A stretch of 58,093 nt of DNA from positions 1 to 58,093 of the IMG/VR virus record IMGVR_UViG_3300033067_000641. One strand, 5' to 3'. This stretch comes from a virus (Duplodnaviria > Caudoviricetes). The notes beneath the pieces are model-generated. The model was not told the DNA's origin. It was given only the letters and a program-made list of their open reading frames with translations, and did no database searches. How positions within the stretch are numbered: the first letter of the stretch is position 1; every line of letters begins with the position of its first letter. The position numbers and the translations under genes were made by a program. Below are positions 1 through 58,093 of the stretch, piece after piece.

Positions 1-2
1 CA

Positions 3-137
3 CGAAATACCGCCGTCTCACCAGCGCCGACTTTCGCAGATGGGATGACGGCTGAGGACGACAGGCGGTTTCTGGAACTGACCAACGACCTGACGCATAA
101 CGCAGAAATAACCGGCCGCGCCAGCGGTCCGGGTTGA
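3..137 (+). CDS. 3' end of a cassette ORF truncated by the window edge
   Basis: Frame 3 is open from the edge (...RRFLELTNDLTHNAEITGRASGPG*) and stops inside the attC, like the other cassette ORFs. Confidence 0.5.
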   Translation, partial: RNTAVSPAPTFADGMTAEDDRRFLELTNDLTHNAEITGRASGPG

Positions 138-151
138 TTGACGGGTTAGCC
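95..151 (-). repeat. attC: attC-like recombination site (57 bp)
   Basis: Minus strand: GGCTAAC-CCGTCA-ATCAACCCGGACCGC-TGGC-GCGGCCGGTTAT-TTCTGC-GTTATGC, giving R''/L''/L'/R' architecture with extra unpaired bases in the L'' arm. Confidence 0.88.
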
Positions 152-181
152 CGTACCTTAACCACGAAGAAAGGAAACACC

Positions 182-421
182 ATGAGCAACGACCCTTGGA
201 TTTACCGCAGCGACAACATGAAGTGCAAGACGTGCATGTGGTTTGTGCCGAAGGTGGCAGCAACGCACCCGCTGCACGACAACAAACACAACGATACGAA
301 CACTTACGATCTTGGTCGTTGTCGTCGCCATGCGCCTTCGATGGGCGGCTATCCGGTAGTGATGGTCAATGATTGGTGCGGCGACCATCGGCTTGACGAG
401 AACAAGTTTCGTGCGGGCTAA
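182..421 (+). CDS. Cassette-borne small 4-Cys protein (HiPIP-like Cys spacing, probable Fe-S or Zn binding)
   Basis: RBS AAGGA. Motifs CKTC...GRCRR...DWCGDH. Stop TAA overlaps the GGCTAAC core box. Confidence 0.7.
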   Translation: MSNDPWIYRSDNMKCKTCMWFVPKVAATHPLHDNKHNDTNTYDLGRCRRHAPSMGGYPVVMVNDWCGDHRLDENKFRAG

Positions 422-440
422 CGCAACAGGTGAAACTGTG
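416..440 (-). repeat. Half/truncated attC (R' core plus L' remnant) or attI-equivalent array boundary
   Basis: Minus strand ...TTTCACCTGTTGC-GTTAGCC. GTGCGGGCTAAC (411-422) complements GTTAGCCCGTAC (145-156) at 11/12. No partner arm found. Confidence 0.65.
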
Positions 441-463
441 TGCGCCAAAGTGGAGGTATTGAA

Positions 464-679
464 ATGACTAACGAAGAACTCAAAGAATCCGTGTTCAAAT
501 TCAAGGAATACCTTGAAGCCAATAACATTACGGTATTCGGCTTGTTTCTGTATACCGCAGGAGACGACCCGATGAATCCATCCGGCGACATCGTAGGCGT
601 CGGAGGAAACGGAATGCTGCAAGACGCACTGATGATCTTGTGGGCAGATCGCATGGGCTGGAAGGTGGTGCCGAAATGA
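464..679 (+). CDS. Hypothetical phage protein
   Basis: RBS GGAGG, ATG at 464. Confidence 0.7.
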   Translation: MTNEELKESVFKFKEYLEANNITVFGLFLYTAGDDPMNPSGDIVGVGGNGMLQDALMILWADRMGWKVVPK

Positions 680-725
680 CAAACGATGAAATCTGCGTCA
701 TCGCGCTTGCCGCAGGGGAGGTTAC

Positions 726-905
726 GTGAGAGTCCTACCGATTCAAGAGCGCGACTACCTGATTGCGTGGTGCAAGAAAAGCAATGCAATGAACCCGCGA
801 ATCAGCAGGTCGCAGTGGCGGTTACGCGGCAGGACGAATCCAATCATGCCGAAAGACCGCATTGCGTTCTGGATGGACGTTACTAGATTGGAGGTTAAGC
901 CGTGA
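726..905 (+). CDS. Hypothetical protein (59 aa, GTG start)
   Basis: GGGGAGG RBS. Translates as MRVLPIQERDYLIAWC..., with GTGA overlap into the next gene. Confidence 0.55.
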   Translation: MRVLPIQERDYLIAWCKKSNAMNPRISRSQWRLRGRTNPIMPKDRIAFWMDVTRLEVKP

Positions 906-1054
906 GATACGCAATTTTGTTATGCCTTGTCCTGTCCGGTTGCGGTGATCCATACAAGTGCATCGACGGAAAAACCTACACGCAGTTATCCATCGGGTCA
1001 TCCATCTATATCCCGTTTGGACAAAACATCCCCTGCACGGTGGTTAAGCCATGA
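902..1054 (+). CDS. Small lipoprotein (50 aa)
   Basis: GGAGG RBS. MRYAILLCLVLSGC signal peptide with lipobox LSGC. Confidence 0.65.
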   Translation: MRYAILLCLVLSGCGDPYKCIDGKTYTQLSIGSSIYIPFGQNIPCTVVKP

Positions 1055-1446
1055 AAGCCGAATGGCTCGACCGCACCCTGACGGAGTGCGCCTATCACTA
1101 CTGCCTGTGCTTGGACGAGACAGCGTTCTTCGCAGAACTTCGCAAACTCAAAGTGCCTGTGCATCGCTGGACTACATTTCTCTCCTCCAGCACCGCTCAC
1201 GCTACAACGCATCACTTCGAGCACGGCGGGAAGATGATCGCAATGGTCTGCCTCGATGCAAAACTAGCGAAGGAAAAGACCGGATGCCAAGTCGCTTCCC
1301 TACTCGTCCATGAAGCGGTGCATATCTGGCAGCGCCACGCAGTTCATATTGGCGCGTTCAACGACCACGGTGACGAGGAAGAAGCCTACGCGATTCAGAG
1401 CATTGCTCAAGCGTTGATGGAATCCTATGCGAGGCAGACGACATGA
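1051..1446 (+). CDS. HExxH metallopeptidase-like phage protein
   Basis: LVHEAVH motif plus downstream EEEAY. Confidence 0.7.
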   Translation: MKAEWLDRTLTECAYHYCLCLDETAFFAELRKLKVPVHRWTTFLSSSTAHATTHHFEHGGKMIAMVCLDAKLAKEKTGCQVASLLVHEAVHIWQRHAVHIGAFNDHGDEEEAYAIQSIAQALMESYARQTT

Positions 1447-1543
1447 TCGACACCACCGAACTCTGGAAGGCGAAGCCAACGCACAAATCGAAGTCGGGCC
1501 GGACAGGGATGATCCGGGCCAAGCAACTGTCGGAGAAATCAAA

Positions 1544-1801
1544 ATGAAAGCCGTCTACACCGTACCACCTTGCGCCACCCCGCCCGACTGGGGCATCATG
1601 CTTCACCTGCTCCACGCACCTATCAAGGCAGACAAGCTGAAGAAGTGCACATGGCCCCCGTGCGACAACGAGTTCCGATCAACCAACCGGCAGCACCAGA
1701 AGGAGTTCTGTAGCGATGAATGCAGAAAGAAAGCCGAAGCACTCGCAGCGAAAGCCCGACGTGCCGCCCGTACCCACCGACTGTCCAAAGCGTCTGACTA
1801 G
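1544..1801 (+). CDS. Small zinc-finger protein
   Basis: CTWPPC...FCSDEC followed by a basic tail. Confidence 0.6.
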   Translation: MKAVYTVPPCATPPDWGIMLHLLHAPIKADKLKKCTWPPCDNEFRSTNRQHQKEFCSDECRKKAEALAAKARRAARTHRLSKASD

Positions 1802-1872
1802 CCTGCAAGGGCTCGGTGTCTGTACCCACCCACGGTGCGATGCTTGCACCATGCAACCGACGAAGGAGATAC

Positions 1873-3924
1873 ATGAAAAGAATAGTGATTGACCTCGAAA
1901 CGTACTACGACCCCGAATACTCGCTGTCGAAGATGACGACTGAGGAATACGTCAATGACCCGCGCTTCCAACTCATCGGGCTTGGCATCAAGACCGAAGA
2001 CAAACCGGCACGGTGGTTCACCGACTACACCGACAGCGTTGTGCTCGCCGATCGTATCCGAGCGACTGATTTCAGCGACTGCCTGATCATCTGCCACAAC
2101 ACCCGCTTCGATGGTGCCATCCTCGCGTGGAAATACGGAGTCAAGCCCGCCATGTGGGCCGACACTCTCGGCATGGCCCGGCCCTTCCACAACGCAAACG
2201 TGGGCGGGAGTCTGGCCAAGTTGTCCAAGGAGTATGGGCTCGGTGAGAAGGGCATCGAAGTCGTCAAGGCACTGGGCAAGCGTCTGGAGGACTTCACGCC
2301 GGAGGAACTGGCGCAGTACGGCCAGTACTGCATCAACGACTGCGAGCTTACGTCCAAGCTATACGACTGCCTCGTGGGCAGGCTTCCGCCCAAGGAGCTG
2401 AAGCTGATCGACCTGACGCTTCGCATGTACCTCGAACCCAAACTCATGCTCGACCCCTTGCTCATCCAGAGGGAAATAGAGCTTGATCAACAGAAGAAGG
2501 AGATGATGTATGCCAAGCTCGAAAGCCTCAACCTCGGGCCGAAGTCTCTTAGCAGCAATGATCAGTTCGCTGCGGTGCTTCGCAGTCTGGGCGTGGAGCC
2601 GCCGGTCAAGGACTCCGGCAAGCTCAAGAACCCGGATGGAACCCCGAGAAAGACATGGGCCTTCGCCAAGGGTGACTCAGATTTCGTCGCACTCCTCGAA
2701 CACGACGACCCACTCGTGGTGGCGGCGGTAGAAGCCCGCATGGGTGCCAAGAGCACCCAGAAGCAGAGCAGGGCGCAGAGGTTCCTCGGCATCGCTTCCC
2801 GTATGGACGGCATGCTCCCCGTGCCGCTCGGCTACTACAACGCCCACACGGGCCGATACGGCGGCGAGGAGAAGATCAACCCCCAGAACCTGCAACGGGC
2901 CAAGCGGGGCGACGAGGACTCGGGGCTGCTCCGCAAGGCCATCATGGCACCCCCGGGGCAGAGCATCGTGGTGATGGACTTCTCACAGATCGAGGCGCGG
3001 GTACTGGCATGGCTTGCACAACAGCACGACAAGATCGAAGCCTTCGCCAACAAGCGTGACGTCTATTCCGAGCAGGCGACGGTGATCTATGGCCGCAAGG
3101 TCGATCGCAAGGCCAACCCCGATGACTTCACGCCGGGGTTCATCGGCAAGGCGGTCGTGCTTGGCTGCGGCTATGGTCTCGGGTTCCTCAAGTTCGCAGG
3201 AATGATCTACGTCGGCATGCTCGGTGAGAAGGGCATCACGTTCGACGACTCCTACGTCGATGTGTTGGGGGTTGATGTGCCGTCGTTCGTGTTGCGTCAG
3301 CAGCAGCGCGACAACTACGACAAGATGATGGCCAACAAGCCGATCCTCCTCACCGACATGGAGTGGGAGATCCATTGCGCCGTGGCCCAGAAGATCATCA
3401 CGGTGTTCCGCAACAGCAACCCCAAGATCGTGGAGTTGTGGGGCAAGGCAACGCAGGCGCTCAACGCAATGCTCGCCTACCGTGAGGATGACCCCGACAC
3501 GCACTTCGCGTTCGGCGGGCCGACCGGAGATCTCATCAAGGTCAGGAAGCATGCCCTGCTGCTCCCCAACGGGATGGAACTGCGCTACGAGGGTCTGGAG
3601 TACGACAAGGGCCAGTTCAGCTTCATGCGCCGCAAGGAGGGCCGCATACAGCGCGTCAAAACCTACGGCGGATCGGTGATCGAGAACCTCACGCAGGCAC
3701 TGGCCCGCATACCTACCACGGACGTCATGCTCAAGGCCGACAAGGTAGGTCTGGGGGTGGCACTGCAAGCGCACGACGAAGTCGGTCTGGTGGTGCCTAC
3801 GGAGGTTGCACAGGAGACCCACGACTGGATGTTGGTCGTGATGAGAAAGCCGCCGAAGTGGGCGGATGGGTTGCCGCTTGATGCAGAAGGCGGCATTGGC
3901 AAACGATATGGAGAAATCAAGTGA
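1873..3924 (+). CDS. polA: DNA polymerase, family A (3'-5' exonuclease plus polymerase)
   Basis: Exo motifs DLETY, HNTRFD, YCINDC. Polymerase motifs HTGRY, DFSQIEAR (A), GKAVVLGCGYG (B), HDE (C). RBS AAGGAG. Confidence 0.95.
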   Translation: MKRIVIDLETYYDPEYSLSKMTTEEYVNDPRFQLIGLGIKTEDKPARWFTDYTDSVVLADRIRATDFSDCLIICHNTRFDGAILAWKYGVKPAMWADTLGMARPFHNANVGGSLAKLSKEYGLGEKGIEVVKALGKRLEDFTPEELAQYGQYCINDCELTSKLYDCLVGRLPPKELKLIDLTLRMYLEPKLMLDPLLIQREIELDQQKKEMMYAKLESLNLGPKSLSSNDQFAAVLRSLGVEPPVKDSGKLKNPDGTPRKTWAFAKGDSDFVALLEHDDPLVVAAVEARMGAKSTQKQSRAQRFLGIASRMDGMLPVPLGYYNAHTGRYGGEEKINPQNLQRAKRGDEDSGLLRKAIMAPPGQSIVVMDFSQIEARVLAWLAQQHDKIEAFANKRDVYSEQATVIYGRKVDRKANPDDFTPGFIGKAVVLGCGYGLGFLKFAGMIYVGMLGEKGITFDDSYVDVLGVDVPSFVLRQQQRDNYDKMMANKPILLTDMEWEIHCAVAQKIITVFRNSNPKIVELWGKATQALNAMLAYREDDPDTHFAFGGPTGDLIKVRKHALLLPNGMELRYEGLEYDKGQFSFMRRKEGRIQRVKTYGGSVIENLTQALARIPTTDVMLKADKVGLGVALQAHDEVGLVVPTEVAQETHDWMLVVMRKPPKWADGLPLDAEGGIGKRYGEIK

Positions 3925-4580
3925 ACATCCCGCCGTGGTCTTTCAGCACCATCAATTCCTACATGACTTGCCCCTTCAAGTATTACGCAGCGAAGGTGAG
4001 CAAGAAGTACCCGGACGAATCCAACGAAGCATCCATCTGGGGCAACCGGGTCCATAAGGCTCTGGAGGAGCGACTGCTGCACAAGACCACGCTGCCGGTC
4101 GGCATGGATCAGTGGGAGCCCATCGTGGCCCTCTTTGATGAGCCGTCCGGCGAGTTGTTGGTGGAGCACAAACTGGCCATCGACAAGAAGTTCGAGCCCT
4201 GCGACTGGGATAACTCGTGGGCCCGTTGCATCATCGACGTTGCACTCTTGCGAGGCGACCGTGCGAAGGCGTATGATTGGAAGACAGGAAAGATCAAACC
4301 CGGATCGCAGCAGTTGGCGTTGTCGTCAGCGATCCTCATGCATGTACATCCGTCGGTCAAGATCGTCGATACAGGGTACGTTTGGTTGCAGTACGGCGAC
4401 ATCACCCCCGCCTCATATCACCGGGGAGACCTGTCTGATTTCTGGGCAGAGTTCCTCCCCAACGTGCGGAAATGGGAGAGGTCGTTCGAGACAGGCAAGT
4501 GGGAGAAGAAGCCCTCTGGCCTATGTCGGGATTGGTGCAGCAACAAAGAGTGCAACTTTTATCAGGAGAAGAAAAAATGA
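3921..4580 (+). CDS. PD-(D/E)XK (RecB/Cas4-like) exonuclease
   Basis: WSFS...CP, GNRVH, IIDV...YDWKTG, QLAL, and C-terminal C-x2-C-x4-C. Confidence 0.88.
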   Translation: MNIPPWSFSTINSYMTCPFKYYAAKVSKKYPDESNEASIWGNRVHKALEERLLHKTTLPVGMDQWEPIVALFDEPSGELLVEHKLAIDKKFEPCDWDNSWARCIIDVALLRGDRAKAYDWKTGKIKPGSQQLALSSAILMHVHPSVKIVDTGYVWLQYGDITPASYHRGDLSDFWAEFLPNVRKWERSFETGKWEKKPSGLCRDWCSNKECNFYQEKKK

Positions 4581-4798
4581 GTACGAAGCTACAAGGGTGG
4601 AAACTCTACCCGAATCATCTGCGAGATGAGGAACTGACGAGGTTCGTTAGAAGCGACCCCGACTGCACCCCCCTCGAACGCAATATGGCCCTTCGGATCG
4701 ATCGCCTGCTTTATAAGTGCGATGATCTGGAGATGGACGTCAAGAACGCCGCCCACGACAACCGGAACTGGGTGCAGATGGAGATGTTCCCGAAATGA
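4577..4798 (+). CDS. Hypothetical protein
   Basis: ATGA-coupled to both neighbours. Confidence 0.65.
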   Translation: MSTKLQGWKLYPNHLRDEELTRFVRSDPDCTPLERNMALRIDRLLYKCDDLEMDVKNAAHDNRNWVQMEMFPK

Positions 4799-5136
4799 GC
4801 ACGACGCCCGAAGGCCGCGTCAAGGCCGACGTCAAGAAGTGGCTGTTCAATCAGGGGTTCGTTCAGGCAGCAAGTAAGGTGAAGGATAGGCCGGAGCATG
4901 TGCGGGGGTGGTACTACATGCCCGTGCAGAACGGCATGGGGGTGACAGGCATCCCCGACTTCATCTGCTGTTGGAATGGACGTTTCCTCGGCATCGAGAC
5001 CAAGGCACCGGGCAAGCGCAATACCTCCACGCCGAATCAGTTGGCGCGGGCCGAAGAAATACAAGCAGCGAAGGGGTGGGCATGCGTCATAGACGATGTG
5101 TCCCAGTTGGACGACATTTTTCAGGAGTGGCTATGA
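4795..5136 (+). CDS. VRR-NUC domain nuclease (resolvase-like)
   Basis: TPEGRVK...GIPDFICC...FLGIETKAPG...Q. Confidence 0.88.
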   Translation: MSTTPEGRVKADVKKWLFNQGFVQAASKVKDRPEHVRGWYYMPVQNGMGVTGIPDFICCWNGRFLGIETKAPGKRNTSTPNQLARAEEIQAAKGWACVIDDVSQLDDIFQEWL

Positions 5137-5435
5137 CCAACCAACGTACCAAAGACTACGAATCACTCGCCGCCGTCCTCAACCGCGCTTTCGATCAGGC
5201 GGCGAACGGCAAAGGTGCCGAGCGGCATGCAGTATCCTTGCCCTTCGATGAACAACCCATGCAGTCAATCAGCAGTCTGGTAGGATCGCACACTGGTCTC
5301 CTGTACCAAGCCATCAAGAAGACACAGGAGTCAGTCCGGCTTCCCCACGACCGGGCTATCGCAGAACTGCTAGGGGCGATCAACTATCTCGCGGGGGCCA
5401 TCATCTATCTGGAGAAAAATCATGGCGTACAGTGA
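5133..5435 (+). CDS. Conserved hypothetical phage protein
   Basis: QAANGKGAERHA...ELLGAINY. ATGA-coupled, RBS AGGAG. Confidence 0.7.
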   Translation: MTNQRTKDYESLAAVLNRAFDQAANGKGAERHAVSLPFDEQPMQSISSLVGSHTGLLYQAIKKTQESVRLPHDRAIAELLGAINYLAGAIIYLEKNHGVQ

Positions 5436-5691
5436 GCAGGAGAAAAAGACGAAGGCGGCGTACAACAAACGCCCCGACGTTGAAGCCAAGCGCGTGGCCA
5501 ACAATCGTGCCCGCCGAGAAGCGTTGCGCGAAGGGAAGGCAAAGGTTGGTGATGGCACCGCTGTTGATCACATCGTCCCCCAATCGGTCGGCGGGTCTCA
5601 GGCCAAGTCGAACCTGCGTATCATCGACGCCAAGCGTAACTCTAGTTGGCGCAAAGGCGATAAGGGGAGTTACAAAGTAAATAAGGTCTGA
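5422..5691 (+). CDS. HNH endonuclease
   Basis: VDHIVP-x3-GG-x5-NLRII...N. Confidence 0.8.
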   Translation: MAYSEQEKKTKAAYNKRPDVEAKRVANNRARREALREGKAKVGDGTAVDHIVPQSVGGSQAKSNLRIIDAKRNSSWRKGDKGSYKVNKV

Positions 5692-5692
5692 C

Positions 5693-7261
5693 ATGATCAT
5701 CATCGAAGACAAGAGAAAAGTTGCACTGAAGCTGAAGAACCCTGAACGTGTAATGCAAGTAGTACCAACTGCAAAGTACATCGACTTCGAAGACCAACGG
5801 TTTGTTGTAGTGCCTCACAAGATGGACGAGACACGGGTGCTTAGAAACATAGGCATCTCCGTGCCGAGTCCTATTCTCTACTACTACAACTGGCCGGGGC
5901 GATTCAAGCCATTCGCAGCGCAGTTGGACACCGCTCAGTTCCTCACTGTCAATCCTCGGGCCTACGTCCTCAACGACATGGGCACGGGCAAGACCGTGGC
6001 GTCCCTCTGGGCGTATGACTACCTGCGGAGCATCAACAGGCACAAGAAAGTTCTGGTCATCGCACCGCTCTCCACGCTGAACCCGACGTGGGCGAACACC
6101 ATCTTCCACAACTTCCGGCACCTCACCTGTCATGTGCTCCACGGCAGCAGGGACGAGCGACTGGAGATGCTGAAGGATGATGTCGATGTCTACATCATCA
6201 ACCACGACGGCATCAAGACGCCGGGCCTGTTGGAAGCACTGGCAGAGCGCGACGACATCACCCTCGTCATCGTGGATGAGTTGGCATCGTTCCGTAACGC
6301 CCGCACCGATCGGTGGGGGGTGCTCAACACCATCTGCAACAAGCAGGTGCCTCGCGATGTATGGGGCATGACCGGATCACCGACGCCCAACGAACCGACC
6401 GATGCATGGGGCCAGTGCAAGCTGCTGACTCCGTCGTCTGTCTCGCCCTACTACGGGCAGTTCAAGGACAAGGTGATGCGGCAGATCAACACCTACAGGT
6501 GGGTGCCGAGGCCAGAGGCAGCGCAGTACGTTGCGTCAGCCATGAAGCCCGCCATCAGGTACAAGCGCGACGAGTGCGTGGATTTGCCACCGCTGCTGTT
6601 TGAAACGCGGCATGTCGATCTGACGCCCGAGCAGGCCAAGGCGTACAAGTCGATGATGAACACGCTGCGGATGGAAGCGAAGCAGGGCGCGATCTTGGCG
6701 AGCAACGAAGCCATCAAGGCAGGCAAGCTGCTACAGATCGCATGCGGTGTTGTGTATGGCGACCACGAGGACGCGGAGATTCTCCCTGCCGCCAATCGCA
6801 TCAGTGTCGTCGAGGAGATCATCGAGGAGGCCGCAGCCAAGGTGATTGTGTTCATACCATTCAAAGGAGCACTGGAACGGGTAGCAGAAAAACTTGGAGA
6901 GAAGTGGGAAGTCGCCGTGGTCCACGGTGGGGTGTCAATGAAGCAGCGTGACGTCATCTTCCAGAATTTCCAAGATCCGAAACACCCGCTGCGAGTGATC
7001 GTGGCACAACCGGCAGCGATGTCACACGGCTTGACTTTGACCGAGGCCAATACGATAATCTGGTTTGCTCCTGTTCATAGCAACGAGACCTTTCAGCAAG
7101 CGATTGCTCGAATCTCTAGGCCCGGACAGCGGCTGAATCAACTGATCGTAATGATTGAAGGCACAGAGATCGAACGGAAAATTTACCACCGGCTCGAACA
7201 CCGTGAGCGACTGCAAGGCACACTTTTACAACTGATCAAAGGAGAAGCAAATGAAGTTTGA
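5693..7261 (+). CDS. SNF2-like SF2 helicase
   Basis: DMGTGKT, VIAPLS, IVDE, MTGSP, HGLTL, QAIARISRPGQ. Confidence 0.92.
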   Translation: MIIIEDKRKVALKLKNPERVMQVVPTAKYIDFEDQRFVVVPHKMDETRVLRNIGISVPSPILYYYNWPGRFKPFAAQLDTAQFLTVNPRAYVLNDMGTGKTVASLWAYDYLRSINRHKKVLVIAPLSTLNPTWANTIFHNFRHLTCHVLHGSRDERLEMLKDDVDVYIINHDGIKTPGLLEALAERDDITLVIVDELASFRNARTDRWGVLNTICNKQVPRDVWGMTGSPTPNEPTDAWGQCKLLTPSSVSPYYGQFKDKVMRQINTYRWVPRPEAAQYVASAMKPAIRYKRDECVDLPPLLFETRHVDLTPEQAKAYKSMMNTLRMEAKQGAILASNEAIKAGKLLQIACGVVYGDHEDAEILPAANRISVVEEIIEEAAAKVIVFIPFKGALERVAEKLGEKWEVAVVHGGVSMKQRDVIFQNFQDPKHPLRVIVAQPAAMSHGLTLTEANTIIWFAPVHSNETFQQAIARISRPGQRLNQLIVMIEGTEIERKIYHRLEHRERLQGTLLQLIKGEANEV

Positions 7262-7631
7262 CGATATTGCCGCGAGCTATATCAAGCTCCGCGATGCAAA
7301 GGCCGAACTTGAGCGCGAGCATGAGGAAATTCTCAGGCCAATCAAGGAGGCAATGGAAGCCGCCGAGCAGTCCATGCTTGGCAAGCTCAACGAGATGGGT
7401 GTCAAATCCATCCGCACCGATTTCGGCACGATCACCAAGGCGACCAAGACATCCGTCACAGTGGGGAACTGGGATGCCGTCTTTGGATTCGTGAAGGAAA
7501 ACGAGTTCTGGCATTTTTTGGAACATCGTATCAGCAAGACCGCAGTAGAAGGCTACATCAGCGAACACGACGAGCCGCCCCCCGGCGTCAACCTGTCGCG
7601 TGTCGCAACCATCCAGTTCCGTCGTTCATAA
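7251..7631 (+). CDS. Conserved phage protein (coiled coil, PPPGV C-terminus)
   Basis: RBS AAGGAG. Sits in the replication module. Confidence 0.75.
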   Translation: MKFDDIAASYIKLRDAKAELEREHEEILRPIKEAMEAAEQSMLGKLNEMGVKSIRTDFGTITKATKTSVTVGNWDAVFGFVKENEFWHFLEHRISKTAVEGYISEHDEPPPGVNLSRVATIQFRRS

Positions 7632-7650
7632 TCCAAAGGACATACATACC

Positions 7651-8577
7651 ATGAGTACCGCTATCACCAATTTCGAATCCGCCAAGCTGCCCTCTTTCCT
7701 CCGCGCTCCCGAGGGCTCCGTCACCAACGCACTGGCTGCACTGGCGTCCGGCAACTATCCCTTCCTGTCCATCAAGGGCAAGCGTTTCGCCGTCGTGCGT
7801 AACAAGGAGGAGACCATCCTCATGCGCCCCGACGACGATGAGACCCCCGCCAACGCAATCGAGGTCGTGATTGTCAATGCCGCCACCCAGTACAGCAAGG
7901 TCTACTACGTCAAGGGCTACACCGACGGCAGCAAGGACAAGCCCACCTGCTACTCCAACGACGGTCAGGCACCCGCTGCCGACGCCGCCGACAAGCAGTC
8001 CAAGAAGTGCTCGGTCTGCCCGCACAACGAGTGGAACACGGGCCCCAACGGCAAGGGCAAGGCTTGCTCCGACTCCCTGCGTCTGGCCGTGTCTGCTGCC
8101 ACCGATCTGAACGACCCCATGCTGCTGCGCGTCCCGCCTGCGTCCCTGAAGGCCATCACCGAGTATGCGTCGATGTTGGCTCGCAAGGGTGCGCCGATGG
8201 AGGGCGTCATCACCAAGATCAAGTTCGATCCGGCAGAAGCCACTCCGAAGCTCCAGTTCTCGGTCGTGAATTTCCAGTCCGAGGCGGCGTACAACGAGAC
8301 CATCGAGATCGCCCGTTCGCAACTCGTGCAGCAGATCATCGGTGCCGTCGCCGCACCTGCCAAGCCGATCGGCCCCATGCTCGACGAGGACGATGCCCAA
8401 GCCGCCGAGCAAACCCGCAAGGAACTCGCTGCGGAAAAGGCGGCTGAAGCCAAGAAGGAGGAGAAGGTCGAGAAGCCCAAGAAGGAGAAGTCAGCACCTA
8501 CTCCTACGGCGACCAAGGCCACCGACCTCGCCGCCAAAATGCGGGCTTCGCTTGACGACGATGACGACGATGCCTGA
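7651..8577 (+). CDS. Putative ssDNA-binding/annealing protein
   Basis: CxxC motif, LLRVPPASL, strongly acidic C-terminus DDDDDDA, position in the replication module. Confidence 0.65.
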   Translation: MSTAITNFESAKLPSFLRAPEGSVTNALAALASGNYPFLSIKGKRFAVVRNKEETILMRPDDDETPANAIEVVIVNAATQYSKVYYVKGYTDGSKDKPTCYSNDGQAPAADAADKQSKKCSVCPHNEWNTGPNGKGKACSDSLRLAVSAATDLNDPMLLRVPPASLKAITEYASMLARKGAPMEGVITKIKFDPAEATPKLQFSVVNFQSEAAYNETIEIARSQLVQQIIGAVAAPAKPIGPMLDEDDAQAAEQTRKELAAEKAAEAKKEEKVEKPKKEKSAPTPTATKATDLAAKMRASLDDDDDDA

Positions 8578-8599
8578 TTGAAATCCCTGTAGCCAGTGC

Positions 8600-8645
8600 T
8601 TGAATCGGGCGGGTGTGGGGCGTAACATTGCCTCTCCCCGCCCGA
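8600..8645 (+). promoter_or_regulatory. Candidate sigma70 promoter overlapped by an inverted repeat
   Basis: TTGAAT(8600)-17 nt-TAACAT(8623), with IR TCGGGCGGG...CCCGCCCGA. Confidence 0.4.
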
Positions 8646-8666
8646 AATAATTACAAAGAGGTCAGA

Positions 8667-11588
8667 ATGGACTTGCAGGAATTTCTTTCCCTTGTTACTC
8701 CTGACGAGGGATTCCGATTCGTCATCGGATTGCAGCAGGAGAGTGGGAAACCATCCCACTACGCATACACCACAGTCGAGCAGGCACAGGAACTCATCGA
8801 AGCAAGCGAGACAATCGAGGACCGCAACACCTACTTTTCATGTGCCTCGTTCAACCATGAAAGCTACATAAATGAGAAAGGGAAAAAGAAACGGAGAACA
8901 CAAGAGGACGCACTATCCGCCCGCGCTATCTGGCGTGATCTCGACGTTGGGAAACTGGGCAAGGACGGCAAGCTCAAGCCCGATAACTACGAGACTCAGC
9001 CCGCAGCACTTGCAGCTATTGTCGGATGCTGCGAGACATTCAACCTACCTCATCCGTTGGTCGTATCATCCGGCAACGGAATTCACGCTTACTGGCTATT
9101 CACCCGAAATGTACCTGCGGCAGAGTGGCAGCGCATCGCCCGAGTAGCAGCACAGGTTCTCCCAAAGGGCGGGCTCAAGAGCGACCCGAGCAGGGACTGC
9201 GACATCGCATCCATCCTGCGCCCCATCGGGTGCGTCAACAAGGGCCAGAAGGCGGGGATGCCGCACTTTCCCGTTGAAGTATTGTCACCCACCATCGATA
9301 CGATCGACCCGGATGACTTCCTAGCCCTGCTCACCCCGCACTACACCACAACCACCTATGACGCCGACGTTCCCTCCTACATGCAGGGGCAAGGCGCAAC
9401 AGCAGGTAGCCTCGCAGCAACCCTCTCCAACCTCAACGAATACCCTCCAGCCTACGCGGAGATCATCGCCGGGAAGTGCGCCCAGATCAAGAGCTTCAGC
9501 GAGACAGGCGGCACGACTTACGATGCGTGGTGGTTGGGCCTCGGTCTGGTAAAGCACACGGTCGAGGGCGAGGAGAAGGCGCACGAATGGGCGGCGAAGC
9601 ATGCCGAGTACAGCAAGCGGGAGTCGCAGTTCAAGTTGGACGAGTGGGAGATGGGCCCGCCCACCTGCGAGCGGTACGGGTTGGATAGCGAGGAGTGCAA
9701 GGCTTGCCAGTTCAAGGGCAAGGTGAAGTCGCCGATCTCGCTCGGCCTGAAAGAGAAGACGGAGGATGATGAGCCGGAGATGGTTGCCGTCGAGTCCGAT
9801 GGCGAAATCGATGACTTGCCGGAGGACGTCCATATCCCGTTCCCCTACTGCGTTCAAAACAACGTCATCAAGGTGCAGGTGAAGAAAGACGGCATCGTCA
9901 CTTACGAGAGCGTCAGCAGTTCAGTATTCTGGTTTGAAGATCGCTATCGCTCCCTGACGGGCGAGATGGTGTTCAAGACGGTGACGAAGGTGCGGGAAAC
10001 GAAGGATAAGAAATGGCAGTGCCACACGTTCGAATTGCCCGCCAGTGTAGTGGGCAAGGGTGGTAGCGAGTTATACGGGAAGCTCGGCGAACGCGAGATC
10101 TTCCCAACGTCAAAAGGAGCACGACCGAGAATGGACGCTATGGTAGTGGCGATGGCAAATGACCTTCGCAAGCGCAAGGCCGAGGTGCAGGCGTACCGGC
10201 ACTTCGGATGGCACGACGACGGGGGGTTCCTCATCGGCGGGCAGAGGATCGACAAGGACGGGGAGAAGAAGGTGCTGATCGCAGGTGACAGCGCGCCCTC
10301 GCTCATGTCGGCATTCAGAAGCAATGGCGGCAGTGCGGGCGAGTGGTCGGAGATCGTGGAGGAGATGTACAGCCACCCCGGCCATGTTGCCTACCAGACC
10401 ATCGTGATGTTTGGCATCGGTTCCCCGCTGCTGAAGTTTTACCAGATGCCCACGGGCTGCTTGGTGAATATGGTGGGTGGCAGGGGACTTGGCAAGACGA
10501 CGGTGGCGCGTATCGGCCTGAGTGCTTACGGAAACCCCGACGGGCTGATGACCGAGCTTCGCAGCACCACGGAGCTTGCCCTGTATGACCGGATCGCAAC
10601 GCACCACTCGATTCCCATCAACATCGATGAACTGACCAACATCGAGCCCCTCAAGATGAGCAACATGACCTACAACATCATGAATGGACAGCCGAGGGAA
10701 CGCTTGAAGCAGAACGGTCAGCGCACCGAGTCCATCCTGCCGTGGCAGACTGTGAGTTTCGCGTCAGCCAACGGGTCGATCAGGGAAGTCGTGGCGGCAT
10801 TCAAGGCAGACGCATCAGCCGAGTTGTCACGCCTCATCGAGATCGACTGGCCGGAAGACGTGCAGACGATCGAGCGGCGCGAGATGGATGCCTTGTTGGT
10901 GAGGCTGCGTGAGCACTACGGCGCGATGGGCAAGGCGTTCGTCACTTGGATATGCCAGAACGAGCGCAAGGCCGAGCGGGCGATCCTGAAGATGCGGGAG
11001 TACGTCGAGGACGAGTTGAAGATCGGCAAGGAGAACCGGTACTGGTCGGCGCACATCGCCGTGCCCCTTGCCACCAAGCTGATCCTAGAGAAGATGGGCT
11101 ACCTCGACTCCTTCAGCTTCGACGAGATGCAGACCTTGTGCCTCTCCACCATCAGGGAGCACAAGGAGGAGATGTCGCACCTCACCCTCGACAACAAGGA
11201 AGCGTTCCACGCCATGCTCACCTTCATGTCCGACAAGATCATCACCACGAAGGTCTTGAAGGATTCACGGTGGGCAACCCCCGATGCTGTCCATATCAAC
11301 GGGGAGCCGGTGGGCAGGGCGGTGTTGGAGGAGAACGACCTGTATCTGTCGATCGCTGCCGTGCGCGAGTGGTGTTCCGTCCGGCGCGTGAATTACAAGA
11401 AGCTGTGCAAGGAACTGGAAAGCCTTGAGATTCTGAAAGGCACCGCCCGCTTTTACTTCGGGCGCGGCACGACCCGCATGACAGGCCAGATCTATTCGCT
11501 GCACCTTGATCTGAAGCGGGTGTTGGGATTCTCCCACGCCAAGGCCGACGTGAACGACAAGGGCCACCTGCAACTCGTAAGACCGTAG
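8667..11588 (+). CDS. Primase-helicase fusion (AEP-type primase, PriCT-like region, DUF927/SF3 helicase)
   Basis: DLD and SSGNGIHAYW primase motifs, PTCE..C..C cluster, FGW, Walker A GGRGLGKTT, Walker B IDE. Confidence 0.88.
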   Translation: MDLQEFLSLVTPDEGFRFVIGLQQESGKPSHYAYTTVEQAQELIEASETIEDRNTYFSCASFNHESYINEKGKKKRRTQEDALSARAIWRDLDVGKLGKDGKLKPDNYETQPAALAAIVGCCETFNLPHPLVVSSGNGIHAYWLFTRNVPAAEWQRIARVAAQVLPKGGLKSDPSRDCDIASILRPIGCVNKGQKAGMPHFPVEVLSPTIDTIDPDDFLALLTPHYTTTTYDADVPSYMQGQGATAGSLAATLSNLNEYPPAYAEIIAGKCAQIKSFSETGGTTYDAWWLGLGLVKHTVEGEEKAHEWAAKHAEYSKRESQFKLDEWEMGPPTCERYGLDSEECKACQFKGKVKSPISLGLKEKTEDDEPEMVAVESDGEIDDLPEDVHIPFPYCVQNNVIKVQVKKDGIVTYESVSSSVFWFEDRYRSLTGEMVFKTVTKVRETKDKKWQCHTFELPASVVGKGGSELYGKLGEREIFPTSKGARPRMDAMVVAMANDLRKRKAEVQAYRHFGWHDDGGFLIGGQRIDKDGEKKVLIAGDSAPSLMSAFRSNGGSAGEWSEIVEEMYSHPGHVAYQTIVMFGIGSPLLKFYQMPTGCLVNMVGGRGLGKTTVARIGLSAYGNPDGLMTELRSTTELALYDRIATHHSIPINIDELTNIEPLKMSNMTYNIMNGQPRERLKQNGQRTESILPWQTVSFASANGSIREVVAAFKADASAELSRLIEIDWPEDVQTIERREMDALLVRLREHYGAMGKAFVTWICQNERKAERAILKMREYVEDELKIGKENRYWSAHIAVPLATKLILEKMGYLDSFSFDEMQTLCLSTIREHKEEMSHLTLDNKEAFHAMLTFMSDKIITTKVLKDSRWATPDAVHINGEPVGRAVLEENDLYLSIAAVREWCSVRRVNYKKLCKELESLEILKGTARFYFGRGTTRMTGQIYSLHLDLKRVLGFSHAKADVNDKGHLQLVRP

Positions 11589-11636
11589 TAAGATAGCACC
11601 TGTTCCACTCTCTCCTCGTCGTTCCCCACGACATTC

Positions 11637-11673
11637 GCCCCCGTAGAGCTTCGGCTCCGGGGGCTTCTTTTTT
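11637..11673 (+). terminator. Intrinsic terminator between the convergent operons
   Basis: GCCCCCG(TA)GAGC-TTCG-GCTCCGGGGGC followed by TTCTTTTTT. Confidence 0.85.
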
Positions 11674-11676
11674 GGC

Positions 11677-14600
11677 CTACGGGTTCCTTCCCGTCTGATC
11701 GGCCACCATCCCCCTGTTGCGCTTGTTCCACTGGATGCCCTCGATGGTCATCGCTTCGCGTTTCAGTTGCGATCCTTGCGAGCGATACATCCCTCCGATT
11801 GGCGTTGGCAGCAGACCGAGTTTGCGCTCGGCATCCTGATATTCCATCCACCGATCACGAAGCGCGGTCGTATCGCCCCCCGCCCGTTGAGTAGCCGCAT
11901 ACTCGTGCGCCAACCGATCATATCGGAGTTGGTAGTACGCCTGCTCTTGGTACTTGAAGTTCTCGATCAGTTGGCGCATCTCCATCCGACTTGAGTTGAA
12001 CCCGACCGCCGAAAGCGCGTGTTCCAGAGCCGTAATATCCTCTGGTGCGAGCAGCACGTCGTTCTTGCTGTTGGTTACACCGCCGAACGATTCCGTGCCG
12101 GGCAGCGCGGCCTGCCGGTATTCTCGCATACCGTTGCGGAGCATGGCGGGCATTAGCTGCTCCATGCCCTTGTAGTAATCCCCCTGCCGCATCTTAGCGT
12201 AGGCACCCATCCAGTCGTTGCCCACCATCCCTATGAATGGCCCCATGAAAGCGAGCGCCGTGTTGGCCAGATGCCCGCGATCAGATAAATCAACGTCTTC
12301 AAGCGGAATCACTGATGCCATGCCGCCCGCGCCCAGACGGCTCGTTACCGGTGCGCCCAGTGCTCCGGGTACGCCCTTGGTAATCAAATCCGCCATCGTC
12401 TGCCCCATATGCCCCGCAAGGAAATCGTTGAGATGATAATCGGGGGCAAGCGGCTCGTCTTTGTCTTTCAGCAGCCAATCAATAAGCGTCGAGGCAAAAC
12501 CGTACCCCGGCAAACCCATCGCGCCGGTCAGCGCACCATACTGGGTGAAGGTGTAGCCAAGCATGGCACGGGCGATCTTCTTCTCCTCCGGCGGCGCATC
12601 CCCGAAGGCGTTGGCGATGTTGCGAGCCAAGAGCGACACCTGCATCACTTGGAATTTCTTGAACTGGGTGATGAGGCGTACCGGCATGTTGGGCCACTGC
12701 TGCCGCATCATGTAGCGCGGGGTCGAGAAGGCATCAAACTCACCGTGACTGATCCGCACCAGTTTATCGGTCGCCTCTAAAGCCTTCTGGTGGTCGCCGC
12801 CATTCTTTGCCATCTCCATGCGGTACGCAGTCAGGGATGACATCACGCGGTTGATCGCTTCCATGTTGGTCGCAACGCGCATGAACCTGCCAAATGAGTT
12901 GGCAAATGCGTGAGAGAACGTGCCGCCCTCCGAACTCCCCAGATCGGTGAAATGTCCGAGGTCGATGCGCCCACGCTCCATCATGTACTTCAACATCTCT
13001 TTTTCGTTGGCGGTGCCGTCAAATTTCTCAGGGTCGAACGCACCCTTGCTGAACAGACTGACGTTGCGTTTGGCATCGCCCCACGCCTTAGTCATCGCCG
13101 CCCATGCCCCACCATAGTCGTTGTGCCGGGCCGCGAGCGTCGGGAGCATTACCATGAACGGCTCGGTGATCTGTTGCAGGTAGAACCCCGGCGAGGTGAC
13201 GATACGAACCCCCGCCGTCAGCTTTAGCGCCGACGTCGAGAACTTGTCCGGCGGGAGGTGGATGTTGTTCAGGTTGTGGCGAAGCAGAATCTCTTTGGCG
13301 TAGATCTTCCGCTGCTGTATATCGCCCTTGAGCGTAGCGGTCGTGCCATCGGCGTAGGTAATCTTGCCGTCTTTCGCTTTCGCCTCGGCCCGGATGCGCT
13401 CCAGTGCGTCATGGACGTCGCTGCTGTGGTGAAGAAGGGCTATGAGATGCGCCATCGACTTGTAGTGCTCCATCGAGGCGATCACGCGGTCGGGCCGGAA
13501 ACCGGCGACGTAGGCACGGTGCTGCGAGGAGTGCCGCGCACTGGTATCGGACAGGGCAGACAGGTACATCTCGTCGAGCGACCGTAGCGCCGCCGCCTGA
13601 GTCTTGCGGTCGATGCCATCCTCACCCTCATCCATATTTTTCAGTGATGCCTTCAACTTCTCGATCTGCTTGAACGGCATCTCGTTATTGGCGAAGAAGT
13701 TTTCACGCGGGTAGGCGACCGTGTTGGCCATCCCCTCTTTCCTGAGCATGCGCTCCATGTCTTCCATCTCGCCCCGAGTGCCGTGGACGATATAGTTGTG
13801 CTCGGGGTCTGCGCGCAGTTCGTTGTAGCGGGCGATCTGCTCCTTCGTGCCCTTCGTCCCTTTGGCCGTGCCATGCTCCAATTCGGAGAACTCTTTGGAC
13901 TGCCCTGCGGCAACCCAATCTCCAGTACGCACGAGGGGGGAGTACGGACCAGAGGACTCGGGAAAATCCTTCTTGATCTTCTTCAGCGCAGCGTCAAGCA
14001 CCTCTTTGGCGTGGGTCGGTTCGGCGTCTGCCTTGATGGCCTCGTCGTATGTCGCTTGAGCGCGTTCGCGCAGGCCGAGTTTGAGCGCCCCCATCATCTT
14101 GTGTCCGAGTTCGAAATGCTCGGCGACAACCTTCTTGGCTTCAGGAGTCAGGACAGCAAATGCTTTCGCTTCCTCGGATGCCTTATCGACCTTGATCCCG
14201 TACCCGCGCTTGGAGCCGAACTCGGCGGGGTCGTACCCCCATACCTTCGACTTGTCCATCATGGTAATGACGCGATCGGCGGCGTCCCGATCCGCCTTCT
14301 TCATCGCGGTGTAGTTCTGCCCATGCCGGTCGATGTCCATCGTAAGCGACAGCGCTTTCGCACTGCGTAGATGCTGAAGGTCGTAGTAGCGTTTGACGGA
14401 CGGCAGGTAGGGCTCCATGTGGTCAGCGAGATCGCCGAGGAAGGCCATGCCCAACCACTTATCACTTGCTGTCTTCATGGCCGCAATCGCCGCCGAGGCA
14501 GTTTTGCGTTGGCTCTCGGGCAGTGTGTTCAAAGTGCGGTCAATGCTGGCCTTCGACCAAATGGTACGGCGCGGGTCTTCCTTTTTCTCGGCGACTGAGC

Positions 14601-17600
14601 GCATCACGCGCTCACCGGACGGCTTTGTTGGCGCAGGTTCAGGCGACCACATGGAATGGGCGAGCGACCCTTGTAGAAGATTCACCAGATCCTGCCCGTC
14701 CATCTTGCCTTCACTGAGGTGGAACAGCCCCGTACCGTTGAGTGCCTTGACGACCCATTTGCGAATGTCGCGCAGTAGTTGTGCCGCCTTGCCGACCCCC
14801 TTGGGCGTGACGCCACGCTTGACGAGTTCCTCTGCGGTGTAGCCGATGAGTTCTTCATGAGCATCCTCCGGGTGCGTGTCCTTTGGGATGCGTTTCTTGG
14901 CAGCAGCAACAGCCTCCCGCTCGACAGCGGTGCCGTTCCTTCCGAAGTCATGGATGCGGTCAGCTACGGCACGGACGTTGTCAGCACCGATGAGCTTCTC
15001 CAGCCCAACGTGTGTGCCGACCTCGTGAAGCAGAATGCCCTTCTCGTTCCCGCGCTGTGTCCGGTTGGCGACGATAATCGCACGATCGCCCTTCCATGCA
15101 ATGCCCGCCACACCATCATTGAACAGATGCCGATCGGCTTCAGGGACATCATCCACCGAGTCATAGATCTGGATGCGGCTCTTGTTTGGCACGGCCTCAC
15201 CGGGACCGCCATACCCGGCCAGTTCCTCCAACGCAGCGCGCACGGAGCGTTCATCAGATGGGTCGGTAACTTCCTCGCCGACCGACTTTTTTGCCTTCTC
15301 CTCGGGGATCTCCCCGCCTACTGGCTTCTTCATCTTTTCTTCGGTGATTGCCTGCGCCCGGGTTTTCAGCGGAACAACACGCCCCGTTATCCGATCGCTA
15401 TTTTCGACAGCAGCACCGAGCCGAGCGGTCAAATTGGGGATGGTAGGTGCAGGGACAGCGAGTGACCCGTCGGCGTTTGTTCGCGCCTTCGTATCCATCT
15501 CGATTGACCTCGCCAATTCCAACAGCTTTGGCATCGTAGCGCGAGCCTTACCCGCTTTTACGTCGGCGAGGAAGTCTCGGATTTTCTCGATGCGCTCATC
15601 GACTGTGGGGGCGGCGGCTTTGCGGGACGCTTTCTTCGGTTTGCCTTGCTCGGCTTCAGGGGCTTCAGGGACATCGGGGATCTCCACTCGTGATTTGGAC
15701 TTTTCCAGTTCTGCTTTGACGTCGGGGGTAAGTCCGTCGAGACCCCCTTTCACTACGCCTTCGTGGGCGGGAGGCACAGACTCCTGCTTGTGGGCCATTT
15801 TCCCATCGACAGACGAAACAATATCGCTCGTAGGCTTCTTGCCATCTTTCGGAAGCGTAATAACTCGCCGGACAAACTTGCCGGATTCAGTACCTTCCTT
15901 TTCGCCCGTGATAATTGTCCGACCCGCCTTGTCCTTCCCCATCGACACCGTGAATCCAGCCTTCTCCAGTTTGGAGACTTGCTTCATAACGGTGGCGTTG
16001 TCGGAGGTGAACTTCTCCACCTCTTTGCGATTGCGCTCTCGTTCGCGCTCCCCGGCGGTAGCGGCAGCAGATTCCTCTGCGATCTTTTTGCGGGCAATTT
16101 CGGCGCGGGTGTCGGCATCAACGGCGTTTTTCATCTCGTTGAATGCTTCGTGACTGAGGCCAAGCCGCTGCCCAAGCCCGCGCAGGACTTCTCGTGCTGT
16201 CTTCCCTTGCCATGCCTCGATAGAGTCGTCATGTTTCCCGGACAGTTCGTTGACCGCCGATAGGGTCTTGACGACAGTGTCACCGTTCGGGTTCTTCTCA
16301 AGCTCGTAAGACACCCGATAGGGCTCGTGATCCACCTTCGAATAGACGGGCGGGTTCTTGGCGTCACGCGGCACATCGCTCGTCGATTCAGCCAAATCCG
16401 CTTCGGGGTAGGTATAAGCCAGATCTTCATTGCCGATCCGATCAGCCTCATCCCGCTTCCGGGTGGATTCCTTCTTCTCGGCTTTGCCTTTGACGGCCTC
16501 CTGAACTGACAGGCCGATCTTGCCCAGACGCTCGTCAGCCCCGACGTTGCGGAGATCGGTGCGGAGTTTCAGCATCTCGACCTGGATCTTACCCTTTGGC
16601 CCCTTCGTGCCGTGGTACATCTTGGTCAAGCCCTCGGAGCCGAGCAAACGCTCGATGAACTGGGCGAACGACGGACGCATGACTCCCGCACCCATGCCCT
16701 TCCTGTACCACTCATACATCTCGTCGAGCTTGTCCTTCAGTACCTTGCGCCGTTCGGCCACACCGGGGACGTTGCTGTCCTTGCCCAGTTCGTTGATCAG
16801 TGCAACGACGCGGCGGTTGGTGTATTCGTTCTCGCGGTTGATGTGGTTGTCGGGGCGCGAGAAGCGGGCTTGGGCAACACGGACAATCGGCGACAGATCC
16901 ATGTGCCGCGTAATGACTTCCATCACCTCGGGGCTATACTTCTTCGACATGATGTCGATGATGCGCCGCATCCCATCGTCTGTCAGCTTCTTGAACGGCT
17001 CTGCGTGGAGGTCACTGACGATGTCGCGAAGCAACTGGTCAGTCGCAGAAAGCTCGACAGCGCGAACGACACTGCCGTCCGGCATCACATCATCGCGAGT
17101 GACCGGCTCGTAGTGGGCAGAGGCATACTTGTTCAGAATGCGCCACGGGTTGCCGGGAGTGCCGTCGTCGTTCGACTTGTTGATGCGAGCACGGAGCGAA
17201 TCTACTTGTCGACGAGACTCCTTCGTCAATCCTCCGACATCCTGCCCCGCACCCTCATCCATCCGGCGCGAGCGAGCCTCGGCAAACGCGAGATCTGCGT
17301 CATTGACTTCACGAGCCTGCTTGTTCCGATTCTTGTTGCTCGTCAGGAATTCCTCAATCGCCGCGTTGGCGAGGTCAGCGGTATCCTTGTCGTCAAGCAG
17401 ACGGTTGGCGATGTCTTCCTTAATCAGCTTATCGCGCTGCGTGTATCCGCGTCGGGCGATATTGATCAACATGGCCAGTTCGATATGGCGAGTCAGATCG
17501 TTTCCGCCGAGAAGCTGAATACGCTTCATAATTTCAAGTACGGTGTCCTTGTCAGCACCGACGCTCGTGTTGGCGTCCTCTGCTGCGTTTTCATCGTGCG

Positions 17601-20328
17601 TCTTGGCGCGCTTTTCAAAGTCACCGACGTCTTTCAGCTTGCTCTCGATGGCGGGCACGACGTACTTGTCCCGCAAGGCCATGATGTGCTTCTCGCCCTT
17701 CTGGTTTCTGACGGCGTTGAGGATACTTTCGGCGTTGTCATCGGTCAGCCTACCCTGCCGCCACAGGTCATGTACCTCCTTGGCGAGCGCAGCGTGTTTC
17801 CCATCCGGCGGCGCGCCGACATCGCGATGAGCGAACATCTCCATCTGCTCTTGGAGTTGCAGCAGCTTGCCCATATTGCGGTTCTTCGCTGCCTTGTCGA
17901 ACTCGTCTTTCAGCAGGCGCAGTTTCAACTCGGCGTCATCACGAACCGATGCAGTGCTCTTGTGCTTGGCTCGGAGCTTCGCGATAGCTTCTTTAGCATC
18001 AGCCCAGACTTGCTTGCCGGTCTCGATCAGTTCTTGAAGGCGCGACTGGGTTTCGGCCCCGCCTGACGCCTTGGTAATCTGCGCTTTACGAGCAGCGGGG
18101 GAAAGCGGGGGTTTTTTGGCGGGGGCAGCACGTTCTTCAAGAGCCTGTTCTCCGCGCCCGACGATCGAATAAAGCTCCTCAAGCGCAGAGTGCTTGGCAA
18201 AATCGGGAACCATCCCGCCCGGTTCGTGCATTTGACGAACCTGTGCCATCAGAGTGTTGAATCGGGGGAGCAGCTTGGCCGCAGCGGCGGCTCGTGCGCC
18301 TGCTTTGGACGCAGCAGTCCAGTCCCCGACAGAGAACGCCCGCATGAAGTCGTCGAAGATTCCCTTCTTCGCGGTGCTATCTCCGACGCCATCATCGAAC
18401 GCCGATCTCCCACCCTTGAGAGAGTTATTCTCCGAGAACAGGTCAGGAGTATGTGGCTCACCGGAGCTTCGATCAAATGGAATGCCATCCCCGCTAGATG
18501 GGGGTGGAGGCTCGCCGCCATCTTTCGGTACAAGACTCAGACCCGACTCGGGTTTGGTGTAAGGGATGCCTGCGTCTTCGGTAGGTTGTGCGGCTTCTTT
18601 TGCACCAAAATCGAAAGCCGTCTGAGGAGAGCGAACGAGCTTGCCGTCGGCGTCATACATCGCCGTGGCAGGGGGGTTGATCGGACGCCCGCCCGACATC
18701 TGCGCCAGTTGTTCTTGAATCTCATTCCCCGCACGAGCAGCGGCGATTGCCTGCTCCGGCGTAAGCTGATGCGTCTGCATCATCATTTGGATCTGATGAA
18801 GCTGCCGACGAAGATCGTTTGCGTGATCCTGATTGACCGGGGGTACGCTGCCGGGGGGCACGGGAGGGGCAGGACGATCCGTGCCGTCCGTGTAGTAGTG
18901 GGGGACGTTCGTGCCCTTGCCACCAAACATATCGATCGTCGGCCCGGCGTTGGGTTGGCTCGGCCCGACCAAATCATCGTAGCCTACTTCCCTGCCTGCC
19001 TTCCGCGACTCGGCTTCCATCGAGTCGGCAAGACGCTGTACCTGCTCCATGTACCACGCTTGGGTGCCCTCTTTGCCAACAGTCGGCTCGATCTGCTTGC
19101 TGATCGTCTGAGCAGCTTGGAGAAGGTCTGTGGGCTGCGAGGTATCGTTAAGCTGACGCCCAAGTTCAGCACGGTCTTTTCCGTGCCCTCGTGCGTCCAG
19201 TGCTGCGCCGGGAGCCATAAATCCTGCGGTGAGCGCACCCGTAACCGCGCCTTGCGCGATAGTAGGCAAGTAACTTTCATCCTGACGCTTGCCGTATGCT
19301 TGGTCAATTGCAAGCTCGCCACCCGATTGAGCACCGAATACACCGGCATCCGCAGCGGCGGCGCGGGGGAGATTGCTGATGAACTGCTTGCCCCATGTAC
19401 CGTCGGTAGCTTGGGCAGCGGCTTTCCCTGCGTCGGTAGCCGTGATGCGGGCGGGTGCGCCGAGAACGCCGTGCGCTACCTTGCCTAATCCCCAGATACC
19501 CGCAGAAGCCAGACCGCCGTGCATCGCCGCGTTGGCCCGCGTATCGTCGAGCGACATCCCCTCGTCTTGGTTCTGGCGGAATTTTTCCTCGTAGGTCGAT
19601 GCGCCGAAAGCAGGCACCAGAGCCATGTTCAGACCGGCGCTCACGGCGGGGCCGACGTAGGGAATGAACTTCGCTGCCTGCGCGGCGACCAACGGCGCTG
19701 CTGCATTTGCTGCGCCGACCACTGTCTTGGACACATCGCCTCGCCCGTACATGTCGGGGTTCCACTGGAGCTTGTCAGCGGTCGCGTTGAGAGACTGGTT
19801 GATGCTGCTGTCGGCATCGAACGGGAGCGCGGCGGCGCGGGTGCCTAGAGCAAGGAGGTTGACCGGAGCATGCCCCAGTGCGCTTGCGACTTGCCCTACA
19901 TCGTGCCCAATACCGCGCTGCTGACCAGCCCATTGGAGGTAGCCATGCACTTCGTCAAGTGGCACGGCTTGGAAGCCTATCGGGATCTCGCCCCCGCGAT
20001 AGATAGCCGCGCCGGACTGCAACGAGTTGTCAACGTCTTGCAGATTCTTCAGATCAACGAGCTTTCCGTTGGCGAAGATCCGATTGCCATCGATGAGTAC
20101 ATGCGGTCCCTGTGGTGTCGGTTCAGGTGCGGGGGTAGGGGCTGGAGCCTGTTGAAGCGGGGGCAACCCTTGGTAGGTCGAGGGCATCGGCGAGCCCGCC
20201 GGGGGCAGGCCCTTGTAGCTCGGATGCGCGGCAGGCATCTGCAACCCTGCTTTGGGCGCGATACCCATAGCAGCATCCGACGAAATCCCGAACATCAGGG
20301 GGTTGGTCGCCGCCGTGTTTTGATCCAT
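11677..20328 (-). CDS. Large polyvalent internal virion/ejection protein (zincin HExxxH domain, PLxRFG-like C-terminal region)
   Basis: 2883 aa, last gene of the virion operon. Motifs LLHEVGTHVG...HEELIGY and YSPLVRTGDW, plus hydrophobic segments. Confidence 0.75.
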   Translation of the reverse strand: MDQNTAATNPLMFGISSDAAMGIAPKAGLQMPAAHPSYKGLPPAGSPMPSTYQGLPPLQQAPAPTPAPEPTPQGPHVLIDGNRIFANGKLVDLKNLQDVDNSLQSGAAIYRGGEIPIGFQAVPLDEVHGYLQWAGQQRGIGHDVGQVASALGHAPVNLLALGTRAAALPFDADSSINQSLNATADKLQWNPDMYGRGDVSKTVVGAANAAAPLVAAQAAKFIPYVGPAVSAGLNMALVPAFGASTYEEKFRQNQDEGMSLDDTRANAAMHGGLASAGIWGLGKVAHGVLGAPARITATDAGKAAAQATDGTWGKQFISNLPRAAAADAGVFGAQSGGELAIDQAYGKRQDESYLPTIAQGAVTGALTAGFMAPGAALDARGHGKDRAELGRQLNDTSQPTDLLQAAQTISKQIEPTVGKEGTQAWYMEQVQRLADSMEAESRKAGREVGYDDLVGPSQPNAGPTIDMFGGKGTNVPHYYTDGTDRPAPPVPPGSVPPVNQDHANDLRRQLHQIQMMMQTHQLTPEQAIAAARAGNEIQEQLAQMSGGRPINPPATAMYDADGKLVRSPQTAFDFGAKEAAQPTEDAGIPYTKPESGLSLVPKDGGEPPPPSSGDGIPFDRSSGEPHTPDLFSENNSLKGGRSAFDDGVGDSTAKKGIFDDFMRAFSVGDWTAASKAGARAAAAAKLLPRFNTLMAQVRQMHEPGGMVPDFAKHSALEELYSIVGRGEQALEERAAPAKKPPLSPAARKAQITKASGGAETQSRLQELIETGKQVWADAKEAIAKLRAKHKSTASVRDDAELKLRLLKDEFDKAAKNRNMGKLLQLQEQMEMFAHRDVGAPPDGKHAALAKEVHDLWRQGRLTDDNAESILNAVRNQKGEKHIMALRDKYVVPAIESKLKDVGDFEKRAKTHDENAAEDANTSVGADKDTVLEIMKRIQLLGGNDLTRHIELAMLINIARRGYTQRDKLIKEDIANRLLDDKDTADLANAAIEEFLTSNKNRNKQAREVNDADLAFAEARSRRMDEGAGQDVGGLTKESRRQVDSLRARINKSNDDGTPGNPWRILNKYASAHYEPVTRDDVMPDGSVVRAVELSATDQLLRDIVSDLHAEPFKKLTDDGMRRIIDIMSKKYSPEVMEVITRHMDLSPIVRVAQARFSRPDNHINRENEYTNRRVVALINELGKDSNVPGVAERRKVLKDKLDEMYEWYRKGMGAGVMRPSFAQFIERLLGSEGLTKMYHGTKGPKGKIQVEMLKLRTDLRNVGADERLGKIGLSVQEAVKGKAEKKESTRKRDEADRIGNEDLAYTYPEADLAESTSDVPRDAKNPPVYSKVDHEPYRVSYELEKNPNGDTVVKTLSAVNELSGKHDDSIEAWQGKTAREVLRGLGQRLGLSHEAFNEMKNAVDADTRAEIARKKIAEESAAATAGERERERNRKEVEKFTSDNATVMKQVSKLEKAGFTVSMGKDKAGRTIITGEKEGTESGKFVRRVITLPKDGKKPTSDIVSSVDGKMAHKQESVPPAHEGVVKGGLDGLTPDVKAELEKSKSRVEIPDVPEAPEAEQGKPKKASRKAAAPTVDERIEKIRDFLADVKAGKARATMPKLLELARSIEMDTKARTNADGSLAVPAPTIPNLTARLGAAVENSDRITGRVVPLKTRAQAITEEKMKKPVGGEIPEEKAKKSVGEEVTDPSDERSVRAALEELAGYGGPGEAVPNKSRIQIYDSVDDVPEADRHLFNDGVAGIAWKGDRAIIVANRTQRGNEKGILLHEVGTHVGLEKLIGADNVRAVADRIHDFGRNGTAVEREAVAAAKKRIPKDTHPEDAHEELIGYTAEELVKRGVTPKGVGKAAQLLRDIRKWVVKALNGTGLFHLSEGKMDGQDLVNLLQGSLAHSMWSPEPAPTKPSGERVMRSVAEKKEDPRRTIWSKASIDRTLNTLPESQRKTASAAIAAMKTASDKWLGMAFLGDLADHMEPYLPSVKRYYDLQHLRSAKALSLTMDIDRHGQNYTAMKKADRDAADRVITMMDKSKVWGYDPAEFGSKRGYGIKVDKASEEAKAFAVLTPEAKKVVAEHFELGHKMMGALKLGLRERAQATYDEAIKADAEPTHAKEVLDAALKKIKKDFPESSGPYSPLVRTGDWVAAGQSKEFSELEHGTAKGTKGTKEQIARYNELRADPEHNYIVHGTRGEMEDMERMLRKEGMANTVAYPRENFFANNEMPFKQIEKLKASLKNMDEGEDGIDRKTQAAALRSLDEMYLSALSDTSARHSSQHRAYVAGFRPDRVIASMEHYKSMAHLIALLHHSSDVHDALERIRAEAKAKDGKITYADGTTATLKGDIQQRKIYAKEILLRHNLNNIHLPPDKFSTSALKLTAGVRIVTSPGFYLQQITEPFMVMLPTLAARHNDYGGAWAAMTKAWGDAKRNVSLFSKGAFDPEKFDGTANEKEMLKYMMERGRIDLGHFTDLGSSEGGTFSHAFANSFGRFMRVATNMEAINRVMSSLTAYRMEMAKNGGDHQKALEATDKLVRISHGEFDAFSTPRYMMRQQWPNMPVRLITQFKKFQVMQVSLLARNIANAFGDAPPEEKKIARAMLGYTFTQYGALTGAMGLPGYGFASTLIDWLLKDKDEPLAPDYHLNDFLAGHMGQTMADLITKGVPGALGAPVTSRLGAGGMASVIPLEDVDLSDRGHLANTALAFMGPFIGMVGNDWMGAYAKMRQGDYYKGMEQLMPAMLRNGMREYRQAALPGTESFGGVTNSKNDVLLAPEDITALEHALSAVGFNSSRMEMRQLIENFKYQEQAYYQLRYDRLAHEYAATQRAGGDTTALRDRWMEYQDAERKLGLLPTPIGGMYRSQGSQLKREAMTIEGIQWNKRNRGMVADQTGRNP

Positions 20329-20336
20329 ACAACCCC

Positions 20337-22514
20337 CTACTGGTTCAGATCCGCCATCTTACTACGGCTGTACCCTGCCCTGCCAGTGTCGATGCCCACC
20401 ACACCACCGTTTGCATGCCGTTCGCCTGAAATCAGAGCGTCACCAAATACGCCTCGCCCAGAAGCGATCTGCATAGCTGTATTCGGAGTGACGCCGCTAA
20501 TCATCGGCATGGACTGCGCCGACCCCTGCGCCACAGGCAGAGGGGTGAGTTGCGGCCTAAGAGGCATCACGGTTTTGCCCGACGGGGGCTGTGCATCTGG
20601 GATCTGGAATACCTTGCCTCCGCTCGTGACGACCCCCGCGCCGGGGTACATCGGCCCCAGATGCGCTTCGGTCTTGTTTGCCCCGATAGTGGCTACATCA
20701 CGCGCAGCATTCCCTTGGGCCTCATTGCGCTCACGCCCAATTTGCTGTTCGATCTGCTTCTCAGCGATCTTCGTCGCGCCCGGCCCCGCCTCCTTGGCGA
20801 TAGACATAGCAGTCGCCTGACGAATTTCCATCTGCTGCTGAATCAACTGCTGCTGTAATAGGGTGTCGACGTTGGAGCGGAGCGAAGTGGCCATGTCACT
20901 CGCCGACATGACCGAGCCGGGGATAACCGCAGGCTTGCCGTCCTTGCCCTGCGTCACCATCGCATACTGGCCATTCCCCACCGGCCAAACTCGCGCTGTG
21001 CTCCCCGATACGCGGTTGAACTCGTTGCTAAGAACACTCATCGCTTTTTGGTCGCCCGCCGCCGCCTGACCGGCGACGTTGAAGATCTGGCCACTGTATA
21101 GCGAAGCCTTGTAGCCCATGATCTGTTGGCTGAGTGCGGCGGCAGCCTGCATACCCTCGGAGGTGCGCGGATCGATCGTGCTCAACTGTTTCTGGGCGTT
21201 CTGAATGAGCATCGCATGGTACTGCTGATACGCACCCTGCTGCCCACTTGACGCTTGTTGTGCTCCGGGCGTGAAGCCGGGAGCGATGTCGGGCCCTGCG
21301 GGGGCATTGTACTGTGCAGCAGTGGGTTGTTGGACTCCAGTGGGTTGGCCTGCTTGCGGGGGTTGCCCCTGCGCCAAACTCGCGTACTTGGACACGTACG
21401 CCTGACCATTCGGCGTGATCTGCCCATTGACGAAACCGCCGCCATACGCAGCGAGGGCTTTGTCCCACCCGCCAAGTTTCTGGGCGAGTCGGGTCAGATA
21501 CACTGCTGCGCCGGTTGCCTCGGAGGCGAAGTTGCCGACTTGTATGCCCTGCTGTTTGGCAGTGCTCGGAATCCACTGAAAATACCCGTCAGCGCGGTAG
21601 TTCTGGCCCGGAATAACAGGGCCTTGTCGCGGCACCCCGCCAGACTCGACCTCAAGCATTTTGGATAGGATGCCCGGAGGCATACCGTTCTTTTGCTCTA
21701 GCGACGATAGGTATGGTGCGACGTCTGCTACTTTCACCGGAGAACGATCGGGGATCTGCGGCGCACCTGTATTCGCGGCGAGGGCAGAGTTGGCATCTGC
21801 GGGGGATGTGACTGCTTGCGCCTTCAGGTCAGGCTTGGCGAACTGATGCGTCTGGTTGGTAGTCGCTCCGAGCAGGGGATTCTGCGATGGGTCAACCCCT
21901 TTAGATGCTGCCGGGAGAGGAGCCGACGCAGGCAGCTTCTGGCGCACTCCAAGGTCAGCCTGATCTGATGCGGCTTTCTGCAAACGGGAATAAAGGCTGA
22001 TCAGGTCAGAGTGACCAGCGCGCCCCAGTGCTTTCTCCGCAGCAATCTTCTCTCCCGCCATACGGGCGATGTCGGCATTCTCCTCCGGTGTCTTGCGCTG
22101 CAAGTCGGCATGCACATCCTTCTCGTTGTACATAGTGATGTACGGGAGTTGAGTCGGTGTAGCAGCCTGCTGCGGCGGATATGCGGGTTGGCCCGGCTTC
22201 AATGTCGGCTTCGGGTTATATGCATCTCCGCTCGTCTGGGGGGCGGGAGCAGCGGGGGCTTGAGGCGCAGCAGGAGCTTCGGGGGCTTTCCCCATCTCGT
22301 ACCCGTTCATGTCCAACTGCGGAGCCGCTATAGCTGCATTGTCGCGCAGGGCCTTGGCGTTTCGCATGCGGTTCTCAACGTCGATCTGTTGAGTACGCAT
22401 GTTGTCCAACTGCTGTTGGTTTTGAGCAGCGGCAGACGAGCGGCGCAGGGCGGCTTCGTCCCCCGACTGCATCGCATCACCGGCTGCACCGATTCCTGCT
22501 CCAAGTCCAAACAT
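20337..22514 (-). CDS. Internal virion protein with soluble lytic transglycosylase domain
   Basis: LEVESGG...GYFQWIPST...GAAVYL...ALAAYGGG. Confidence 0.85.
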   Translation of the reverse strand: MFGLGAGIGAAGDAMQSGDEAALRRSSAAAQNQQQLDNMRTQQIDVENRMRNAKALRDNAAIAAPQLDMNGYEMGKAPEAPAAPQAPAAPAPQTSGDAYNPKPTLKPGQPAYPPQQAATPTQLPYITMYNEKDVHADLQRKTPEENADIARMAGEKIAAEKALGRAGHSDLISLYSRLQKAASDQADLGVRQKLPASAPLPAASKGVDPSQNPLLGATTNQTHQFAKPDLKAQAVTSPADANSALAANTGAPQIPDRSPVKVADVAPYLSSLEQKNGMPPGILSKMLEVESGGVPRQGPVIPGQNYRADGYFQWIPSTAKQQGIQVGNFASEATGAAVYLTRLAQKLGGWDKALAAYGGGFVNGQITPNGQAYVSKYASLAQGQPPQAGQPTGVQQPTAAQYNAPAGPDIAPGFTPGAQQASSGQQGAYQQYHAMLIQNAQKQLSTIDPRTSEGMQAAAALSQQIMGYKASLYSGQIFNVAGQAAAGDQKAMSVLSNEFNRVSGSTARVWPVGNGQYAMVTQGKDGKPAVIPGSVMSASDMATSLRSNVDTLLQQQLIQQQMEIRQATAMSIAKEAGPGATKIAEKQIEQQIGRERNEAQGNAARDVATIGANKTEAHLGPMYPGAGVVTSGGKVFQIPDAQPPSGKTVMPLRPQLTPLPVAQGSAQSMPMISGVTPNTAMQIASGRGVFGDALISGERHANGGVVGIDTGRAGYSRSKMADLNQ

Positions 22515-22524
22515 GGCTTACCCC

Positions 22525-23964
22525 TTAGTTCCCAGTGCTATTGTAGGTCGCATTCCCGGTCGCATCCTTAAGCTGCTTGGCTGCGGTGGAGGCCCCCGGA
22601 CTGACGCCAAAGTCCTGATTGATCGTGTTGGCCAGACTGCCCGCGTACCCGACCGCACTCTGGCCCTGCTGCTTGGCGGTGCTGTACATATCGGCGGGGT
22701 TGCTGATCGGCTGATACAGGTTTGCGCCTGTGGTCTTGGTTCCCGTCTGGGCGTTGAGACCTGCCGTCCAACCCGTCCCGTAGGCCGTCGATTGATTCAG
22801 ACCGGCGTTGGTGTTGTGCCGTGCTTTCTCAGCGTTGATGTAGCTCGGGTCACGACCCTGCGCTTCCAGAGACTTCTGGTAGGCATCCCACGAGTTCGAG
22901 TCGGTGATGGCTGCATTCGCCGCCGCCTTCACGCCAAAGTCGTTGGGGTTGTACGAGTTCGCGTCCTGAATCAACTGGCCACCGACCGTGTTCTTGGTAA
23001 GCTGCTGCCCCTTGTTGAAGTCATAGGCTTCGCGCTGAAGGGCGAGTTGCTCCTCGGCGGTCTTCTGCTGCGCCTTGAGTGCATCTGGTACGCCCATGAG
23101 ATAGGACGAGGCGGTCTGAAGACCGAGTTGAGTAGCGCCCTTGGCAAGGTTGCTTGGGTCAGTCAGAGCTTGCATGAACGTCCGGTTACTCCCCGAGGAC
23201 GTCCCATTACTGCTGGTGCTCGGCGCGCTTGCTGTGGCCCCCGTCACGCTATCTGTGGTGTTAGTGACTCCCCCGAGTTGCCCAAGGGAAGTATTACCGA
23301 TGCCACCCGCCCCCGGAGTCGTGGTGTTCAGTGCGGTATTAAATCCTGCCTGCGTGGTATTTAAATCCCCGCCTACATTGCCGAACATGCTCTGGCCAGT
23401 GACGTTATTCCCGCCAAGATTGAACCCATCCCCCATTCCGCCTGTGGCTACACTGACCGGAGCCTGTGGAGCAAATGCAGAGTCCGTAGTTATGCCAGTT
23501 TGGATACCTTGCACTGGTAATCCGTCTGTCCCAATCCCCGACGTATTCAACCCCGCAGGAGACCCCCCGCCAAAGGCCCCCGTGAGGCTGTTGAAGTTGT
23601 TGCTCAAGGTTGCGCCGAAGTCTCCGGGGACATAGTTGCTCATCATAGCATCGCCACCCATCGCGCCGCCAATGGCCCCCCCGACGCCGCCCATCAATGC
23701 CCCTTTGAGCGGGTCTCCCCCCGTAACTGCCGCGCCGATCGCACCCATACCGGCACCCGCAACCGCACCGCCGACAGCGACCGACGTTTCAAGGGCTGTT
23801 GCAATCGCGGGAGCAGCGTAAGGCATAACCACCATCGACACCACCGCTACCAACGCACCTGCGCCGCCCTTGCCACCCCCTCCGCCGCCTTTGCATAGGA
23901 TCATCTTCCCCGTCACGGTGCGATAGCTCTGGGGGCCATCGAGTTCTGCAATGTATTCGTGCAT
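22525..23964 (-). CDS. Internal virion (DNA pilot/ejection) protein
   Basis: Gly/Ala-rich hydrophobic N-terminus, Q/T-rich body, position in the operon. Confidence 0.65.
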   Translation of the reverse strand: MHEYIAELDGPQSYRTVTGKMILCKGGGGGGKGGAGALVAVVSMVVMPYAAPAIATALETSVAVGGAVAGAGMGAIGAAVTGGDPLKGALMGGVGGAIGGAMGGDAMMSNYVPGDFGATLSNNFNSLTGAFGGGSPAGLNTSGIGTDGLPVQGIQTGITTDSAFAPQAPVSVATGGMGDGFNLGGNNVTGQSMFGNVGGDLNTTQAGFNTALNTTTPGAGGIGNTSLGQLGGVTNTTDSVTGATASAPSTSSNGTSSGSNRTFMQALTDPSNLAKGATQLGLQTASSYLMGVPDALKAQQKTAEEQLALQREAYDFNKGQQLTKNTVGGQLIQDANSYNPNDFGVKAAANAAITDSNSWDAYQKSLEAQGRDPSYINAEKARHNTNAGLNQSTAYGTGWTAGLNAQTGTKTTGANLYQPISNPADMYSTAKQQGQSAVGYAGSLANTINQDFGVSPGASTAAKQLKDATGNATYNSTGN

Positions 23965-23967
23965 GAT

Positions 23968-24390
23968 CTACTCCAACGTCAGTCTGGTATGGTTGTACAG
24001 CTTCTTGAACCCGAGGCGGCTGAGATACTTCATCATGCCGTCGCTCACCCACGCATCCACGGCTTTGACGTTATTTGCCTTAAGCCATGCCACCACAATC
24101 TCCCACCACCGGCTTTTGGCCTTCATCAGCCCACGCCCGCCGAGGGCAAACACATTCGCTGCCGTGAATTTCGGGTAGGGGATGAACTCCACTGCCATCG
24201 CTATCGTCACGGCACCATCCTCCAGTTCGACAAAAATGAAGCATCGTCCCAAGGCATGAAGCGTTCGAATATCCTCCGCATCAATCTCTCCATGCGCCGC
24301 TTCATCACAGCACCTCTTGAACAGGGGTCCAACTTGGGTCCATAGCTCCGTCAACCTCTCGGGTGTGGGGTATTCGATCGTGAAGGTCAT
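23968..24390 (-). CDS. GNAT-fold-like protein of the virion operon
   Basis: ANVFALGG...YLSRLGFK. Usual position ahead of internal virion genes. Confidence 0.55.
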   Translation of the reverse strand: MTFTIEYPTPERLTELWTQVGPLFKRCCDEAAHGEIDAEDIRTLHALGRCFIFVELEDGAVTIAMAVEFIPYPKFTAANVFALGGRGLMKAKSRWWEIVVAWLKANNVKAVDAWVSDGMMKYLSRLGFKKLYNHTRLTLE

Positions 24391-25670
24391 GCTTGACGAG
24401 GAATCGCCCCATGATACTTGCGGACAAGCCCATCAAAGAAATCCTTGCCTTTGGCAGCGACAACGTCTGCCGGAATGATGAACTCCCCATTGCTTACCTT
24501 GACCGGCCCGCCCGTGCTCTGATTAACCGCATGGATCGAGTCGCTCGTACCAGTGCCCGGCCCGTGGATCATGCCGCCGCCTGCGTGTGCCTCGGGTTGC
24601 CCGCCCATCGGGTTCGCCCCCTGATCCTGCACGTTACCCTGCGGCCCCTGACTTCCAAGCGCCCCTTCAGCCGCTTTCGCCGCCGTGAGGATGATAAGAA
24701 CAAGCCCTTGGTCGTACTGCTGCGGCAGATCGTTGGGGCCACACAGCCCACGGGAGATAGCGAACTGGCGAAGCTGCGGCCAGAGTTGGGGGTTCTGCAA
24801 ACAGGCTTGTGCCAGTTGGACGGCGATGTTGGCCAGATGCGGATCGATCTGCCCTTGGGCGATGGCCTGCTGTATGTGCTGTTGGATCTGCTGCTTGACG
24901 CCGGGGTTCTGGCGAAGCATGTCTGTGATCTGCTGATCCGCCATCTGTGGGTTGATGGGTTGGCCGGGCTGACCCTGCTGCGGAGCACCCAGAGGGGCGT
25001 TGGGGGGCACGGGCGAGCCGACCTGACCACCATCCGCATAGGCCGGAGTGTTGGGGTTCATGCGCCCGCCGCGCCCGGCAGTCGTCGGAGCAGCGTTGGA
25101 GAACGTATTGCCGCCGAAGGCGTGGGAAAGGGGCGTTTCAGCGGCCACGCCGCCCGTATTCAAACCGGCCAGTGGATTCCCCCCTTGCCCGTGAACTCCA
25201 GACATCGCGATGTAGTTGGGGTTAGCGACAGAAGATGCGACTCCGGGAATCGTCTCCCCTGTAAACGGGTCGGTGCTACTGGCTGCGAATGTATCGAGCG
25301 TCGGGGGGACATACGCTGCCTGTGCGCCCTGCTGCCCGACGGAGTTCAGCGTGAAGTGCTGTCCGTTCGCTACTGTACCAAACATCGGAGTGACGTTGGG
25401 GTTGTCTGCGGTAGGCATGGCATTCTGTGCCGCCGAGGGGGCGGTCGGGAGCGTAGCGGTGTTCAGACCGATCTGCCCACCATCTGCGTATCCGGCGGCT
25501 TCCATCGCCTTCCGGGTGTTGTCGGTCTGGGTCGTATTCGCCCGAATGTTATTCGCCCCCTGCTGAACATTCACAGTCGCCGGGCCCGGTGCCGTCGGAG
25601 CGGGACGTGCCGGTGGTTGGGCGGGGGGCGTTGCAGGTTTCTGCGACGAGGAATCGAAAGGCCAAGCCAT
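24387..25670 (-). CDS. Virion-associated protein with YADGG repeats
   Basis: YADGGQ twice, and HAGGGMIHGPGTGTSDSI...SNGEFIIPADVV. Confidence 0.7.
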   Translation of the reverse strand: MAWPFDSSSQKPATPPAQPPARPAPTAPGPATVNVQQGANNIRANTTQTDNTRKAMEAAGYADGGQIGLNTATLPTAPSAAQNAMPTADNPNVTPMFGTVANGQHFTLNSVGQQGAQAAYVPPTLDTFAASSTDPFTGETIPGVASSVANPNYIAMSGVHGQGGNPLAGLNTGGVAAETPLSHAFGGNTFSNAAPTTAGRGGRMNPNTPAYADGGQVGSPVPPNAPLGAPQQGQPGQPINPQMADQQITDMLRQNPGVKQQIQQHIQQAIAQGQIDPHLANIAVQLAQACLQNPQLWPQLRQFAISRGLCGPNDLPQQYDQGLVLIILTAAKAAEGALGSQGPQGNVQDQGANPMGGQPEAHAGGGMIHGPGTGTSDSIHAVNQSTGGPVKVSNGEFIIPADVVAAKGKDFFDGLVRKYHGAIPRQA

Positions 25671-25679
25671 GATGTGCTC

Positions 25680-26018
25680 CTATGATTTAAGCCGACCAAT
25701 CAGGTCGTTGACCTGTGCTTGCAAGGATACCACATTGTTGGCAAGCTCTTGGACGTTGTTGATGAGGGCGACGAACTGGTTGAAATCAGCGACGAGATTG
25801 CCAGAAATGTTATAACCGGTGGGCTGCGCGGTGACACGTTTCATGGTTACGTTGTCGGCAACGGCGGTCGCAACGATGTCGTTGGTCACTGCCCGCCCCT
25901 GCGCGCCGCTCAGACCCGTCAGAAGCTCGATGTTGATCTTCATCTGGTTGAGGATGTCGGCTTCCCACTGTTGAACACCAGACTGGGGCACATCGCGGAT
26001 AGACTGGAATGACGGCAC
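25680..26018 (-). CDS. Hypothetical structural protein
   Basis: In-operon ORF with a coiled-coil C-terminus. Confidence 0.7.
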   Translation of the reverse strand: MPSFQSIRDVPQSGVQQWEADILNQMKINIELLTGLSGAQGRAVTNDIVATAVADNVTMKRVTAQPTGYNISGNLVADFNQFVALINNVQELANNVVSLQAQVNDLIGRLKS

Positions 26019-26020
26019 GA

Positions 26021-28102
26021 TTACACCTGTTTCAGGCCGAACGGGGTCTCGGCGAGATGAATGGCACGGACGCGGGTGTTGCCCGTCACGCGCACTTCGA
26101 ACGTGTCTGACCGATACCCCGTGGGGAGGCGGAAGGGGGCCGAACTCGTGATCTGGTATGAGTAGATCAGGTTCTTGTTCACATACAAGCTGAACCCGAT
26201 ATACGTCCCAAGGGGCTGTATCGTCTGGATGTAGCTACCGGCGATGGGAACTGCGCTGAAGGGAGCCGCGCCGATCGCACCGCCAACGCGATTGCTCGTG
26301 ATCAGGGCTTGGTTGGCGACAATAGTTGCCGCGTTCTGTGCTGCGAGGATTGCGTCGTTGGGGTTTGACCCGTAATCGGCAACCACCCGTGCCGCGCCGA
26401 GGTTGATATAATCCTTCGTTACCATGACCTTGGACTTCCAGTCCATTGACCCGTATGGCTGTGTCGGGTCATCCCAGAGGTAGACGTTGGTACCATAGGC
26501 GTAGTACATCTTGGCGGCGAGTTGATCGTAGTACGCTGTCGTGAAAGTCTGGCTCAACTCGACAAGGTAGCCGCCGATCTGGTCGTTGCGCTCGAAAACG
26601 AAGCTGCCACTCGCGCTTGTCGCGAAATACCGTCCGTTGTACTGCCTGGCGACCAGAGTCGTAGGATCGACCGAGACCCGCCATGTGTCCCAGTCATGGA
26701 CGGCCTTCGTCAGGAGGTCGCCGCCAGAGGTCGCTGAGTACACCGCCAGACCGCCGGGAGTCGGGAACACGAGGCCATAGCCCATATTGACGACGCCCCG
26801 TTTCGACGTGCAGGTCAGCGTATAGTCCATGCGAGTCTTCGACATCACAGAGGGCACAGCCCCCTGCATCACCCACGGGTTCTTCTTGGTCAGGACGACG
26901 ATGGTCTGGCCCACATTGTCGATCGCCACGATGTCGGCGTCGAGCGACTGCTGATACTTCACTGGCCACGCATGGGGTTGGTTGGGCTCGCAGAAGCAGA
27001 CGGTGTTGCCGTAGAACCCCACCATCATGTTGTTGTGGATGGCCTTAATGCCCTGAAGGTTCGACGGGGGCATGTCGTAGTAGAGCGACGGCAGCGCAGT
27101 CGTCAGGGTGTTGGAGGCGAGTGTATCGACGTAGGACGTCGTGCCGAGGCTGATGTCAGCCACCTTGAAGTAGCTCGAACCAGACGCCGAGGTGACGGAC
27201 CTATAGAGCCGCAGCACCATACCCGCTGTCTGATAGACACCCCCCGCGTATGACCCAGTCGTCGGGAACGCAGATGGCAAGCCGGAAATAGTAACGGTTT
27301 GCCCCTCCTTGATGTAAAGCTGAGAGGAGGTCGGCGACGGGGCAGACTCCTCCCCCCACGCGGTCAGCCAAGTATAGACGTAGGTGCGAAGGTACGTTGC
27401 GCCCGAGAGATCCACCCGCGCTGCCGCGTCGGCCCCCGCCACGACCGCCGCACCGGGGCAGTAATAAGTGAAGGTCGTCGAATTGACAACGGTGATCTGG
27501 GCATTCGTCAGATTGAACGTCGTGTCTGCGAAGGTCGTGGTCGTAACCGACGCGCCGGAGTTGAGGCCATGCGGGGCAGACGTAACGATCGTCGCCGTGT
27601 TGCCGGAATCGCGAGCACGAGTCGAGATCGTCAGTGTAGTGAAACTGGTCGCAGCGACTGTTGGAGCCGTCGGAGGAATGGGGAACCCAAGGGTGTAATA
27701 ACTCGTCGGAGCCAGATCCGCCGTGGTGCCGTTACTGGTGGCCATCAGGTAGTTCGTTACCTTCGGCTCGCCGTTGCCGGTCGTATCCCCCGTGTAGTAG
27801 ATCCGCTGCGTCGAGTTGGACGCCATCGCCGCCTTCGCGACATCAACGTCGGTGTTCCACGAGAGCCATAGGTTCGCCGTGATGCCCTTGCCTTGGATAT
27901 TGCTCGTATCAGTCAGAGGATAGATGGTGTTGATCGTCCCCGTGCGAGCGAGCGCCTTCTCCAAAGAGGACTGGCTGAACGGGATCAAGTCACCGGAGTA
28001 CAGCTTGGTGTTGTAGGCGAACTGCGCCGCCGTGTCTGGGAGGTTCTCCCCCGAGATCTTCGGTGCTTCACCAAGGAACTTGACGATCTTTACGGCTGAC
28101 AT
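26021..28102 (-). CDS. Tail hub/stabilisation protein (P22 gp10/T7 gp12 analogue)
   Basis: 693 aa. Motifs FLGEAP, YVYTW...EESAPSP, EPNQPHAWP, WKSK, FRLPTGY. Confidence 0.75.
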   Translation of the reverse strand: MSAVKIVKFLGEAPKISGENLPDTAAQFAYNTKLYSGDLIPFSQSSLEKALARTGTINTIYPLTDTSNIQGKGITANLWLSWNTDVDVAKAAMASNSTQRIYYTGDTTGNGEPKVTNYLMATSNGTTADLAPTSYYTLGFPIPPTAPTVAATSFTTLTISTRARDSGNTATIVTSAPHGLNSGASVTTTTFADTTFNLTNAQITVVNSTTFTYYCPGAAVVAGADAAARVDLSGATYLRTYVYTWLTAWGEESAPSPTSSQLYIKEGQTVTISGLPSAFPTTGSYAGGVYQTAGMVLRLYRSVTSASGSSYFKVADISLGTTSYVDTLASNTLTTALPSLYYDMPPSNLQGIKAIHNNMMVGFYGNTVCFCEPNQPHAWPVKYQQSLDADIVAIDNVGQTIVVLTKKNPWVMQGAVPSVMSKTRMDYTLTCTSKRGVVNMGYGLVFPTPGGLAVYSATSGGDLLTKAVHDWDTWRVSVDPTTLVARQYNGRYFATSASGSFVFERNDQIGGYLVELSQTFTTAYYDQLAAKMYYAYGTNVYLWDDPTQPYGSMDWKSKVMVTKDYINLGAARVVADYGSNPNDAILAAQNAATIVANQALITSNRVGGAIGAAPFSAVPIAGSYIQTIQPLGTYIGFSLYVNKNLIYSYQITSSAPFRLPTGYRSDTFEVRVTGNTRVRAIHLAETPFGLKQV

Positions 28103-28407
28103 TTCGGGTGCCCCTCGTTCTTGGCCGCACCTTCGCAGTGCCCCGCTTGAATCTTGTCAAGGAGCCAGCACAGACATACCCAAGGCTGGGCAGTTGCGAC
28201 TCCGCATTCGGCGCTCAAGGTGTAGTAGCCACTAAACCCGAGTACTGCCGCCAGTGTTTTGTCCATCGCCCGCAGCACGTTGCGCCCGTATTCGACTTCA
28301 TCGAATAGGATAGCCAAGAGCGACACGATCACCGACGCTATGGCACCGATGGAAAACGGCAACCACAGGATCAGGATAAGCGCGACTTTCTTGGCTATGG
28401 GGTTCAC
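28090..28407 (-). CDS. Small membrane-anchored protein
   Basis: N-terminal TM segment, TLSAECG...HC. Confidence 0.65.
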   Translation of the reverse strand: MNPIAKKVALILILWLPFSIGAIASVIVSLLAILFDEVEYGRNVLRAMDKTLAAVLGFSGYYTLSAECGVATAQPWVCLCWLLDKIQAGHCEGAAKNEGHPKCQP

Positions 28408-28838
28408 AGCTTGGCTCGCAGTTCGATGGTCTTCAGGTTAAACTCCCACATCTTCTTGAATCCCGGTGCGTAGTGCGAGTCGTTGGGGTCGAGCAGTTGC
28501 TCCTTGGTGATGCCCTGTCCCGCCGCCGTCAGGATGAACGACTGGATCAGAAACTCACGGGTTACGCGGGGCATCAGGTTCGCCTGCTCAAGCGCAGTCA
28601 GTTCGGCGAGTGCCTTGGACTTGCGCTGTTGATCTAGTTGCTCCTGCGACTTCGGGGTGACGATCAGATAAGGCGCATCGTCGATCTCTTGATTGTAGTT
28701 CGTCTCGTCATCCCCACGGATAGGGTCGGGGATTTCTTCGTACAGTTCTGCGGGGACTCGGACGTACTGTGTACCTGCTGCATCCACGTACTGCTGGTAG
28801 GGATTGCAACGCTTGAGTGTGTCACGCCATACAAACAT
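28404..28838 (-). CDS. Putative tail fibre assembly/chaperone protein
   Basis: Directly downstream of the fibre gene. RBS AAGGA. Confidence 0.55.
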   Translation of the reverse strand: MFVWRDTLKRCNPYQQYVDAAGTQYVRVPAELYEEIPDPIRGDDETNYNQEIDDAPYLIVTPKSQEQLDQQRKSKALAELTALEQANLMPRVTREFLIQSFILTAAGQGITKEQLLDPNDSHYAPGFKKMWEFNLKTIELRAKL

Positions 28839-28850
28839 TTTGGTTTCCTT

Positions 28851-31103
28851 TTAACGAGCAGGGGCGGGGCTGACGTTGCTGCCATCGAATGGGTTACGGG
28901 CATAGCTGATTGCTGCATACGCATCAGCCGCATTTGCAATAGTTGCAGAACGGTGCTTGATTCCATTGCTAACAATATCAACTCCGGTAGCTGCCGCAGT
29001 TGCCGCCGTGGTGTTCAGCAGCAGATATGAGGCGGTCGGGTTGTAGGCATCAATCAAGTCGGAGAACAGGTAGAACCCTGTAGTCGCTACCAAGTCCTTT
29101 TCTATCTGAATCTGCGGCCTTTGGCCTGCCCACTCGAACGCTCCATTGGTACTGCCATTTCCTGTAAAGCCGAGCATTGCCAGAAGTCCAGTAATGTCGG
29201 AGAACAAGATGTAGCGATAGACCGCTGCATTTGCATTAGCATTGTTCGTCGCGTTGTTCGTCACCATGAACTGCGTACTTGACCAGTTTCCAGTTCCCCA
29301 AGGGGTGTTGGTATTTGACTGTACTGGAGGGGTCGCGGAATCAATGATGGTGAAGTACGCCGCGCTAGTCATCTTGGTATGCCAGAAGAACCAGTCGCCC
29401 GAGGCTTCATTCTTCACAATGCCGCATGTCGGCGCTTTCCCGAGACTATGAGAAATGTTCCTGTTCGACGTGTTGTCACCTGTATAGGTTCCGGTCACAC
29501 AGCCGTAAGTCGCTTCTGCTTGAATGGCAAGTCCTAGATACGTTCCGGACGATGGTGCGCTCCACGCAACTTTCGCCGCATTGGTATTGCAGGCCATCAT
29601 GTTGCCGGTATCTGACGAGAAGCGGAATTTCCAATCTTCCGTTGTGTCAGTGCGCTTGAATATCTCTATCCAATTCGTCCAACTTGCACGATCAGAGGCG
29701 ATATTCGCAGCAATTCCGCTACCAGACTCCCAACGGTGCTTGATGCCAGTGGCGGGATTAGCTATCGCCACCGCAGGAAGGTTCGCGGTGCAGAGGGACT
29801 TGAAGCCCGTAGGTGGTGTGTAGGTGAAGGGCCGCTGGCCAAAGTTGAAATCCTGCTGAGCGGCAGAGCCGTCAAAATCGTCGTGATACAAGGAACCTGA
29901 CGGAGCAACTATCCCGCTGATACCATTGAAGGCGTACCCTGTACCCGCCGCAGGATCACCAGAGTTCTGCCACGTCCCGTTCTTGCGGAAGTAGAGCTTG
30001 CCATTGTCTGCATCATAGGCAACGCCGATCACGTCGCCAGTTGACCAAGACGCACCGTAAGCCGAACTGCTGCTGTTGTTGTTCTTATTGCCACTGGATT
30101 GCAGATAGACCCAACTGGTCGCAATCGCACCACTGCCCGCGCCGCCGCCAGCAGAGAATGCCGTATTGGGCGTATCAATGCCAATCGTACAGATCGCCCG
30201 CGAGTTTTGCGTCGCGGTCTGCGTAATCTCCCAATACCACTTGCCCGACGACACTCCGAAGGTGCCGCGCCAGCCAAGCGTTCCTGCCGCCGATGCCGTG
30301 TTGTAAAGCGCAAGCCCGCCATTCAACACGATCAAGTTGCCGTACTGATCCAGTCCGTTTGGAGTGCAGTAGTTATTCGTCGGCGTATCCACCATGCTGT
30401 CATACGTCACGCCAGCGGTCACGCTGATGTTGTTCGTGTTCCAGTAGTTGCCGTTACCGCTAACGTCCTTGCCGAGTCCGACGTTGCTGCCAGCGGTTAG
30501 GTTGGCATCTTTGAAGTCGAGGTGGAACCCGTTGTTACCGTAGGTTCCTGTGTAGGCTTTGGGAATCCATACGCCGTTGGAGTCGGTTTGGCCGAAGGAT
30601 GAAGGTGTTAGTGCTTGGCCGTCGATGAAGTAGGTATCAGCAAAATACCCATCGGTGTAGGCCGTCGTATTCGCTGCGCCGAACTGGTGAGCAACCGCCG
30701 TATTGAACACTGCACTGACCGTTGCACTTGTCCCTACGGAAGTTCCATTCACATAAAGCGTTGCCGCGCCAGTCGTTTGCTTATAGACAATGTGATACCA
30801 CGCAGAAGGATCACGAAATAATGACGTCGTAGTGATCGTTGCTGACCCTGCTAGTGTTACAACAAGTGCATCACCTGTCGAGAATCCAATGGTGTTGTTG
30901 GTCGATACGCCGAAGAAGTTCTGCAACGTCCCTGAAAAGCATTTGCTGTGCTTGACCCAACAGGACAAGGTGAAAGTATTCTGCGTTGTAGGAGCACCAA
31001 ATGTCCTACTGAAATACGCACTCGCACTCGCACGAAGGCGAACGGAGTTGGTGATTTGGTAGGACGCCCCTGCACCCCCCGCGACCATGCCGAACGGTAG
31101 CAT
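28851..31103 (-). CDS. Tail fibre/receptor-binding protein with LamG-like and SPRY-like domains
   Basis: Start MLPFGM at 31103 (TAATG coupling). FTLSCWVK..WYHIV (LamG-like) and SGKWYWE...GDVIGVAYD...GKLYFRKNG (SPRY-like). Confidence 0.8.
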   Translation of the reverse strand: MLPFGMVAGGAGASYQITNSVRLRASASAYFSRTFGAPTTQNTFTLSCWVKHSKCFSGTLQNFFGVSTNNTIGFSTGDALVVTLAGSATITTTSLFRDPSAWYHIVYKQTTGAATLYVNGTSVGTSATVSAVFNTAVAHQFGAANTTAYTDGYFADTYFIDGQALTPSSFGQTDSNGVWIPKAYTGTYGNNGFHLDFKDANLTAGSNVGLGKDVSGNGNYWNTNNISVTAGVTYDSMVDTPTNNYCTPNGLDQYGNLIVLNGGLALYNTASAAGTLGWRGTFGVSSGKWYWEITQTATQNSRAICTIGIDTPNTAFSAGGGAGSGAIATSWVYLQSSGNKNNNSSSSAYGASWSTGDVIGVAYDADNGKLYFRKNGTWQNSGDPAAGTGYAFNGISGIVAPSGSLYHDDFDGSAAQQDFNFGQRPFTYTPPTGFKSLCTANLPAVAIANPATGIKHRWESGSGIAANIASDRASWTNWIEIFKRTDTTEDWKFRFSSDTGNMMACNTNAAKVAWSAPSSGTYLGLAIQAEATYGCVTGTYTGDNTSNRNISHSLGKAPTCGIVKNEASGDWFFWHTKMTSAAYFTIIDSATPPVQSNTNTPWGTGNWSSTQFMVTNNATNNANANAAVYRYILFSDITGLLAMLGFTGNGSTNGAFEWAGQRPQIQIEKDLVATTGFYLFSDLIDAYNPTASYLLLNTTAATAAATGVDIVSNGIKHRSATIANAADAYAAISYARNPFDGSNVSPAPAR

Positions 31104-31474
31104 TACGCCCTCGTACTGGAGGAGTTGGAAACAAGCATCACCTTGGGCACAGCGTTGACCAACACGCACTTGAAAATCAGCACGTTGCTGTAGCCCGCCG
31201 TGGAGTTCAGCGTGATGCCCGACACGTTGATGAACATCGACCCGAACGCGACGGTCGTGCTCGTCCCTTGGATGATCTCCAACATGGCCATGCGCCCGTT
31301 CTTCCAACCCATCGGATTGGCGATGGTCGTAGTGGTTTGCGTGAGTGTCAGTTCCGCGTTTTGCTGAGTCCTCAAGTCCCAGTTCACCGTAGGTGCGGAG
31401 TTGAGCGTCCGAACCAACAGCGTCTGGGCCTCGGCGTAGTCGCCCGTCTTATCGGGGAAGCCGAACTGTTCCAT
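31103..31474 (-). CDS. Tail fibre-associated protein
   Basis: Beta-rich, starts MEQFGF, coupled to the fibre gene. Confidence 0.65.
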   Translation of the reverse strand: MEQFGFPDKTGDYAEAQTLLVRTLNSAPTVNWDLRTQQNAELTLTQTTTTIANPMGWKNGRMAMLEIIQGTSTTVAFGSMFINVSGITLNSTAGYSNVLIFKCVLVNAVPKVMLVSNSSSTRA

Positions 31475-31476
31475 GA

Positions 31477-31947
31477 TTACAGGTCCGTGCCGAACGCGCC
31501 AACTGCCAGAGCGCAAGCCGTACCGCCCATCGCCGTAGGAGTGCCGACGTAGACCTTGTAGCCTGCGGGCAGCTTCAGGAACAATGGGATTTCGAACCCG
31601 CCGTTCGCTGCTACAGCCGACGGAGTCCATGCGGGCACGGGAATATCGGCAACGAGCAGGTTGTTCGTCGCGGTAGTGTTGGTTGAACCGTTGTTGATCC
31701 ACACGCGAAGCGCAGTGGCATTCGACGTGCCGGACGGTGCCGCACCCGCCGTACCCGAGTAGCGAGCGATGACCTTCTCAACGGTGCCGCCGTTGGCCCC
31801 CACGGTATAGACCAGAGCGAGCGCGGTGCCCGCCGTATCCGTACCGTCGAATGCCTTGGTGGAAGTCAGGGCGGTGGAAAGCAGAACGCCCATCACGCCT
31901 GCATTGACGGTCTGGGCAGTGATTACAGCATTGGGGGTAGTGGCCAT
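31477..31947 (-). CDS. Tail-associated structural protein
   Basis: Thr/Ala/Gly-rich in-operon ORF. Confidence 0.7.
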   Translation of the reverse strand: MATTPNAVITAQTVNAGVMGVLLSTALTSTKAFDGTDTAGTALALVYTVGANGGTVEKVIARYSGTAGAAPSGTSNATALRVWINNGSTNTTATNNLLVADIPVPAWTPSAVAANGGFEIPLFLKLPAGYKVYVGTPTAMGGTACALAVGAFGTDL

Positions 31948-31950
31948 GAT

Positions 31951-32400
31951 TTAGACTCCGAATTGTTGAAGCGTTGATAGCGCGGGGAGCGGGCTACCCC
32001 AACTCACTGCTGACCCATTTGTGGTGAGAACCTGTCCGTTCTTGTTCGCCTGCGCGGGGAACGACGCGGCGATGGTCGCTACATAGTCCTGAAAGTTCTG
32101 TAGCGTCAGCGGAACGTAGAACGCCGAGCCGGACGCGAACGACGCCTTCGCAGTCGAACCTTCCGCACCCCGTGCCACCGTCAGCGTAGCGTTACCAGTT
32201 GCCGCCGTAGCCGAGCGAACCTTGACGATCTCCCAGTTACCCGAGGTGTCTTGGATGACAGCGTAGTAATAGTTCGCGTCGAGCACCGCGCCGATATTCG
32301 GCAGCGAATCTGCCGCAGTGACGGCGACAGTCGTGGCAATTGCCGATGAGATCGGACTGGCTAGTGTGGTCTGCGGGAAGTTTGCAAGCATCAGTGCCAT
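31951..32400 (-). CDS. Tail fibre anchor-like protein
   Basis: EIVKV...LTVARGAEGSTA motif. Confidence 0.65.
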   Translation of the reverse strand: MALMLANFPQTTLASPISSAIATTVAVTAADSLPNIGAVLDANYYYAVIQDTSGNWEIVKVRSATAATGNATLTVARGAEGSTAKASFASGSAFYVPLTLQNFQDYVATIAASFPAQANKNGQVLTTNGSAVSWGSPLPALSTLQQFGV

Positions 32401-32409
32401 GATTGTTCC

Positions 32410-33327
32410 TTATGCCCAAGGTCGCATGACGACCATGAGGTTTCCGCGACCGAAGCCCTTGTTGGCTTTGGCCTTCGCCGTATTCAAGAAAAACTCCCAC
32501 TGCTTACCGTGATACGTCGCGAGCTTGTCGTTCGACCACGGGCGTCCGGGTAGCATCATCAACTCATGCACAGTGCCGTGGAACATCGCCCGTTTGTAAA
32601 GCCGGATCAGGTTGTCTTCTGCATTGACCGCCGAGTCTAGTGGCCGAATCGCCACGTCAATCTGTGCAGTGTAGGTGTAGAGATTGTCAGGCACGGGAGC
32701 CACGCACAGCGTACCGGGAGCCATCTGGAACGCCACCGTCGGGATGCCTTCCGCCGCTGCGTTCGGCCAGTCGGGGTACATCCGCATCGCCTGCTCGTAG
32801 GGTACGAACGGGATCGTGACCCGAGTCGCCATCGTGGAGTAGGTATAGGAGCCAACCACCGTCGCATTGCCCGCAGGGACCGCTGCCATCGGATAGGAGA
32901 ACGATGTCGTGCTGATCACCGTGACCGGAGCCGCAACGACCGTATAGGTGGCTGGAGTTGTGCCAGAGACCGTAACGAAATTGCCGGTGGCCAGATTGTG
33001 CGCCGTAGCGGTCACTACAGTCGCCACTGCGTTCGAATAAGTGATCGAGTTGATCGTCGCCCCGGCTACTGACGCAGTCGATCGAATCAACTGGATGTCC
33101 GAGATCGGAAGCAGAACCTCCGAGTCGGTAGGATACGGGCTCGTCAGGGCATACGTCGAGACATGCGGGACGAGGTTGAACGGGGCAAGCATCACGCGCC
33201 ATCCAAGCGTCCGGTCGCACAAGTCCGTGTAGATCTTCCTCAGATAGAACGCAATGACTGCTGTAGGGCACCCATCTACATGCGGCGCGATGTCGGTCAC
33301 ATAGCTGGTGAAAGGTTGGAGAGCCAT
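32410..33327 (-). CDS. Head-tail adaptor-like protein with an inserted beta-rich module
   Basis: VDGCP...LCDRT, VAPVPD, MLPGRPWS. Insert ATVVTATAHNLATGNFVTVSG. Confidence 0.65.
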   Translation of the reverse strand: MALQPFTSYVTDIAPHVDGCPTAVIAFYLRKIYTDLCDRTLGWRVMLAPFNLVPHVSTYALTSPYPTDSEVLLPISDIQLIRSTASVAGATINSITYSNAVATVVTATAHNLATGNFVTVSGTTPATYTVVAAPVTVISTTSFSYPMAAVPAGNATVVGSYTYSTMATRVTIPFVPYEQAMRMYPDWPNAAAEGIPTVAFQMAPGTLCVAPVPDNLYTYTAQIDVAIRPLDSAVNAEDNLIRLYKRAMFHGTVHELMMLPGRPWSNDKLATYHGKQWEFFLNTAKAKANKGFGRGNLMVVMRPWA

Positions 33328-33980
33328 TACGACACCACCTGATCGGGTTTGAGACCGCCTTCCGGCGTATCAGTGACCGGCTTGACCTGCGCCGTGAAGC
33401 CGAGAAGCTGTTGGAAGGACTGCTGAAACATCTCGGCTCGCTTGTTCGCCACGCTCTCATTGTCGTAGCTTTCGATCCACCAGACGACGCAGTCCACCAA
33501 CGCGGGGAAATAGGCGTCGGAGATCGTTGCTACGGTTTGCCCGAGGGTGTAGACAGGGGGGGCCTGCGCGTAATCGAGGACGAGTTGCTGACCTGCCGGT
33601 GAGGGGGGATACAGGAAAAACTGGTAGGGATTGCGAACATCACGCATCCAGTCCTGCGCCGATCCAGTCACACCGATTTGCCATGTGCTTAACGCAAGGT
33701 CAAGGGTCTGACGATTTACTTCATTGACATTCACCCCGCTGACGACTTGCAGAATGTCGATCACCCGGATGCAATCCGCAGGCAGCGGTTGTCGCACTCC
33801 GAGGATACAAGTGTAGGTAGTAGAGACTGCGAACAGGTCTGGCCGTAAAAGGGCGATGCGTTTGAGGCAGTGATTCACCGCCCGCAGGATATGGGCGTCG
33901 TCATAGCGGTACGGAGCCAGTTCGTCCTGACAAGCCGCCCTGACTTCAGTTATTACGTCCTGCGTGGTGAACGTGGCCAT
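33327..33980 (-). CDS. Head-tail adaptor (DUF6682-like)
   Basis: IALLRPD, FFLYPP, ALVD...ES...RAEMF. Confidence 0.7.
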   Translation of the reverse strand: MATFTTQDVITEVRAACQDELAPYRYDDAHILRAVNHCLKRIALLRPDLFAVSTTYTCILGVRQPLPADCIRVIDILQVVSGVNVNEVNRQTLDLALSTWQIGVTGSAQDWMRDVRNPYQFFLYPPSPAGQQLVLDYAQAPPVYTLGQTVATISDAYFPALVDCVVWWIESYDNESVANKRAEMFQQSFQQLLGFTAQVKPVTDTPEGGLKPDQVVS

Positions 33981-34249
33981 TACACACCTTTCGCCGCCAA
34001 CCCTCTGGTCGCATCAACGCTCAACGCTTCGTCTGCATTGAGAACTCCAACGATTTCTTCTACTTTCGCCTTGCGGCCACCGCGCTTCGCAGCGACGACA
34101 TCCTCGGTTACGACCTTCTCGGGCTCGGCAATCGGCAGGGGGGCTCCGGTGGCGTCGGCACACTCGACAAACCCATCTTCTGTTGCAAACCGCGCCTGCC
34201 AAATGAAAACTTGGCCGGTAGGTACATGCTTAAGGAATCGATCCGCCAT
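33980..34249 (-). CDS. Small virion-operon protein, paralogue of 34230-34418
   Basis: MADRFLKHVPTGQVFIWQARF, RBS GGAGG. Confidence 0.7.
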   Translation of the reverse strand: MADRFLKHVPTGQVFIWQARFATEDGFVECADATGAPLPIAEPEKVVTEDVVAAKRGGRKAKVEEIVGVLNADEALSVDATRGLAAKGV

Positions 34250-34418
34250 CGCTAGGAGCCTCCACAATTGTTGGTTCGACCGGGGCAACCTCCGGTTGGG
34301 GGTAGCCAAAAGTCTCTCCGGTAATGTCTGTCACCGGCATGAAATCTGGTTCGGAAAACTGGGGCTGATATACATAGACTACGCCCGTACTGATGTGCTT
34401 CACATATCGATCTGTCAT
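34230..34418 (-). CDS. Small virion-operon protein
   Basis: MTDRYVKHISTGVVYVYQPQF, RBS GAGG. Confidence 0.7.
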   Translation of the reverse strand: MTDRYVKHISTGVVYVYQPQFSEPDFMPVTDITGETFGYPQPEVAPVEPTIVEAPSDGGSIP

Positions 34419-34432
34419 AACACACCTCTGCT

Positions 34433-34460
34433 AAGAAACGGGGGGCCGGAACCCCCCGTA
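34433..34460 (-). terminator. Intrinsic terminator after the capsid genes
   Basis: Minus strand ACGGGGGG-TTCCGG-CCCCCCGT followed by TTCTT. Confidence 0.7.
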
Positions 34461-34473
34461 TTCTATCTCTGCT

Positions 34474-35124
34474 TTAGTTGCCCAGAGCGGTGAAGCCCAG
34501 ACGCATGCGGAACTTGCCACCCATGCAGTACGTCGCGCCAGTGATGGCCGCGATGAGCACACGAACAACGTAGACCGACGCGGTCGGGATGGTGCCGGAA
34601 GTGATCGGGGTCAGCGACGGAAGCGCGTAACCCGCGTTCATAAACGACATCAGGCAGGTGCCCAGAGGAGCAGTCTGCACCAACTGGTTGGTGGTAGCGA
34701 ACGTGGTGTTCGACGCAGTATAGGCAGTTGCGCCAGTACCGACAGCCACGGCAGACTGGCGGTCAGCCATTTGCACCAGAGCCGTACCCACGCTGATGGT
34801 CATCGAAGTGATCGCAGTGCTGTACCCGATCGGAAGGACGTCGGGGGTAGGTGCGTTCGGATCGAGGATCAGTTGGAAGGCATTGACGATCGAGTTGCCG
34901 GGCAGAATCGCGACGTCGATGGTGTCGTTCACCGCCACGCCACGGTTGGTGTTCGGCAGGGTCGATTGCTGGCCCAACTGCGTCAGCGCGTTGTTGCTGC
35001 CGATCTGGGACAGGTCGACCGTGATTTCCATAGTCTCCTGACCGCCGATGGCTCCATCACCACGAATGGTGGGGAAGACCGTCGAGAGCAGACGGCCCTT
35101 TTGATCCAAAATAAAATTTGCCAT
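34474..35124 (-). CDS. Putative capsid decoration/minor capsid protein
   Basis: Immediately after the major capsid gene, strong RBS, beta-rich. Confidence 0.6.
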   Translation of the reverse strand: MANFILDQKGRLLSTVFPTIRGDGAIGGQETMEITVDLSQIGSNNALTQLGQQSTLPNTNRGVAVNDTIDVAILPGNSIVNAFQLILDPNAPTPDVLPIGYSTAITSMTISVGTALVQMADRQSAVAVGTGATAYTASNTTFATTNQLVQTAPLGTCLMSFMNAGYALPSLTPITSGTIPTASVYVVRVLIAAITGATYCMGGKFRMRLGFTALGN

Positions 35125-35151
35125 GATCTAGTTCCTTTCTGAAATGGCGGA

Positions 35152-36075
35152 TTAGGCGCGGGCGTACAGCTTGACCAGAGCTTCGGGCTTGACCACTTGG
35201 TAGCCATACACTTGCAGGCCCCGGATGATCGTGCCGAAAGTCGATTCGGCGCGCAGATTCTCCATGTTGGTCATCTGCGAAGCGAAGGTCAGACCCATCT
35301 TGTGACCGGCCAGAACCGAGAAGCACTGGTTGCCGGTGTCGACAACGCGGTTCAGGTTGTGGCTGACATAGACCGTGAAGCGGTCGATCATGCCCAAACG
35401 GCCATTGCGGACCGGAGTCACGGAGTCGCCGGTCAGACTAGCGTCCTTGACATCCGACTTCTTGATCATGCCCGCCATCCAAGCCGGGAGGATCAGCCAA
35501 CGGTCGGACTCAGGGGTGTTGGCCTCGTCCAGAACCGTGCCCATATCGACGATGTAGTCGATGATGTTGGTCTTGGTGACTTGAACCGGAGTGCCGGTCA
35601 CGCCGAGGTTGATGTTGCCGGAGATACGACCTGCGGCAGAGCCCATGTTCAGGGCCGAGATGCCAGTCAGCAGGGTCGAAGAACCCAGAACCTTCTGGTC
35701 GATCTTGATCTTCATCTTCTCGGAGGCGTCACGCGCCCAAGCATCGAGCAGATTGACGTCGGCTTGGATCTTGTCCACGTCGTCTTCGACGGCAGCGAAG
35801 TAGTCGCCTTGGTCGATGTTCAACGTGAGCTTCGGCTTGTCAGGGCGCTCGACCTGAAGCTGCATGCCCTTCTGATAATCGCGGATGGTCAGTTCCGGCG
35901 TGGTGCGGATATTGACCTTGTCGCCGAAGCCGGTGATCTCGCCTTCGTAATCGGTGTTGGAAATTGCGGCCAGAACCGTTGCATCGTAAAAGTTCACGAT
36001 CAGTTTGGACGCCCAGATTTCGGGAATGAAATTGCCGGTGTAGTTTGCATTTCCGGCTACGACGGGAAACGGCAT
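35152..36075 (-). CDS. Major capsid protein
   Basis: FIPEIWAS...NTDYEGEI..GDKVNI...IRGLQVYG. Confidence 0.92.
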   Translation of the reverse strand: MPFPVVAGNANYTGNFIPEIWASKLIVNFYDATVLAAISNTDYEGEITGFGDKVNIRTTPELTIRDYQKGMQLQVERPDKPKLTLNIDQGDYFAAVEDDVDKIQADVNLLDAWARDASEKMKIKIDQKVLGSSTLLTGISALNMGSAAGRISGNINLGVTGTPVQVTKTNIIDYIVDMGTVLDEANTPESDRWLILPAWMAGMIKKSDVKDASLTGDSVTPVRNGRLGMIDRFTVYVSHNLNRVVDTGNQCFSVLAGHKMGLTFASQMTNMENLRAESTFGTIIRGLQVYGYQVVKPEALVKLYARA

Positions 36076-36109
36076 GATGTATCTCCTAATTCAAATGAGG
36101 GGTAGCGCG

Positions 36110-37129
36110 TCAGGCGGCGATCCTGCCATCCTGTTGCGCTGCAAAAAGATCACGCTCTAGCTCTTTGAACTCGTTTTCGCGACCGGCAAATTTTCCGCGC
36201 CGGTTGTCGTCGTACAGCTTGGAGATCTCAGCCCGCGTCCAACGCCGCGCTTCCTGCGTCGACGGTGAGGTTGCGGCCAAAGTTCGCCCGGGCCCGATCT
36301 GGCGTTCCAGTTCGGTGACGTTGCTCTGACGAGTCGTAGTGCGTTGAGTGGGTGCGCCGACTTGGGGATTGAAGGCTTGGAAGATGGAAGCTACACGGGT
36401 GACGTCCAGATTTTTCTGTGCGTCCTCGATATACGTCTGACGAGTGATGCCCGTCATCGGATCGGGGGTCAGCAGCCACTGATGGAATTGGGGGTCGGCA
36501 TTGATTTGTTCCCAGTTGGGGATCATAGCCCCCAGACGACCGAAGAACTCCTGCTCTGCACTTACTCGCTGATTCTGAGCGACTTGCTGCACTGTCGGGA
36601 CGACTTGCTGAAGTCCGTTCAAACGCTGCTCCATCGCTACCAGAACTTGCTGAGTACGATCCAATTCCGCCTGTAGGCGGGCATTTTCCGATCGAGACAC
36701 ACGCTGTGCGAACTCCACCATCTCCTGCCCATAGTCTTCGACGTCCTGTTGGGTGACGAAGCCTCCGGTAGCGGGAGCGGGTGCAGCCTGCGCTTGCACT
36801 GGGGGTGCCGACTGCATCGTGGAAATCAACTGCTCCAACTGACTGATCCGTGCGGTAGCCTGATGAAGCTGAGTATTCACCGATTGGTAGACGCCCTGCA
36901 ATGAACGCCAACGCTGCGCGTATGTCTGACTATTTTCATCTTCCGGCGAGACCTCCCGTACTACAGGGGGTGCCTCGTTCCCACCAGATTGGGCCTTCGC
37001 TACCGACGTGCCTTCACCCTGCTCCACGGATTCAGTCGGAGGTGTAGTGCCCTCCCCTGTTCCATAGTGCTGCTCGATGATGGCGTTAGCGGTTTCGACT
37101 TGGGTCTTGATCTGGTCCGGCAGGTTCAT
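36110..37129 (-). CDS. Capsid scaffolding protein
   Basis: Q/E-rich coiled coil upstream of the capsid gene, ends ...AQQDGRI. Confidence 0.75.
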   Translation of the reverse strand: MNLPDQIKTQVETANAIIEQHYGTGEGTTPPTESVEQGEGTSVAKAQSGGNEAPPVVREVSPEDENSQTYAQRWRSLQGVYQSVNTQLHQATARISQLEQLISTMQSAPPVQAQAAPAPATGGFVTQQDVEDYGQEMVEFAQRVSRSENARLQAELDRTQQVLVAMEQRLNGLQQVVPTVQQVAQNQRVSAEQEFFGRLGAMIPNWEQINADPQFHQWLLTPDPMTGITRQTYIEDAQKNLDVTRVASIFQAFNPQVGAPTQRTTTRQSNVTELERQIGPGRTLAATSPSTQEARRWTRAEISKLYDDNRRGKFAGRENEFKELERDLFAAQQDGRIAA

Positions 37130-37159
37130 TTTTGTTCCTTACATTCGTTAAGGATTACA

Positions 37160-37348
37160 TCAAGACTTAAGTACCCGCTGCATTTCTGTCAGCGTCTGGA
37201 CGCGGCCTTGCATCACGCCCAGGTTGTCTTTTGCGAACGGCAGAGCATCTAGCTCGGTCTTCTGCCACGCGGCTACGAACTCCACGAATTCGGGGAATTG
37301 TCGTGCCATGTTTCGAATCCCTGCAAGCTGCTCTGGCGTGGGTTTCAT
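37160..37348 (-). CDS. Small conserved head-module protein
   Basis: MQGRVQTL motif, upstream of the scaffold gene. Confidence 0.65.
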   Translation of the reverse strand: MKPTPEQLAGIRNMARQFPEFVEFVAAWQKTELDALPFAKDNLGVMQGRVQTLTEMQRVLKS

Positions 37349-37734
37349 TACGGATTGCCGTTGATCACGAAGAAGTTGATCACGGAAGCCGTGGTGTCGG
37401 CTGTTGCGGTGTGCACGTTGGTCAGGGTAATGACGAACGAACCCGCCGCAATGGTAGTCACAACCGGGATCGTCAGACCCGTGGTGCCGCCGCCGGACTG
37501 GATGGACACCAGAACGATGGAATTGGCATTCACTTTGCTGTTGGTCACGGTGAACGCCGCTTGCGCCGATGCCGCCAAGGACGCAGCGTTGGTGGTGATC
37601 GCGCCTTGGTAGGCATTGACGGTCACACCGGTCGAACGGCTAGTCGCCTGCGTGACGTTTGCGATGTTCTCCGTGGGGGCGGCGATCGAACGGACGCGGA
37701 GCAGACCTACCGAGAACTCTTCATGACGTGCCAT
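37348..37734 (-). CDS. Structural protein (beta-rich)
   Basis: VTQATSRSTGVTVN...FTVTNS. Confidence 0.7.
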   Translation of the reverse strand: MARHEEFSVGLLRVRSIAAPTENIANVTQATSRSTGVTVNAYQGAITTNAASLAASAQAAFTVTNSKVNANSIVLVSIQSGGGTTGLTIPVVTTIAAGSFVITLTNVHTATADTTASVINFFVINGNP

Positions 37735-37785
37735 GATTCTTTTCCTTCACTAGACTGGCTTGACGGGTCGCCTACCAGAATGGGG

Positions 37786-38115
37786 TTAGCCTACGGTTTC
37801 GCCGTGTCCGAGCGATATGTAGATGTTTCGAGGGAACGTGCCGCCCACCGGGGCGACTGCTGAAATACTGGTGTTGAGGCCCTTTTCGAACAGCAGCGGG
37901 ATCGAGCCCGCGCCGGAGGCCAGTGGCATGGAACCGGGAGTTCCGACTGCCGGGACGGTAGCCGTGCTACCGACTTCGATATACACCGTTGCATCACCGC
38001 CGTTATAGATCCGAATCGTGCCGGGGCGGTTGGGAACCGCGATCGTGGCAGGCGTACTTGCTACTGTAAGCTGTAACACATACGTTCCCTGCGGGATGGG
38101 TGAAAAGCCTGCCAT
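37786..38115 (-). CDS. Structural protein
   Basis: RBS AAGGAG, start MAGFSP at 38115. Confidence 0.7.
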   Translation of the reverse strand: MAGFSPIPQGTYVLQLTVASTPATIAVPNRPGTIRIYNGGDATVYIEVGSTATVPAVGTPGSMPLASGAGSIPLLFEKGLNTSISAVAPVGGTFPRNIYISLGHGETVG

Positions 38116-38140
38116 GTCTGGCTCCTTAACGATTTGTTGC

Positions 38141-38169
38141 GTTATACGGTAGTTGCTTGTTGAAGTCAA
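38141..38169 (-). promoter_or_regulatory. sigma70-type promoter for head genes
   Basis: TTGACT-17 nt-TATAAC in an intergenic gap. Confidence 0.75.
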
Positions 38170-38197
38170 GCATCCCAATTTTTACTACACGATGTAG

Positions 38198-38449
38198 CTA
38201 TTTCTTCGACACCCACTCCACGCAGTCAGCGTGAAGGCGGCGACACAGGCCATACTGATCCGTTGCTTGGTACTCCCAGTTTCTCAACGAGAGTTCCGAG
38301 CCGTCCAAGGGCTTGGTCAACGGGTCGCACTGTGACAGGCACGACTGCGGGGGTTGTCGCGACACCGTTTGCGACGTCGATGGCGTCGTTGAGCAGCCCC
38401 ATAGACTCAGCGTCACGAGCGCAAGCAGCACGAGATTTCTTGAGTGCAT
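38198..38449 (-). CDS. o-spanin (Rz1-like lipoprotein)
   Basis: Lipobox LWGC, overlaps the i-spanin out of frame. Confidence 0.8.
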   Translation of the reverse strand: MHSRNLVLLALVTLSLWGCSTTPSTSQTVSRQPPQSCLSQCDPLTKPLDGSELSLRNWEYQATDQYGLCRRLHADCVEWVSKK

Positions 38450-38696
38450 CTAGTTCTCCTTTGTGTTTGGCGTTATTGGACGCAAGGCGCGAGGCTGCTT
38501 CAGCCTTGGCTGCGGAAACGGAGCGTTCGGTTTCAGCCGCAGCAGCGAGATTCGCAGCTTTAATAGCGGTGTCCTGCGCCACAGCGAGAGCACGGGCATT
38601 AGCGCCTGCCTCATACTTGTAGCCCACGCTGACCCCGGCGAAGAACAGGCTGATAGCGAAGACGATTCCGGCGATGATGGCATAGGGGTTGGGCAT
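38226..38696 (-). CDS. i-spanin (Rz-like)
   Basis: N-terminal TM segment followed by an Ala-rich coiled coil. Confidence 0.8.
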   Translation of the reverse strand: MPNPYAIIAGIVFAISLFFAGVSVGYKYEAGANARALAVAQDTAIKAANLAAAAETERSVSAAKAEAASRLASNNAKHKGELDALKKSRAACARDAESMGLLNDAIDVANGVATTPAVVPVTVRPVDQALGRLGTLVEKLGVPSNGSVWPVSPPSR

Positions 38697-38697
38697 G

Positions 38698-39027
38698 TCA
38701 TGGCTTCCTCGTGAAATCGTACTTCTCGACAATCTTGTTGGCGATGTTGGCCCCTGACCAAACGGCGAGGTAGATGGCGTAGATATAGACGAGGTGGATG
38801 CCGTTGGTGCTGTCAGTCAAACTCGCCTTCCGCGTCATGGAAATCAACGCCCAAGTCGAGGCCCACAACGCGATCAACTGGCCCACCTTGAAGATGGACA
38901 CCTTGTGGGTCGTCGTATCGACCAACAGCCATCGAAGATCGAACGCATCGTCCTTGCGTTGCCATAAAAAGAGGACAACCAGAAGGACACCCGCTGTGCC
39001 CAACAGGATCAGGTCGTTCATCATCAC
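38698..39027 (-). CDS. Putative holin
   Basis: Three hydrophobic segments, located between endolysin and spanins. Confidence 0.65.
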   Translation of the reverse strand: MMMNDLILLGTAGVLLVVLFLWQRKDDAFDLRWLLVDTTTHKVSIFKVGQLIALWASTWALISMTRKASLTDSTNGIHLVYIYAIYLAVWSGANIANKIVEKYDFTRKP

Positions 39028-39434
39028 CGTACAAGCAGGTAGAACTCATCTACCCCCTCCAACCGTTTCATGTAGGCGGCGTAGGTGTCGCGGGAGTGGT
39101 TGATCCACCATTCTTTTCCTTCGACAACCTCTTGGCCCGCGAGGACACAGCCCTCGCTATCCCGATTGAAGCATCCAACGTGGCAGCATAGTATTCCGCT
39201 GTGACCCTCAACCCCCATAACTTCGAAGGTTTCCACTGGGCCAGAATGAAGGTGGTGGATTCCCCGGACGCAGCGGTAGGTTCCGGGTGGTGTCTTCGGT
39301 AGATACGATCCATCGGTTTGCGGGTAGGCGTGTTCAAGAGTGACCATGAAGGGTGTGTCGTCCCCGGAGAACGTGAATTCGCCGAAGATGCCATCGGGGC
39401 GAAACTCAGACCGGAGAAGAACGTGGGTATCCAT
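39024..39434 (-). CDS. Putative endolysin (DUF5675, L,D-transpeptidase-like)
   Basis: TLE...PPGTY...HSGILCCHVGC..DSEGCVL, in the lysis cluster. Confidence 0.75.
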   Translation of the reverse strand: MDTHVLLRSEFRPDGIFGEFTFSGDDTPFMVTLEHAYPQTDGSYLPKTPPGTYRCVRGIHHLHSGPVETFEVMGVEGHSGILCCHVGCFNRDSEGCVLAGQEVVEGKEWWINHSRDTYAAYMKRLEGVDEFYLLVR

Positions 39435-39799
39435 TACTGCTCCCTCCGGTCCCCGTGATGCAGCCCGCACTCACTCTTATCGGCCTTGCTATCCAGCTTG
39501 TCGAAGACTTCCTTGAACAACTGCTCCATCCGCGCCGTCAATTGCCGGATACCCTCCTGCCGGACGTAGTTCTGCGACATCTCAAGCCGGACTTGGATCA
39601 GATCCTTGTCTATTCGCTTGAAGTCCTCATGCAGCGGGTCGAAAGTCTTGAGCTTGGAGTCGATGGTTTCGAAGCGTTGGTCAAGAATGGTCTTGAACTG
39701 CCCGAGCGCGATCTTGCCCAACGCCCACAACGCCCCAACGATCGCTACTGACGCCCCGATCAAATCTGAATGGGTGATCCCAACAGCCGACACATCCAT
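39434..39799 (-). CDS. Membrane protein of the lysis cluster
   Basis: Single TM segment plus coiled coil. Confidence 0.65.
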   Translation of the reverse strand: MDVSAVGITHSDLIGASVAIVGALWALGKIALGQFKTILDQRFETIDSKLKTFDPLHEDFKRIDKDLIQVRLEMSQNYVRQEGIRQLTARMEQLFKEVFDKLDSKADKSECGLHHGDRREQ

Positions 39800-39800
39800 C

Positions 39801-39968
39801 TCAGCACCCCTTCTTGCCCTTGACGATGCCGCCCTTCTTGAAAGGCATGGGCTTGGCCTGCTTCTTGTCGAAGGCCATTTCCTTCTTGCCGCCCTCTTTC
39901 ATGCCTTTCTTCTCGACGTCCTTGCCGGACTTCTCGAACTTGGCGAACGGGTTGGGTTTGGTAGCCAT
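39801..39968 (-). CDS. Small Lys-rich protein (55 aa)
   Basis: MATKPNPFAKFEK...FKKGGIVKGKKGC, TAATG-coupled to the portal stop. Not in the ORF track. Confidence 0.65.
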   Translation of the reverse strand: MATKPNPFAKFEKSGKDVEKKGMKEGGKKEMAFDKKQAKPMPFKKGGIVKGKKGC

Positions 39969-42061
39969 TATGCGGATCTCCCTGTCTGTGCGTTGGAAAC
40001 GGTGTTGCCCGACTGCCCGCCCTTCGGCATGCCTCCGGGGAATGTGGGGGCGGCTCCCGGTGCCTGTTGACCGCCCTGCTGCGGGGGTTGCCCCGGTTGG
40101 CCTTGCGCCTGCTGTGCCTGCGCGGCCTTGGCCATCTCGTCGGCTTTCTGCTCCATCTCCATCTTTTCCTTCGATGGGACGATTTCATCAACCGGCATGT
40201 CCAGACCCTTGGCGACTTCACGCAGGATCGCGGCCCGACCCGGCAACTTGACGATCTGCTGATCGATCGGGTTGGCGGTAGCTTGCAGGAACTCGACCCG
40301 ACGCACGTTGAGTTGTTCGCGGTTGGCCATCGTGATCGCGCCGGTCGCAAGGCACATGCAGTCGCCCTTGATGGCGTTGTCGTCGACGTAGCGCATGTTC
40401 CAGTTGAACTGGGCCGTCACCAACGGCTCGATGACGTCGCGATCGATGGCCATAATGACCTGTCGGATGCCCTTGCCCGCGCTGCCCATGAGCATGGATA
40501 GGCCGGACGCCGTGCGCCCCGCGCCTCCGACCTGCATATCGCCATAAACGTAGGCCGGAACACCCGACTGGTCGTCGGCGAGCTTGGAAAAGTGGGTGTA
40601 AACCGTCATCAGGGGCTGAGAACGGTCGTCGGGTTGGTCAAAACGGATGGCGGGTTGTCCCGAACCCATCGGATCGTTCAAAGTCTGCCAGATCCGCCAC
40701 GGTTGGAGGGTCGAAATCTCCTCATCTGCCGGTAAACGGTCAATATTGACCTCAACTTGGGGCCCGGAGGCCAATCCCATGTTGTTTACGAGCGCACGGG
40801 CAGCAGAATTGCACATCTGCTGTATGTCTTCGATGATTTCGGGGATGCCGGAGCCCCAAAGAGCGCCCGGGCGCTTGATGAACGAGGTCGTGTAGTACGG
40901 TTTCTTGCCCAGAGGGTCGTAATTCAGCACCGCCTTGATGACCCAACGCCCTATCATCCACGCGTTGACGTCGTATTCCTTGGCTTCGTCGGGGATTTCC
41001 TCCTCCGACATGCCCCATTCGCGCAATTTCTTGCCCGGAACCTTGCCCCAGAACTCCAGAGCATCGCACACCTGCGTCGGACGCATCCAGATGTTGTGCT
41101 TATTCTCCAATTGGGCCTTGGCCATCTCGGTGGACCAGAGCCAACCGAGCATCCCACCGGTGGGCATCTCGTTCAACACGGCCCGGATGGCGTCATCATC
41201 GTAGCCGGGAACACCGATCAGTTCGGCAAGCTCGGGACGGGAGAGCCTGTGGTGCTCGAACAGGTAGCCCTCGTGGATGTTGGTGATCCCTGCCTCGGGA
41301 TACATCCGGTAGGGGTCGCGGCGTTGGTACTGCGGGGCGAGTTGGTCGGTGACTTTCGGGGAATAGGTGCCGTCCGGGTTGGGCACCCACTCCAGTTTCC
41401 GCGTCCTCCGAACGATCGGCCCCTTGAGCCACGCATTCGGGTAGGTCGAGAGGTCTGACAGGAAGTCGTCGAACCCATCGACGAGCCCGCCCTCGGCGAA
41501 CTGGTCCTCGATTTGCGTTCGCATCCTGCGGGCAGTCTCCATCGCCTCGGCGTAAAGCTCCTCACGGATATCGTTCTCGGCGTTCTCCTTGAGGTCTTCC
41601 ATGTCCTCGGAGTCGGGCGCGATCTGGTTCTGCTGTATGGACTGGATGACCTTGTCGGCGAACTTCTTGTGGATGCGGTCCTGCACATCCTGTGGCAGGT
41701 CCGGCTTGGGCGTCGGCTTGATGTCGAAGGGGATCATGCCCCCCTCCATCAGTACGTCCCGTAGCCACGACTCCGCGCCACGGCACTTGGTCTCCGTGAG
41801 CATCATGTAGACCTTGGAGCCGCCCTGCTCCTCGATCTCGCGCAGCTTGTCGGCCTCGTACTCACCGGCCCGCTGCCGGAGGGCCTTGAGCATCTTCTCC
41901 TCGATCGGCTTCTTCGCCAGATACGCGGAGTTCCACAACGAATGGAGATGCGCGGCCAACCCTACGATCAAGGGCTCCGACTGACGCTGCTCGGCCTGAC
42001 GCTTGGCATCCGCGTCCCGGTCAAGCTGTGCGTTGGTTTTTAAGACCAACAGACCGGCCAT
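39968..42061 (-). CDS. Portal protein
   Basis: 697 aa after TerL. Motifs LWGSGIPE..DIQ..CN..AR..VNN..LASGP and GAGRTASGLSMLM, Q-rich tail. Confidence 0.9.
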   Translation of the reverse strand: MAGLLVLKTNAQLDRDADAKRQAEQRQSEPLIVGLAAHLHSLWNSAYLAKKPIEEKMLKALRQRAGEYEADKLREIEEQGGSKVYMMLTETKCRGAESWLRDVLMEGGMIPFDIKPTPKPDLPQDVQDRIHKKFADKVIQSIQQNQIAPDSEDMEDLKENAENDIREELYAEAMETARRMRTQIEDQFAEGGLVDGFDDFLSDLSTYPNAWLKGPIVRRTRKLEWVPNPDGTYSPKVTDQLAPQYQRRDPYRMYPEAGITNIHEGYLFEHHRLSRPELAELIGVPGYDDDAIRAVLNEMPTGGMLGWLWSTEMAKAQLENKHNIWMRPTQVCDALEFWGKVPGKKLREWGMSEEEIPDEAKEYDVNAWMIGRWVIKAVLNYDPLGKKPYYTTSFIKRPGALWGSGIPEIIEDIQQMCNSAARALVNNMGLASGPQVEVNIDRLPADEEISTLQPWRIWQTLNDPMGSGQPAIRFDQPDDRSQPLMTVYTHFSKLADDQSGVPAYVYGDMQVGGAGRTASGLSMLMGSAGKGIRQVIMAIDRDVIEPLVTAQFNWNMRYVDDNAIKGDCMCLATGAITMANREQLNVRRVEFLQATANPIDQQIVKLPGRAAILREVAKGLDMPVDEIVPSKEKMEMEQKADEMAKAAQAQQAQGQPGQPPQQGGQQAPGAAPTFPGGMPKGGQSGNTVSNAQTGRSA

Positions 42062-42073
42062 GATAGCCGGTCC

Positions 42074-42421
42074 TTACTTCTTGCTTGCTGCGAACTGGTC
42101 GCCTTGAACGTAGCCGTTGGACTCCTTGGCCGACCCCGGCTTGCCCGAGCGACCGGCTTTGCCCATGCTCTTGCCGGGGACGGAGCCCGCCGAGCCGGTG
42201 CGCTGCATCGCGAACTGGTCGCCCTGATGGAAGCCACTGGCGGGGGGAGCCGCGTCGGGGCCGGAGCCTGCCGCGTTCTTGTTGCGAAGGTCCATGTGGG
42301 AGCCGACGCCGCCACGGAAGCCGCCGGTAGCTGCGATCTGGTTGCCTTGGTTATAGCCGCCGGGGGTGGCAGAAGCAGCGCGACCGCCCACTTTGCCCAT
42401 GTTGTTGAACTGGTGTCCCAT
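42074..42421 (-). CDS. Gly-rich small protein
   Basis: Low complexity, repeated QGDQFA. Confidence 0.65.
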   Translation of the reverse strand: MGHQFNNMGKVGGRAASATPGGYNQGNQIAATGGFRGGVGSHMDLRNKNAAGSGPDAAPPASGFHQGDQFAMQRTGSAGSVPGKSMGKAGRSGKPGSAKESNGYVQGDQFAASKK

Positions 42422-42470
42422 GATGTTCTTTCCCTTTGCAAAGAGGACCCGGCTTCTGCCGAGTTGCGAC

Positions 42471-42499
42471 TTTATATCATGGGTCTGTCCCATTTGCAA
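42471..42499 (-). promoter_or_regulatory. sigma70-type promoter upstream of the portal genes
   Basis: TTGCAA-17 nt-TATAAA with a TGn extension. ACTCGGCAG half-site at the predicted +1. Confidence 0.65.
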
Positions 42500-42505
42500 C
42501 TACAG

Positions 42506-43912
42506 CTACGTCCATCCCCCTGCGCTCGCCACCTTGACCTGCCGCCTGCGGGACTGCGCCCTGCCGAACATGCGCCCGCCGTCGTGGTGGAGGCAGGCAT
42601 ACTGGAGGGCGTCGGCGACGTCCGAGATCGGGTGGCTTTTCTCCGGCGTGTCGTCGGCCACCCCCTTGGTATTGACCTTGTAGCGGTAGGCTCCGGCGAG
42701 ACCCCGGATGACGAGGGTGGCCGTCGGGCTGATGAGCATGCCGGGGTTGCCGTTGATCTGCCGCGTGAGGTAGTTCTCCACCGCGCCGAGCCGGGCAGCA
42801 ATGGCGTTGGTTGAGGCCGCTTGGACGGCAAACCCTTCCGCCTTGAAGATGTCCATCACGGACTTCTCGTCGGAATCCGCCCGGGCGTTGGCCGAGGGGT
42901 CGATGATCAGGGCGACGGAGGGGATGCTTCGGAAGGAATTGTTAAGGAGCGGTTTGAGAATCTCGCGACTGAAACGTAGCGCGCCCATACCCTCGGCATT
43001 TCCGGTGACAGCCGCATGGACAACGACTCGACCATCGTAAGTCTGTTGGGTAAGAACAGCAGACGGGTTAAGACCCGCGTCGATGCCGATGATAAGCGGA
43101 ACGGTGAGAAGATTAGGGACAGACGATGCGACGTGGATGGATCGATCAAAGCACCGGAAGACCGGTTGGCCGGAGAGGGACTTGCCGAACTCGGCGTGGA
43201 TATAGACGTCGATCCAGTCCTGTGTTTTGCCTTCCGCGAGGTTCGCATAGTAGTTCTCCTTGAGGTACTGCACCCAGTCTGCCTCGGGCGACAGGCCGGA
43301 GGGTTGGAAGAATACCGCCCAGTTGTCCGGCGGGTTGGTGAGCTTCTCCTCCCAGTAGGTGTCCATGTCCGGCGGGTTGCTCATGCCCCAGATCTTGTCC
43401 ATCTGGACGCCGTGGTCGTCCTTGCACCCCACCCCGTTCATCGACGAGTCTGGGTAGCGCCCGATCCGGCTCTGCAACACCTCGAAGATGTCGGGGTTGA
43501 TTTCGCGGAACTCGTCCATCACGGCGAAGGTCGCGTTGAGGGACAGCAGTCGCCGGACGTCGTTGGCATCGTCCAGACCCCGGAACAGCACCTCGCACTC
43601 GACGTCGTCGAACTTCAGGATGAACTTGAACTCGGTCTTGGCGAACGCCCCGGCCACCCCGTCCGGGAACCATTTGAGGAAGTCGGGCAGCGTCGTGTCC
43701 CGCAACTGCTCCCGCGTGTTCCGTATCCAGATGCACTTGCTGCGCCGGACGCCATCCCGACAGGGAGCGATGCGCGCCGCCTCGTAGCTGATCTTGATGA
43801 TCCCCGCCGTCGTCTTGGTGGAACCCACCGGCCCGACGATCAGGTTGATGAACTTGTCCGACTGGAGGAACCCCTGTACCGACTTGGGGGGTGCGTAGAC
43901 TAGCTCTCCCAT
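42506..43912 (-). CDS. terL: Terminase large subunit
   Basis: GPVGSTKT, RNT..QL.DTT, MDE, SNPP, GIDAGLNP, DALQY. Confidence 0.95.
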   Translation of the reverse strand: MGELVYAPPKSVQGFLQSDKFINLIVGPVGSTKTTAGIIKISYEAARIAPCRDGVRRSKCIWIRNTREQLRDTTLPDFLKWFPDGVAGAFAKTEFKFILKFDDVECEVLFRGLDDANDVRRLLSLNATFAVMDEFREINPDIFEVLQSRIGRYPDSSMNGVGCKDDHGVQMDKIWGMSNPPDMDTYWEEKLTNPPDNWAVFFQPSGLSPEADWVQYLKENYYANLAEGKTQDWIDVYIHAEFGKSLSGQPVFRCFDRSIHVASSVPNLLTVPLIIGIDAGLNPSAVLTQQTYDGRVVVHAAVTGNAEGMGALRFSREILKPLLNNSFRSIPSVALIIDPSANARADSDEKSVMDIFKAEGFAVQAASTNAIAARLGAVENYLTRQINGNPGMLISPTATLVIRGLAGAYRYKVNTKGVADDTPEKSHPISDVADALQYACLHHDGGRMFGRAQSRRRQVKVASAGGWT

Positions 43913-44262
43913 CGGGTGTGAATGCCAAGGAGTGCGAGGTCGGTCGTGATGGTCGAGGGGGCGAGGTAGCTCGGGGGTTCTTCTTCGATCGGGTCAAGGG
44001 TCACGCCGGACACCACCTGCTCGGCGTTGTTCAACACGATCTTGATGGTGAAGCCGGTTCCCTGCGGAGTGAGCAGTTGCTTCGGCTCCAGATCCCCCGT
44101 CTTGGTAACGAACTTCAGGTAGTCGAGCTTCTGGGTGAAGGAAGCCGTGCTCGACAGCAGGTAGTCGTAGCATTCTTCCTGCAATGCGAGGGCTTGAGCC
44201 TGACTTTTCTTCTTGAAAAGCTGCTCAACTGACATTCCATCGGGGATGACTATGTCGTTCAT
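43900..44262 (-). CDS. Putative terminase small subunit
   Basis: Overlaps the terL start. C-terminal GFTIKIVL. Confidence 0.6.
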   Translation of the reverse strand: MNDIVIPDGMSVEQLFKKKSQAQALALQEECYDYLLSSTASFTQKLDYLKFVTKTGDLEPKQLLTPQGTGFTIKIVLNNAEQVVSGVTLDPIEEEPPSYLAPSTITTDLALLGIHTRWES

Positions 44263-44294
44263 TCGGTCAGAGTACCAGAACCGGGCAGGGTTGG

Positions 44295-44723
44295 TCAATC
44301 CTCGTCAATCGTGGCCAAGAACTCGGCACGGGCAGCATTGTCCCGCTCGATCTCCTCGGGGGTGCGGGTGTCTTCCACTGCTTCGTCGTTTCGGAGTTTG
44401 ATCTCCTCCCGCACCAACTCGATGAACTCGATGGGTTCTCCGGCAGCAGTCAGGTCGGCAATGGTCTGCCTCGGCATGATGGTTCCCGGCTCTGCTGCTC
44501 GAATGGCGGCGATGGTGCGTTTTTGGGAATCGGTGAGGACGAGGCGGGCGGGTTTGGGGATGCGCAGTGACGGCGGGGCGACTTCTTTTATCTCAACCCC
44601 AAGGTACGCTTCGACGCTTCGCCTCACAATCTCCGAAATGGGGGCACCGGTTCTCCGAGACTCTTTTTTGAGGGCGGCGATCGTTTCGATTTCGAAATAG
44701 GTATGGATCTGTTTTCGGGCCAT
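44295..44723 (-). CDS. Ribbon-helix-helix (CopG/Arc-like) DNA-binding protein
   Basis: MARKQIHTYF...LKKESRRTGAPISEIVRRSVEAYL. Confidence 0.8.
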   Translation of the reverse strand: MARKQIHTYFEIETIAALKKESRRTGAPISEIVRRSVEAYLGVEIKEVAPPSLRIPKPARLVLTDSQKRTIAAIRAAEPGTIMPRQTIADLTAAGEPIEFIELVREEIKLRNDEAVEDTRTPEEIERDNAARAEFLATIDED

Positions 44724-44749
44724 GATAGTCTCTTAGAATTGGTGCTTTT

Positions 44750-44778
44750 ATTATATGGTACTACCTGATAGCTGTCAA
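44750..44778 (-). promoter_or_regulatory. Perfect-consensus sigma70 promoter
   Basis: TTGACA-gctatcaggtagtacca(17)-TATAAT. Confidence 0.92.
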
Positions 44779-45049
44779 TACTTTCTTGTATGTGTATTAA
44801 TACGGGTAGTTAGTTGTACCGATGTGTATTGGGTGATACATATACCACTAATTTTATTATTGGGGAAAAAATGGGCCGTGTTATGAACGGAACAGTCGAA
44901 AAAGGGGCCCCCCGTGGGGGGGTCGTGGCCATCTGCCCCCCGGTCGCCTTGCTTGCCTGACCCACCCCCTGCCGCCCCCGCCCCCCTACTGCCCCGAGGG
45001 GTATCTGTAGAGTGTGGGTTGTCGGCAGGGCAGACACGCCCTGCACGGC

Positions 45050-45071
45050 ACTTGGCAGACTTCTGCCGAGT
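45050..45071. repeat. Palindrome copy 1
   Basis: ACTTGGCAG-ACTT-CTGCCGAGT. Confidence 0.85.
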
Positions 45072-45098
45072 TCATCCACTCACTTCAAGGAGATTCAA

Positions 45099-45551
45099 AT
45101 GAGCAAGAAATCCACACTAGTAGCCGCAGTCGTTTCCGCCTTCCGTTCCCACAAGGACATGCACAAGACGATTGCAGCGCAACTGCCCAAGCTCTCTGCT
45201 GCCGAGCGCAAGGCGTTTGTGATCGACACAGCCAATGCTCTCGCGGCATGCTCGCCCAACGGCATGCAGACCTACGATGGGCAACGCGGCATCGCATTCG
45301 GCATCTGGGATGCGGAATCCGGCAAGATGGTTCGCACCCCGGAATGCAACGCTACACGGGAGTGGTTCCGGGTCAACGTCCTGCGCTACTTCAAGCCCGT
45401 GACCGAGCCGGTCGCTCCGTCTGCCATCTGGAGCAAGATCGCCGGAGAACTGACCACCATCAAGACTAAGGCCCGCAAGCTGAACACGGCAGAGCAGCGC
45501 ATGTTCTTCGCCCGCCTTGCCGAACTGGAAGCTGAGTTCTTCGCCGACTAA
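45099..45551 (+). CDS. Hypothetical early protein
   Basis: RBS AAGGAG, starts MSKKSTL. Confidence 0.8.
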   Translation: MSKKSTLVAAVVSAFRSHKDMHKTIAAQLPKLSAAERKAFVIDTANALAACSPNGMQTYDGQRGIAFGIWDAESGKMVRTPECNATREWFRVNVLRYFKPVTEPVAPSAIWSKIAGELTTIKTKARKLNTAEQRMFFARLAELEAEFFAD

Positions 45552-45572
45552 CTCGGCAGGAATCTGCCGAGT
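45551..45572. repeat. Palindrome copy 2
   Basis: ACTCGGCAG-GAAT-CTGCCGAGT. Confidence 0.9.
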
Positions 45573-45880
45573 CCCTGCCCCGCACTCGTGGGGCAGGGCT
45601 TATACCTTGCGATGGATCATGGCAATGAAGTCCGTCTGTGCCCGAGGCCGCTGTAGGGCCGCTATGACCCCTTGCCGCTTGAATTTACGCATTGCTCCCT
45701 CTATCCACTGGTTACGAAAACGCTCTCGCTCTGTTGGCGTGGCGAACCTGTATTGCGTCACGAGCTTGGCCGTTATGCCACGGTCGCGCACCTCTTTCGC
45801 GGCGTGGGCGCGGGGGGATGGCAGGTAAGGAATGGGCATGGTGTTCTCCAGTGGCGGGCGGGATGGCACCAGAGTAATGG

Positions 45881-46165
45881 ATAATCAAAAACAGGGCAAG
45901 TCGCAGAATTTGCTCAAACCTTTTGATTGCCCCTCCGCCCTAGTGGCACAAGGGAAAGGATAGACTAATAATCAAATAATAATAAAAATATATATATATA
46001 TAGGGGGTAAACAGAATCTGTCTCATAATATTTGTCTCGGCGAGCACTTCGTCCCTCCAAATATTTTCTGAGTGTGTAAATCCCCTTGATTATTTATTAT
46101 TTGATTATCCCCTGCCGAATGCCTTGCGGCAGTAGGGCGCACCCACAATAAAAGCACAATCAAAA
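45881..46165. other. Candidate replication origin (AT-rich core inside nested inverted repeats)
   Basis: 15-bp perfect IR 45968-45982/46094-46108, 15/18 IR 45936-45953/46122-46139, (TA)n run, repeated ATAATCAA. Confidence 0.5.
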
Positions 46166-46205
46166 TGCCGTTTCGCACAACCTTTTGTTTATTGGCAAGG
46201 CCGAA

Positions 46206-46227
46206 ACTCGGCAGAAGTCTGCCGAGT
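46206..46227. repeat. Palindrome copy 3
   Basis: ACTCGGCAG-AAGT-CTGCCGAGT. Confidence 0.9.
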
Positions 46228-46285
46228 CGTGACGTCATGCGTCACCTGACGAGGTCAGCTAATCCACCTACTGAAAGGAATCATC

Positions 46286-46681
46286 ATGGCAAACCAAGCA
46301 CGTTTCATCAAGCGCGTAGGCATGCACACCCTGTCCCTCGATCTGCCTGTGCGCGGGCGTGGTCACGCCTCATCAGCAGTGCCGGGCGGGTATCCCTACG
46401 ATGCCTACGACTTGGACTTCACCAACCCCGTAGCGTCGTGCCACAGCAAGCCCCTGCCGATGGTGGCGCACCTGAACTATCGTGGCGGCAAGCTGTGCGA
46501 GTCGGCGTTCCTCGCCGTAAAAGAGGAGGGCGCAGTCCCCGTGTTCCACCGCAACAGCGAGAACGACATGCAGCGGTACAACCTCGCAAAAGCCGCCGCC
46601 GTAGCGGCGCGTGAGAACGCGGAGGCCGAAATCGCAGCAGTCGAGTATCACATGCAGCACCGCCGCATGAGCGAGAACTGA
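46286..46681 (+). CDS. Hypothetical early protein
   Basis: RBS AAGGA. Confidence 0.75.
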   Translation: MANQARFIKRVGMHTLSLDLPVRGRGHASSAVPGGYPYDAYDLDFTNPVASCHSKPLPMVAHLNYRGGKLCESAFLAVKEEGAVPVFHRNSENDMQRYNLAKAAAVAARENAEAEIAAVEYHMQHRRMSEN

Positions 46682-46756
46682 TAGCCCGTCTATCAAAAAC
46701 CGTGGGGGAGAATCCTCTCCCACTTAATCGCAGTGCCTTCCATCATGGAGAATCAA

Positions 46757-46954
46757 ATGGCAACGAAGAACGTCAGCATCACCAAGCAAGTCACCACCAC
46801 CGTCGAGACCACCGAGCAGCGCATCGTGCTGCGCCTGCGCCCCGACAACGGGCAGAGCCTCGCCCAGATGAAGAAGGACAACAACCGCATCGCGGCGTTC
46901 GCCCGCGAACTGGGCTACATGCCCGTCAAGGTGAAGGAGGTCGGCAACTCGTAA
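46757..46954 (+). CDS. Hypothetical early protein
   Basis: RBS GGAG, starts MATKNV. Confidence 0.75.
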   Translation: MATKNVSITKQVTTTVETTEQRIVLRLRPDNGQSLAQMKKDNNRIAAFARELGYMPVKVKEVGNS

Positions 46955-46966
46955 GCGAACACCCGG

Positions 46967-46988
46967 ACTCGGCAGATCCCTGCCGAGT
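46967..46988. repeat. Palindrome copy 4
   Basis: ACTCGGCAG-ATCC-CTGCCGAGT, extended by GG/CC and followed by TTTT. Confidence 0.9.
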
Positions 46989-47014
46989 CCTTTTACCTAC
47001 TGAAAGGGATCACT

Positions 47015-47104
47015 ATGAACCAGATCGAACGTACAACGTGCGACCTTGCAGTCGCTATCCTCGCGGGCATCCTGCTCGCTTGGACTTTCGTGGAGTACCT
47101 GTGA
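47015..47104 (+). CDS. Small membrane peptide (29 aa)
   Basis: MNQIERTTCDLAVAILAGILLAWTFVEYL, TGATG-coupled to the next gene. Confidence 0.55.
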   Translation: MNQIERTTCDLAVAILAGILLAWTFVEYL

Positions 47105-47517
47105 TGAAAATCAAAACCGCAGACCTGATCGGCCCCGCTCTTGACTGGGCAGTAATGAAGATTGAAGGACGAGTCCTTGTTCAGACCCTTGGAGGAGGCT
47201 TGCTTGTAAATGGAAGACATGAAGACGGAAGAGAACTGCCAGAAGATTGGCAAATGACTTTCATGTGGCACCCATCAACCGACTGGGAACAAGGTGGCCC
47301 GATCATCGAACGGGAGAAAATCGACATTAGCTACTGGACTTCAGGCAACGCTTGGCACGGAGCCTGCCCCGGACGTATGCGCTACGACTGCGAAGGTGAA
47401 TATATTGATGGGTCGGATGGGCATAGTGATGGCCCCACTCCGCTCATCGCCGCCATGCGCTGCTTCGTTGCCTCAAGGCTCGGTGATGAAGTGGATGTGC
47501 CGGAGGAACTGAAATGA
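47104..47517 (+). CDS. NinX/DUF2591-family phage protein
   Basis: LIGPALDWAV...PSTDWEQGGPIIE...GPTPLIAAMRC. Confidence 0.85.
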   Translation: MKIKTADLIGPALDWAVMKIEGRVLVQTLGGGLLVNGRHEDGRELPEDWQMTFMWHPSTDWEQGGPIIEREKIDISYWTSGNAWHGACPGRMRYDCEGEYIDGSDGHSDGPTPLIAAMRCFVASRLGDEVDVPEELK

Positions 47518-47828
47518 AACTCAAGCGCAAGCAGATCATCGAGATCCAGTCCATGACAGCAGAGGAACTCGGCGCGTTCATCGGCATGATCAGCATGGTG
47601 TGGCAGTACGCGCACCCGATCGAGCCACCGAAGGACAGCAACGAGACAGACAGGCACAACTACCTGTGCGAGAAGTACGGCACGAGCAACGTCTGGGTGG
47701 CGAGCAACGCCCAAGAGTTTTATCGGCTCGCCGGGTACGCAGAGAAGGATGCCATGCACAGCAAGGGCGGCATCGTCGTGGCCATCATCCGCAATGGAGT
47801 CATCGAGCGAGAGGAGATGTTCAAATGA
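47514..47828 (+). CDS. Hypothetical protein
   Basis: ATGA-coupled. Confidence 0.7.
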   Translation: MKLKRKQIIEIQSMTAEELGAFIGMISMVWQYAHPIEPPKDSNETDRHNYLCEKYGTSNVWVASNAQEFYRLAGYAEKDAMHSKGGIVVAIIRNGVIEREEMFK

Positions 47829-48079
47829 AACGCACATCTGACATAACCAACACGCAGCAGCACAACAGCATCGCATGGTGCAAGGCGTACCTCATTGCGC
47901 TCGGCAACCGTGTGCCTGTCAGCCTGATCCATCCGCATGAGAACGTCCGGCAGTACATGGTCGAACTCACCCGCGAAGCACCGACACGCCTCATCGGGAC
48001 TGCGCCCTCAATCAGCAATGATCACGGTCTCGGCTGCGCGCTGCTGCAACCCACCCCCCGCCAACGGCGGCTTTTCTAG
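47825..48079 (+). CDS. Hypothetical protein
   Basis: ATGA-coupled. Confidence 0.65.
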   Translation: MKRTSDITNTQQHNSIAWCKAYLIALGNRVPVSLIHPHENVRQYMVELTREAPTRLIGTAPSISNDHGLGCALLQPTPRQRRLF

Positions 48080-48088
48080 GAGATCAGC

Positions 48089-48484
48089 ATGGCATTGAAC
48101 TGGAGCATCGGCAAGTGTGCCGACCACGAGCAGTTGTGGGTAAAGGACGGCGAGGAGGGCGGCAAGCCCATGTATCGCCTCAACCCCATCACCGATGGGC
48201 TGATCTGGCTCACCATGATCGTCGAGCAAGGCACCATCACCGAGGCGAACTGGCGCGAGTTCTATCGCCGCGCCAAGCTGTACGAGTTCTACAACGGCCC
48301 GTATTTCAACGGCGCGGAGATCACCCCGGCCATGATCCACAGGCACATCGGGCTCGCGACCAACGTCAGCAGCAGCAGCATCAAGAACTGGAACGCCCGC
48401 TTGCGTCAGTGGAGCGCGGAGTTCATCAAGCAGACCGCAGCACCGCAGGAGAAGTGGAAGTACGAAGCACCGAAGGTGGACTAA
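48089..48484 (+). CDS. Conserved hypothetical phage protein
   Basis: RBS AGGAG. ITEANWREFYRR...HIGLATNV. Confidence 0.75.
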   Translation: MALNWSIGKCADHEQLWVKDGEEGGKPMYRLNPITDGLIWLTMIVEQGTITEANWREFYRRAKLYEFYNGPYFNGAEITPAMIHRHIGLATNVSSSSIKNWNARLRQWSAEFIKQTAAPQEKWKYEAPKVD

Positions 48485-48490
48485 CGTCCA

Positions 48491-48526
48491 ACTCGGCAAG
48501 GCTGACTCGGCAGAAACCTGCCGAGC
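48491..48526. repeat. Palindrome copy 5 plus upstream half-site
   Basis: ACTCGGCAA(48491) and ACTCGGCAG-AAAC-CTGCCGAGC(48505-48526). Confidence 0.85.
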
Positions 48527-48554
48527 TTAACTACCTACTCACATGGAGTGCATC

Positions 48555-50369
48555 ATGCAAAAACGAAACTGGATTCACAGGACAGGTGAAGGCATCGAGG
48601 TTGAACACCGCCGACTGATCGACCTCTACATCGACATCGGCAACCGTCACGACCTCGACATAACGGGTGATAGCGCGGAGCCTTTCCGCAACCAGAGCAA
48701 CATGGCGCTGTTCCGCCAGACGCTCACCGACAACTACGACTGGCAGGTGATGTGCGACGATGCCAAAGTTACCCACGATCGTCGCATTCGGCGGGCTGAC
48801 TACGTCGCCGGGATTGAAGCGCGCATGGGCATCGGCCGTCATGCCCCGTACTGGAGGTACGAGGGCCGCGACAGGGGGAGCGCCCGCAACCTGATCTACT
48901 CCAACAGGGAGAAGGGCAGGGTGTATGCCAAGCTCGGCGACAAGAATGTCACGATGCGAACCATCTTCGAAACCGTCACGACGTATGGGCAGGAGGCGCT
49001 CGACAGCTTCGGCAGCCTCGGCACGATGGGGCGTATCCTGCAACGCAACGACGGCCCGGCACCGACACGCTTCGCGGCGGCATTCCGCGCAATGCAGGAT
49101 GTCGGGATCCCGTGGCGCATGGAGCACTGGTGGCGTAGCGGTGTGTTGCCTTTCCTGCTCGCACCCCGCGCAAGCGAGAAGCATCCCGGCCTGCTGTGTT
49201 ACTACCAGAGTGCCGACAAGATGGAGCGCGATGTGCTGACACCCATCAAGGCAGGCAGGTTCCTCGGCAAGTACTTCCCCCAACTGGATGAGGACCACGT
49301 CCGTTACTGGTCAACCGAGTGGGACAACGCCAACAGCGAACTGGTGGTGCACTTCACCGAGACCACGACACTCTCCAACCACGCGGCAGTCGAGCAGCAC
49401 TGGATGGACATCTATCGCCATGGGCCGCACTCGTGCATGAAGTCGAGCAGTTCGGTCAGAGTGTATGCCAAGCCGGGCAACTCGCTGCGTCTGGCCTACA
49501 TCACGGACGACGGCACTCCCGGCGGGCAACCCATCGCCCGTTGTATCGTGCGCGACGACGAGATGAAGTGGGTGCGTATCTACCCCGAGGACAGCGGGCG
49601 CATGTGGAACGGCATGAAGAAGAAACTGGAGGCACTGGGCTACACGCACGGCGGCTTCGAAGGCATCGAGATCCAACGCATCCGGTCGGGCAACGGGTAC
49701 GTCTGCCCCTATATAGACTGTGGCTACGACGGCCCGCAGATGGTGTCGGTGGAGGACGACTGTCTGCTCATCACGGAGGACGGCGAGTGGGATGCGGCGA
49801 CGACGGGTGGTCACATCGGAAAATGTATGTGCTGCGACAATTGCGGCGACGGCGTCGACTCCGACGATGTCTACTACAGCGACGGGGACACTCCCTACTG
49901 CGAGTCCTGCTACAACGACCTGTTCTGTCAGGCGTATTCTCACAGGGGGCGGCAGTGCGAGTGCCGTCAGGAGGACTGTGTCCAGGTGGATGGCGAGTGG
50001 TATCACATCGACTACCTGTCGTACAACAGCATCCATGAGTGCGACAACTGCGGCGAGTACTTCAAGTCAGATGATATGGTCGGAGTGCTCGACGGCCTTG
50101 CCTGCGTCGACTGCGCCGTTGCCCTTGACGTCAAGGACAGGTATGGCAACCACCACGCCTTGCTCTACGACACGGTGGATACCGACGACGGGCGCACCAT
50201 CCGCGAGGACGAGTCGGTCGAGATCGAGTGGGCGGATGGCGACACCTACGTCCTGCACAAGGACGACGACCCGCTGGAGTACCTGCCCGAGGTGGATGAC
50301 CCCGACGACACGGCCCGTGTCAACATCGACGCCGAACAAGGAGAAGAATATGAACACGCAACGGCTTAA
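48555..50369 (+). CDS. Large early protein with GPHSCM domain and CxxC repeats
   Basis: IKAGRFL, YRHGPHSCM, ARCIV...RIY, PYID, then several CxxC pairs. Confidence 0.8.
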   Translation: MQKRNWIHRTGEGIEVEHRRLIDLYIDIGNRHDLDITGDSAEPFRNQSNMALFRQTLTDNYDWQVMCDDAKVTHDRRIRRADYVAGIEARMGIGRHAPYWRYEGRDRGSARNLIYSNREKGRVYAKLGDKNVTMRTIFETVTTYGQEALDSFGSLGTMGRILQRNDGPAPTRFAAAFRAMQDVGIPWRMEHWWRSGVLPFLLAPRASEKHPGLLCYYQSADKMERDVLTPIKAGRFLGKYFPQLDEDHVRYWSTEWDNANSELVVHFTETTTLSNHAAVEQHWMDIYRHGPHSCMKSSSSVRVYAKPGNSLRLAYITDDGTPGGQPIARCIVRDDEMKWVRIYPEDSGRMWNGMKKKLEALGYTHGGFEGIEIQRIRSGNGYVCPYIDCGYDGPQMVSVEDDCLLITEDGEWDAATTGGHIGKCMCCDNCGDGVDSDDVYYSDGDTPYCESCYNDLFCQAYSHRGRQCECRQEDCVQVDGEWYHIDYLSYNSIHECDNCGEYFKSDDMVGVLDGLACVDCAVALDVKDRYGNHHALLYDTVDTDDGRTIREDESVEIEWADGDTYVLHKDDDPLEYLPEVDDPDDTARVNIDAEQGEEYEHATA

Positions 50370-51399
50370 GAAAATCCTGCGGCTTGCCCGCCATCACAAC
50401 AGCCCCGGCGAGATCATCATGTGTCGCATGCTGTGGCGCATACCGGGCATCGAGGCGCACATCAGCAGCACCAAGTCGGTGTCGGCCTATTACCTCACCA
50501 TCCCCAAGTCGGACGGCACGAAGTACCCCGTGCTCTGGTCGGCACATACCGACTCGGTGCATGCCCACACCGACGAGGTGAGGCAGAACATCCTGTTCGA
50601 CGCCGAGGACATGATGTTCGCTGCGTCACGGGGCAAGGCCATACTCGGTGCGGATGACGGCGCAGGACTGTGGCTGTTGTGGGAGATGATCGAGGCAGGT
50701 GTGCCGGGAACCTATGTGTTCCACCGTGGCGAGGAGGTGGGCGGCATCGGCTCACGCAGCATGGAGGCCGAGCAAGAGAAGTGGCTTGAGCAATTCACCC
50801 ACGCCATCGCCTTCGATCGCAAGGGCAACGAGGACGTGATCACGCATCAGGGTATGGGGCGCTGCTGCTCGGACGCATGGGCAATGCAGTTCGCCGAGAT
50901 GCTCGGCATGGGTCACAAGAAGTCGGAGCATGGCATCTTCACCGACACGGCGAACTACACCTCGCTCATCCCCGAGTGCAGCAACGTCGGCATAGGGTAC
51001 GAAGGGGCGCACTCGCACAAGGAGACACTCGATCTTGAGTATCTGTTCAGGCTGCGTGACCGCATGATCGAGGTATTTAAGGACGCGCCCGACATGAAGG
51101 TGGTACGCAAGGTGGATGACGTCGAGGACTACGCCATGTTCTACGGGCAGGGGTGGCGCAGGGCGTCGACGACCGCCAAGCGCAAGCCCATCGATCTGTA
51201 CGACGTGGATGAGTGGGACATCGTCGGCATGCCCATACTGCGACTGGAGCAGATGTGCCGCATGAACCCCGGCGCGGCAGCAGACTTGCTGATGGACTTT
51301 GCAGGGAAGATCGTCTATCAGCTGGAGTTGGAACTGGACGATGAGATGGAGGGTCTGGACGAACACGCCTCATCACATTTGAAGCATGGACTGGCATAG
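50350..51399 (+). CDS. M28/M20-clan zinc peptidase-like protein
   Basis: AHTDSVH, LGADDGAG, EEVGGIGS, FDRKG, GYEGAH. Confidence 0.88.
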   Translation: MNTQRLKKILRLARHHNSPGEIIMCRMLWRIPGIEAHISSTKSVSAYYLTIPKSDGTKYPVLWSAHTDSVHAHTDEVRQNILFDAEDMMFAASRGKAILGADDGAGLWLLWEMIEAGVPGTYVFHRGEEVGGIGSRSMEAEQEKWLEQFTHAIAFDRKGNEDVITHQGMGRCCSDAWAMQFAEMLGMGHKKSEHGIFTDTANYTSLIPECSNVGIGYEGAHSHKETLDLEYLFRLRDRMIEVFKDAPDMKVVRKVDDVEDYAMFYGQGWRRASTTAKRKPIDLYDVDEWDIVGMPILRLEQMCRMNPGAAADLLMDFAGKIVYQLELELDDEMEGLDEHASSHLKHGLA

Positions 51400-51459
51400 G
51401 AGAGCAGCAATGATCAACGGAAAAAGCATCAACATTTCGACCATTACTAGGAGAGCAGC

Positions 51460-52296
51460 ATGAGTCACTTTGTTTGTATCGTTATCGGCGAGGACGCCAA
51501 AGCCCAACTCGCCCCCTACGACGAGAACATCACCGTCGAGCCCTACGAGGAGTTGTACGACGGGGAGAGTCTTCAGCGCATGGCCGCGCACTACATGATC
51601 GACCCCAACAACCTGCCTGCGTTGGCCGAGCAATTCCCCGAGTGGGCAGGTTGTAACGCCGTGGTCAGGGACGGCAAGCTGTACCGCATCTCCACCTACA
51701 ACCCGAAGTCGAAGTGGGACTGGTATCAACTCGGCGGCAGATGGGCGGGCATGCTCAAGCTCAAGGCTCCCGGTCAGGCAGTGCAGGGCGAGCGGTCGTG
51801 GGCCAACGAGCACGAGACCACGGACGAGATGCATGGCGATGCTGCGCTGAAGTGCGACATCGACTTCGATGGCATGCGTGACGAGGCAGCAGAGAAGGCG
51901 CAGGCCCGATGGGAGAGGGCGCAGTTGATCCTCAAGGGCAAGAGCTTCGACAGTTGGCAGACTGTGTTCGACCGGTGCGGGCGTGATGTCGAGAAGGCGC
52001 GACTGGAGTACCACGCGCAGGAGGGCGTCAAGCTGCTGAAGGAGGACAAGGAGTTCGCATGGGAGTGCGATGACATCCTCACCTCGCTGCCCGAGTACAT
52101 CGCTCGTGCCCGCATGCAGGCAGTGAGTTCGTTCGCCCTGTTGGTCAATGGCGAGTGGTACGAACGTGGCGAGATGGGATGGTTCGGCATGGCGAGCAAT
52201 GAGAAGGACGAGGACGACTGGTACAAGTTCGTCGCCCAACAACTCAATGCCGCATCCGAAACCACGCCGATCGCGGTGTACGACCTTCACATCTAG
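51460..52296 (+). CDS. Conserved hypothetical phage protein
   Basis: MSHF...YNPKSKWDWYQLGGRW...GEMGWFG...YDLHI. Confidence 0.8.
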   Translation: MSHFVCIVIGEDAKAQLAPYDENITVEPYEELYDGESLQRMAAHYMIDPNNLPALAEQFPEWAGCNAVVRDGKLYRISTYNPKSKWDWYQLGGRWAGMLKLKAPGQAVQGERSWANEHETTDEMHGDAALKCDIDFDGMRDEAAEKAQARWERAQLILKGKSFDSWQTVFDRCGRDVEKARLEYHAQEGVKLLKEDKEFAWECDDILTSLPEYIARARMQAVSSFALLVNGEWYERGEMGWFGMASNEKDEDDWYKFVAQQLNAASETTPIAVYDLHI

Positions 52297-52305
52297 GAGG
52301 AGACC

Positions 52306-52614
52306 ATGGGAGGTGACGACTATCTTCCCGTACACAAGCGGGAAGGCTACGCCGAGCGGATGTACGAGCACGGCGAGTTTCTACGCAAGGCAAAGAAGGA
52401 GAACGACATGCTTGAATCCAAGCGACAAGGGGCGTACTATACGGACGACAAAGGCAAGCGCATCTATTACAAAGACATCGCCAGAGACATCCGGCAACAC
52501 CACCCGAAACTCGAAGGGCAGCACATCTTCGCACAGCTTGACGCACTGGGCTTGCGGGATGGTTTCAACAAGGGACACACCGCGTGTGCGCTCCCCTATT
52601 CTTTCACTGACTAA
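52306..52614 (+). CDS. Hypothetical protein
   Basis: RBS AGGAGG. Confidence 0.6.
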   Translation: MGGDDYLPVHKREGYAERMYEHGEFLRKAKKENDMLESKRQGAYYTDDKGKRIYYKDIARDIRQHHPKLEGQHIFAQLDALGLRDGFNKGHTACALPYSFTD

Positions 52615-52626
52615 AGGACTACGAAC

Positions 52627-53604
52627 ATGGCAGCGAATATTGAACGAATGGCACTGATTGGCCAACCCGCATGGCACGGGTTGGAAGAAGTAATGAACGA
52701 GGACAGCACGATGGAGGAGTGGGCCGTTGCGGCTGCGCTCGACCACGCCATCGAGAAGGTGCCCGTGCTGTACAAGGTGAATGCAGATGGGTTCCTCCGC
52801 TCCTCGGAGGACAAGTTCGTCCTGTTCCGCACCGACACGGGCCGCGACCTCTCCATCGTCAGCGAGCAGTACAACGTGGTGCAACCGAAGGAGATTCTGG
52901 ATTCGTTCCAGTACCTCATCGACAAGCACGGCTTCAAGATGGAGACTGCCGGATCACTGGCGGGTGGCAAGAAGATCTGGGCGATGGCAAGCACGGGCAA
53001 CACCCTGCAAGTCGGCGTGATGGGCGACATCATCAAGCAGTTCATCCTCCTCGCCACCTCCTACGATGGCAGCATCGCCACCACGGGCAAGCACACGAGT
53101 CAGCGCGTCGTGTGCGAGAACACGCTCAACATCTGCCTCGGCAATGGCGAGCCCGCCGTGAAGGTGAATCATCGTAGCGTGTTCGACAAGGATCAGATGC
53201 TCATCGACCTCGGCCTCATGGAGAGCGAGTGGGCTGACTTCGGCGTGATGGCCAACCGCATGCACAACGCACCGGTATCGAAGGCGTCGACGGCAGCGCG
53301 TTGGTACGCTGAACTCCTGACCGAGCGGCCCATGACCGACGAGGAAGTCATCGAGATGGCGGGCGAGAACCGTGTCCTCAAGCAGTTGATGACCGTGTTC
53401 CGCGAGGCGAAGGGCGGCGAGCCGACCGTGTGGGGCTTGGTCAATGGCGTCACGGCATTCATCGACCATGTGCGTGGGCGCAGCGCAGACACGCGGCTCA
53501 ACTCGTCGTGGTTTGGTCAGGGTGCCAGCCTCAAGCAGAAGGCATGGGACAAGGCAGTGCTCACCGTCGCAGCCAACGACAGCGCAGTGCAGGTGGCGGC
53601 ATGA
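52627..53604 (+). CDS. DUF932 phage/plasmid-family protein
   Basis: PAWHGL, YNVVQP, ETAGSLAGGKKIW, TSYDGS, RVVCENT, WGLVNGVT. Confidence 0.88.
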   Translation: MAANIERMALIGQPAWHGLEEVMNEDSTMEEWAVAAALDHAIEKVPVLYKVNADGFLRSSEDKFVLFRTDTGRDLSIVSEQYNVVQPKEILDSFQYLIDKHGFKMETAGSLAGGKKIWAMASTGNTLQVGVMGDIIKQFILLATSYDGSIATTGKHTSQRVVCENTLNICLGNGEPAVKVNHRSVFDKDQMLIDLGLMESEWADFGVMANRMHNAPVSKASTAARWYAELLTERPMTDEEVIEMAGENRVLKQLMTVFREAKGGEPTVWGLVNGVTAFIDHVRGRSADTRLNSSWFGQGASLKQKAWDKAVLTVAANDSAVQVAA

Positions 53605-54149
53605 CATACCCCGTGCAAAAAGTCCGGCCAGTCCGGCCTGCGCCCGCCACCCCGGAGGACCACGGCTTGCCGTGGTCAAGCGACGATCTTGCTGCCGTCG
53701 TAGGCGACTACTTGTCGGGCATGTCGATTCAGCAACTCGCCGAGAAGTTCGGACGGACGACCGAGTCCATCCGTTGCAAAATCCCTCTCGCCCTTCAAGA
53801 CACCGGAGGGTATGTCGCGGATGTCTGCCCACAGATGTACCGCGACCGGGTGGCAGCAGCAACCAAAGCAGCGCATACGATACACACCAACATTCAATCG
53901 ACTCAGGAGAAACAAGTGAAGATAGTTATCGAAACCAAGACGTTCATCAACGGCAGCGACGTGGCTGCTCTCACCAACGACCAACTGTTCAAGTTCATCT
54001 CGGACATCGAGAACGAGGTCAAGCGCCTGTCGGCCATCGAGCACAAGCCGAAGGCACTGCAAGCCCAGATCAATGCGCTCAACTGCGGCATCATCGACAT
54101 CGTCGAGATCTGCGATGCGCGTCTGGCCAAGGAAGGCGGTGCAGCATGA
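53601..54149 (+). CDS. Putative HTH protein (possible internal in-frame GTG start at 53917)
   Basis: PWSSDD...MSIQQLAEKFGRTTESI. Internal AGGAG RBS. Confidence 0.6.
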   Translation: MTYPVQKVRPVRPAPATPEDHGLPWSSDDLAAVVGDYLSGMSIQQLAEKFGRTTESIRCKIPLALQDTGGYVADVCPQMYRDRVAAATKAAHTIHTNIQSTQEKQVKIVIETKTFINGSDVAALTNDQLFKFISDIENEVKRLSAIEHKPKALQAQINALNCGIIDIVEICDARLAKEGGAA

Positions 54150-54448
54150 GCAAGAATCTCAACAACGTCCTCGAATGCGTGTCCGGCGTCAAGGACATCT
54201 GCGACAACCTGCTCGCCATCAAGGGGGAGAAGTTCGTACAGAAGGTGCAGATCGTGCATTCGCTGTATAGCCTGTCGAAGATGGCTGACAAGGCGATCGA
54301 CAAGACCGACCCTATCAGGGGCGCGATGTTCTCATTCGCTCTCGACAACGTGACGGCGATGGTGATCAAGCACATCCTCGCCGACGACAAGGAGGCAGAG
54401 GACGTTCTGGAGTGGGCCGAGGTCATTGAGAAACGGCTCAACTCGTGA
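54146..54448 (+). CDS. Hypothetical protein
   Basis: ATGA-coupled. Confidence 0.7.
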   Translation: MSKNLNNVLECVSGVKDICDNLLAIKGEKFVQKVQIVHSLYSLSKMADKAIDKTDPIRGAMFSFALDNVTAMVIKHILADDKEAEDVLEWAEVIEKRLNS

Positions 54449-54678
54449 ATCATGCCGACCGAGAAAGACTGCATGCCCGGATCGAACGCGCTATCGACCG
54501 GTTGAAGTCGGGCGGCATGCGTATCGGCCCGAAGATGCATGATGCCCTGTACCGCATGGCATGCGTCGGCGCAATGGCCGTGAGCAAGGGGAAGAACCCT
54601 GAGCTTATGCATGCGATCGTGACGGGGCGGAAGTTGTCCAACAAGACATGGCAGGAGGTGCTAGGTGGCAACGATTGA
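54445..54678 (+). CDS. Hypothetical protein
   Basis: GTGA-coupled. Confidence 0.65.
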   Translation: MNHADRERLHARIERAIDRLKSGGMRIGPKMHDALYRMACVGAMAVSKGKNPELMHAIVTGRKLSNKTWQEVLGGND

Positions 54679-54868
54679 CGATCTGATGGATCGTCTTATC
54701 CGAGTCGAGTCCAGACTCGTACAACTGATGTTGCACATGGGAGCGACCCCGAAAGGGGTTCTCCCTGATAAGGACGATCCGGCGTACTGGGGAGGCAAAC
54801 GCCTGAACAGGGAAGCAGAAGTAGATGGCAAGAAAGAACTCAATTCACTACTCAGGAGAGAACCATGA
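54665..54868 (+). CDS. Hypothetical protein
   Basis: RBS AGGAGG. Confidence 0.65.
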   Translation: MATIDDLMDRLIRVESRLVQLMLHMGATPKGVLPDKDDPAYWGGKRLNREAEVDGKKELNSLLRREP

Positions 54869-55092
54869 ATTTCGACTTGATCAAGTCGGAGCTTGATCAG
54901 CATCGCAAGGTTCTGGAACTGGTGGGCAGCAGGACACCCGTGAAGGACACGCCTCATCAGTTGAGTGGCTTGGGCTTCAGCAGCACTGGGCGAGAAGTCC
55001 GTCGACGACTTGCAGGCGATGTTGGCCAGTCTGTAACCAACTACGCGGGGCTTCGGCCCCGCCCATCAGGAGAACGAAATGTGGTTTTATGA
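54865..55092 (+). CDS. Hypothetical protein
   Basis: RBS AGGAG, ATGA-coupled. Confidence 0.6.
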   Translation: MNFDLIKSELDQHRKVLELVGSRTPVKDTPHQLSGLGFSSTGREVRRRLAGDVGQSVTNYAGLRPRPSGERNVVL

Positions 55093-55210
55093 TGACGAAG
55101 GAGAGGGTGGCTACGTCGATTTCATCACCGACGCGGGGTTCGCGGTCATGGCTGTGTTGATTGTGTGCGCCGTTTTGGCGATCATAGGAGGTGTGCTGTG
55201 GCCGTGGTGA
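55079..55210 (+). CDS. Small membrane protein (43 aa)
   Basis: MWFYDDEG...FAVMAVLIVCAVLAIIGGVLWPW, RBS AGGAG. Confidence 0.55.
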   Translation: MWFYDDEGEGGYVDFITDAGFAVMAVLIVCAVLAIIGGVLWPW

Positions 55211-55353
55211 GGTTGTTCTACCGACTCTGGTACGGCTTTGAGATGAGCATGGCCTACCTCGCAGGAAACATGGGTGACACGATCAGCATGGCGAACCACG
55301 AACGCATGGCTGACGTTGTCTGGAAGAAATGGTTTACGGAGGGATTGAGATGA
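55198..55353 (+). CDS. Hypothetical protein
   Basis: RBS GGAGG before a GTG. Start uncertain. Confidence 0.5.
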   Translation: MAVVRLFYRLWYGFEMSMAYLAGNMGDTISMANHERMADVVWKKWFTEGLR

Positions 55354-55631
55354 ACGATGATGGGTTCTGTGGGATGTTGGTTCTGATATTGAGCCTGCTC
55401 CTGTGGGCGATTACCACGATGAACCATGCCGAGACGTTCATCAGGACGCGGGAGAAGATGCACCGCACCGGCATTGACCTGTGGTGTGAACTGGTGAATA
55501 GGTTGCAGGAATGCCTCGATGACCAGAACATTCCGCAGAACGTCGAGGGGCCTGCGGAGCTATGCCCCAAACCTGCGCCCGGTTTTGAATTCGATGCCCG
55601 TGGCGTTCTCGTGAGAAAGATGGACTCATGA
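55350..55631 (+). CDS. Membrane-anchored hypothetical protein
   Basis: N-terminal TM segment, ATGA-coupled. Confidence 0.6.
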   Translation: MNDDGFCGMLVLILSLLLWAITTMNHAETFIRTREKMHRTGIDLWCELVNRLQECLDDQNIPQNVEGPAELCPKPAPGFEFDARGVLVRKMDS

Positions 55632-56017
55632 AGTTCGAATTCGAACGCGCCGACCCTGCCGCGCTTGCCACCTTTGACCCACGGACCAAAGCATGCACCA
55701 TGAATTGCGGACCAAGTTTTGACGATCCGCGATCACCAGAGGAACGGCGTTTTCTGTGTCCTGACTGCGAAACGGTCAAATTGCCACGGCAACAGGATTT
55801 TGATTGGGCTGATCGACAACTGCCGACCGGAGTTACGCGGCAAGACGTGTGCATCTGGACGCAGGACAGCGATGGACCGTGGAACACTTCCTGCGGTGTG
55901 ACGTGGGAATTTGTTGATGGTGGACCAGCCGAGAACGGTGCGCATTTTTGCCACCATTGCGGTGGGGTGCTGATGGCAGCGCCATTTGCCGACGACGATG
56001 CACAGCCTAACGTGTAG
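55628..56017 (+). CDS. Cys-rich protein ending inside the first attC
   Basis: CTMNCG..CPDC and C..SCG..FCHHCG. Ends ...PNV*. Confidence 0.7.
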   Translation: MKFEFERADPAALATFDPRTKACTMNCGPSFDDPRSPEERRFLCPDCETVKLPRQQDFDWADRQLPTGVTRQDVCIWTQDSDGPWNTSCGVTWEFVDGGPAENGAHFCHHCGGVLMAAPFADDDAQPNV

Positions 56018-56072
56018 TTCAGGGGGCTGAGCCGGCCTTATGGCGAAGCTCCCTTGCAATGACGGGTTAGCC
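56005..56072 (-). repeat. attC: attC-like site (68 bp)
   Basis: Minus: GGCTAAC-CCGTCA-TTGCAAGGGAGCT...AGCCCCCTGAA-CTACAC-GTTAGGC. Confidence 0.88.
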
Positions 56073-56111
56073 GCCTGCCCACTCAGACGGCACAACAGCA
56101 AAGGAAAAGAA

Positions 56112-56477
56112 ATGCGCACACTGAACGAGCACCAAGTAAACCCCGCGAATGACACGCTGAAAATTACCGTGACGGATGAACCCGGCGCTGGCGGCGCAAA
56201 CCACCGCTACGAAGTGAGCGGCATCCCGAACCAAACGGCGACGGTTATTGAGTTCCAGAACGGGCCGATTAACGAGGACGGCAATGGCGTGAACGGCCTT
56301 ACGCATGAGGTTCTGCTTGCCATCGTCGCCGACCGTCTGCGCAGCTTCCAAGCAGGGGCTTACTCCTGCAAGGCGAACGCTTGCGCTCTGACGCACATTG
56401 AGGAAGCGCAGCACTGGCTGCAACAGCGCACTCTGGAGCGCATGCGCCGTGGTGTCGAAGGTACTCACACGGTTTGA
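56112..56477 (+). CDS. tad1: Tad1-like anti-Thoeris sponge protein (cassette-borne)
   Basis: GAGGANHRY, IEFQNG, LLAIVADRLRSFQAG.YSC..NACALTHIEEA..W...R...R..RGVEGT, matching the Tad1 pattern as I recall it. RBS AAGGA. Confidence 0.82.
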   Translation: MRTLNEHQVNPANDTLKITVTDEPGAGGANHRYEVSGIPNQTATVIEFQNGPINEDGNGVNGLTHEVLLAIVADRLRSFQAGAYSCKANACALTHIEEAQHWLQQRTLERMRRGVEGTHTV

Positions 56478-56513
56478 TGTGACGGCCGGCATGACGACGC
56501 GAGAACTCATGCG

Positions 56514-56636
56514 CTCTAACGTAGAGCTAACCGGCGTGCCGCCCACGGACGCCACCAAGGGAGGATGAGCATGGAGCAAGAACAGAAGGTTGAAGGAACA
56601 TCGAGCGGCACGTCCGCGTTGAGCGCCGGGTTGGGG
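56514..56636 (-). repeat. attC: attC-like site with long terminal loop (123 bp)
   Basis: Minus: CCCCAAC-CCGGCG-CTCAACGCGGACGTGCCGC...GCGGCACGCCGGTTAG-CTCTAC-GTTAGAG. Confidence 0.85.
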
Positions 56637-56852
56637 GCGATGACGCATTTCTGGTGCGAGGTGTGCGATGCAATACAGCCCGCATTTTTTGAGGGGGCGA
56701 ACCACCAAGATACGTCTGGTGATTTTGTCGGAGGCGATGTTGTGTGCAGCGTGTGTGCCTTCATCGTTGCCACTGCATATACCCCCAACGTGGATGTCAC
56801 CGGCGCGAGCGGCGCTTTTGCCGCGAAGCGTCCGTGTGGACAGAAGGGTTAG
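56565..56852 (+). CDS. Cassette zinc-ribbon protein, starts within one attC and ends within the next
   Basis: GGGAGG RBS in the attC loop. CEVC...CSVC. Alternative ATG at 56640. Confidence 0.65.
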   Translation: MSMEQEQKVEGTSSGTSALSAGLGAMTHFWCEVCDAIQPAFFEGANHQDTSGDFVGGDVVCSVCAFIVATAYTPNVDVTGASGAFAAKRPCGQKG

Positions 56853-56854
56853 CC
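56783..56854 (-). repeat. attC: attC-like site (72 bp)
   Basis: Minus: GGCTAAC-CCTTCT-GTCCACACGGACGC...GCGCCGGTGAC-ATCCAC-GTTGGGG. Confidence 0.88.
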
Positions 56855-56857
56855 ATC

Positions 56858-57082
56858 ATGAACCGGATAGAAGTTGACCGCGCCCTCGGGCAGACGCCAT
56901 GCATCTGTGGCGACGTTGAGAACTGGCACCCGCAATGCTATGCGAAGTTTCTCGGCAGGCCGAAGCACGAAATTGATGCCGCGATGGATCGCGCTTACCG
57001 CACGGCGCGGCGCAAGTTGAAAGAGCGAGCGAAAGTGCAGGCAGGGGAAGCACTAATGATGGCTAACGCAAAAGTGAGCTGA
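56858..57082 (+). CDS. Cassette hypothetical protein (CxC..WH..CY)
   Basis: ATG just after the core box. Ends ...ANAKVS* inside the next attC. Confidence 0.7.
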   Translation: MNRIEVDRALGQTPCICGDVENWHPQCYAKFLGRPKHEIDAAMDRAYRTARRKLKERAKVQAGEALMMANAKVS

Positions 57083-57126
57083 CTGCGCGGCTTTTCGCGC
57101 AGGTCAGCTCGACTGCCGGGTTAGCC
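57061..57126 (-). repeat. attC: attC-like site (66 bp)
   Basis: Minus: GGCTAAC-CCGGCA-GTCGAGCTGACCTGCGCG-AAAAGC-CGCGCAGTCAGCTCAC-TTTTGC-GTTAGCC. Confidence 0.92.
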
Positions 57127-57151
57127 CCGGCGCTACTACGGAGAAAAGAAC

Positions 57152-57529
57152 ATGGACATACAACGACTGCGGAACCTGACCACCGGCCGGCTGCACACCA
57201 AGATGGAAGACATCTACGCCGACATTGAGCACCTGACCGGTGAGGAAGGCGTGATGACACACCAGCTACCGAACGCATGCCGCGCACTCGAACCTTACCT
57301 GCGCGAGAAAGTGACGGATGAGCGGTTTTGGGACGGTGAATACGACACCACGCACACCGGAGAAATTGACGTTCCGCCGATGGACGATGTGGCGCGAAAG
57401 ACGATGTGGGAGCGGTACGGCGCAATGCCATCGTTGCTGGCCTCGATAGGGGCTAACGTCGAACATCAGGGGCCGCGTAGCGGTCCGCTGCATGGCCCGG
57501 TTGGGCCACAAACCAAGGAGCCGATATGA
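57152..57529 (+). CDS. Cassette hypothetical phage protein reading through the next attC
   Basis: RBS GGAG. LTTGRL...MTHQLP. ATGA-coupled to the next cassette gene. Confidence 0.75.
   Translation: MDIQRLRNLTTGRLHTKMEDIYADIEHLTGEEGVMTHQLPNACRALEPYLREKVTDERFWDGEYDTTHTGEIDVPPMDDVARKTMWERYGAMPSLLASIGANVEHQGPRSGPLHGPVGPQTKEPI
57451..57506 (-). repeat. attC: attC-like site (56 bp)
   Basis: Minus: GCCCAAC-CGGGC-CATGCAGCGGACCGC-TAC-GCGGCCCCTGATG-TTCGAC-GTTAGCC. Confidence 0.88.
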
Positions 57530-57729
57530 AACTACAACAAGCCGCCGCAGAACTTGTGAAGCTCGCAGAAGCGAACGATGCGATGTCTTTCATCTTCGAC
57601 ACCTCGCAGGACGGGAAGGTGCGAATTGATTGGCAGGGCTGCATGAAGATCGAAGTTGCACCGGGCGATATGCAAGCCGTGGTGGATGCAATGCAAATGC
57701 TGGAAGACCTTGGGATCGCGGTGATATGA
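57526..57729 (+). CDS. Cassette hypothetical protein (paralogue A)
   Basis: RBS AAGGAG. Confidence 0.78.
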   Translation: MKLQQAAAELVKLAEANDAMSFIFDTSQDGKVRIDWQGCMKIEVAPGDMQAVVDAMQMLEDLGIAVI

Positions 57730-57730
57730 G

Positions 57731-57791
57731 GCCCAACGAGTGAGGTAACCGGCGCCTGCTTGCAGGCGTCCGGTTGACCGAGAGGCATAAC
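57731..57791 (-). repeat. attC: attC-like site with micro-inverted R'' box
   Basis: L arms GGTAACCGGCGCCTGC/GCAGGCGTCCGGTTGACC are intact. The expected + strand GTTATGC reads GCATAAC inside the IR CCGAGAGG/CCTCTCGG. Confidence 0.8.
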
Positions 57792-57817
57792 CTCTCGGAA
57801 CTATGGAGGAACGACAA

Positions 57818-58012
57818 GTGAGCATACAGGCAGCAGCGCAAGAGGTGTTTGATGCGTGCAGGGCGGTGGATGAAGAACTTGAGGTGACTTTCGACGCCAA
57901 CGAAATCACGATCTATTGGGAAAACCTTCGCATCGACGTGCAGCCCAAAGACCTCGTCAAGGCGCTCAAGGTGATTAAGGACGCCAAGGCGCTCGGAGCG
58001 AGATTCGAGTGA
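57818..58012 (+). CDS. Cassette hypothetical protein (paralogue B)
   Basis: GGAGG RBS before GTG 57818. Aligns with 57526-57729. Confidence 0.78.
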   Translation: MSIQAAAQEVFDACRAVDEELEVTFDANEITIYWENLRIDVQPKDLVKALKVIKDAKALGARFE

Positions 58013-58013
58013 G

Positions 58014-58084
58014 GCATAACGCCGCCTTGAGGGGCGCGGAGCCGGCTTCATCGGCGGAGCGTCCGCTCGAAGGCACAGTTATGC
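58014..58084 (-). repeat. attC: attC-like site (71 bp)
   Basis: Minus: GCATAAC-TGTGCC-TTCGAGCGGACGC...GCGCCCCTCAA-GGCGGC-GTTATGC. Confidence 0.88.
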
Positions 58085-58093
58085 GTAAGGAGG

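Follow-up and report, generated by a model that had tools for sequence, protein, structure and literature searches.

A probable integron-type cassette array in a 58-kb phage genome without a detected integrase gene

Results

The window analyzed here is an entire IMG/VR record of 58,093 nucleotides from a virus of the class Caudoviricetes (IMGVR_UViG_3300033067_000641). Eight imperfect palindromes of 56 to 123 nt lie toward its two ends, at 56005-56072 (S1, 68 nt), 56514-56636 (S2, 123 nt), 56783-56854 (S3, 72 nt), 57061-57126 (S4, 66 nt), 57451-57506 (S5, 56 nt), 57731-57792 (S6), 58014-58084 (S7, 71 nt) and 95-151 (S8, 57 nt), each starting where an earlier note on this DNA had placed it, and these hairpins separate eight small genes. 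The half site that the same note had reported near 416 was also found: GGGCTAAC ends at 422, and the array end (411..422, + strand) consists of a left box only (GTGCGGGCTAAC), without a hairpin. This end forms the junction with the phage backbone and occupies the position that attI holds in integrase-bearing relatives. Phage genes flank the array on both sides in a single record, for which CheckV gives a completeness of 100%. The sole blastn match among 50,697 phage records was Xanthomonas phage Elanor (152 nt, 69%), and GC skew did not reveal the polarity of replication.

The earlier note had treated the genome as one that can be rotated across 58093/1. The window does not simply close there, as its relative L269 has approximately 190 nt extra in the c7 cassette. 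The record ends cut this one cassette, of which ~190 nt are missing: it starts at 58078..58093 (+ strand), is interrupted, and continues with its 3′ part at 1..101 (+ strand), positions 10-101 of which match L269. The complete c7 unit measures ~290 nt in L269, and its ends (GTTATGCGT and ACGCATAAC) are complementary over 9 nt.

All genes of the array are encoded on the + strand. The left flank is an ORF at 55628..56017 (129 aa, PHROG 10312) whose last codons form the left box of S1. It is followed by c1 (56112..56477, 121 aa, PHROG 2428, function unknown), c2 (56571..56852, 93 aa, with CxxC pairs and no family), which reads through S3, c3 (56858..57082, 74 aa, no family), whose unit ends are complementary over 12 nt, c4 (57152..57529, DUF7736, Pfam 2.7e-17), c5 (57526..57729, 67 aa, no family), c6 (57803..58012, 69 aa, no family above the cut-off) and, beyond c7, c8 (182..421, 79 aa, Cys-rich, no family). 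Conservation of c4 extends only as far as 57457 (...SIGAN, GGGGCTAAC); its remaining tail is read from S5, and the tails of 20 orthologs diverge after the N. L269 encodes an identical (100%) c8 protein, but its backbone is a different one. A likeness of c5 and c6 seen by eye suggested paralogs, which we rejected because BLASTP yields no alignment.

Recognition of the palindromes as attC sites was assessed with a covariance model, R1, built from 10 attC sites flanking two IntI genes of Thiobacillus denitrificans RG and from no other training sites. The whole 58-kb window was scanned on both strands with filters off; E-values are approximate, because calibration was shortened. Seven significant matches were obtained (E 1.6e-10 to 8.8e-4), all on the + strand and all at palindromes: S1 (31.1 bits, E 4.7e-6), S3 (33.8 bits, E 8.3e-7), S4 (47.4 bits, E 1.6e-10), S5 (33.5 bits, E 1e-6), S6 (22.8 bits, E 8.8e-4), S7 (25.3 bits, E 1.7e-4) and S8 (34.2 bits, E 6.5e-7). 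S2 gave a partial match (14.1 bits, E 0.2), and the next best elsewhere in the window had an E-value of 1.2, so that the attC character claimed in the earlier note was recovered by the model at seven of eight palindromes, partially at the eighth, and nowhere else below E 1. R1 found 0 matches in 759,669 bases of unrelated viral loci, and the box, spacer and L-box sequences of the window sites are common to Thiobacillus sites. These comparisons support an assignment of the window palindromes as attC-type. An in-house geometry scan and an 8-mer unit-end scan were dropped as statistics, being too permissive.

We also checked the DNA folds of the eight sites against the bottom-strand rules of Nivina 2016 (PMC5027507), which in the portion of that source cited here comprise an R box of the form 5′-RYYYAAC / GTTRRRY-3′, spacers of 5-6 nt, a bulged G close to the L box, a final bulged T separated from this G by 6 bp, and a length of 57-141 nt. 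The attC hairpin geometry (R box, unpaired spacers, L box, extrahelical bases on one arm) is complete in seven of the eight sites, and the fold of the + strand is more stable than that of the − strand in all eight. In each of the seven sites with a GTT box, single-base bulges on the + strand occur exclusively in the 3′ arm; they are C and T in S1 and S5, and G, T and T in S3, while the last bulge is G rather than T in S4 and S7. The best-formed site, S4, has a 7-bp R box, 5-nt spacers, a 3-bp L box and two bulged G on the 3′ arm; S7 and S8 were folded likewise. S5 resembles Thiobacillus L102:17140 in its left half. The long and atypical S2 has 3′-arm bulges G, C and T and a 59-nt terminal loop containing the ribosome-binding site and start codon of c2; its R, UCS and L boxes match Thiobacillus site L102:18850. 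S6 has a textbook stem (L box, bulged G, 6 bp, bulged T), but in the record its right box reads GCATAAC instead of a GTT box, within the small palindrome GAGAGG-CATAA-CCTCTC. Contigs of four runs carry GGTTATGCC at this position, where the GTT box is intact and complements the c6 end. None of the sites matched the intrinsic-terminator pattern or is followed by a T-run, an Rfam search of the window at gathering thresholds gave 0 matches, and a search restricted to sigma-70-like promoters detected none in 56000-58093.

R1 is a bottom-strand model, and it matches the coding strand at all seven window sites, the ORFs being on the same strand. Genes of the window array are consequently not on the attC top strand, the placement by which insertion at attI brings cassette genes under the cassette promoter (Pc). 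Controls showed the opposite arrangement: a Vibrio integron with cassette genes on + and intIA on − gave three R1 matches, all on −; on Thiobacillus contig C27, R1 matches lie on the intI strand and ORFs on the other; and in phage TJE1 two R1 matches (E 5.8e-4 and 0.012), located at the orf1 and orf2 ends, fall on the strand not used by the ORFs. Because the + strand of the window corresponds to the attC bottom strand, the left box is R′, the crossover falls at AA|C there, and the genes run opposite to those of textbook cassettes. The earlier note had located IntI insertion at G/TT, which is right only if the − strand is read; on the strand given, the crossover point lies in the left boxes, at AA|C. 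On IntI-bearing IMG/VR contigs, 47 of 67 inter-site segments have their gene on the intI (bottom) strand, as in the window. Gene strand was called per segment by a score of start, SD and GC3, which was correct on controls and replaced a longest-ORF call that produced too many ties.

Anchored at GTT/AAC, each right box is complementary to the next left box over 5, 8, 12, 9, 8, 9 and 9 nt, whereas complementarity within single sites covers 3-7 nt; every unit-end pair quoted in the earlier note was present. Random re-pairing of boxes reached the observed sum in 3 of 200,000 trials, and elsewhere in the genome 8 nt is reached by 16 of 9,674 GTT...AAC pairs 60-500 nt apart. The same signature was found across 13 DUF7736 loci, where cognate unit ends average 8.7 nt (12 of 13 reaching 8 nt) and non-cognate pairs 4.4 nt (2 of 142 reaching 8 nt). 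This pattern supports the view that the unit ends carry the footprint of circular cassettes.

Breakpoints at AA|C in relatives, which the earlier note had proposed to look for, were seen in DUF7736 loci, in L269 and in contigs of four runs. In the window, L001, L006/L007, L008, L009, L010 and L015, conservation of the DUF7736 unit begins shortly before GTTAGCCCC and ends with GGGGCTAAC. It occurs in at least seven contexts besides the window; all downstream sequences differ, and homology ends exactly at AAC. In an alignment of 10 loci, the window and L010 share the S4 hairpin body together with c4 and break at the upstream AA|C, as do L006 and L007, which share a hairpin and the DUF7736 gene; the block 57111-57457 is 92% identical in L001. 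Three different hairpin bodies precede the DUF7736 gene (window/L010, L006/L007 and L001) with only box and spacer parts in common, an arrangement that is not predicted by strict cassette linkage. In L015 the gene has no upstream hairpin and is flanked by direct GGCTAAC repeats, and in L011-L014 it accompanies a decayed site. Positions 10-422 of the window are 97.8% identical in L269, and homology stops exactly at the AAC ending at 422. Such a two-unit block on an unrelated backbone points to a recent site-specific transfer. Among the 32 contig pieces listed from four runs, 11 start or end within 2 nt of a left-box AAC, and one piece from run X9 spans exactly 57455-57737, from AAC to AAC. Joints with sides shorter than 30 nt (56536 to 56611, 56521 to 58063), per-unit depths and uncovered parts were left out of this contig evidence.

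R1 matches accompany a minority of the homologs of the cargo genes. They are absent from 62 of 80 DUF7736 loci, 74 of 80 c1 loci and 79 of 80 c8 loci, and homologs of c8 and c1 are mostly ordinary phage genes; in five of the 80 viral loci with a c1 homolog, an R1 match ends ~40 nt upstream of the gene. The C-terminal 70 aa of the left flank ORF stand alone as a cassette in relatives, the homolog in L104-L107 having R1 matches on either side. Backbone relatives identified by DNA polymerase (L003-L005, 36-69% identity) have no R1 matches in their available DNA, so that gain and loss cannot be followed between close relatives of a single phage lineage.

Consistent with the earlier note's description of an array with no integrase, neither TIGR02249 nor PF00589 detected a tyrosine recombinase in the record, while both profiles match in 14 of 14 control genomes. 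The right junction of the array is unlike the attI consensus of IntI-bearing relatives; of the three features of a complete integron (intI, an adjacent attI and Pc), the window hence has neither of the first two. With seven to eight attC sites inside 2.6 kb and IntI absent from the record, the array falls within the CALIN class (clusters of attC sites lacking an integrase), which calls for two or more neighboring sites and a replicon free of IntI. No IntI exceeded the cut-off in five array-bearing viral records. Like arrays occur in further viral records, one of which has direct terminal repeats. Beside a Thiobacillus IntI (457 bits, cut-off 265), a DUF7736 cassette is second from attI and has the same inverted gene orientation. 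A Thiobacillus prophage-side IntI has relatives on 33 IMG/VR contigs (L351-L383), and such arrays are found in 24 of 38 loci examined. The IntI-bearing relatives have a conserved attI (AAC-TTAAATTC-ACGACA...TGTCG) just upstream of intI.

Discussion

We propose that 56005-58093 together with 1-422 is probably an integrase-less integron-type cassette array (CALIN) carried by a 58-kb phage and dependent on IntI in trans. The array lies in the early, rightward-transcribed region of the phage. Its mobile unit would begin with the C of a left-box AA|C and finish with the AA of the following one, and it comprises the body of a hairpin, a GTT box, a ribosome-binding site and the gene. Once a unit is excised as a circle, pairing of its two ends would restore a complete R box. 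Coding strand (+) and recombinogenic bottom strand are the same, so that the genes are transcribed by the phage, yet would be antisense to Pc in a classical bacterial integron. Lacking a recombinase of its own, the phage would have to rely for gain, loss and exchange of units on an integron integrase supplied in trans, either from the host chromosome or from a resident or co-infecting phage encoding one. The structure of the sites and their polarity, the signature at the unit ends, the modular breakpoints and a link to sites adjacent to IntI are direct observations; we infer that IntI catalyzed these events and that the array may be active at present, and any cargo function is assigned in the same conditional way.

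The array could instead be a relic that IntI put together in a temperate ancestor or donor with an integrase of its own, and that then moved to a virulent-type backbone by ordinary recombination and is now inert. We regard this as unlikely. The window has no IntI, attI-like sequence or tyrosine recombinase, the right box of S6 is disabled, S2 is atypical, the leftmost gene has lost its own hairpin though it is a cassette in L104-L107, and the decayed sites of L011-L014 would fit as well. However, full geometry is kept in seven sites, unit ends are perfectly complementary over 8-12 nt, contigs from four studies branch at AAC positions, and the block shared with L269 argues for a recent site-specific event. 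Shuffling by homology or microhomology at conserved boundaries, a mechanism suggested for promoter-stem-loop cassettes in T4-type phages, would require no integrase. The PeSL “mobile regulatory cassettes” of these phages, which Arbiol and colleagues reportedly described in 2010, are said to consist of an early promoter and a stem-loop and to move by homologous recombination. They resemble the window array in that small early genes of unknown function, bounded by stem-loops, are shuffled between phages. Box, spacer and L-box stretches are indeed common to different sites (TAACGCAAAAGT on the left, GAYTGCCGGGTTAGCC on the right), and homology upstream of the DUF7736 gene, where three hairpin bodies occur, begins inside the right arm. 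We nevertheless consider this explanation highly unlikely, as it would leave unexplained the complementary variable box letters at the two unit ends, the exact IntI-type geometry with strand-specific G/T bulges, and the presence of the same site family beside IntI genes with a conserved attI; unlike PeSL cassettes, moreover, the array has no promoter-like sites (sigma-70 pattern), and its hairpins have IntI-type R and L boxes with bulges.

That the hairpins are RNA-level elements only (processing sites, stabilizers or weak terminators), with AAC and GTT incidental, seems extremely improbable. They are transcribed in the sense orientation between genes, overlapping gene ends, and attC sites are thought to contain weak terminators, according to the portion of Qi et al. 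2023 (PMC9892861) cited here. Yet no T-run follows any hairpin, Rfam gave no match, a DNA-site model derived from IntI-adjacent sites detects them, and homology breaks at AAC; they may have an additional RNA role alongside recombination. We give next to no weight to an assembly chimera of bacterial integron DNA fused to a phage contig. The record is a metagenome assembly classed as “linear” whose ends are inside the array, but phage genes stand on either side of it in one record that CheckV scores as complete, like arrays exist in other viral records, including the one with direct terminal repeats, and gene orientation is unlike that of a bacterial chromosomal array.

Within the proposed trans-dependent array, a further reading is tentative, and we place it slightly below an even chance: the integron may be phage-adapted. 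An IntI clade would reside on temperate phages and prophages, with attI at the downstream end of a phage cassette operon and genes on the bottom strand, co-directional with intI, and integrase-less virulent phages would share this cassette pool in trans. In this way small early genes, namely methyltransferases, DUF7736 and unknowns, plausibly acting in host takeover or anti-defence, would pass between unrelated phages as site-specific units. A bacterial integron that captured such units would leave them silent, given their inverted orientation.

Integrons are regarded as devices of bacteria. The earlier note considered them rare in phages; the window array is long, but phage integron components are already published, 17 CALINs having been reported in 10,705 phage genomes, with 2-4 predicted attC sites each, in the portion of Qi et al. 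2023 (PMC9892861) cited here. According to the same source, 5 of 6 tested phage attCs recombined with attI1 via IntI1, the bottom strand better than the top. [quoted passage not shown] The window array differs from those published in having eight sites and a half site and in belonging to a large metagenomic family, and from TJE1 in that R1 matches are on the coding strand rather than opposite to the ORFs. Classical chromosomal integrons (Thiobacillus denitrificans RG contig C27; the Vibrio array in phage Va_90-11-286_p16) have the same attC geometry, AAC/GTT boxes and unit-end signature, with the same attC polarity relative to intI in both; in contrast to them, the window has no intI or attI, and its genes are on the bottom rather than the top attC strand. 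Complete prophage integrons (Vibrio anguillarum and Shewanella phages, in the cited portion of Qi et al. 2023, PMC9892861) and the IntI-bearing L351-L383 share their site family with the window, but have the IntI and conserved attI that it lacks.

What sets the array apart is that it is long and well formed in an integrase-less phage, that many related arrays exist on viral contigs, that its unexpected gene orientation is consistent, and that its sites and those next to a phage-side integrase clade form one family. If active, the sites would give phages a site-specific means of swapping early accessory genes between unrelated backbones, and the orientation rule would keep phage and bacterial cassette pools apart. 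Arrays of this type offer a handle for finding mobile early phage genes in metagenomes. As for the entry of a first cassette, IntI can insert cassettes at non-att sites of bacterial genomes, termed attG, according to the portion of a preprint (10.1101/2022.09.11.507474) cited here; this insertion, demonstrated for bacterial genomes, might have occurred at a plain GTT of the phage backbone, and the right end of the window array is comparable in being a lone AAC junction without attI-like sequence.

Genome context and structure of the array

The 58,093-bp window is an entire IMG/VR virus record with a GC content of 58.4%, which CheckV rates as 100% complete and whose class, "linear", means that end repeats were not found. 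Its products include a family A DNA polymerase, a PD-(D/E)XK exonuclease, an SNF2 helicase and a DUF927 primase, together with a major head protein, a portal-like protein and a large terminase. A 2,883-aa ORF (11677–20328, −) has no Pfam match; its one PHROG match (5e-20), to a family without assigned function, covers the last 600 residues. The product is possibly a giant virion protein. The array (56005–58093 and 1–422) lies upstream of the replication genes, among a series of small genes that point rightward. Searches of the window with TIGR02249 for an integron-integrase and with PF00589 for tyrosine recombinases in general returned no match, both models scoring in 14/14 control genomes, which bears out an earlier claim that no integrase is present.

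The eight palindromes of 56–123 nt reported in the earlier note, here S1 to S8, were all found at exactly the reported starts (56005, 56514, 56783, 57061, 57451, 57731, 58014 and 95). All open with xxxxAAC and seven of the eight close with GTTxxxx. DNA folds confine single-base bulges to the 3′ arm of the + strand: C and T in S1; G, C and T in S2; G, T and T in S3; G and G in S4; C and T in S5; G and T in S7. At 8/8 sites, the fold of the + strand is more stable than that of the − strand. None of the sites resembles an intrinsic terminator or a sigma-70 promoter, and the hairpins may have an additional RNA role. The 59-nt loop of S2 (56536–56611) holds the ribosome-binding site and start codon of the cassette gene c2; a short loop appears to stand in for it in some environmental contigs, the supporting joints having sides of less than 30 nt.

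Covariance model of attC sites

The cassette gene at 57152 encodes a DUF7736 protein, a relative of which was found in Thiobacillus denitrificans RG by a scan of species genomes. In this strain the DUF7736 gene shares one 24.8-kb contig with an integron-integrase gene (457 bits, cut-off 265), another intI, which is broken, is found on a different contig, and hairpins of the same kind occur between the genes adjoining both. A covariance model, R1, was trained on 10 of these Thiobacillus hairpins only, read on the intI coding strand, and run on the full length of both strands of the window with filters off. R1 gave seven matches of 22.8–47.4 bits (E-values of 1.6e-10 to 8.8e-4, rough because of a shortened calibration), all on the + strand and all at the palindromes, while the long site S2 gave a partial match (14.1 bits, E 0.2). 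The best score anywhere else in the window had an E-value of 1.2, and a control of 759,669 bases from unrelated viral loci gave no R1 match. Several window sites have box, spacer and L-box sequence in common with particular Thiobacillus sites, S2 resembling the site at L102:18850 and S5 the site at L102:17140. The proposal that these are attC-type sites is thus upheld for seven of the eight at significant scores and in part for S2.

Polarity of sites and genes

According to the available text of Nivina 2016 (PMC5027507), the attC bottom strand carries 5′-RYYYAAC at its 5′ end, the bulged G and T lie in the arm opposite RYYYAAC, and crossover takes place between A and C of that AAC. Because these rules place RYYYAAC and the bulges so, the + strand of the window corresponds to the attC bottom strand. 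Three controls confirm the R1 strand reading. In the Vibrio integron on phage Va_90-11-286_p16, cassette genes are on + and intIA on −, with 3/3 R1 matches on −. In the second Thiobacillus array (contig G001:C27), R1 matches are on the intI strand and ORFs on the opposite one; by strand score (start, SD and GC3), six are minus, one is plus and one is unclear. In the phage TJE1 CALIN (attC cluster without integron-integrase), R1 matches twice (E 5.8e-4 and 0.012), where orf1 and orf2 end, and in both cases on the strand that does not carry the ORFs. In contrast to TJE1, R1 matches and genes are on the same strand in the window, whose cassette genes are therefore inverted with respect to textbook cassettes. 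The R″-L″-loop-L′-R′ geometry described earlier stands, but its labels need to be swapped, and the crossover is AA/C in the left boxes rather than G/TT.

Boundaries and mobility of the units

All the complementary unit ends quoted in the earlier note were confirmed. Between consecutive sites, the right box of the first complements the left box of the second over 5, 8, 12, 9, 8, 9 and 9 nt, compared with 3–7 nt inside single sites; random re-pairing of the boxes reached the observed sum in 3/200,000 trials, and only 16 of 9,674 GTT...AAC pairs in the remainder of the genome reach 8 nt. In 13 related loci, mean complementarity is 8.7 nt for cognate unit ends versus 4.4 nt for non-cognate ends.

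Twenty DUF7736 orthologs (74–92% identical) agree through ...SIGAN, the codons of GGGGCTAAC, and diverge immediately thereafter. The conserved block, running from just before GTTAGCCCC to GGGGCTAAC, is present in the window and in loci L001, L006/L007, L008, L009, L010 and L015, with different downstream sequence in each. The window and L010 have hairpin body and gene in common and lose homology at the upstream AA/C, as do L006 and L007. These sequence comparisons fit a unit that comprises a hairpin, a GTT box and a gene and has AA as its last bases. Positions 10–422 of the window are 97.8% identical to L269, a relative with a different backbone, and the match stops exactly at AAC 422. Past this shared AAC, L269 carries ACTAATTATCCGGAC (690–730), which resembles the attI-side sequence beside the Thiobacillus IntI, TCAAATTATCCGACAC; no IntI was found in the 34-kb record of L269 (87% complete). 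In Logan contigs of four runs, one per study and drawn from river, wastewater and sludge, 11 of the 32 longest pieces have a start or an end no more than 2 nt away from a left-box AAC, and one piece corresponds exactly to 57455–57737.

Most likely, the units formed as circles and were inserted by an integron integrase at AA/C on the folded + strand. The phage would transcribe them within its early operon, each cassette gene being provided with its own ribosome-binding site directly after the GTT box. Since the phage lacks a recombinase, it would depend on IntI from its host or another phage; we infer such a supply, and that the array is active at present.

Irregular sites and record defects

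Some observations fit this model poorly. Three different hairpin bodies, with only box, spacer and L-box parts in common, occur upstream of the same DUF7736 gene in different loci. In L015, direct GGCTAAC repeats flank this gene on both sides and the upstream hairpin is absent, and in L011–L014 most of the upstream hairpin is deleted and premature stops precede the AAC end. R1 sites were carried by 18/80 loci for DUF7736, 6/80 for c1 and 1/80 for c8; the cargo genes are thus, for the most part, ordinary phage genes that are sometimes cassettes.

Other irregularities concern the record. The right box of S6 reads GCATAAC in place of a GTT box, within GAGAGG-CATAA-CCTCTC (57780–57796). Contigs of all four runs have GGTTATGCC instead, in which the five middle letters are reverse-complemented; this leaves the GTT box intact and restores its complementarity to the end of the following gene. 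The record therefore differs by a flipped 5-nt loop within a 6-bp palindrome, produced by either a genuine inversion or an assembly artefact. Cassette c7 is cut by the record ends (58078–58093 and 1–138). In L269:94–440 the unit is complete and about 190 nt longer, and its ORF (about 100 aa) has CxxC pairs; the window record therefore either misses about 190 nt or has a deletion there.

Phage integrons and related integrases

Qi et al. 2023 (PMC9892861), the only paper on phage attC sites found in full-text searches of a library with few subscription journals, surveyed 10,705 phage genomes, counted 17 CALINs in them alongside 3 complete integrons and one In0, and showed experimental IntI1 recombination at 5/6 sites. 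The earlier note considered integrons rare in phages; its phage-borne array holds, but a phage CALIN is, given these reports, a known kind. The published phage CALINs have 2–4 sites, whereas the window array has eight. In the same literature we found no precedent for the array length, the bottom-strand genes, the large metagenomic family or the tie to a phage-side IntI clade.

R1 matches lie on the strand of the query gene at the DUF7736 metagenome loci (41/41), L104–L107 (15/15), the c1 loci (9/9) and L269 (2/2). No IntI above the cut-off was detected in five array-bearing viral records, one of which has terminal repeats and is rated 100% complete. Relatives of the Thiobacillus IntI occur on 33 IMG/VR viral contigs (L351–L383). 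Among 38 tblastn loci with such relatives, 30 are nearly full-length at 51–87% identity, 3 partial and 5 distant. R1 found 100 sites in 24 of the 38, in arrays of up to 10 attC sites; 99 of the 100 share the strand of intI, and nearly all lie upstream of that gene. By strand score, the gene is on the intI strand in 47 of 67 inter-site segments (one duplicate locus left out), opposite in 1 and unclear in 19. A conserved sequence after the last AAC, TTAAATTC-ACGACA...TGTCG...TAACTC, looks like the attI of these loci. One gene end, ...TTTTGACGCACAAC, closes many arrays in the L351–L383 contigs.

The intact Thiobacillus IntI is itself at the end of a prophage-like region (G001:C52; L101:16784–19378, L090:7320–9462). 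Here HTH regulators, DUF2303 and an ANT/pRha antirepressor precede four inverted cassettes (N6/N4 methyltransferase, an unknown ORF, DUF7736 and a C5-methyltransferase-like ORF), beyond which lie an attI-like site, intI, another tyrosine recombinase gene and a fragment of gltX. The second integron of this strain (L102:14800–19960, G001:C27), whose intI is split in two (model positions 1–147 and 146–314), has a canonical array with ORFs opposite to the intI strand; judged by their translations, a HigB/HigA-like pair and a NERD-like ORF are among them.

Follow-up and report, generated by a model that had tools for sequence, protein, structure and literature searches.

We think it likely that the 58,093-nt window (the whole stretch of DNA analysed here) is a complete tailed-phage genome without an integrase that carries a CALIN (clustered attC sites with no integrase nearby), in which one cassette encodes a sponge of the Tad1 family and whose attC units could be mobilised by an integron integrase (IntI). 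Integron cassettes move antibiotic resistance and, as shown more recently, also carry anti-phage defence genes from one bacterium to another. The presence of Tad1 as one of about eight integron-style cassettes suggests that phages trade counter-defence genes in the way that bacterial resistance genes are traded. Tad1 and phage CALINs are both known already; what is new here is the Tad1 cassette, the inverted polarity of the cassette genes relative to attC, and a phage relative that bears IntI.

An attC array without an integrase

A search of the window with the covariance model R2, derived from the phage repeats, returned eight attC sites (E ≤ 7e-4), all eight on the + strand within positions 56004-58086 plus 94-153, which form one 2.24-kb block spanning the record ends; the next best match anywhere in the window stood at E 0.52, so that the array is far outside what chance would give (Table 1). 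The record ends fall inside the array, which continues across them and lies in a hypervariable early-gene region, just upstream of the DNA polymerase. Its layout is one of eight attC sites with one small gene after each; the 174 bp from attC_H to attC_A hold no convincing gene. Since the window contains no tyrosine recombinase (no match to PF00589), this array of eight sites on one strand is a CALIN and not a complete integron, and any mobility needs an enzyme from outside; in Qi 2023 (PMC9892861), the minimum given for a CALIN is at least two attC sites.

Table 1. Features of the array in order along the + strand, across the record ends. R1 and R2 are covariance models.
Feature	Position	Strand	Boxes	Scores and remarks
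attC_B	56005-56072	+	R' GCCTAAC (AAC 56009-56011); R'' GTTAGCC	R1 51.3 bits, R2 45.4 bits; fold of R box, 5-nt spacer and imperfect, bulged stem; extrahelical bases at positions 16 and 23, numbered from the 3' end
Tad1 cassette	56011-56519	+		509 bp, AA/C of attC_B to AA/C of attC_E
Tad1 homologue ORF	56112-56477	+		121 aa, ATG 56112 to TGA 56477
Hairpin GCATGA-N12-TCATGC	56489-56512	+		directly before next R' box
attC_E, long form	56514-56634	+	R' CTCTAAC (AAC 56518-56520); R'' GTTGGGG	R1 20.2 bits, R2 35.9 bits; central loop ~76-79 nt
Small Cys-rich ORF	56640-56852	+		70 aa from ATG 56640 (93-95 aa if the start is 56565/56571, inside attC_E); weak coding score, 7.1 bits; 3' end overlaps attC_D
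attC_D	56783-56854	+	AAC 56787-56789; R'' GTTAGCC	R1 25.4 bits (outside R1 training set), R2 42.6 bits; extrahelical G16/T20/T24
74-aa ORF, no assigned function	56858-57082	+		coding score not convincing
attC_C	57061-57126	+	R' GGCTAAC (AAC 57065-57067), fully complementary to R'' GTTAGCC	R1 49.5 bits, R2 53.5 bits; extrahelical G16; MFE -24.1 kcal/mol, z -5.6
DUF7736 ORF, 125 aa	57152-57529	+		Pfam PF24875 E 2.7e-17; coding 33.5 bits; last ~23 codons extend into attC_F
attC_F	57451-57506	+	AAC 57455-57457; R'' GTTGGGC	R1 23.6 bits (outside R1 training set), R2 48.0 bits
67-aa ORF, no assigned function	57526-57729	+		coding 28 bits; no family or PDB match
attC_G	57731-57792	+	R' GCCCAAC (AAC 57735-57737); R'' GCATAAC	partial model match, 8-52; stem with G16/T23 present
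69-aa ORF, no assigned function	57803-58012	+		L180 homologue 91% aa, also attC-flanked
attC_H	58014-58085	+	R' GCATAAC (AAC 58018-58020), complementary to R'' GTTATGC	R2 22.8 bits, E 7e-4; in no training set; MFE -21.8 kcal/mol, z -3.3
attC_A	96-151	+	AAC 99-101; R'' GTTAGCC	R1 65.2 bits, R2 62.1 bits
79-aa ORF, last cassette gene	182-421	+		coding 24.6 bits; L032 homologue 54% identity; stop codon inside solo R' box
Solo R' box GGCTAAC	417-423	+		no attC body after; attI position of complete integron

The original prediction placed a 121-aa ORF between two attC sites and drew a cassette around it, and both the flanks and the interval hold: the ORF lies between attC_B and attC_E, position 56011 is the C of the attC_B AAC triplet, and position 56519 falls on the middle letter, A, of the attC_E triplet. 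Both ends therefore coincide with the canonical AA/C crossover points, and 56011-56519 is one cassette. An equivalent Tad1 unit is bounded by the same boxes in three contigs (L049, L051 and L056), and a hairpin analogous to the one that precedes attC_E also lies 3' of Tad1 in these three and in L017. Because of the long central loop of attC_E, its 5' half alone is obvious by eye. Among 80 Tad1 loci, seven have an attC directly upstream and nine have any attC in the flanks examined, and Tad1 was not found among 80 bacterial IntI loci; cassette carriage is thus exceptional for Tad1. Genes beside Tad1 in the other 80 viral loci have almost nothing in common with the window genes.

One site appears damaged. 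The R'' box of attC_G does not pair and is apparently inverted between GAGAG and CTCTC (the equivalent position in L180 reads GTTATGA), and attC_G is probably disabled. Pfam and PHROGs gave no function for the other cassette ORFs, DUF7736 excepted, and the four of the six neighbouring ORFs that the PDB search covered (57152-57529, 57526-57729, 57803-58012 and 182-421) had no sequence match below E 0.02. The two ~68-aa ORFs show no similarity to each other. Rfam gave no match, no tRNAs were found, and a megablast search of 52000-58093 against deposited phages returned no match. As a separate observation, the conserved TGACGGGTTAGCC was considered by eye as a promoter and was rejected, there being no consistent -35/-10 pair.

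Relatives, breakpoints and mobility

One relative, G001 (contig L051), carries phage genes for terminase, head, tail and tape-measure proteins. Its sequence continues from the Tad1 cassette through the equivalent of the solo box, GGCTAAC, to an intI that starts 38 nt later and matches TIGR02249 at 427 bits (cut-off 265). G001 is a temperate phage with the same Tad1 cassette adjoining a bona fide integron integrase. The shared sequence ends at GGCTAAC in L049, L051 and L056, and begins at GCCTAAC in L051 and L056. The DUF7736 and 69-aa-ORF cassettes recur in L178 and L180, where similarity again ends at the R' AAC; in L178, for instance, the DUF7736 homologue shows 90% identity across residues 1-102 before the resemblance breaks off at the AAC of attC_F. 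In all, the R' AAC is the end of similarity in four contig comparisons, and in a relative with a 67% identical polymerase the whole array is absent. An assignment of each ORF to the attC downstream of it was considered and rejected; in every case the similarity runs out at the downstream AAC.

The breakpoints are not all of one kind. Those on the left-hand side often lie off the upstream AA/C, and the inner stem and loop of attC differ in otherwise shared units (WIN_C vs. L178, WIN_G vs. L180, and L049 vs. L051). This pattern is not predicted by an IntI exchange that involves the bottom strand only, and it points to other recombination as well.

We regard it as unlikely that the array is a fossil, in other words a cassette block copied once into this virulent phage by ordinary recombination from an integron-bearing temperate phage or prophage, with Tad1 still working and the attC sites now unused. 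The donor proposed in that case is of the G001 / Rubrivivax-prophage type. Such an origin would be consistent with the lack of an integrase in the window, the damage to attC_G, the several ORFs that extend into the next attC, the breakpoints inside attCs, and the temperate nature of the elements that hold the closest IntI-bearing arrays. However, the complete attC geometry of R boxes, spacer, L box and extrahelical bases is retained by seven of the eight sites (R2 23-62 bits), and single cassettes are found again in other viral contigs, where the match breaks off at the AAC box. In four public runs, moreover, contig ends pile up at AAC boxes (12 of 64 listed ends within 2 nt), a result of reduced weight, since contigs break at repeats of every kind. 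Loose contig ends occur at both attC ends, as expected of any repeat, and so do not discriminate R' from R''. In run X9 there is no cover over 55000-55935 and depth varies greatly by cassette; absence from contig data is not evidence, and the listed read joints, which have sides shorter than 30 nt or inserts that are not known, were left out of our evidence.

On our preferred reading, that of a CALIN with units that can still be mobilised, an integron integrase would excise and insert the cassettes, cleaving the bottom strand in its folded form at the A/C step of the R' box. The window phage would need this enzyme in trans, from an integron of its host or from another phage in the same cell, such as G001.

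The Tad1 homologue and its predicted ligands

The 121-aa ORF had been assigned to Tad1 from five motifs, with a profile or structure comparison with Tad1 named beforehand as the check, and the assignment is supported. All five motifs (GAGGANHRY, FQNG, DRLRSFQAG, NACALTHIEEA and RGVEGT) are in the ORF and align column for column with CbTad1, which phmmer retrieved from the PDB at E 1.8e-18 (residues 23-120/121), along with CmTad1 at E 8.9e-16. The PHROG family of the ORF is phrog_2428 (E 3e-33), and its coding log-odds reach 44 bits; the Pfam model Acb2_Tad1_hairpin gave it only 14.7 bits, below the cut-off of 27. An AlphaFold model of the protein (pLDDT 82.5, pTM 0.71), in which the β4-α1 loop is poorly modelled (pLDDT 60, residues 51-60), was submitted to Foldseek, and all 20 matches at E ≤ 0.001, which are also the top 20, were Tad1 chains (TM 0.73-0.79); the next match stood at E 0.44. 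In the pocket, F79, N89, R106 and R110 correspond to F82, N92, R109 and R113 of CbTad1, whose mutation is reported to abolish gcADPR and cGAMP binding (10.1101/2023.11.15.567273), and these F, N, R and R residues are invariant across 43 homologues. At the trinucleotide-pocket positions, T94 keeps CbTad1 T97, and K87 replaces CbTad1 R90. Sequence, PHROG family, predicted fold and pocket residues together support the view that the ORF encodes a full-length Tad1 homologue.

The protein resembles the characterised CbTad1 (7UAV/7UAW/8KBE-8KBH) and CmTad1 (8KBB-8KBD) in length class (121 aa vs. 124-132 aa), in its predicted fold of an N-terminal beta sheet and two long C-terminal helices, and in its C-terminal lid motif; with CbTad1 it also has in common the residues of the gcADPR/cyclic-dinucleotide pocket. 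Identity to CbTad1 is only ~35%, however, and the source differs (a ~58% GC phage here vs. a Firmicute prophage), while packaging as an attC cassette sets the window gene apart from characterised Tad1.

Binding of gcADPR is the predicted function of the 121-aa protein. The sponge would be made from an early transcript of the phage + strand and would bind gcADPR, the Thoeris signal, and probably also some of the cyclic di- or trinucleotides of CBASS; with the signal bound, the host effector would be kept inactive. It seems to us quite unlikely that this Tad1 fold instead has a different ligand spectrum, directed mainly against CBASS or some other nucleotide signal, which would make the label 'anti-Thoeris' misleading. 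The low identity, the lysine at position 87 and the low confidence of the β4-α1 loop would leave room for such a shift, as would the wide variation in cyclic-dinucleotide binding among Tad1 homologues that the same preprint describes (10.1101/2023.11.15.567273), but the four residues that CbTad1 requires for gcADPR are kept, and every homologue assayed in that preprint bound cADPR isomers.

The repeats as attC sites

The repeats share a common geometry, in which an R' box (RYYYAAC) is followed by a 5-nt spacer, a 3-bp L box and then a bulged stem, with extrahelical bases at 16 and at 20, 23 or 24 on the arm opposite AAC; a bottom-strand layout with the same extrahelical positions has been described for attCaadA7 and VCR2 (Nivina 2016). 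The attC consensus is an imperfect inverted repeat of R' RYYYAAC and R'' GTTRRRY; AAC is present in all eight window sites and a pairing GTT box in seven (attC_G excepted). The stems covary, with 92% of cells paired vs. 77% in shuffles and 62 double-change cells vs. 21.6 ± 4.1, a count reached by none of 500 shuffles. The R1 model was built from phage sites alone, and on plasmid R100 it nevertheless picked out the authentic aadA1 attC (bottom strand 31.6 bits, top strand 7.6 bits) as its sole match in 50 kb; box order, spacer lengths and the extrahelical G16/T23 of this site, in In2 of R100, are the same as in the phage sites. In bacteria, R2 gave 34 matches in 7 of the 10 IntI loci searched, and all 34 lie upstream of intI, on the strand that codes for the integrase, with none on the wrong strand.

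Folding energy was less informative. Of the two strands, + gives the better fold in seven of the eight window sites, and the remaining site is a tie (mean difference 2.2 kcal/mol), and when trimmed only three of the eight beat all 200 shuffles by energy. DNA folding of the two raw Tad1 flanks did not single them out (z +0.45 to -0.79), and these near-zero scores indicate that energy alone is no detector of these sites. Taken together, the attC geometry, the covariation, the R100 control, the intI-adjacent arrays, the IntI-bearing relative and the AAC-bounded similarity support the cassette status of the Tad1 unit.

Homologous recombination has been proposed to shuffle genes among the promoter-stem-loop cassettes of T4-type phages. 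That the repeats here are regulatory stem-loops of the phage (terminators, RNA-stability elements or promoters), attC-like only, with genes shuffled by homologous recombination, we consider very improbable: the repeats do separate early genes that run in one direction and would form hairpins in the transcript, the inner hairpins are exchanged with flanks retained, and the genome lacks an integrase, but scanning 54000-58093 for sigma-70 promoters and intrinsic terminators gave no signal beyond that of shuffled sequence, the extrahelical positions equal those described for attCaadA7 and VCR2, the two models find a real attC and intI-adjacent arrays with none on the wrong strand, and IntI stands at the array end in a phage relative. 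Note that regulatory and attC roles of the repeats are compatible with each other and not mutually exclusive.

Inverted gene polarity

The eight ORFs with the highest codon log-odds all lie on the + strand; on the - strand no ORF exceeds 1.3 bits. The cassette genes of the window therefore lie on the attC bottom strand, whereas in control bacterial cassettes the longest ORF lies on the opposite strand in 11/11, 8/8 and 2/2 cases, that is, with canonical polarity in 21 of 21 cassettes. We scored polarity by codon log-odds together with homology and not by the longest ORF per cassette, since the longest-ORF rule is ambiguous in GC-rich phage arrays (in the window it divides 5 vs. 3 and miscalls the Tad1 cassette itself). 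The In2 cassette gene of R100 occupies the top strand, and its transcription starts at Pc and leads away from intI1; genes on the attC bottom strand, as in the phage arrays, would instead be read towards the attI/intI end by phage transcription and not from the integron Pc promoter. The phage array had been proposed as a possible mirror image of bacterial integrons that carry anti-phage genes, and this is literally true of its polarity, a respect absent from the original prediction.

Relation to known systems

Integrase-less attC clusters in virulent-looking phage have already been published as phage CALINs, and the same paper raises a counter-defence role for phage cassettes, with orphan methyltransferases as its example (Qi 2023, Front Microbiol, PMC9892861). 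The window array is likewise an attC cluster without an integrase, but it differs from those CALINs in its cargo, the signal sponge Tad1, in its density (2.24 kb hold eight attCs, every one with a single small gene), in the placing of its genes on the attC bottom strand, and in the temperate relative of the phage with IntI at the array end; the parts of Qi 2023 drawn on here mention neither Tad1 nor the polarity of genes relative to attC. Sedentary chromosomal integrons of bacteria are reported to store anti-phage defence cassettes (Darracq et al., 10.1101/2024.07.02.601686). As described there, they are alike in recombination-site architecture and in holding single-gene modules of phage-host conflict; here, in contrast, a phage carries the cassette, the cargo counters defence instead of providing it, the Pc/attI/intI platform is missing from the window, and gene polarity is reversed.

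The locus thus places a proven class of anti-defence gene under integron machinery inside a phage, with a link to phages that encode IntI. If the sites are active, they would permit site-specific, homology-independent swapping of phage counter-defence genes, and the six small window genes, as well as more in G001, G002, L180 and L095, would form a short and clearly bounded set of candidate anti-defence factors. A broader reading, which we offer tentatively, is that phages infecting Burkholderiales-type hosts in freshwater and wastewater share an integron cassette pool of their own, with inverted polarity, that acts as a counter-defence store. Were this so, the cassettes would be silent from Pc and expressed in lytic growth, temperate members (G001, the Rubrivivax prophage) would supply IntI, and unrelated virulent phages, the window phage among them, would gain and lose cassettes from the same pool, a match on the phage side for the defence cassettes of bacteria. 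Its candidate cargo comprises Tad1, perhaps a DHH phosphoesterase and a PAPS-reductase-like protein, and many small uncharacterised proteins. The inverted polarity is a concrete and testable departure from the integron model, and it would explain a cargo that is silent in the lysogen and expressed by the phage only. Sequence of the array is present in river, freshwater, wastewater and sludge metagenomes.

Tad1 is encoded in a cassette bounded by attC sites

Our analysis supports the finding as real and upholds the original prediction, which read 56011-56519 of the window as a Tad1-like sponge gene lying between two attC sites: this stretch is one 509-bp cassette, running from the C of the attC_B AAC to the second A of the attC_E AAC, and its ends thus coincide with the AAC of both sites. 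The 121-aa product of its ORF (56112-56477) is a member of the Tad1 family, known for sequestering the Thoeris signal gcADPR. In phmmer searches of all PDB chains it matched, over residues 23-120, both CbTad1 from a Clostridium botulinum prophage (E 1.8e-18) and CmTad1 (E 8.9e-16), and the motifs named in the prediction aligned column for column with CbTad1. In the profile and structure comparisons that had been proposed as a check, the protein was assigned to phrog_2428 (PHROGs, E 3e-33) and scored 14.7 bits with the Pfam Acb2/Tad1 hairpin model, below the cut-off of 27; its AlphaFold2 model (mean pLDDT 82.5; input alignment of 43 homologues) retrieved Tad1 chains as all 20 Foldseek matches at E ≤ 0.001 (TM 0.73-0.79), the first match after these standing at E 0.44.

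The available text of a preprint (bioRxiv 10.1101/2023.11.15.567273) assigns F82, N92, R109 and R113 of CbTad1 to the gcADPR/cGAMP pocket, and R90 and T97 to the cyclic-trinucleotide pocket. In the phmmer alignment the former correspond to F79, N89, R106 and R110 of the window protein, which are invariant across the 43 homologues, and the latter to K87 and T94; the window Tad1 would be expected to bind ligand. Some longer proteins match the window's Tad1-like region through their C-terminal ~85 residues (phrog_23843, phrog_22140 and PDB 8y6v, the last through its 230-aa chain I, 'gp184', at E 1.7e-11), which suggests that the sponge domain also occurs in fusions.

The repeats are attC bottom strands

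Near both ends of the window record (its final 2 kb and initial 150 bp), a YTAACG box repeatedly stands ~40-50 nt before GGGTTAGCC; other viral contigs carry this two-box element ahead of Tad1 homologues. Eight aligned copies yielded a 15-pair consensus hairpin, with compensatory changes in six of the pairs. In an alignment of 28 copies, which had been fitted to the model, 92% of cells were paired vs. 77% in shuffles, 62 cells carried two-sided changes (21.6 ± 4.1 in shuffles; matched by 0/500), and shifting the partner by one column reduced pairing to ~50%. On the + strand, the anatomy runs from RYYYAAC through a 5-nt spacer and a 3-bp L box to an imperfect stem with a variable loop, whose 3' arm has bulged bases at 16 and 20/23/24 (counting back from the 3' end); a second 5-nt spacer and GTTRRRY follow. 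In the available part of Nivina et al. 2016 (PMC5027507), the recombinogenic attC bottom strand has the same layout, with AAC in R' and extrahelical bases on the opposite arm (G16/T23 in attCaadA7; G16/T20/T24 in VCR2), and folding is biased towards that strand. The + strand fold was the more stable at seven of the eight window sites, with one tie (mean difference 2.2 kcal/mol); folding stability is a weak criterion, because only attC_C, attC_G and attC_H beat all 200 shuffles.

The attC call was checked by running R1 and R2, covariance models made from the phage repeats, on undisputed integrons. In 50 kb of plasmid R100, the sole R1 match at E ≤ 0.1 was the attC of the aadA1 cassette of In2 (31.6 bits vs. 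7.6 bits on the opposite strand), on the strand opposite aadA1, i.e. the IntI1-coding strand. Ten bacterial loci had been fetched with an integron integrase, and in seven of them R2 gave 34 matches (Limnobacter olei 12, a gammaproteobacterial MAG 9, a Rubrivivax MAG 7, Nitrococcus mobilis 3, three others 1 each), every one upstream of intI and on the intI-coding strand. The models therefore specifically recognise attC bottom strands. With filters off, R2 found eight window sites at E ≤ 7e-4, all on the + strand, the best remaining match being at E 0.52; successive sites enclose one small ORF each.

attC sites of the window, bottom-strand genes, and integrase and array regions of related loci
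Feature	Position or locus	Strand	Remark
attC_B	56004-56074	+	R2
attC_E	56513-56636	+	R2; found by R1 although outside its training set
attC_D	56782-56856	+	R2; found by R1 although outside its training set
attC_C	57060-57128	+	R2
attC_F	57450-57508	+	R2; found by R1 although outside its training set
attC_G	57737-57785	+	R2; found by R1 although outside its training set
attC_H	58013-58086	+	R2; absent from every training set
attC_A	94-153	+	R2
Solo R' box GGCTAAC	417-423		array end, inside stop codon of last ORF
IntI region	L051 5450-6427 = G001 26713-27693; also L091 5563-6558		integron integrase beside phage-type integrase
Opposed arrays of G002	L092 14902-20000; L093 1-6448
Tad1	window and seven other loci	bottom
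DUF7736	window	bottom
phrog_1273	L051	bottom
PAPS-reductase-like	G002	bottom	phrog_424, E 2.8e-44
DHH phosphoesterase	Rubrivivax MAG contig, L095 4937-5773	bottom	phrog_4771, E 1.5e-102

Flanked by short inverted repeats, GAGAG and CTCTC (57780-57797), the R'' box of attC_G has the sequence GCATAAC, which cannot pair; GTTATGA stands at its position in the homologous cassette of another locus, L180. A 7-bp inversion looks to have disabled attC_G. Both ends of the record lie inside the array (58087-58093 and 1-93), the last bases of the record being a strong Shine-Dalgarno AAGGAGG. From the attC_H AAC to the attC_A AAC, 174 bp contain no convincing ORF; sequence may be missing here at the record ends, or a cassette may be empty.

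Phage cassette genes have inverted polarity

In R100 and the bacterial arrays, polarity is canonical: cassette genes lie opposite to the attC bottom strand, as did the longest ORF in 11/11, 8/8 and 2/2 control cassettes. In contrast, the genes of the phage arrays lie on the bottom strand itself (Table). When ORFs were scored by codon log-odds, with the long genes of the window as training set, the top eight all lay on the + strand (best - strand ORF, 1.3 bits). The window cassette genes are presumably expressed. The available texts of Qi 2023, Nivina 2016 and Richard 2024 describe canonical orientation only, with no description of inverted polarity.

Related phages encode an integron integrase

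In locus L051, a 326-aa ORF begins 38 nt after the terminal GGCTAAC of a Tad1 cassette and matches TIGR02249 (NCBIfam, integron integrase) end to end at 427 bits, against a cut-off of 265 that none of the 14 control genomes reached. The whole 39-kb contig, G001, encodes terminase, head protease, major head, adaptor, major tail, tape measure, distal tail and fibre proteins, together with a second, phage-type integrase adjoining IntI; it is a temperate, siphovirus-like phage with a complete integron. Tad1 occupies the cassette closest to intI, among at least five attC cassettes, and since the genes are on the bottom strand these cassettes run in the direction of intI rather than away from it. 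Among 185,579 species genomes, the closest IntI belongs to a Rubrivivax MAG (73% identity), whose contig has the same order of array, intI and phage integrase. A third phage contig, G002, has two opposed arrays that together hold at least 14 attCs, one with a Tad1 cassette and the other with a PAPS-reductase-like gene, and L180 has five attCs within 2.2 kb. The DHH phosphoesterase cassette of the Rubrivivax contig might encode a nuclease that degrades nucleotide signals, and if so it would be a further counter-defence candidate.

Cassettes probably move as units; a hypervariable slot

Loci L051 and L056 have the whole attC, 5' UTR and Tad1 in common and are unrelated upstream of GCCTAAC; with L049, they share sequence through the post-Tad1 hairpin to GGCTAAC and diverge directly after. 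The window DUF7736 cassette recurs in L178 (90% amino-acid identity, residues 1-102), similarity stopping at the attC_F AAC, and the 69-aa ORF of the window recurs in L180 (91% identity), similarity stopping at the attC_H AAC. L175, whose polymerase is 67% identical to the window's, keeps backbone genes on both sides of the array region; it has no attC and nothing of the window segment between the 54665-54865 homologue and the polymerase, with ~1.3 kb of unrelated small genes (L175 1-2000) vs. 5 kb including the array in the window (54865-58093 plus 1-1815). By this comparison, the segment is a hypervariable accessory slot.

Pieces of the 2.2-kb array were found in 18 public runs from eight studies of river, freshwater, wastewater and sludge metagenomes. 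In four runs, certain contigs cover exactly one AAC-to-AAC unit and 12 of the 64 listed contig-piece ends fall ≤2 nt from an R' AAC, which is compatible evidence only, because assemblies break at any repeat. Cassettes may be mobile today in the integrase-less window phage.

Some exchanges depart from the canonical crossover

Left-hand breakpoints frequently lie away from the upstream crossover point (between AA and C), and an attC can have its inner stem and loop wholly exchanged while both R boxes, both spacers and the adjoining gene stay nearly identical. The attC_C unit of the window and L178 (1418-1477) are alike in R' with spacer and in 3' spacer, R'' and gene, with unrelated inner stems; the attC_G unit differs from L180 over the entire attC body; L049 (1-103) and L051 (4906-4966) have like arms and different loops; and the 74-nt attC_E loop (56537-56610) is swapped for 23 other bases in public contigs. 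These differences therefore indicate that the inner hairpin is replaced separately from the gene, an outcome not predicted by bottom-strand IntI exchange at the canonical crossover alone. An attC lies directly upstream in only 7/80 Tad1 loci and anywhere in the available flanks in only 9/80, and Tad1 is absent from all 80 bacterial IntI loci.

Relation to previous work

The Tad1 family and phage-borne CALINs (clusters of attC sites lacking an integrase) are already known; what is new is their combination, together with inverted polarity of the genes and a direct connection to IntI-encoding phages. According to the available text of Qi et al. 2023 (PMC9892861), 21 phages carry integrons or CALINs (CALINs in 17/21), IntI1 recombines 5/6 tested attCs from virulent phages, and methyltransferase cassettes were suggested to aid phages against restriction. 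Likewise from available text, bacterial integrons are stores of defence cassettes (Darracq et al., 10.1101/2024.07.02.601686), and some anti-defence genes are located in integrons (AntiDefenseFinder preprint). In our full-text literature search (Tad1 with integron; attC with anti-defense, phage and cassette), no paper described a phage cassette that carries a sponge gene. Neighbouring window cassettes may have an anti-defence role.

The window phage

The window is an entire IMG/VR record (58,093 bp; CheckV completeness 100) with no end repeats. Its - strand encodes terminase, portal/adaptor, major head protein, internal virion proteins and tail fibre, and its + strand DNA polymerase, exonuclease, helicase and primase; since these structural and replication genes are present and no tyrosine recombinase was found by a search positive in 14/14 control genomes, it looks like a virulent tailed phage. 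Searches for tRNAs and Rfam families returned none, and megablast of 52000-58093 against deposited phages gave no close relative. A 2883-aa ORF (11677-20328, - strand) adjoins the internal-virion-protein genes; its sole family match is phrog_30335, of unknown function (E 5e-20, in the C-terminal part), and it might encode a giant protein that is ejected. Five intergenic copies of a perfect-stem palindrome, ACTCGGCAG-N4-CTGCCGAGT, unrelated to the attC family, lie in the early + strand region (45049-48527) and could be terminators or operator sites.
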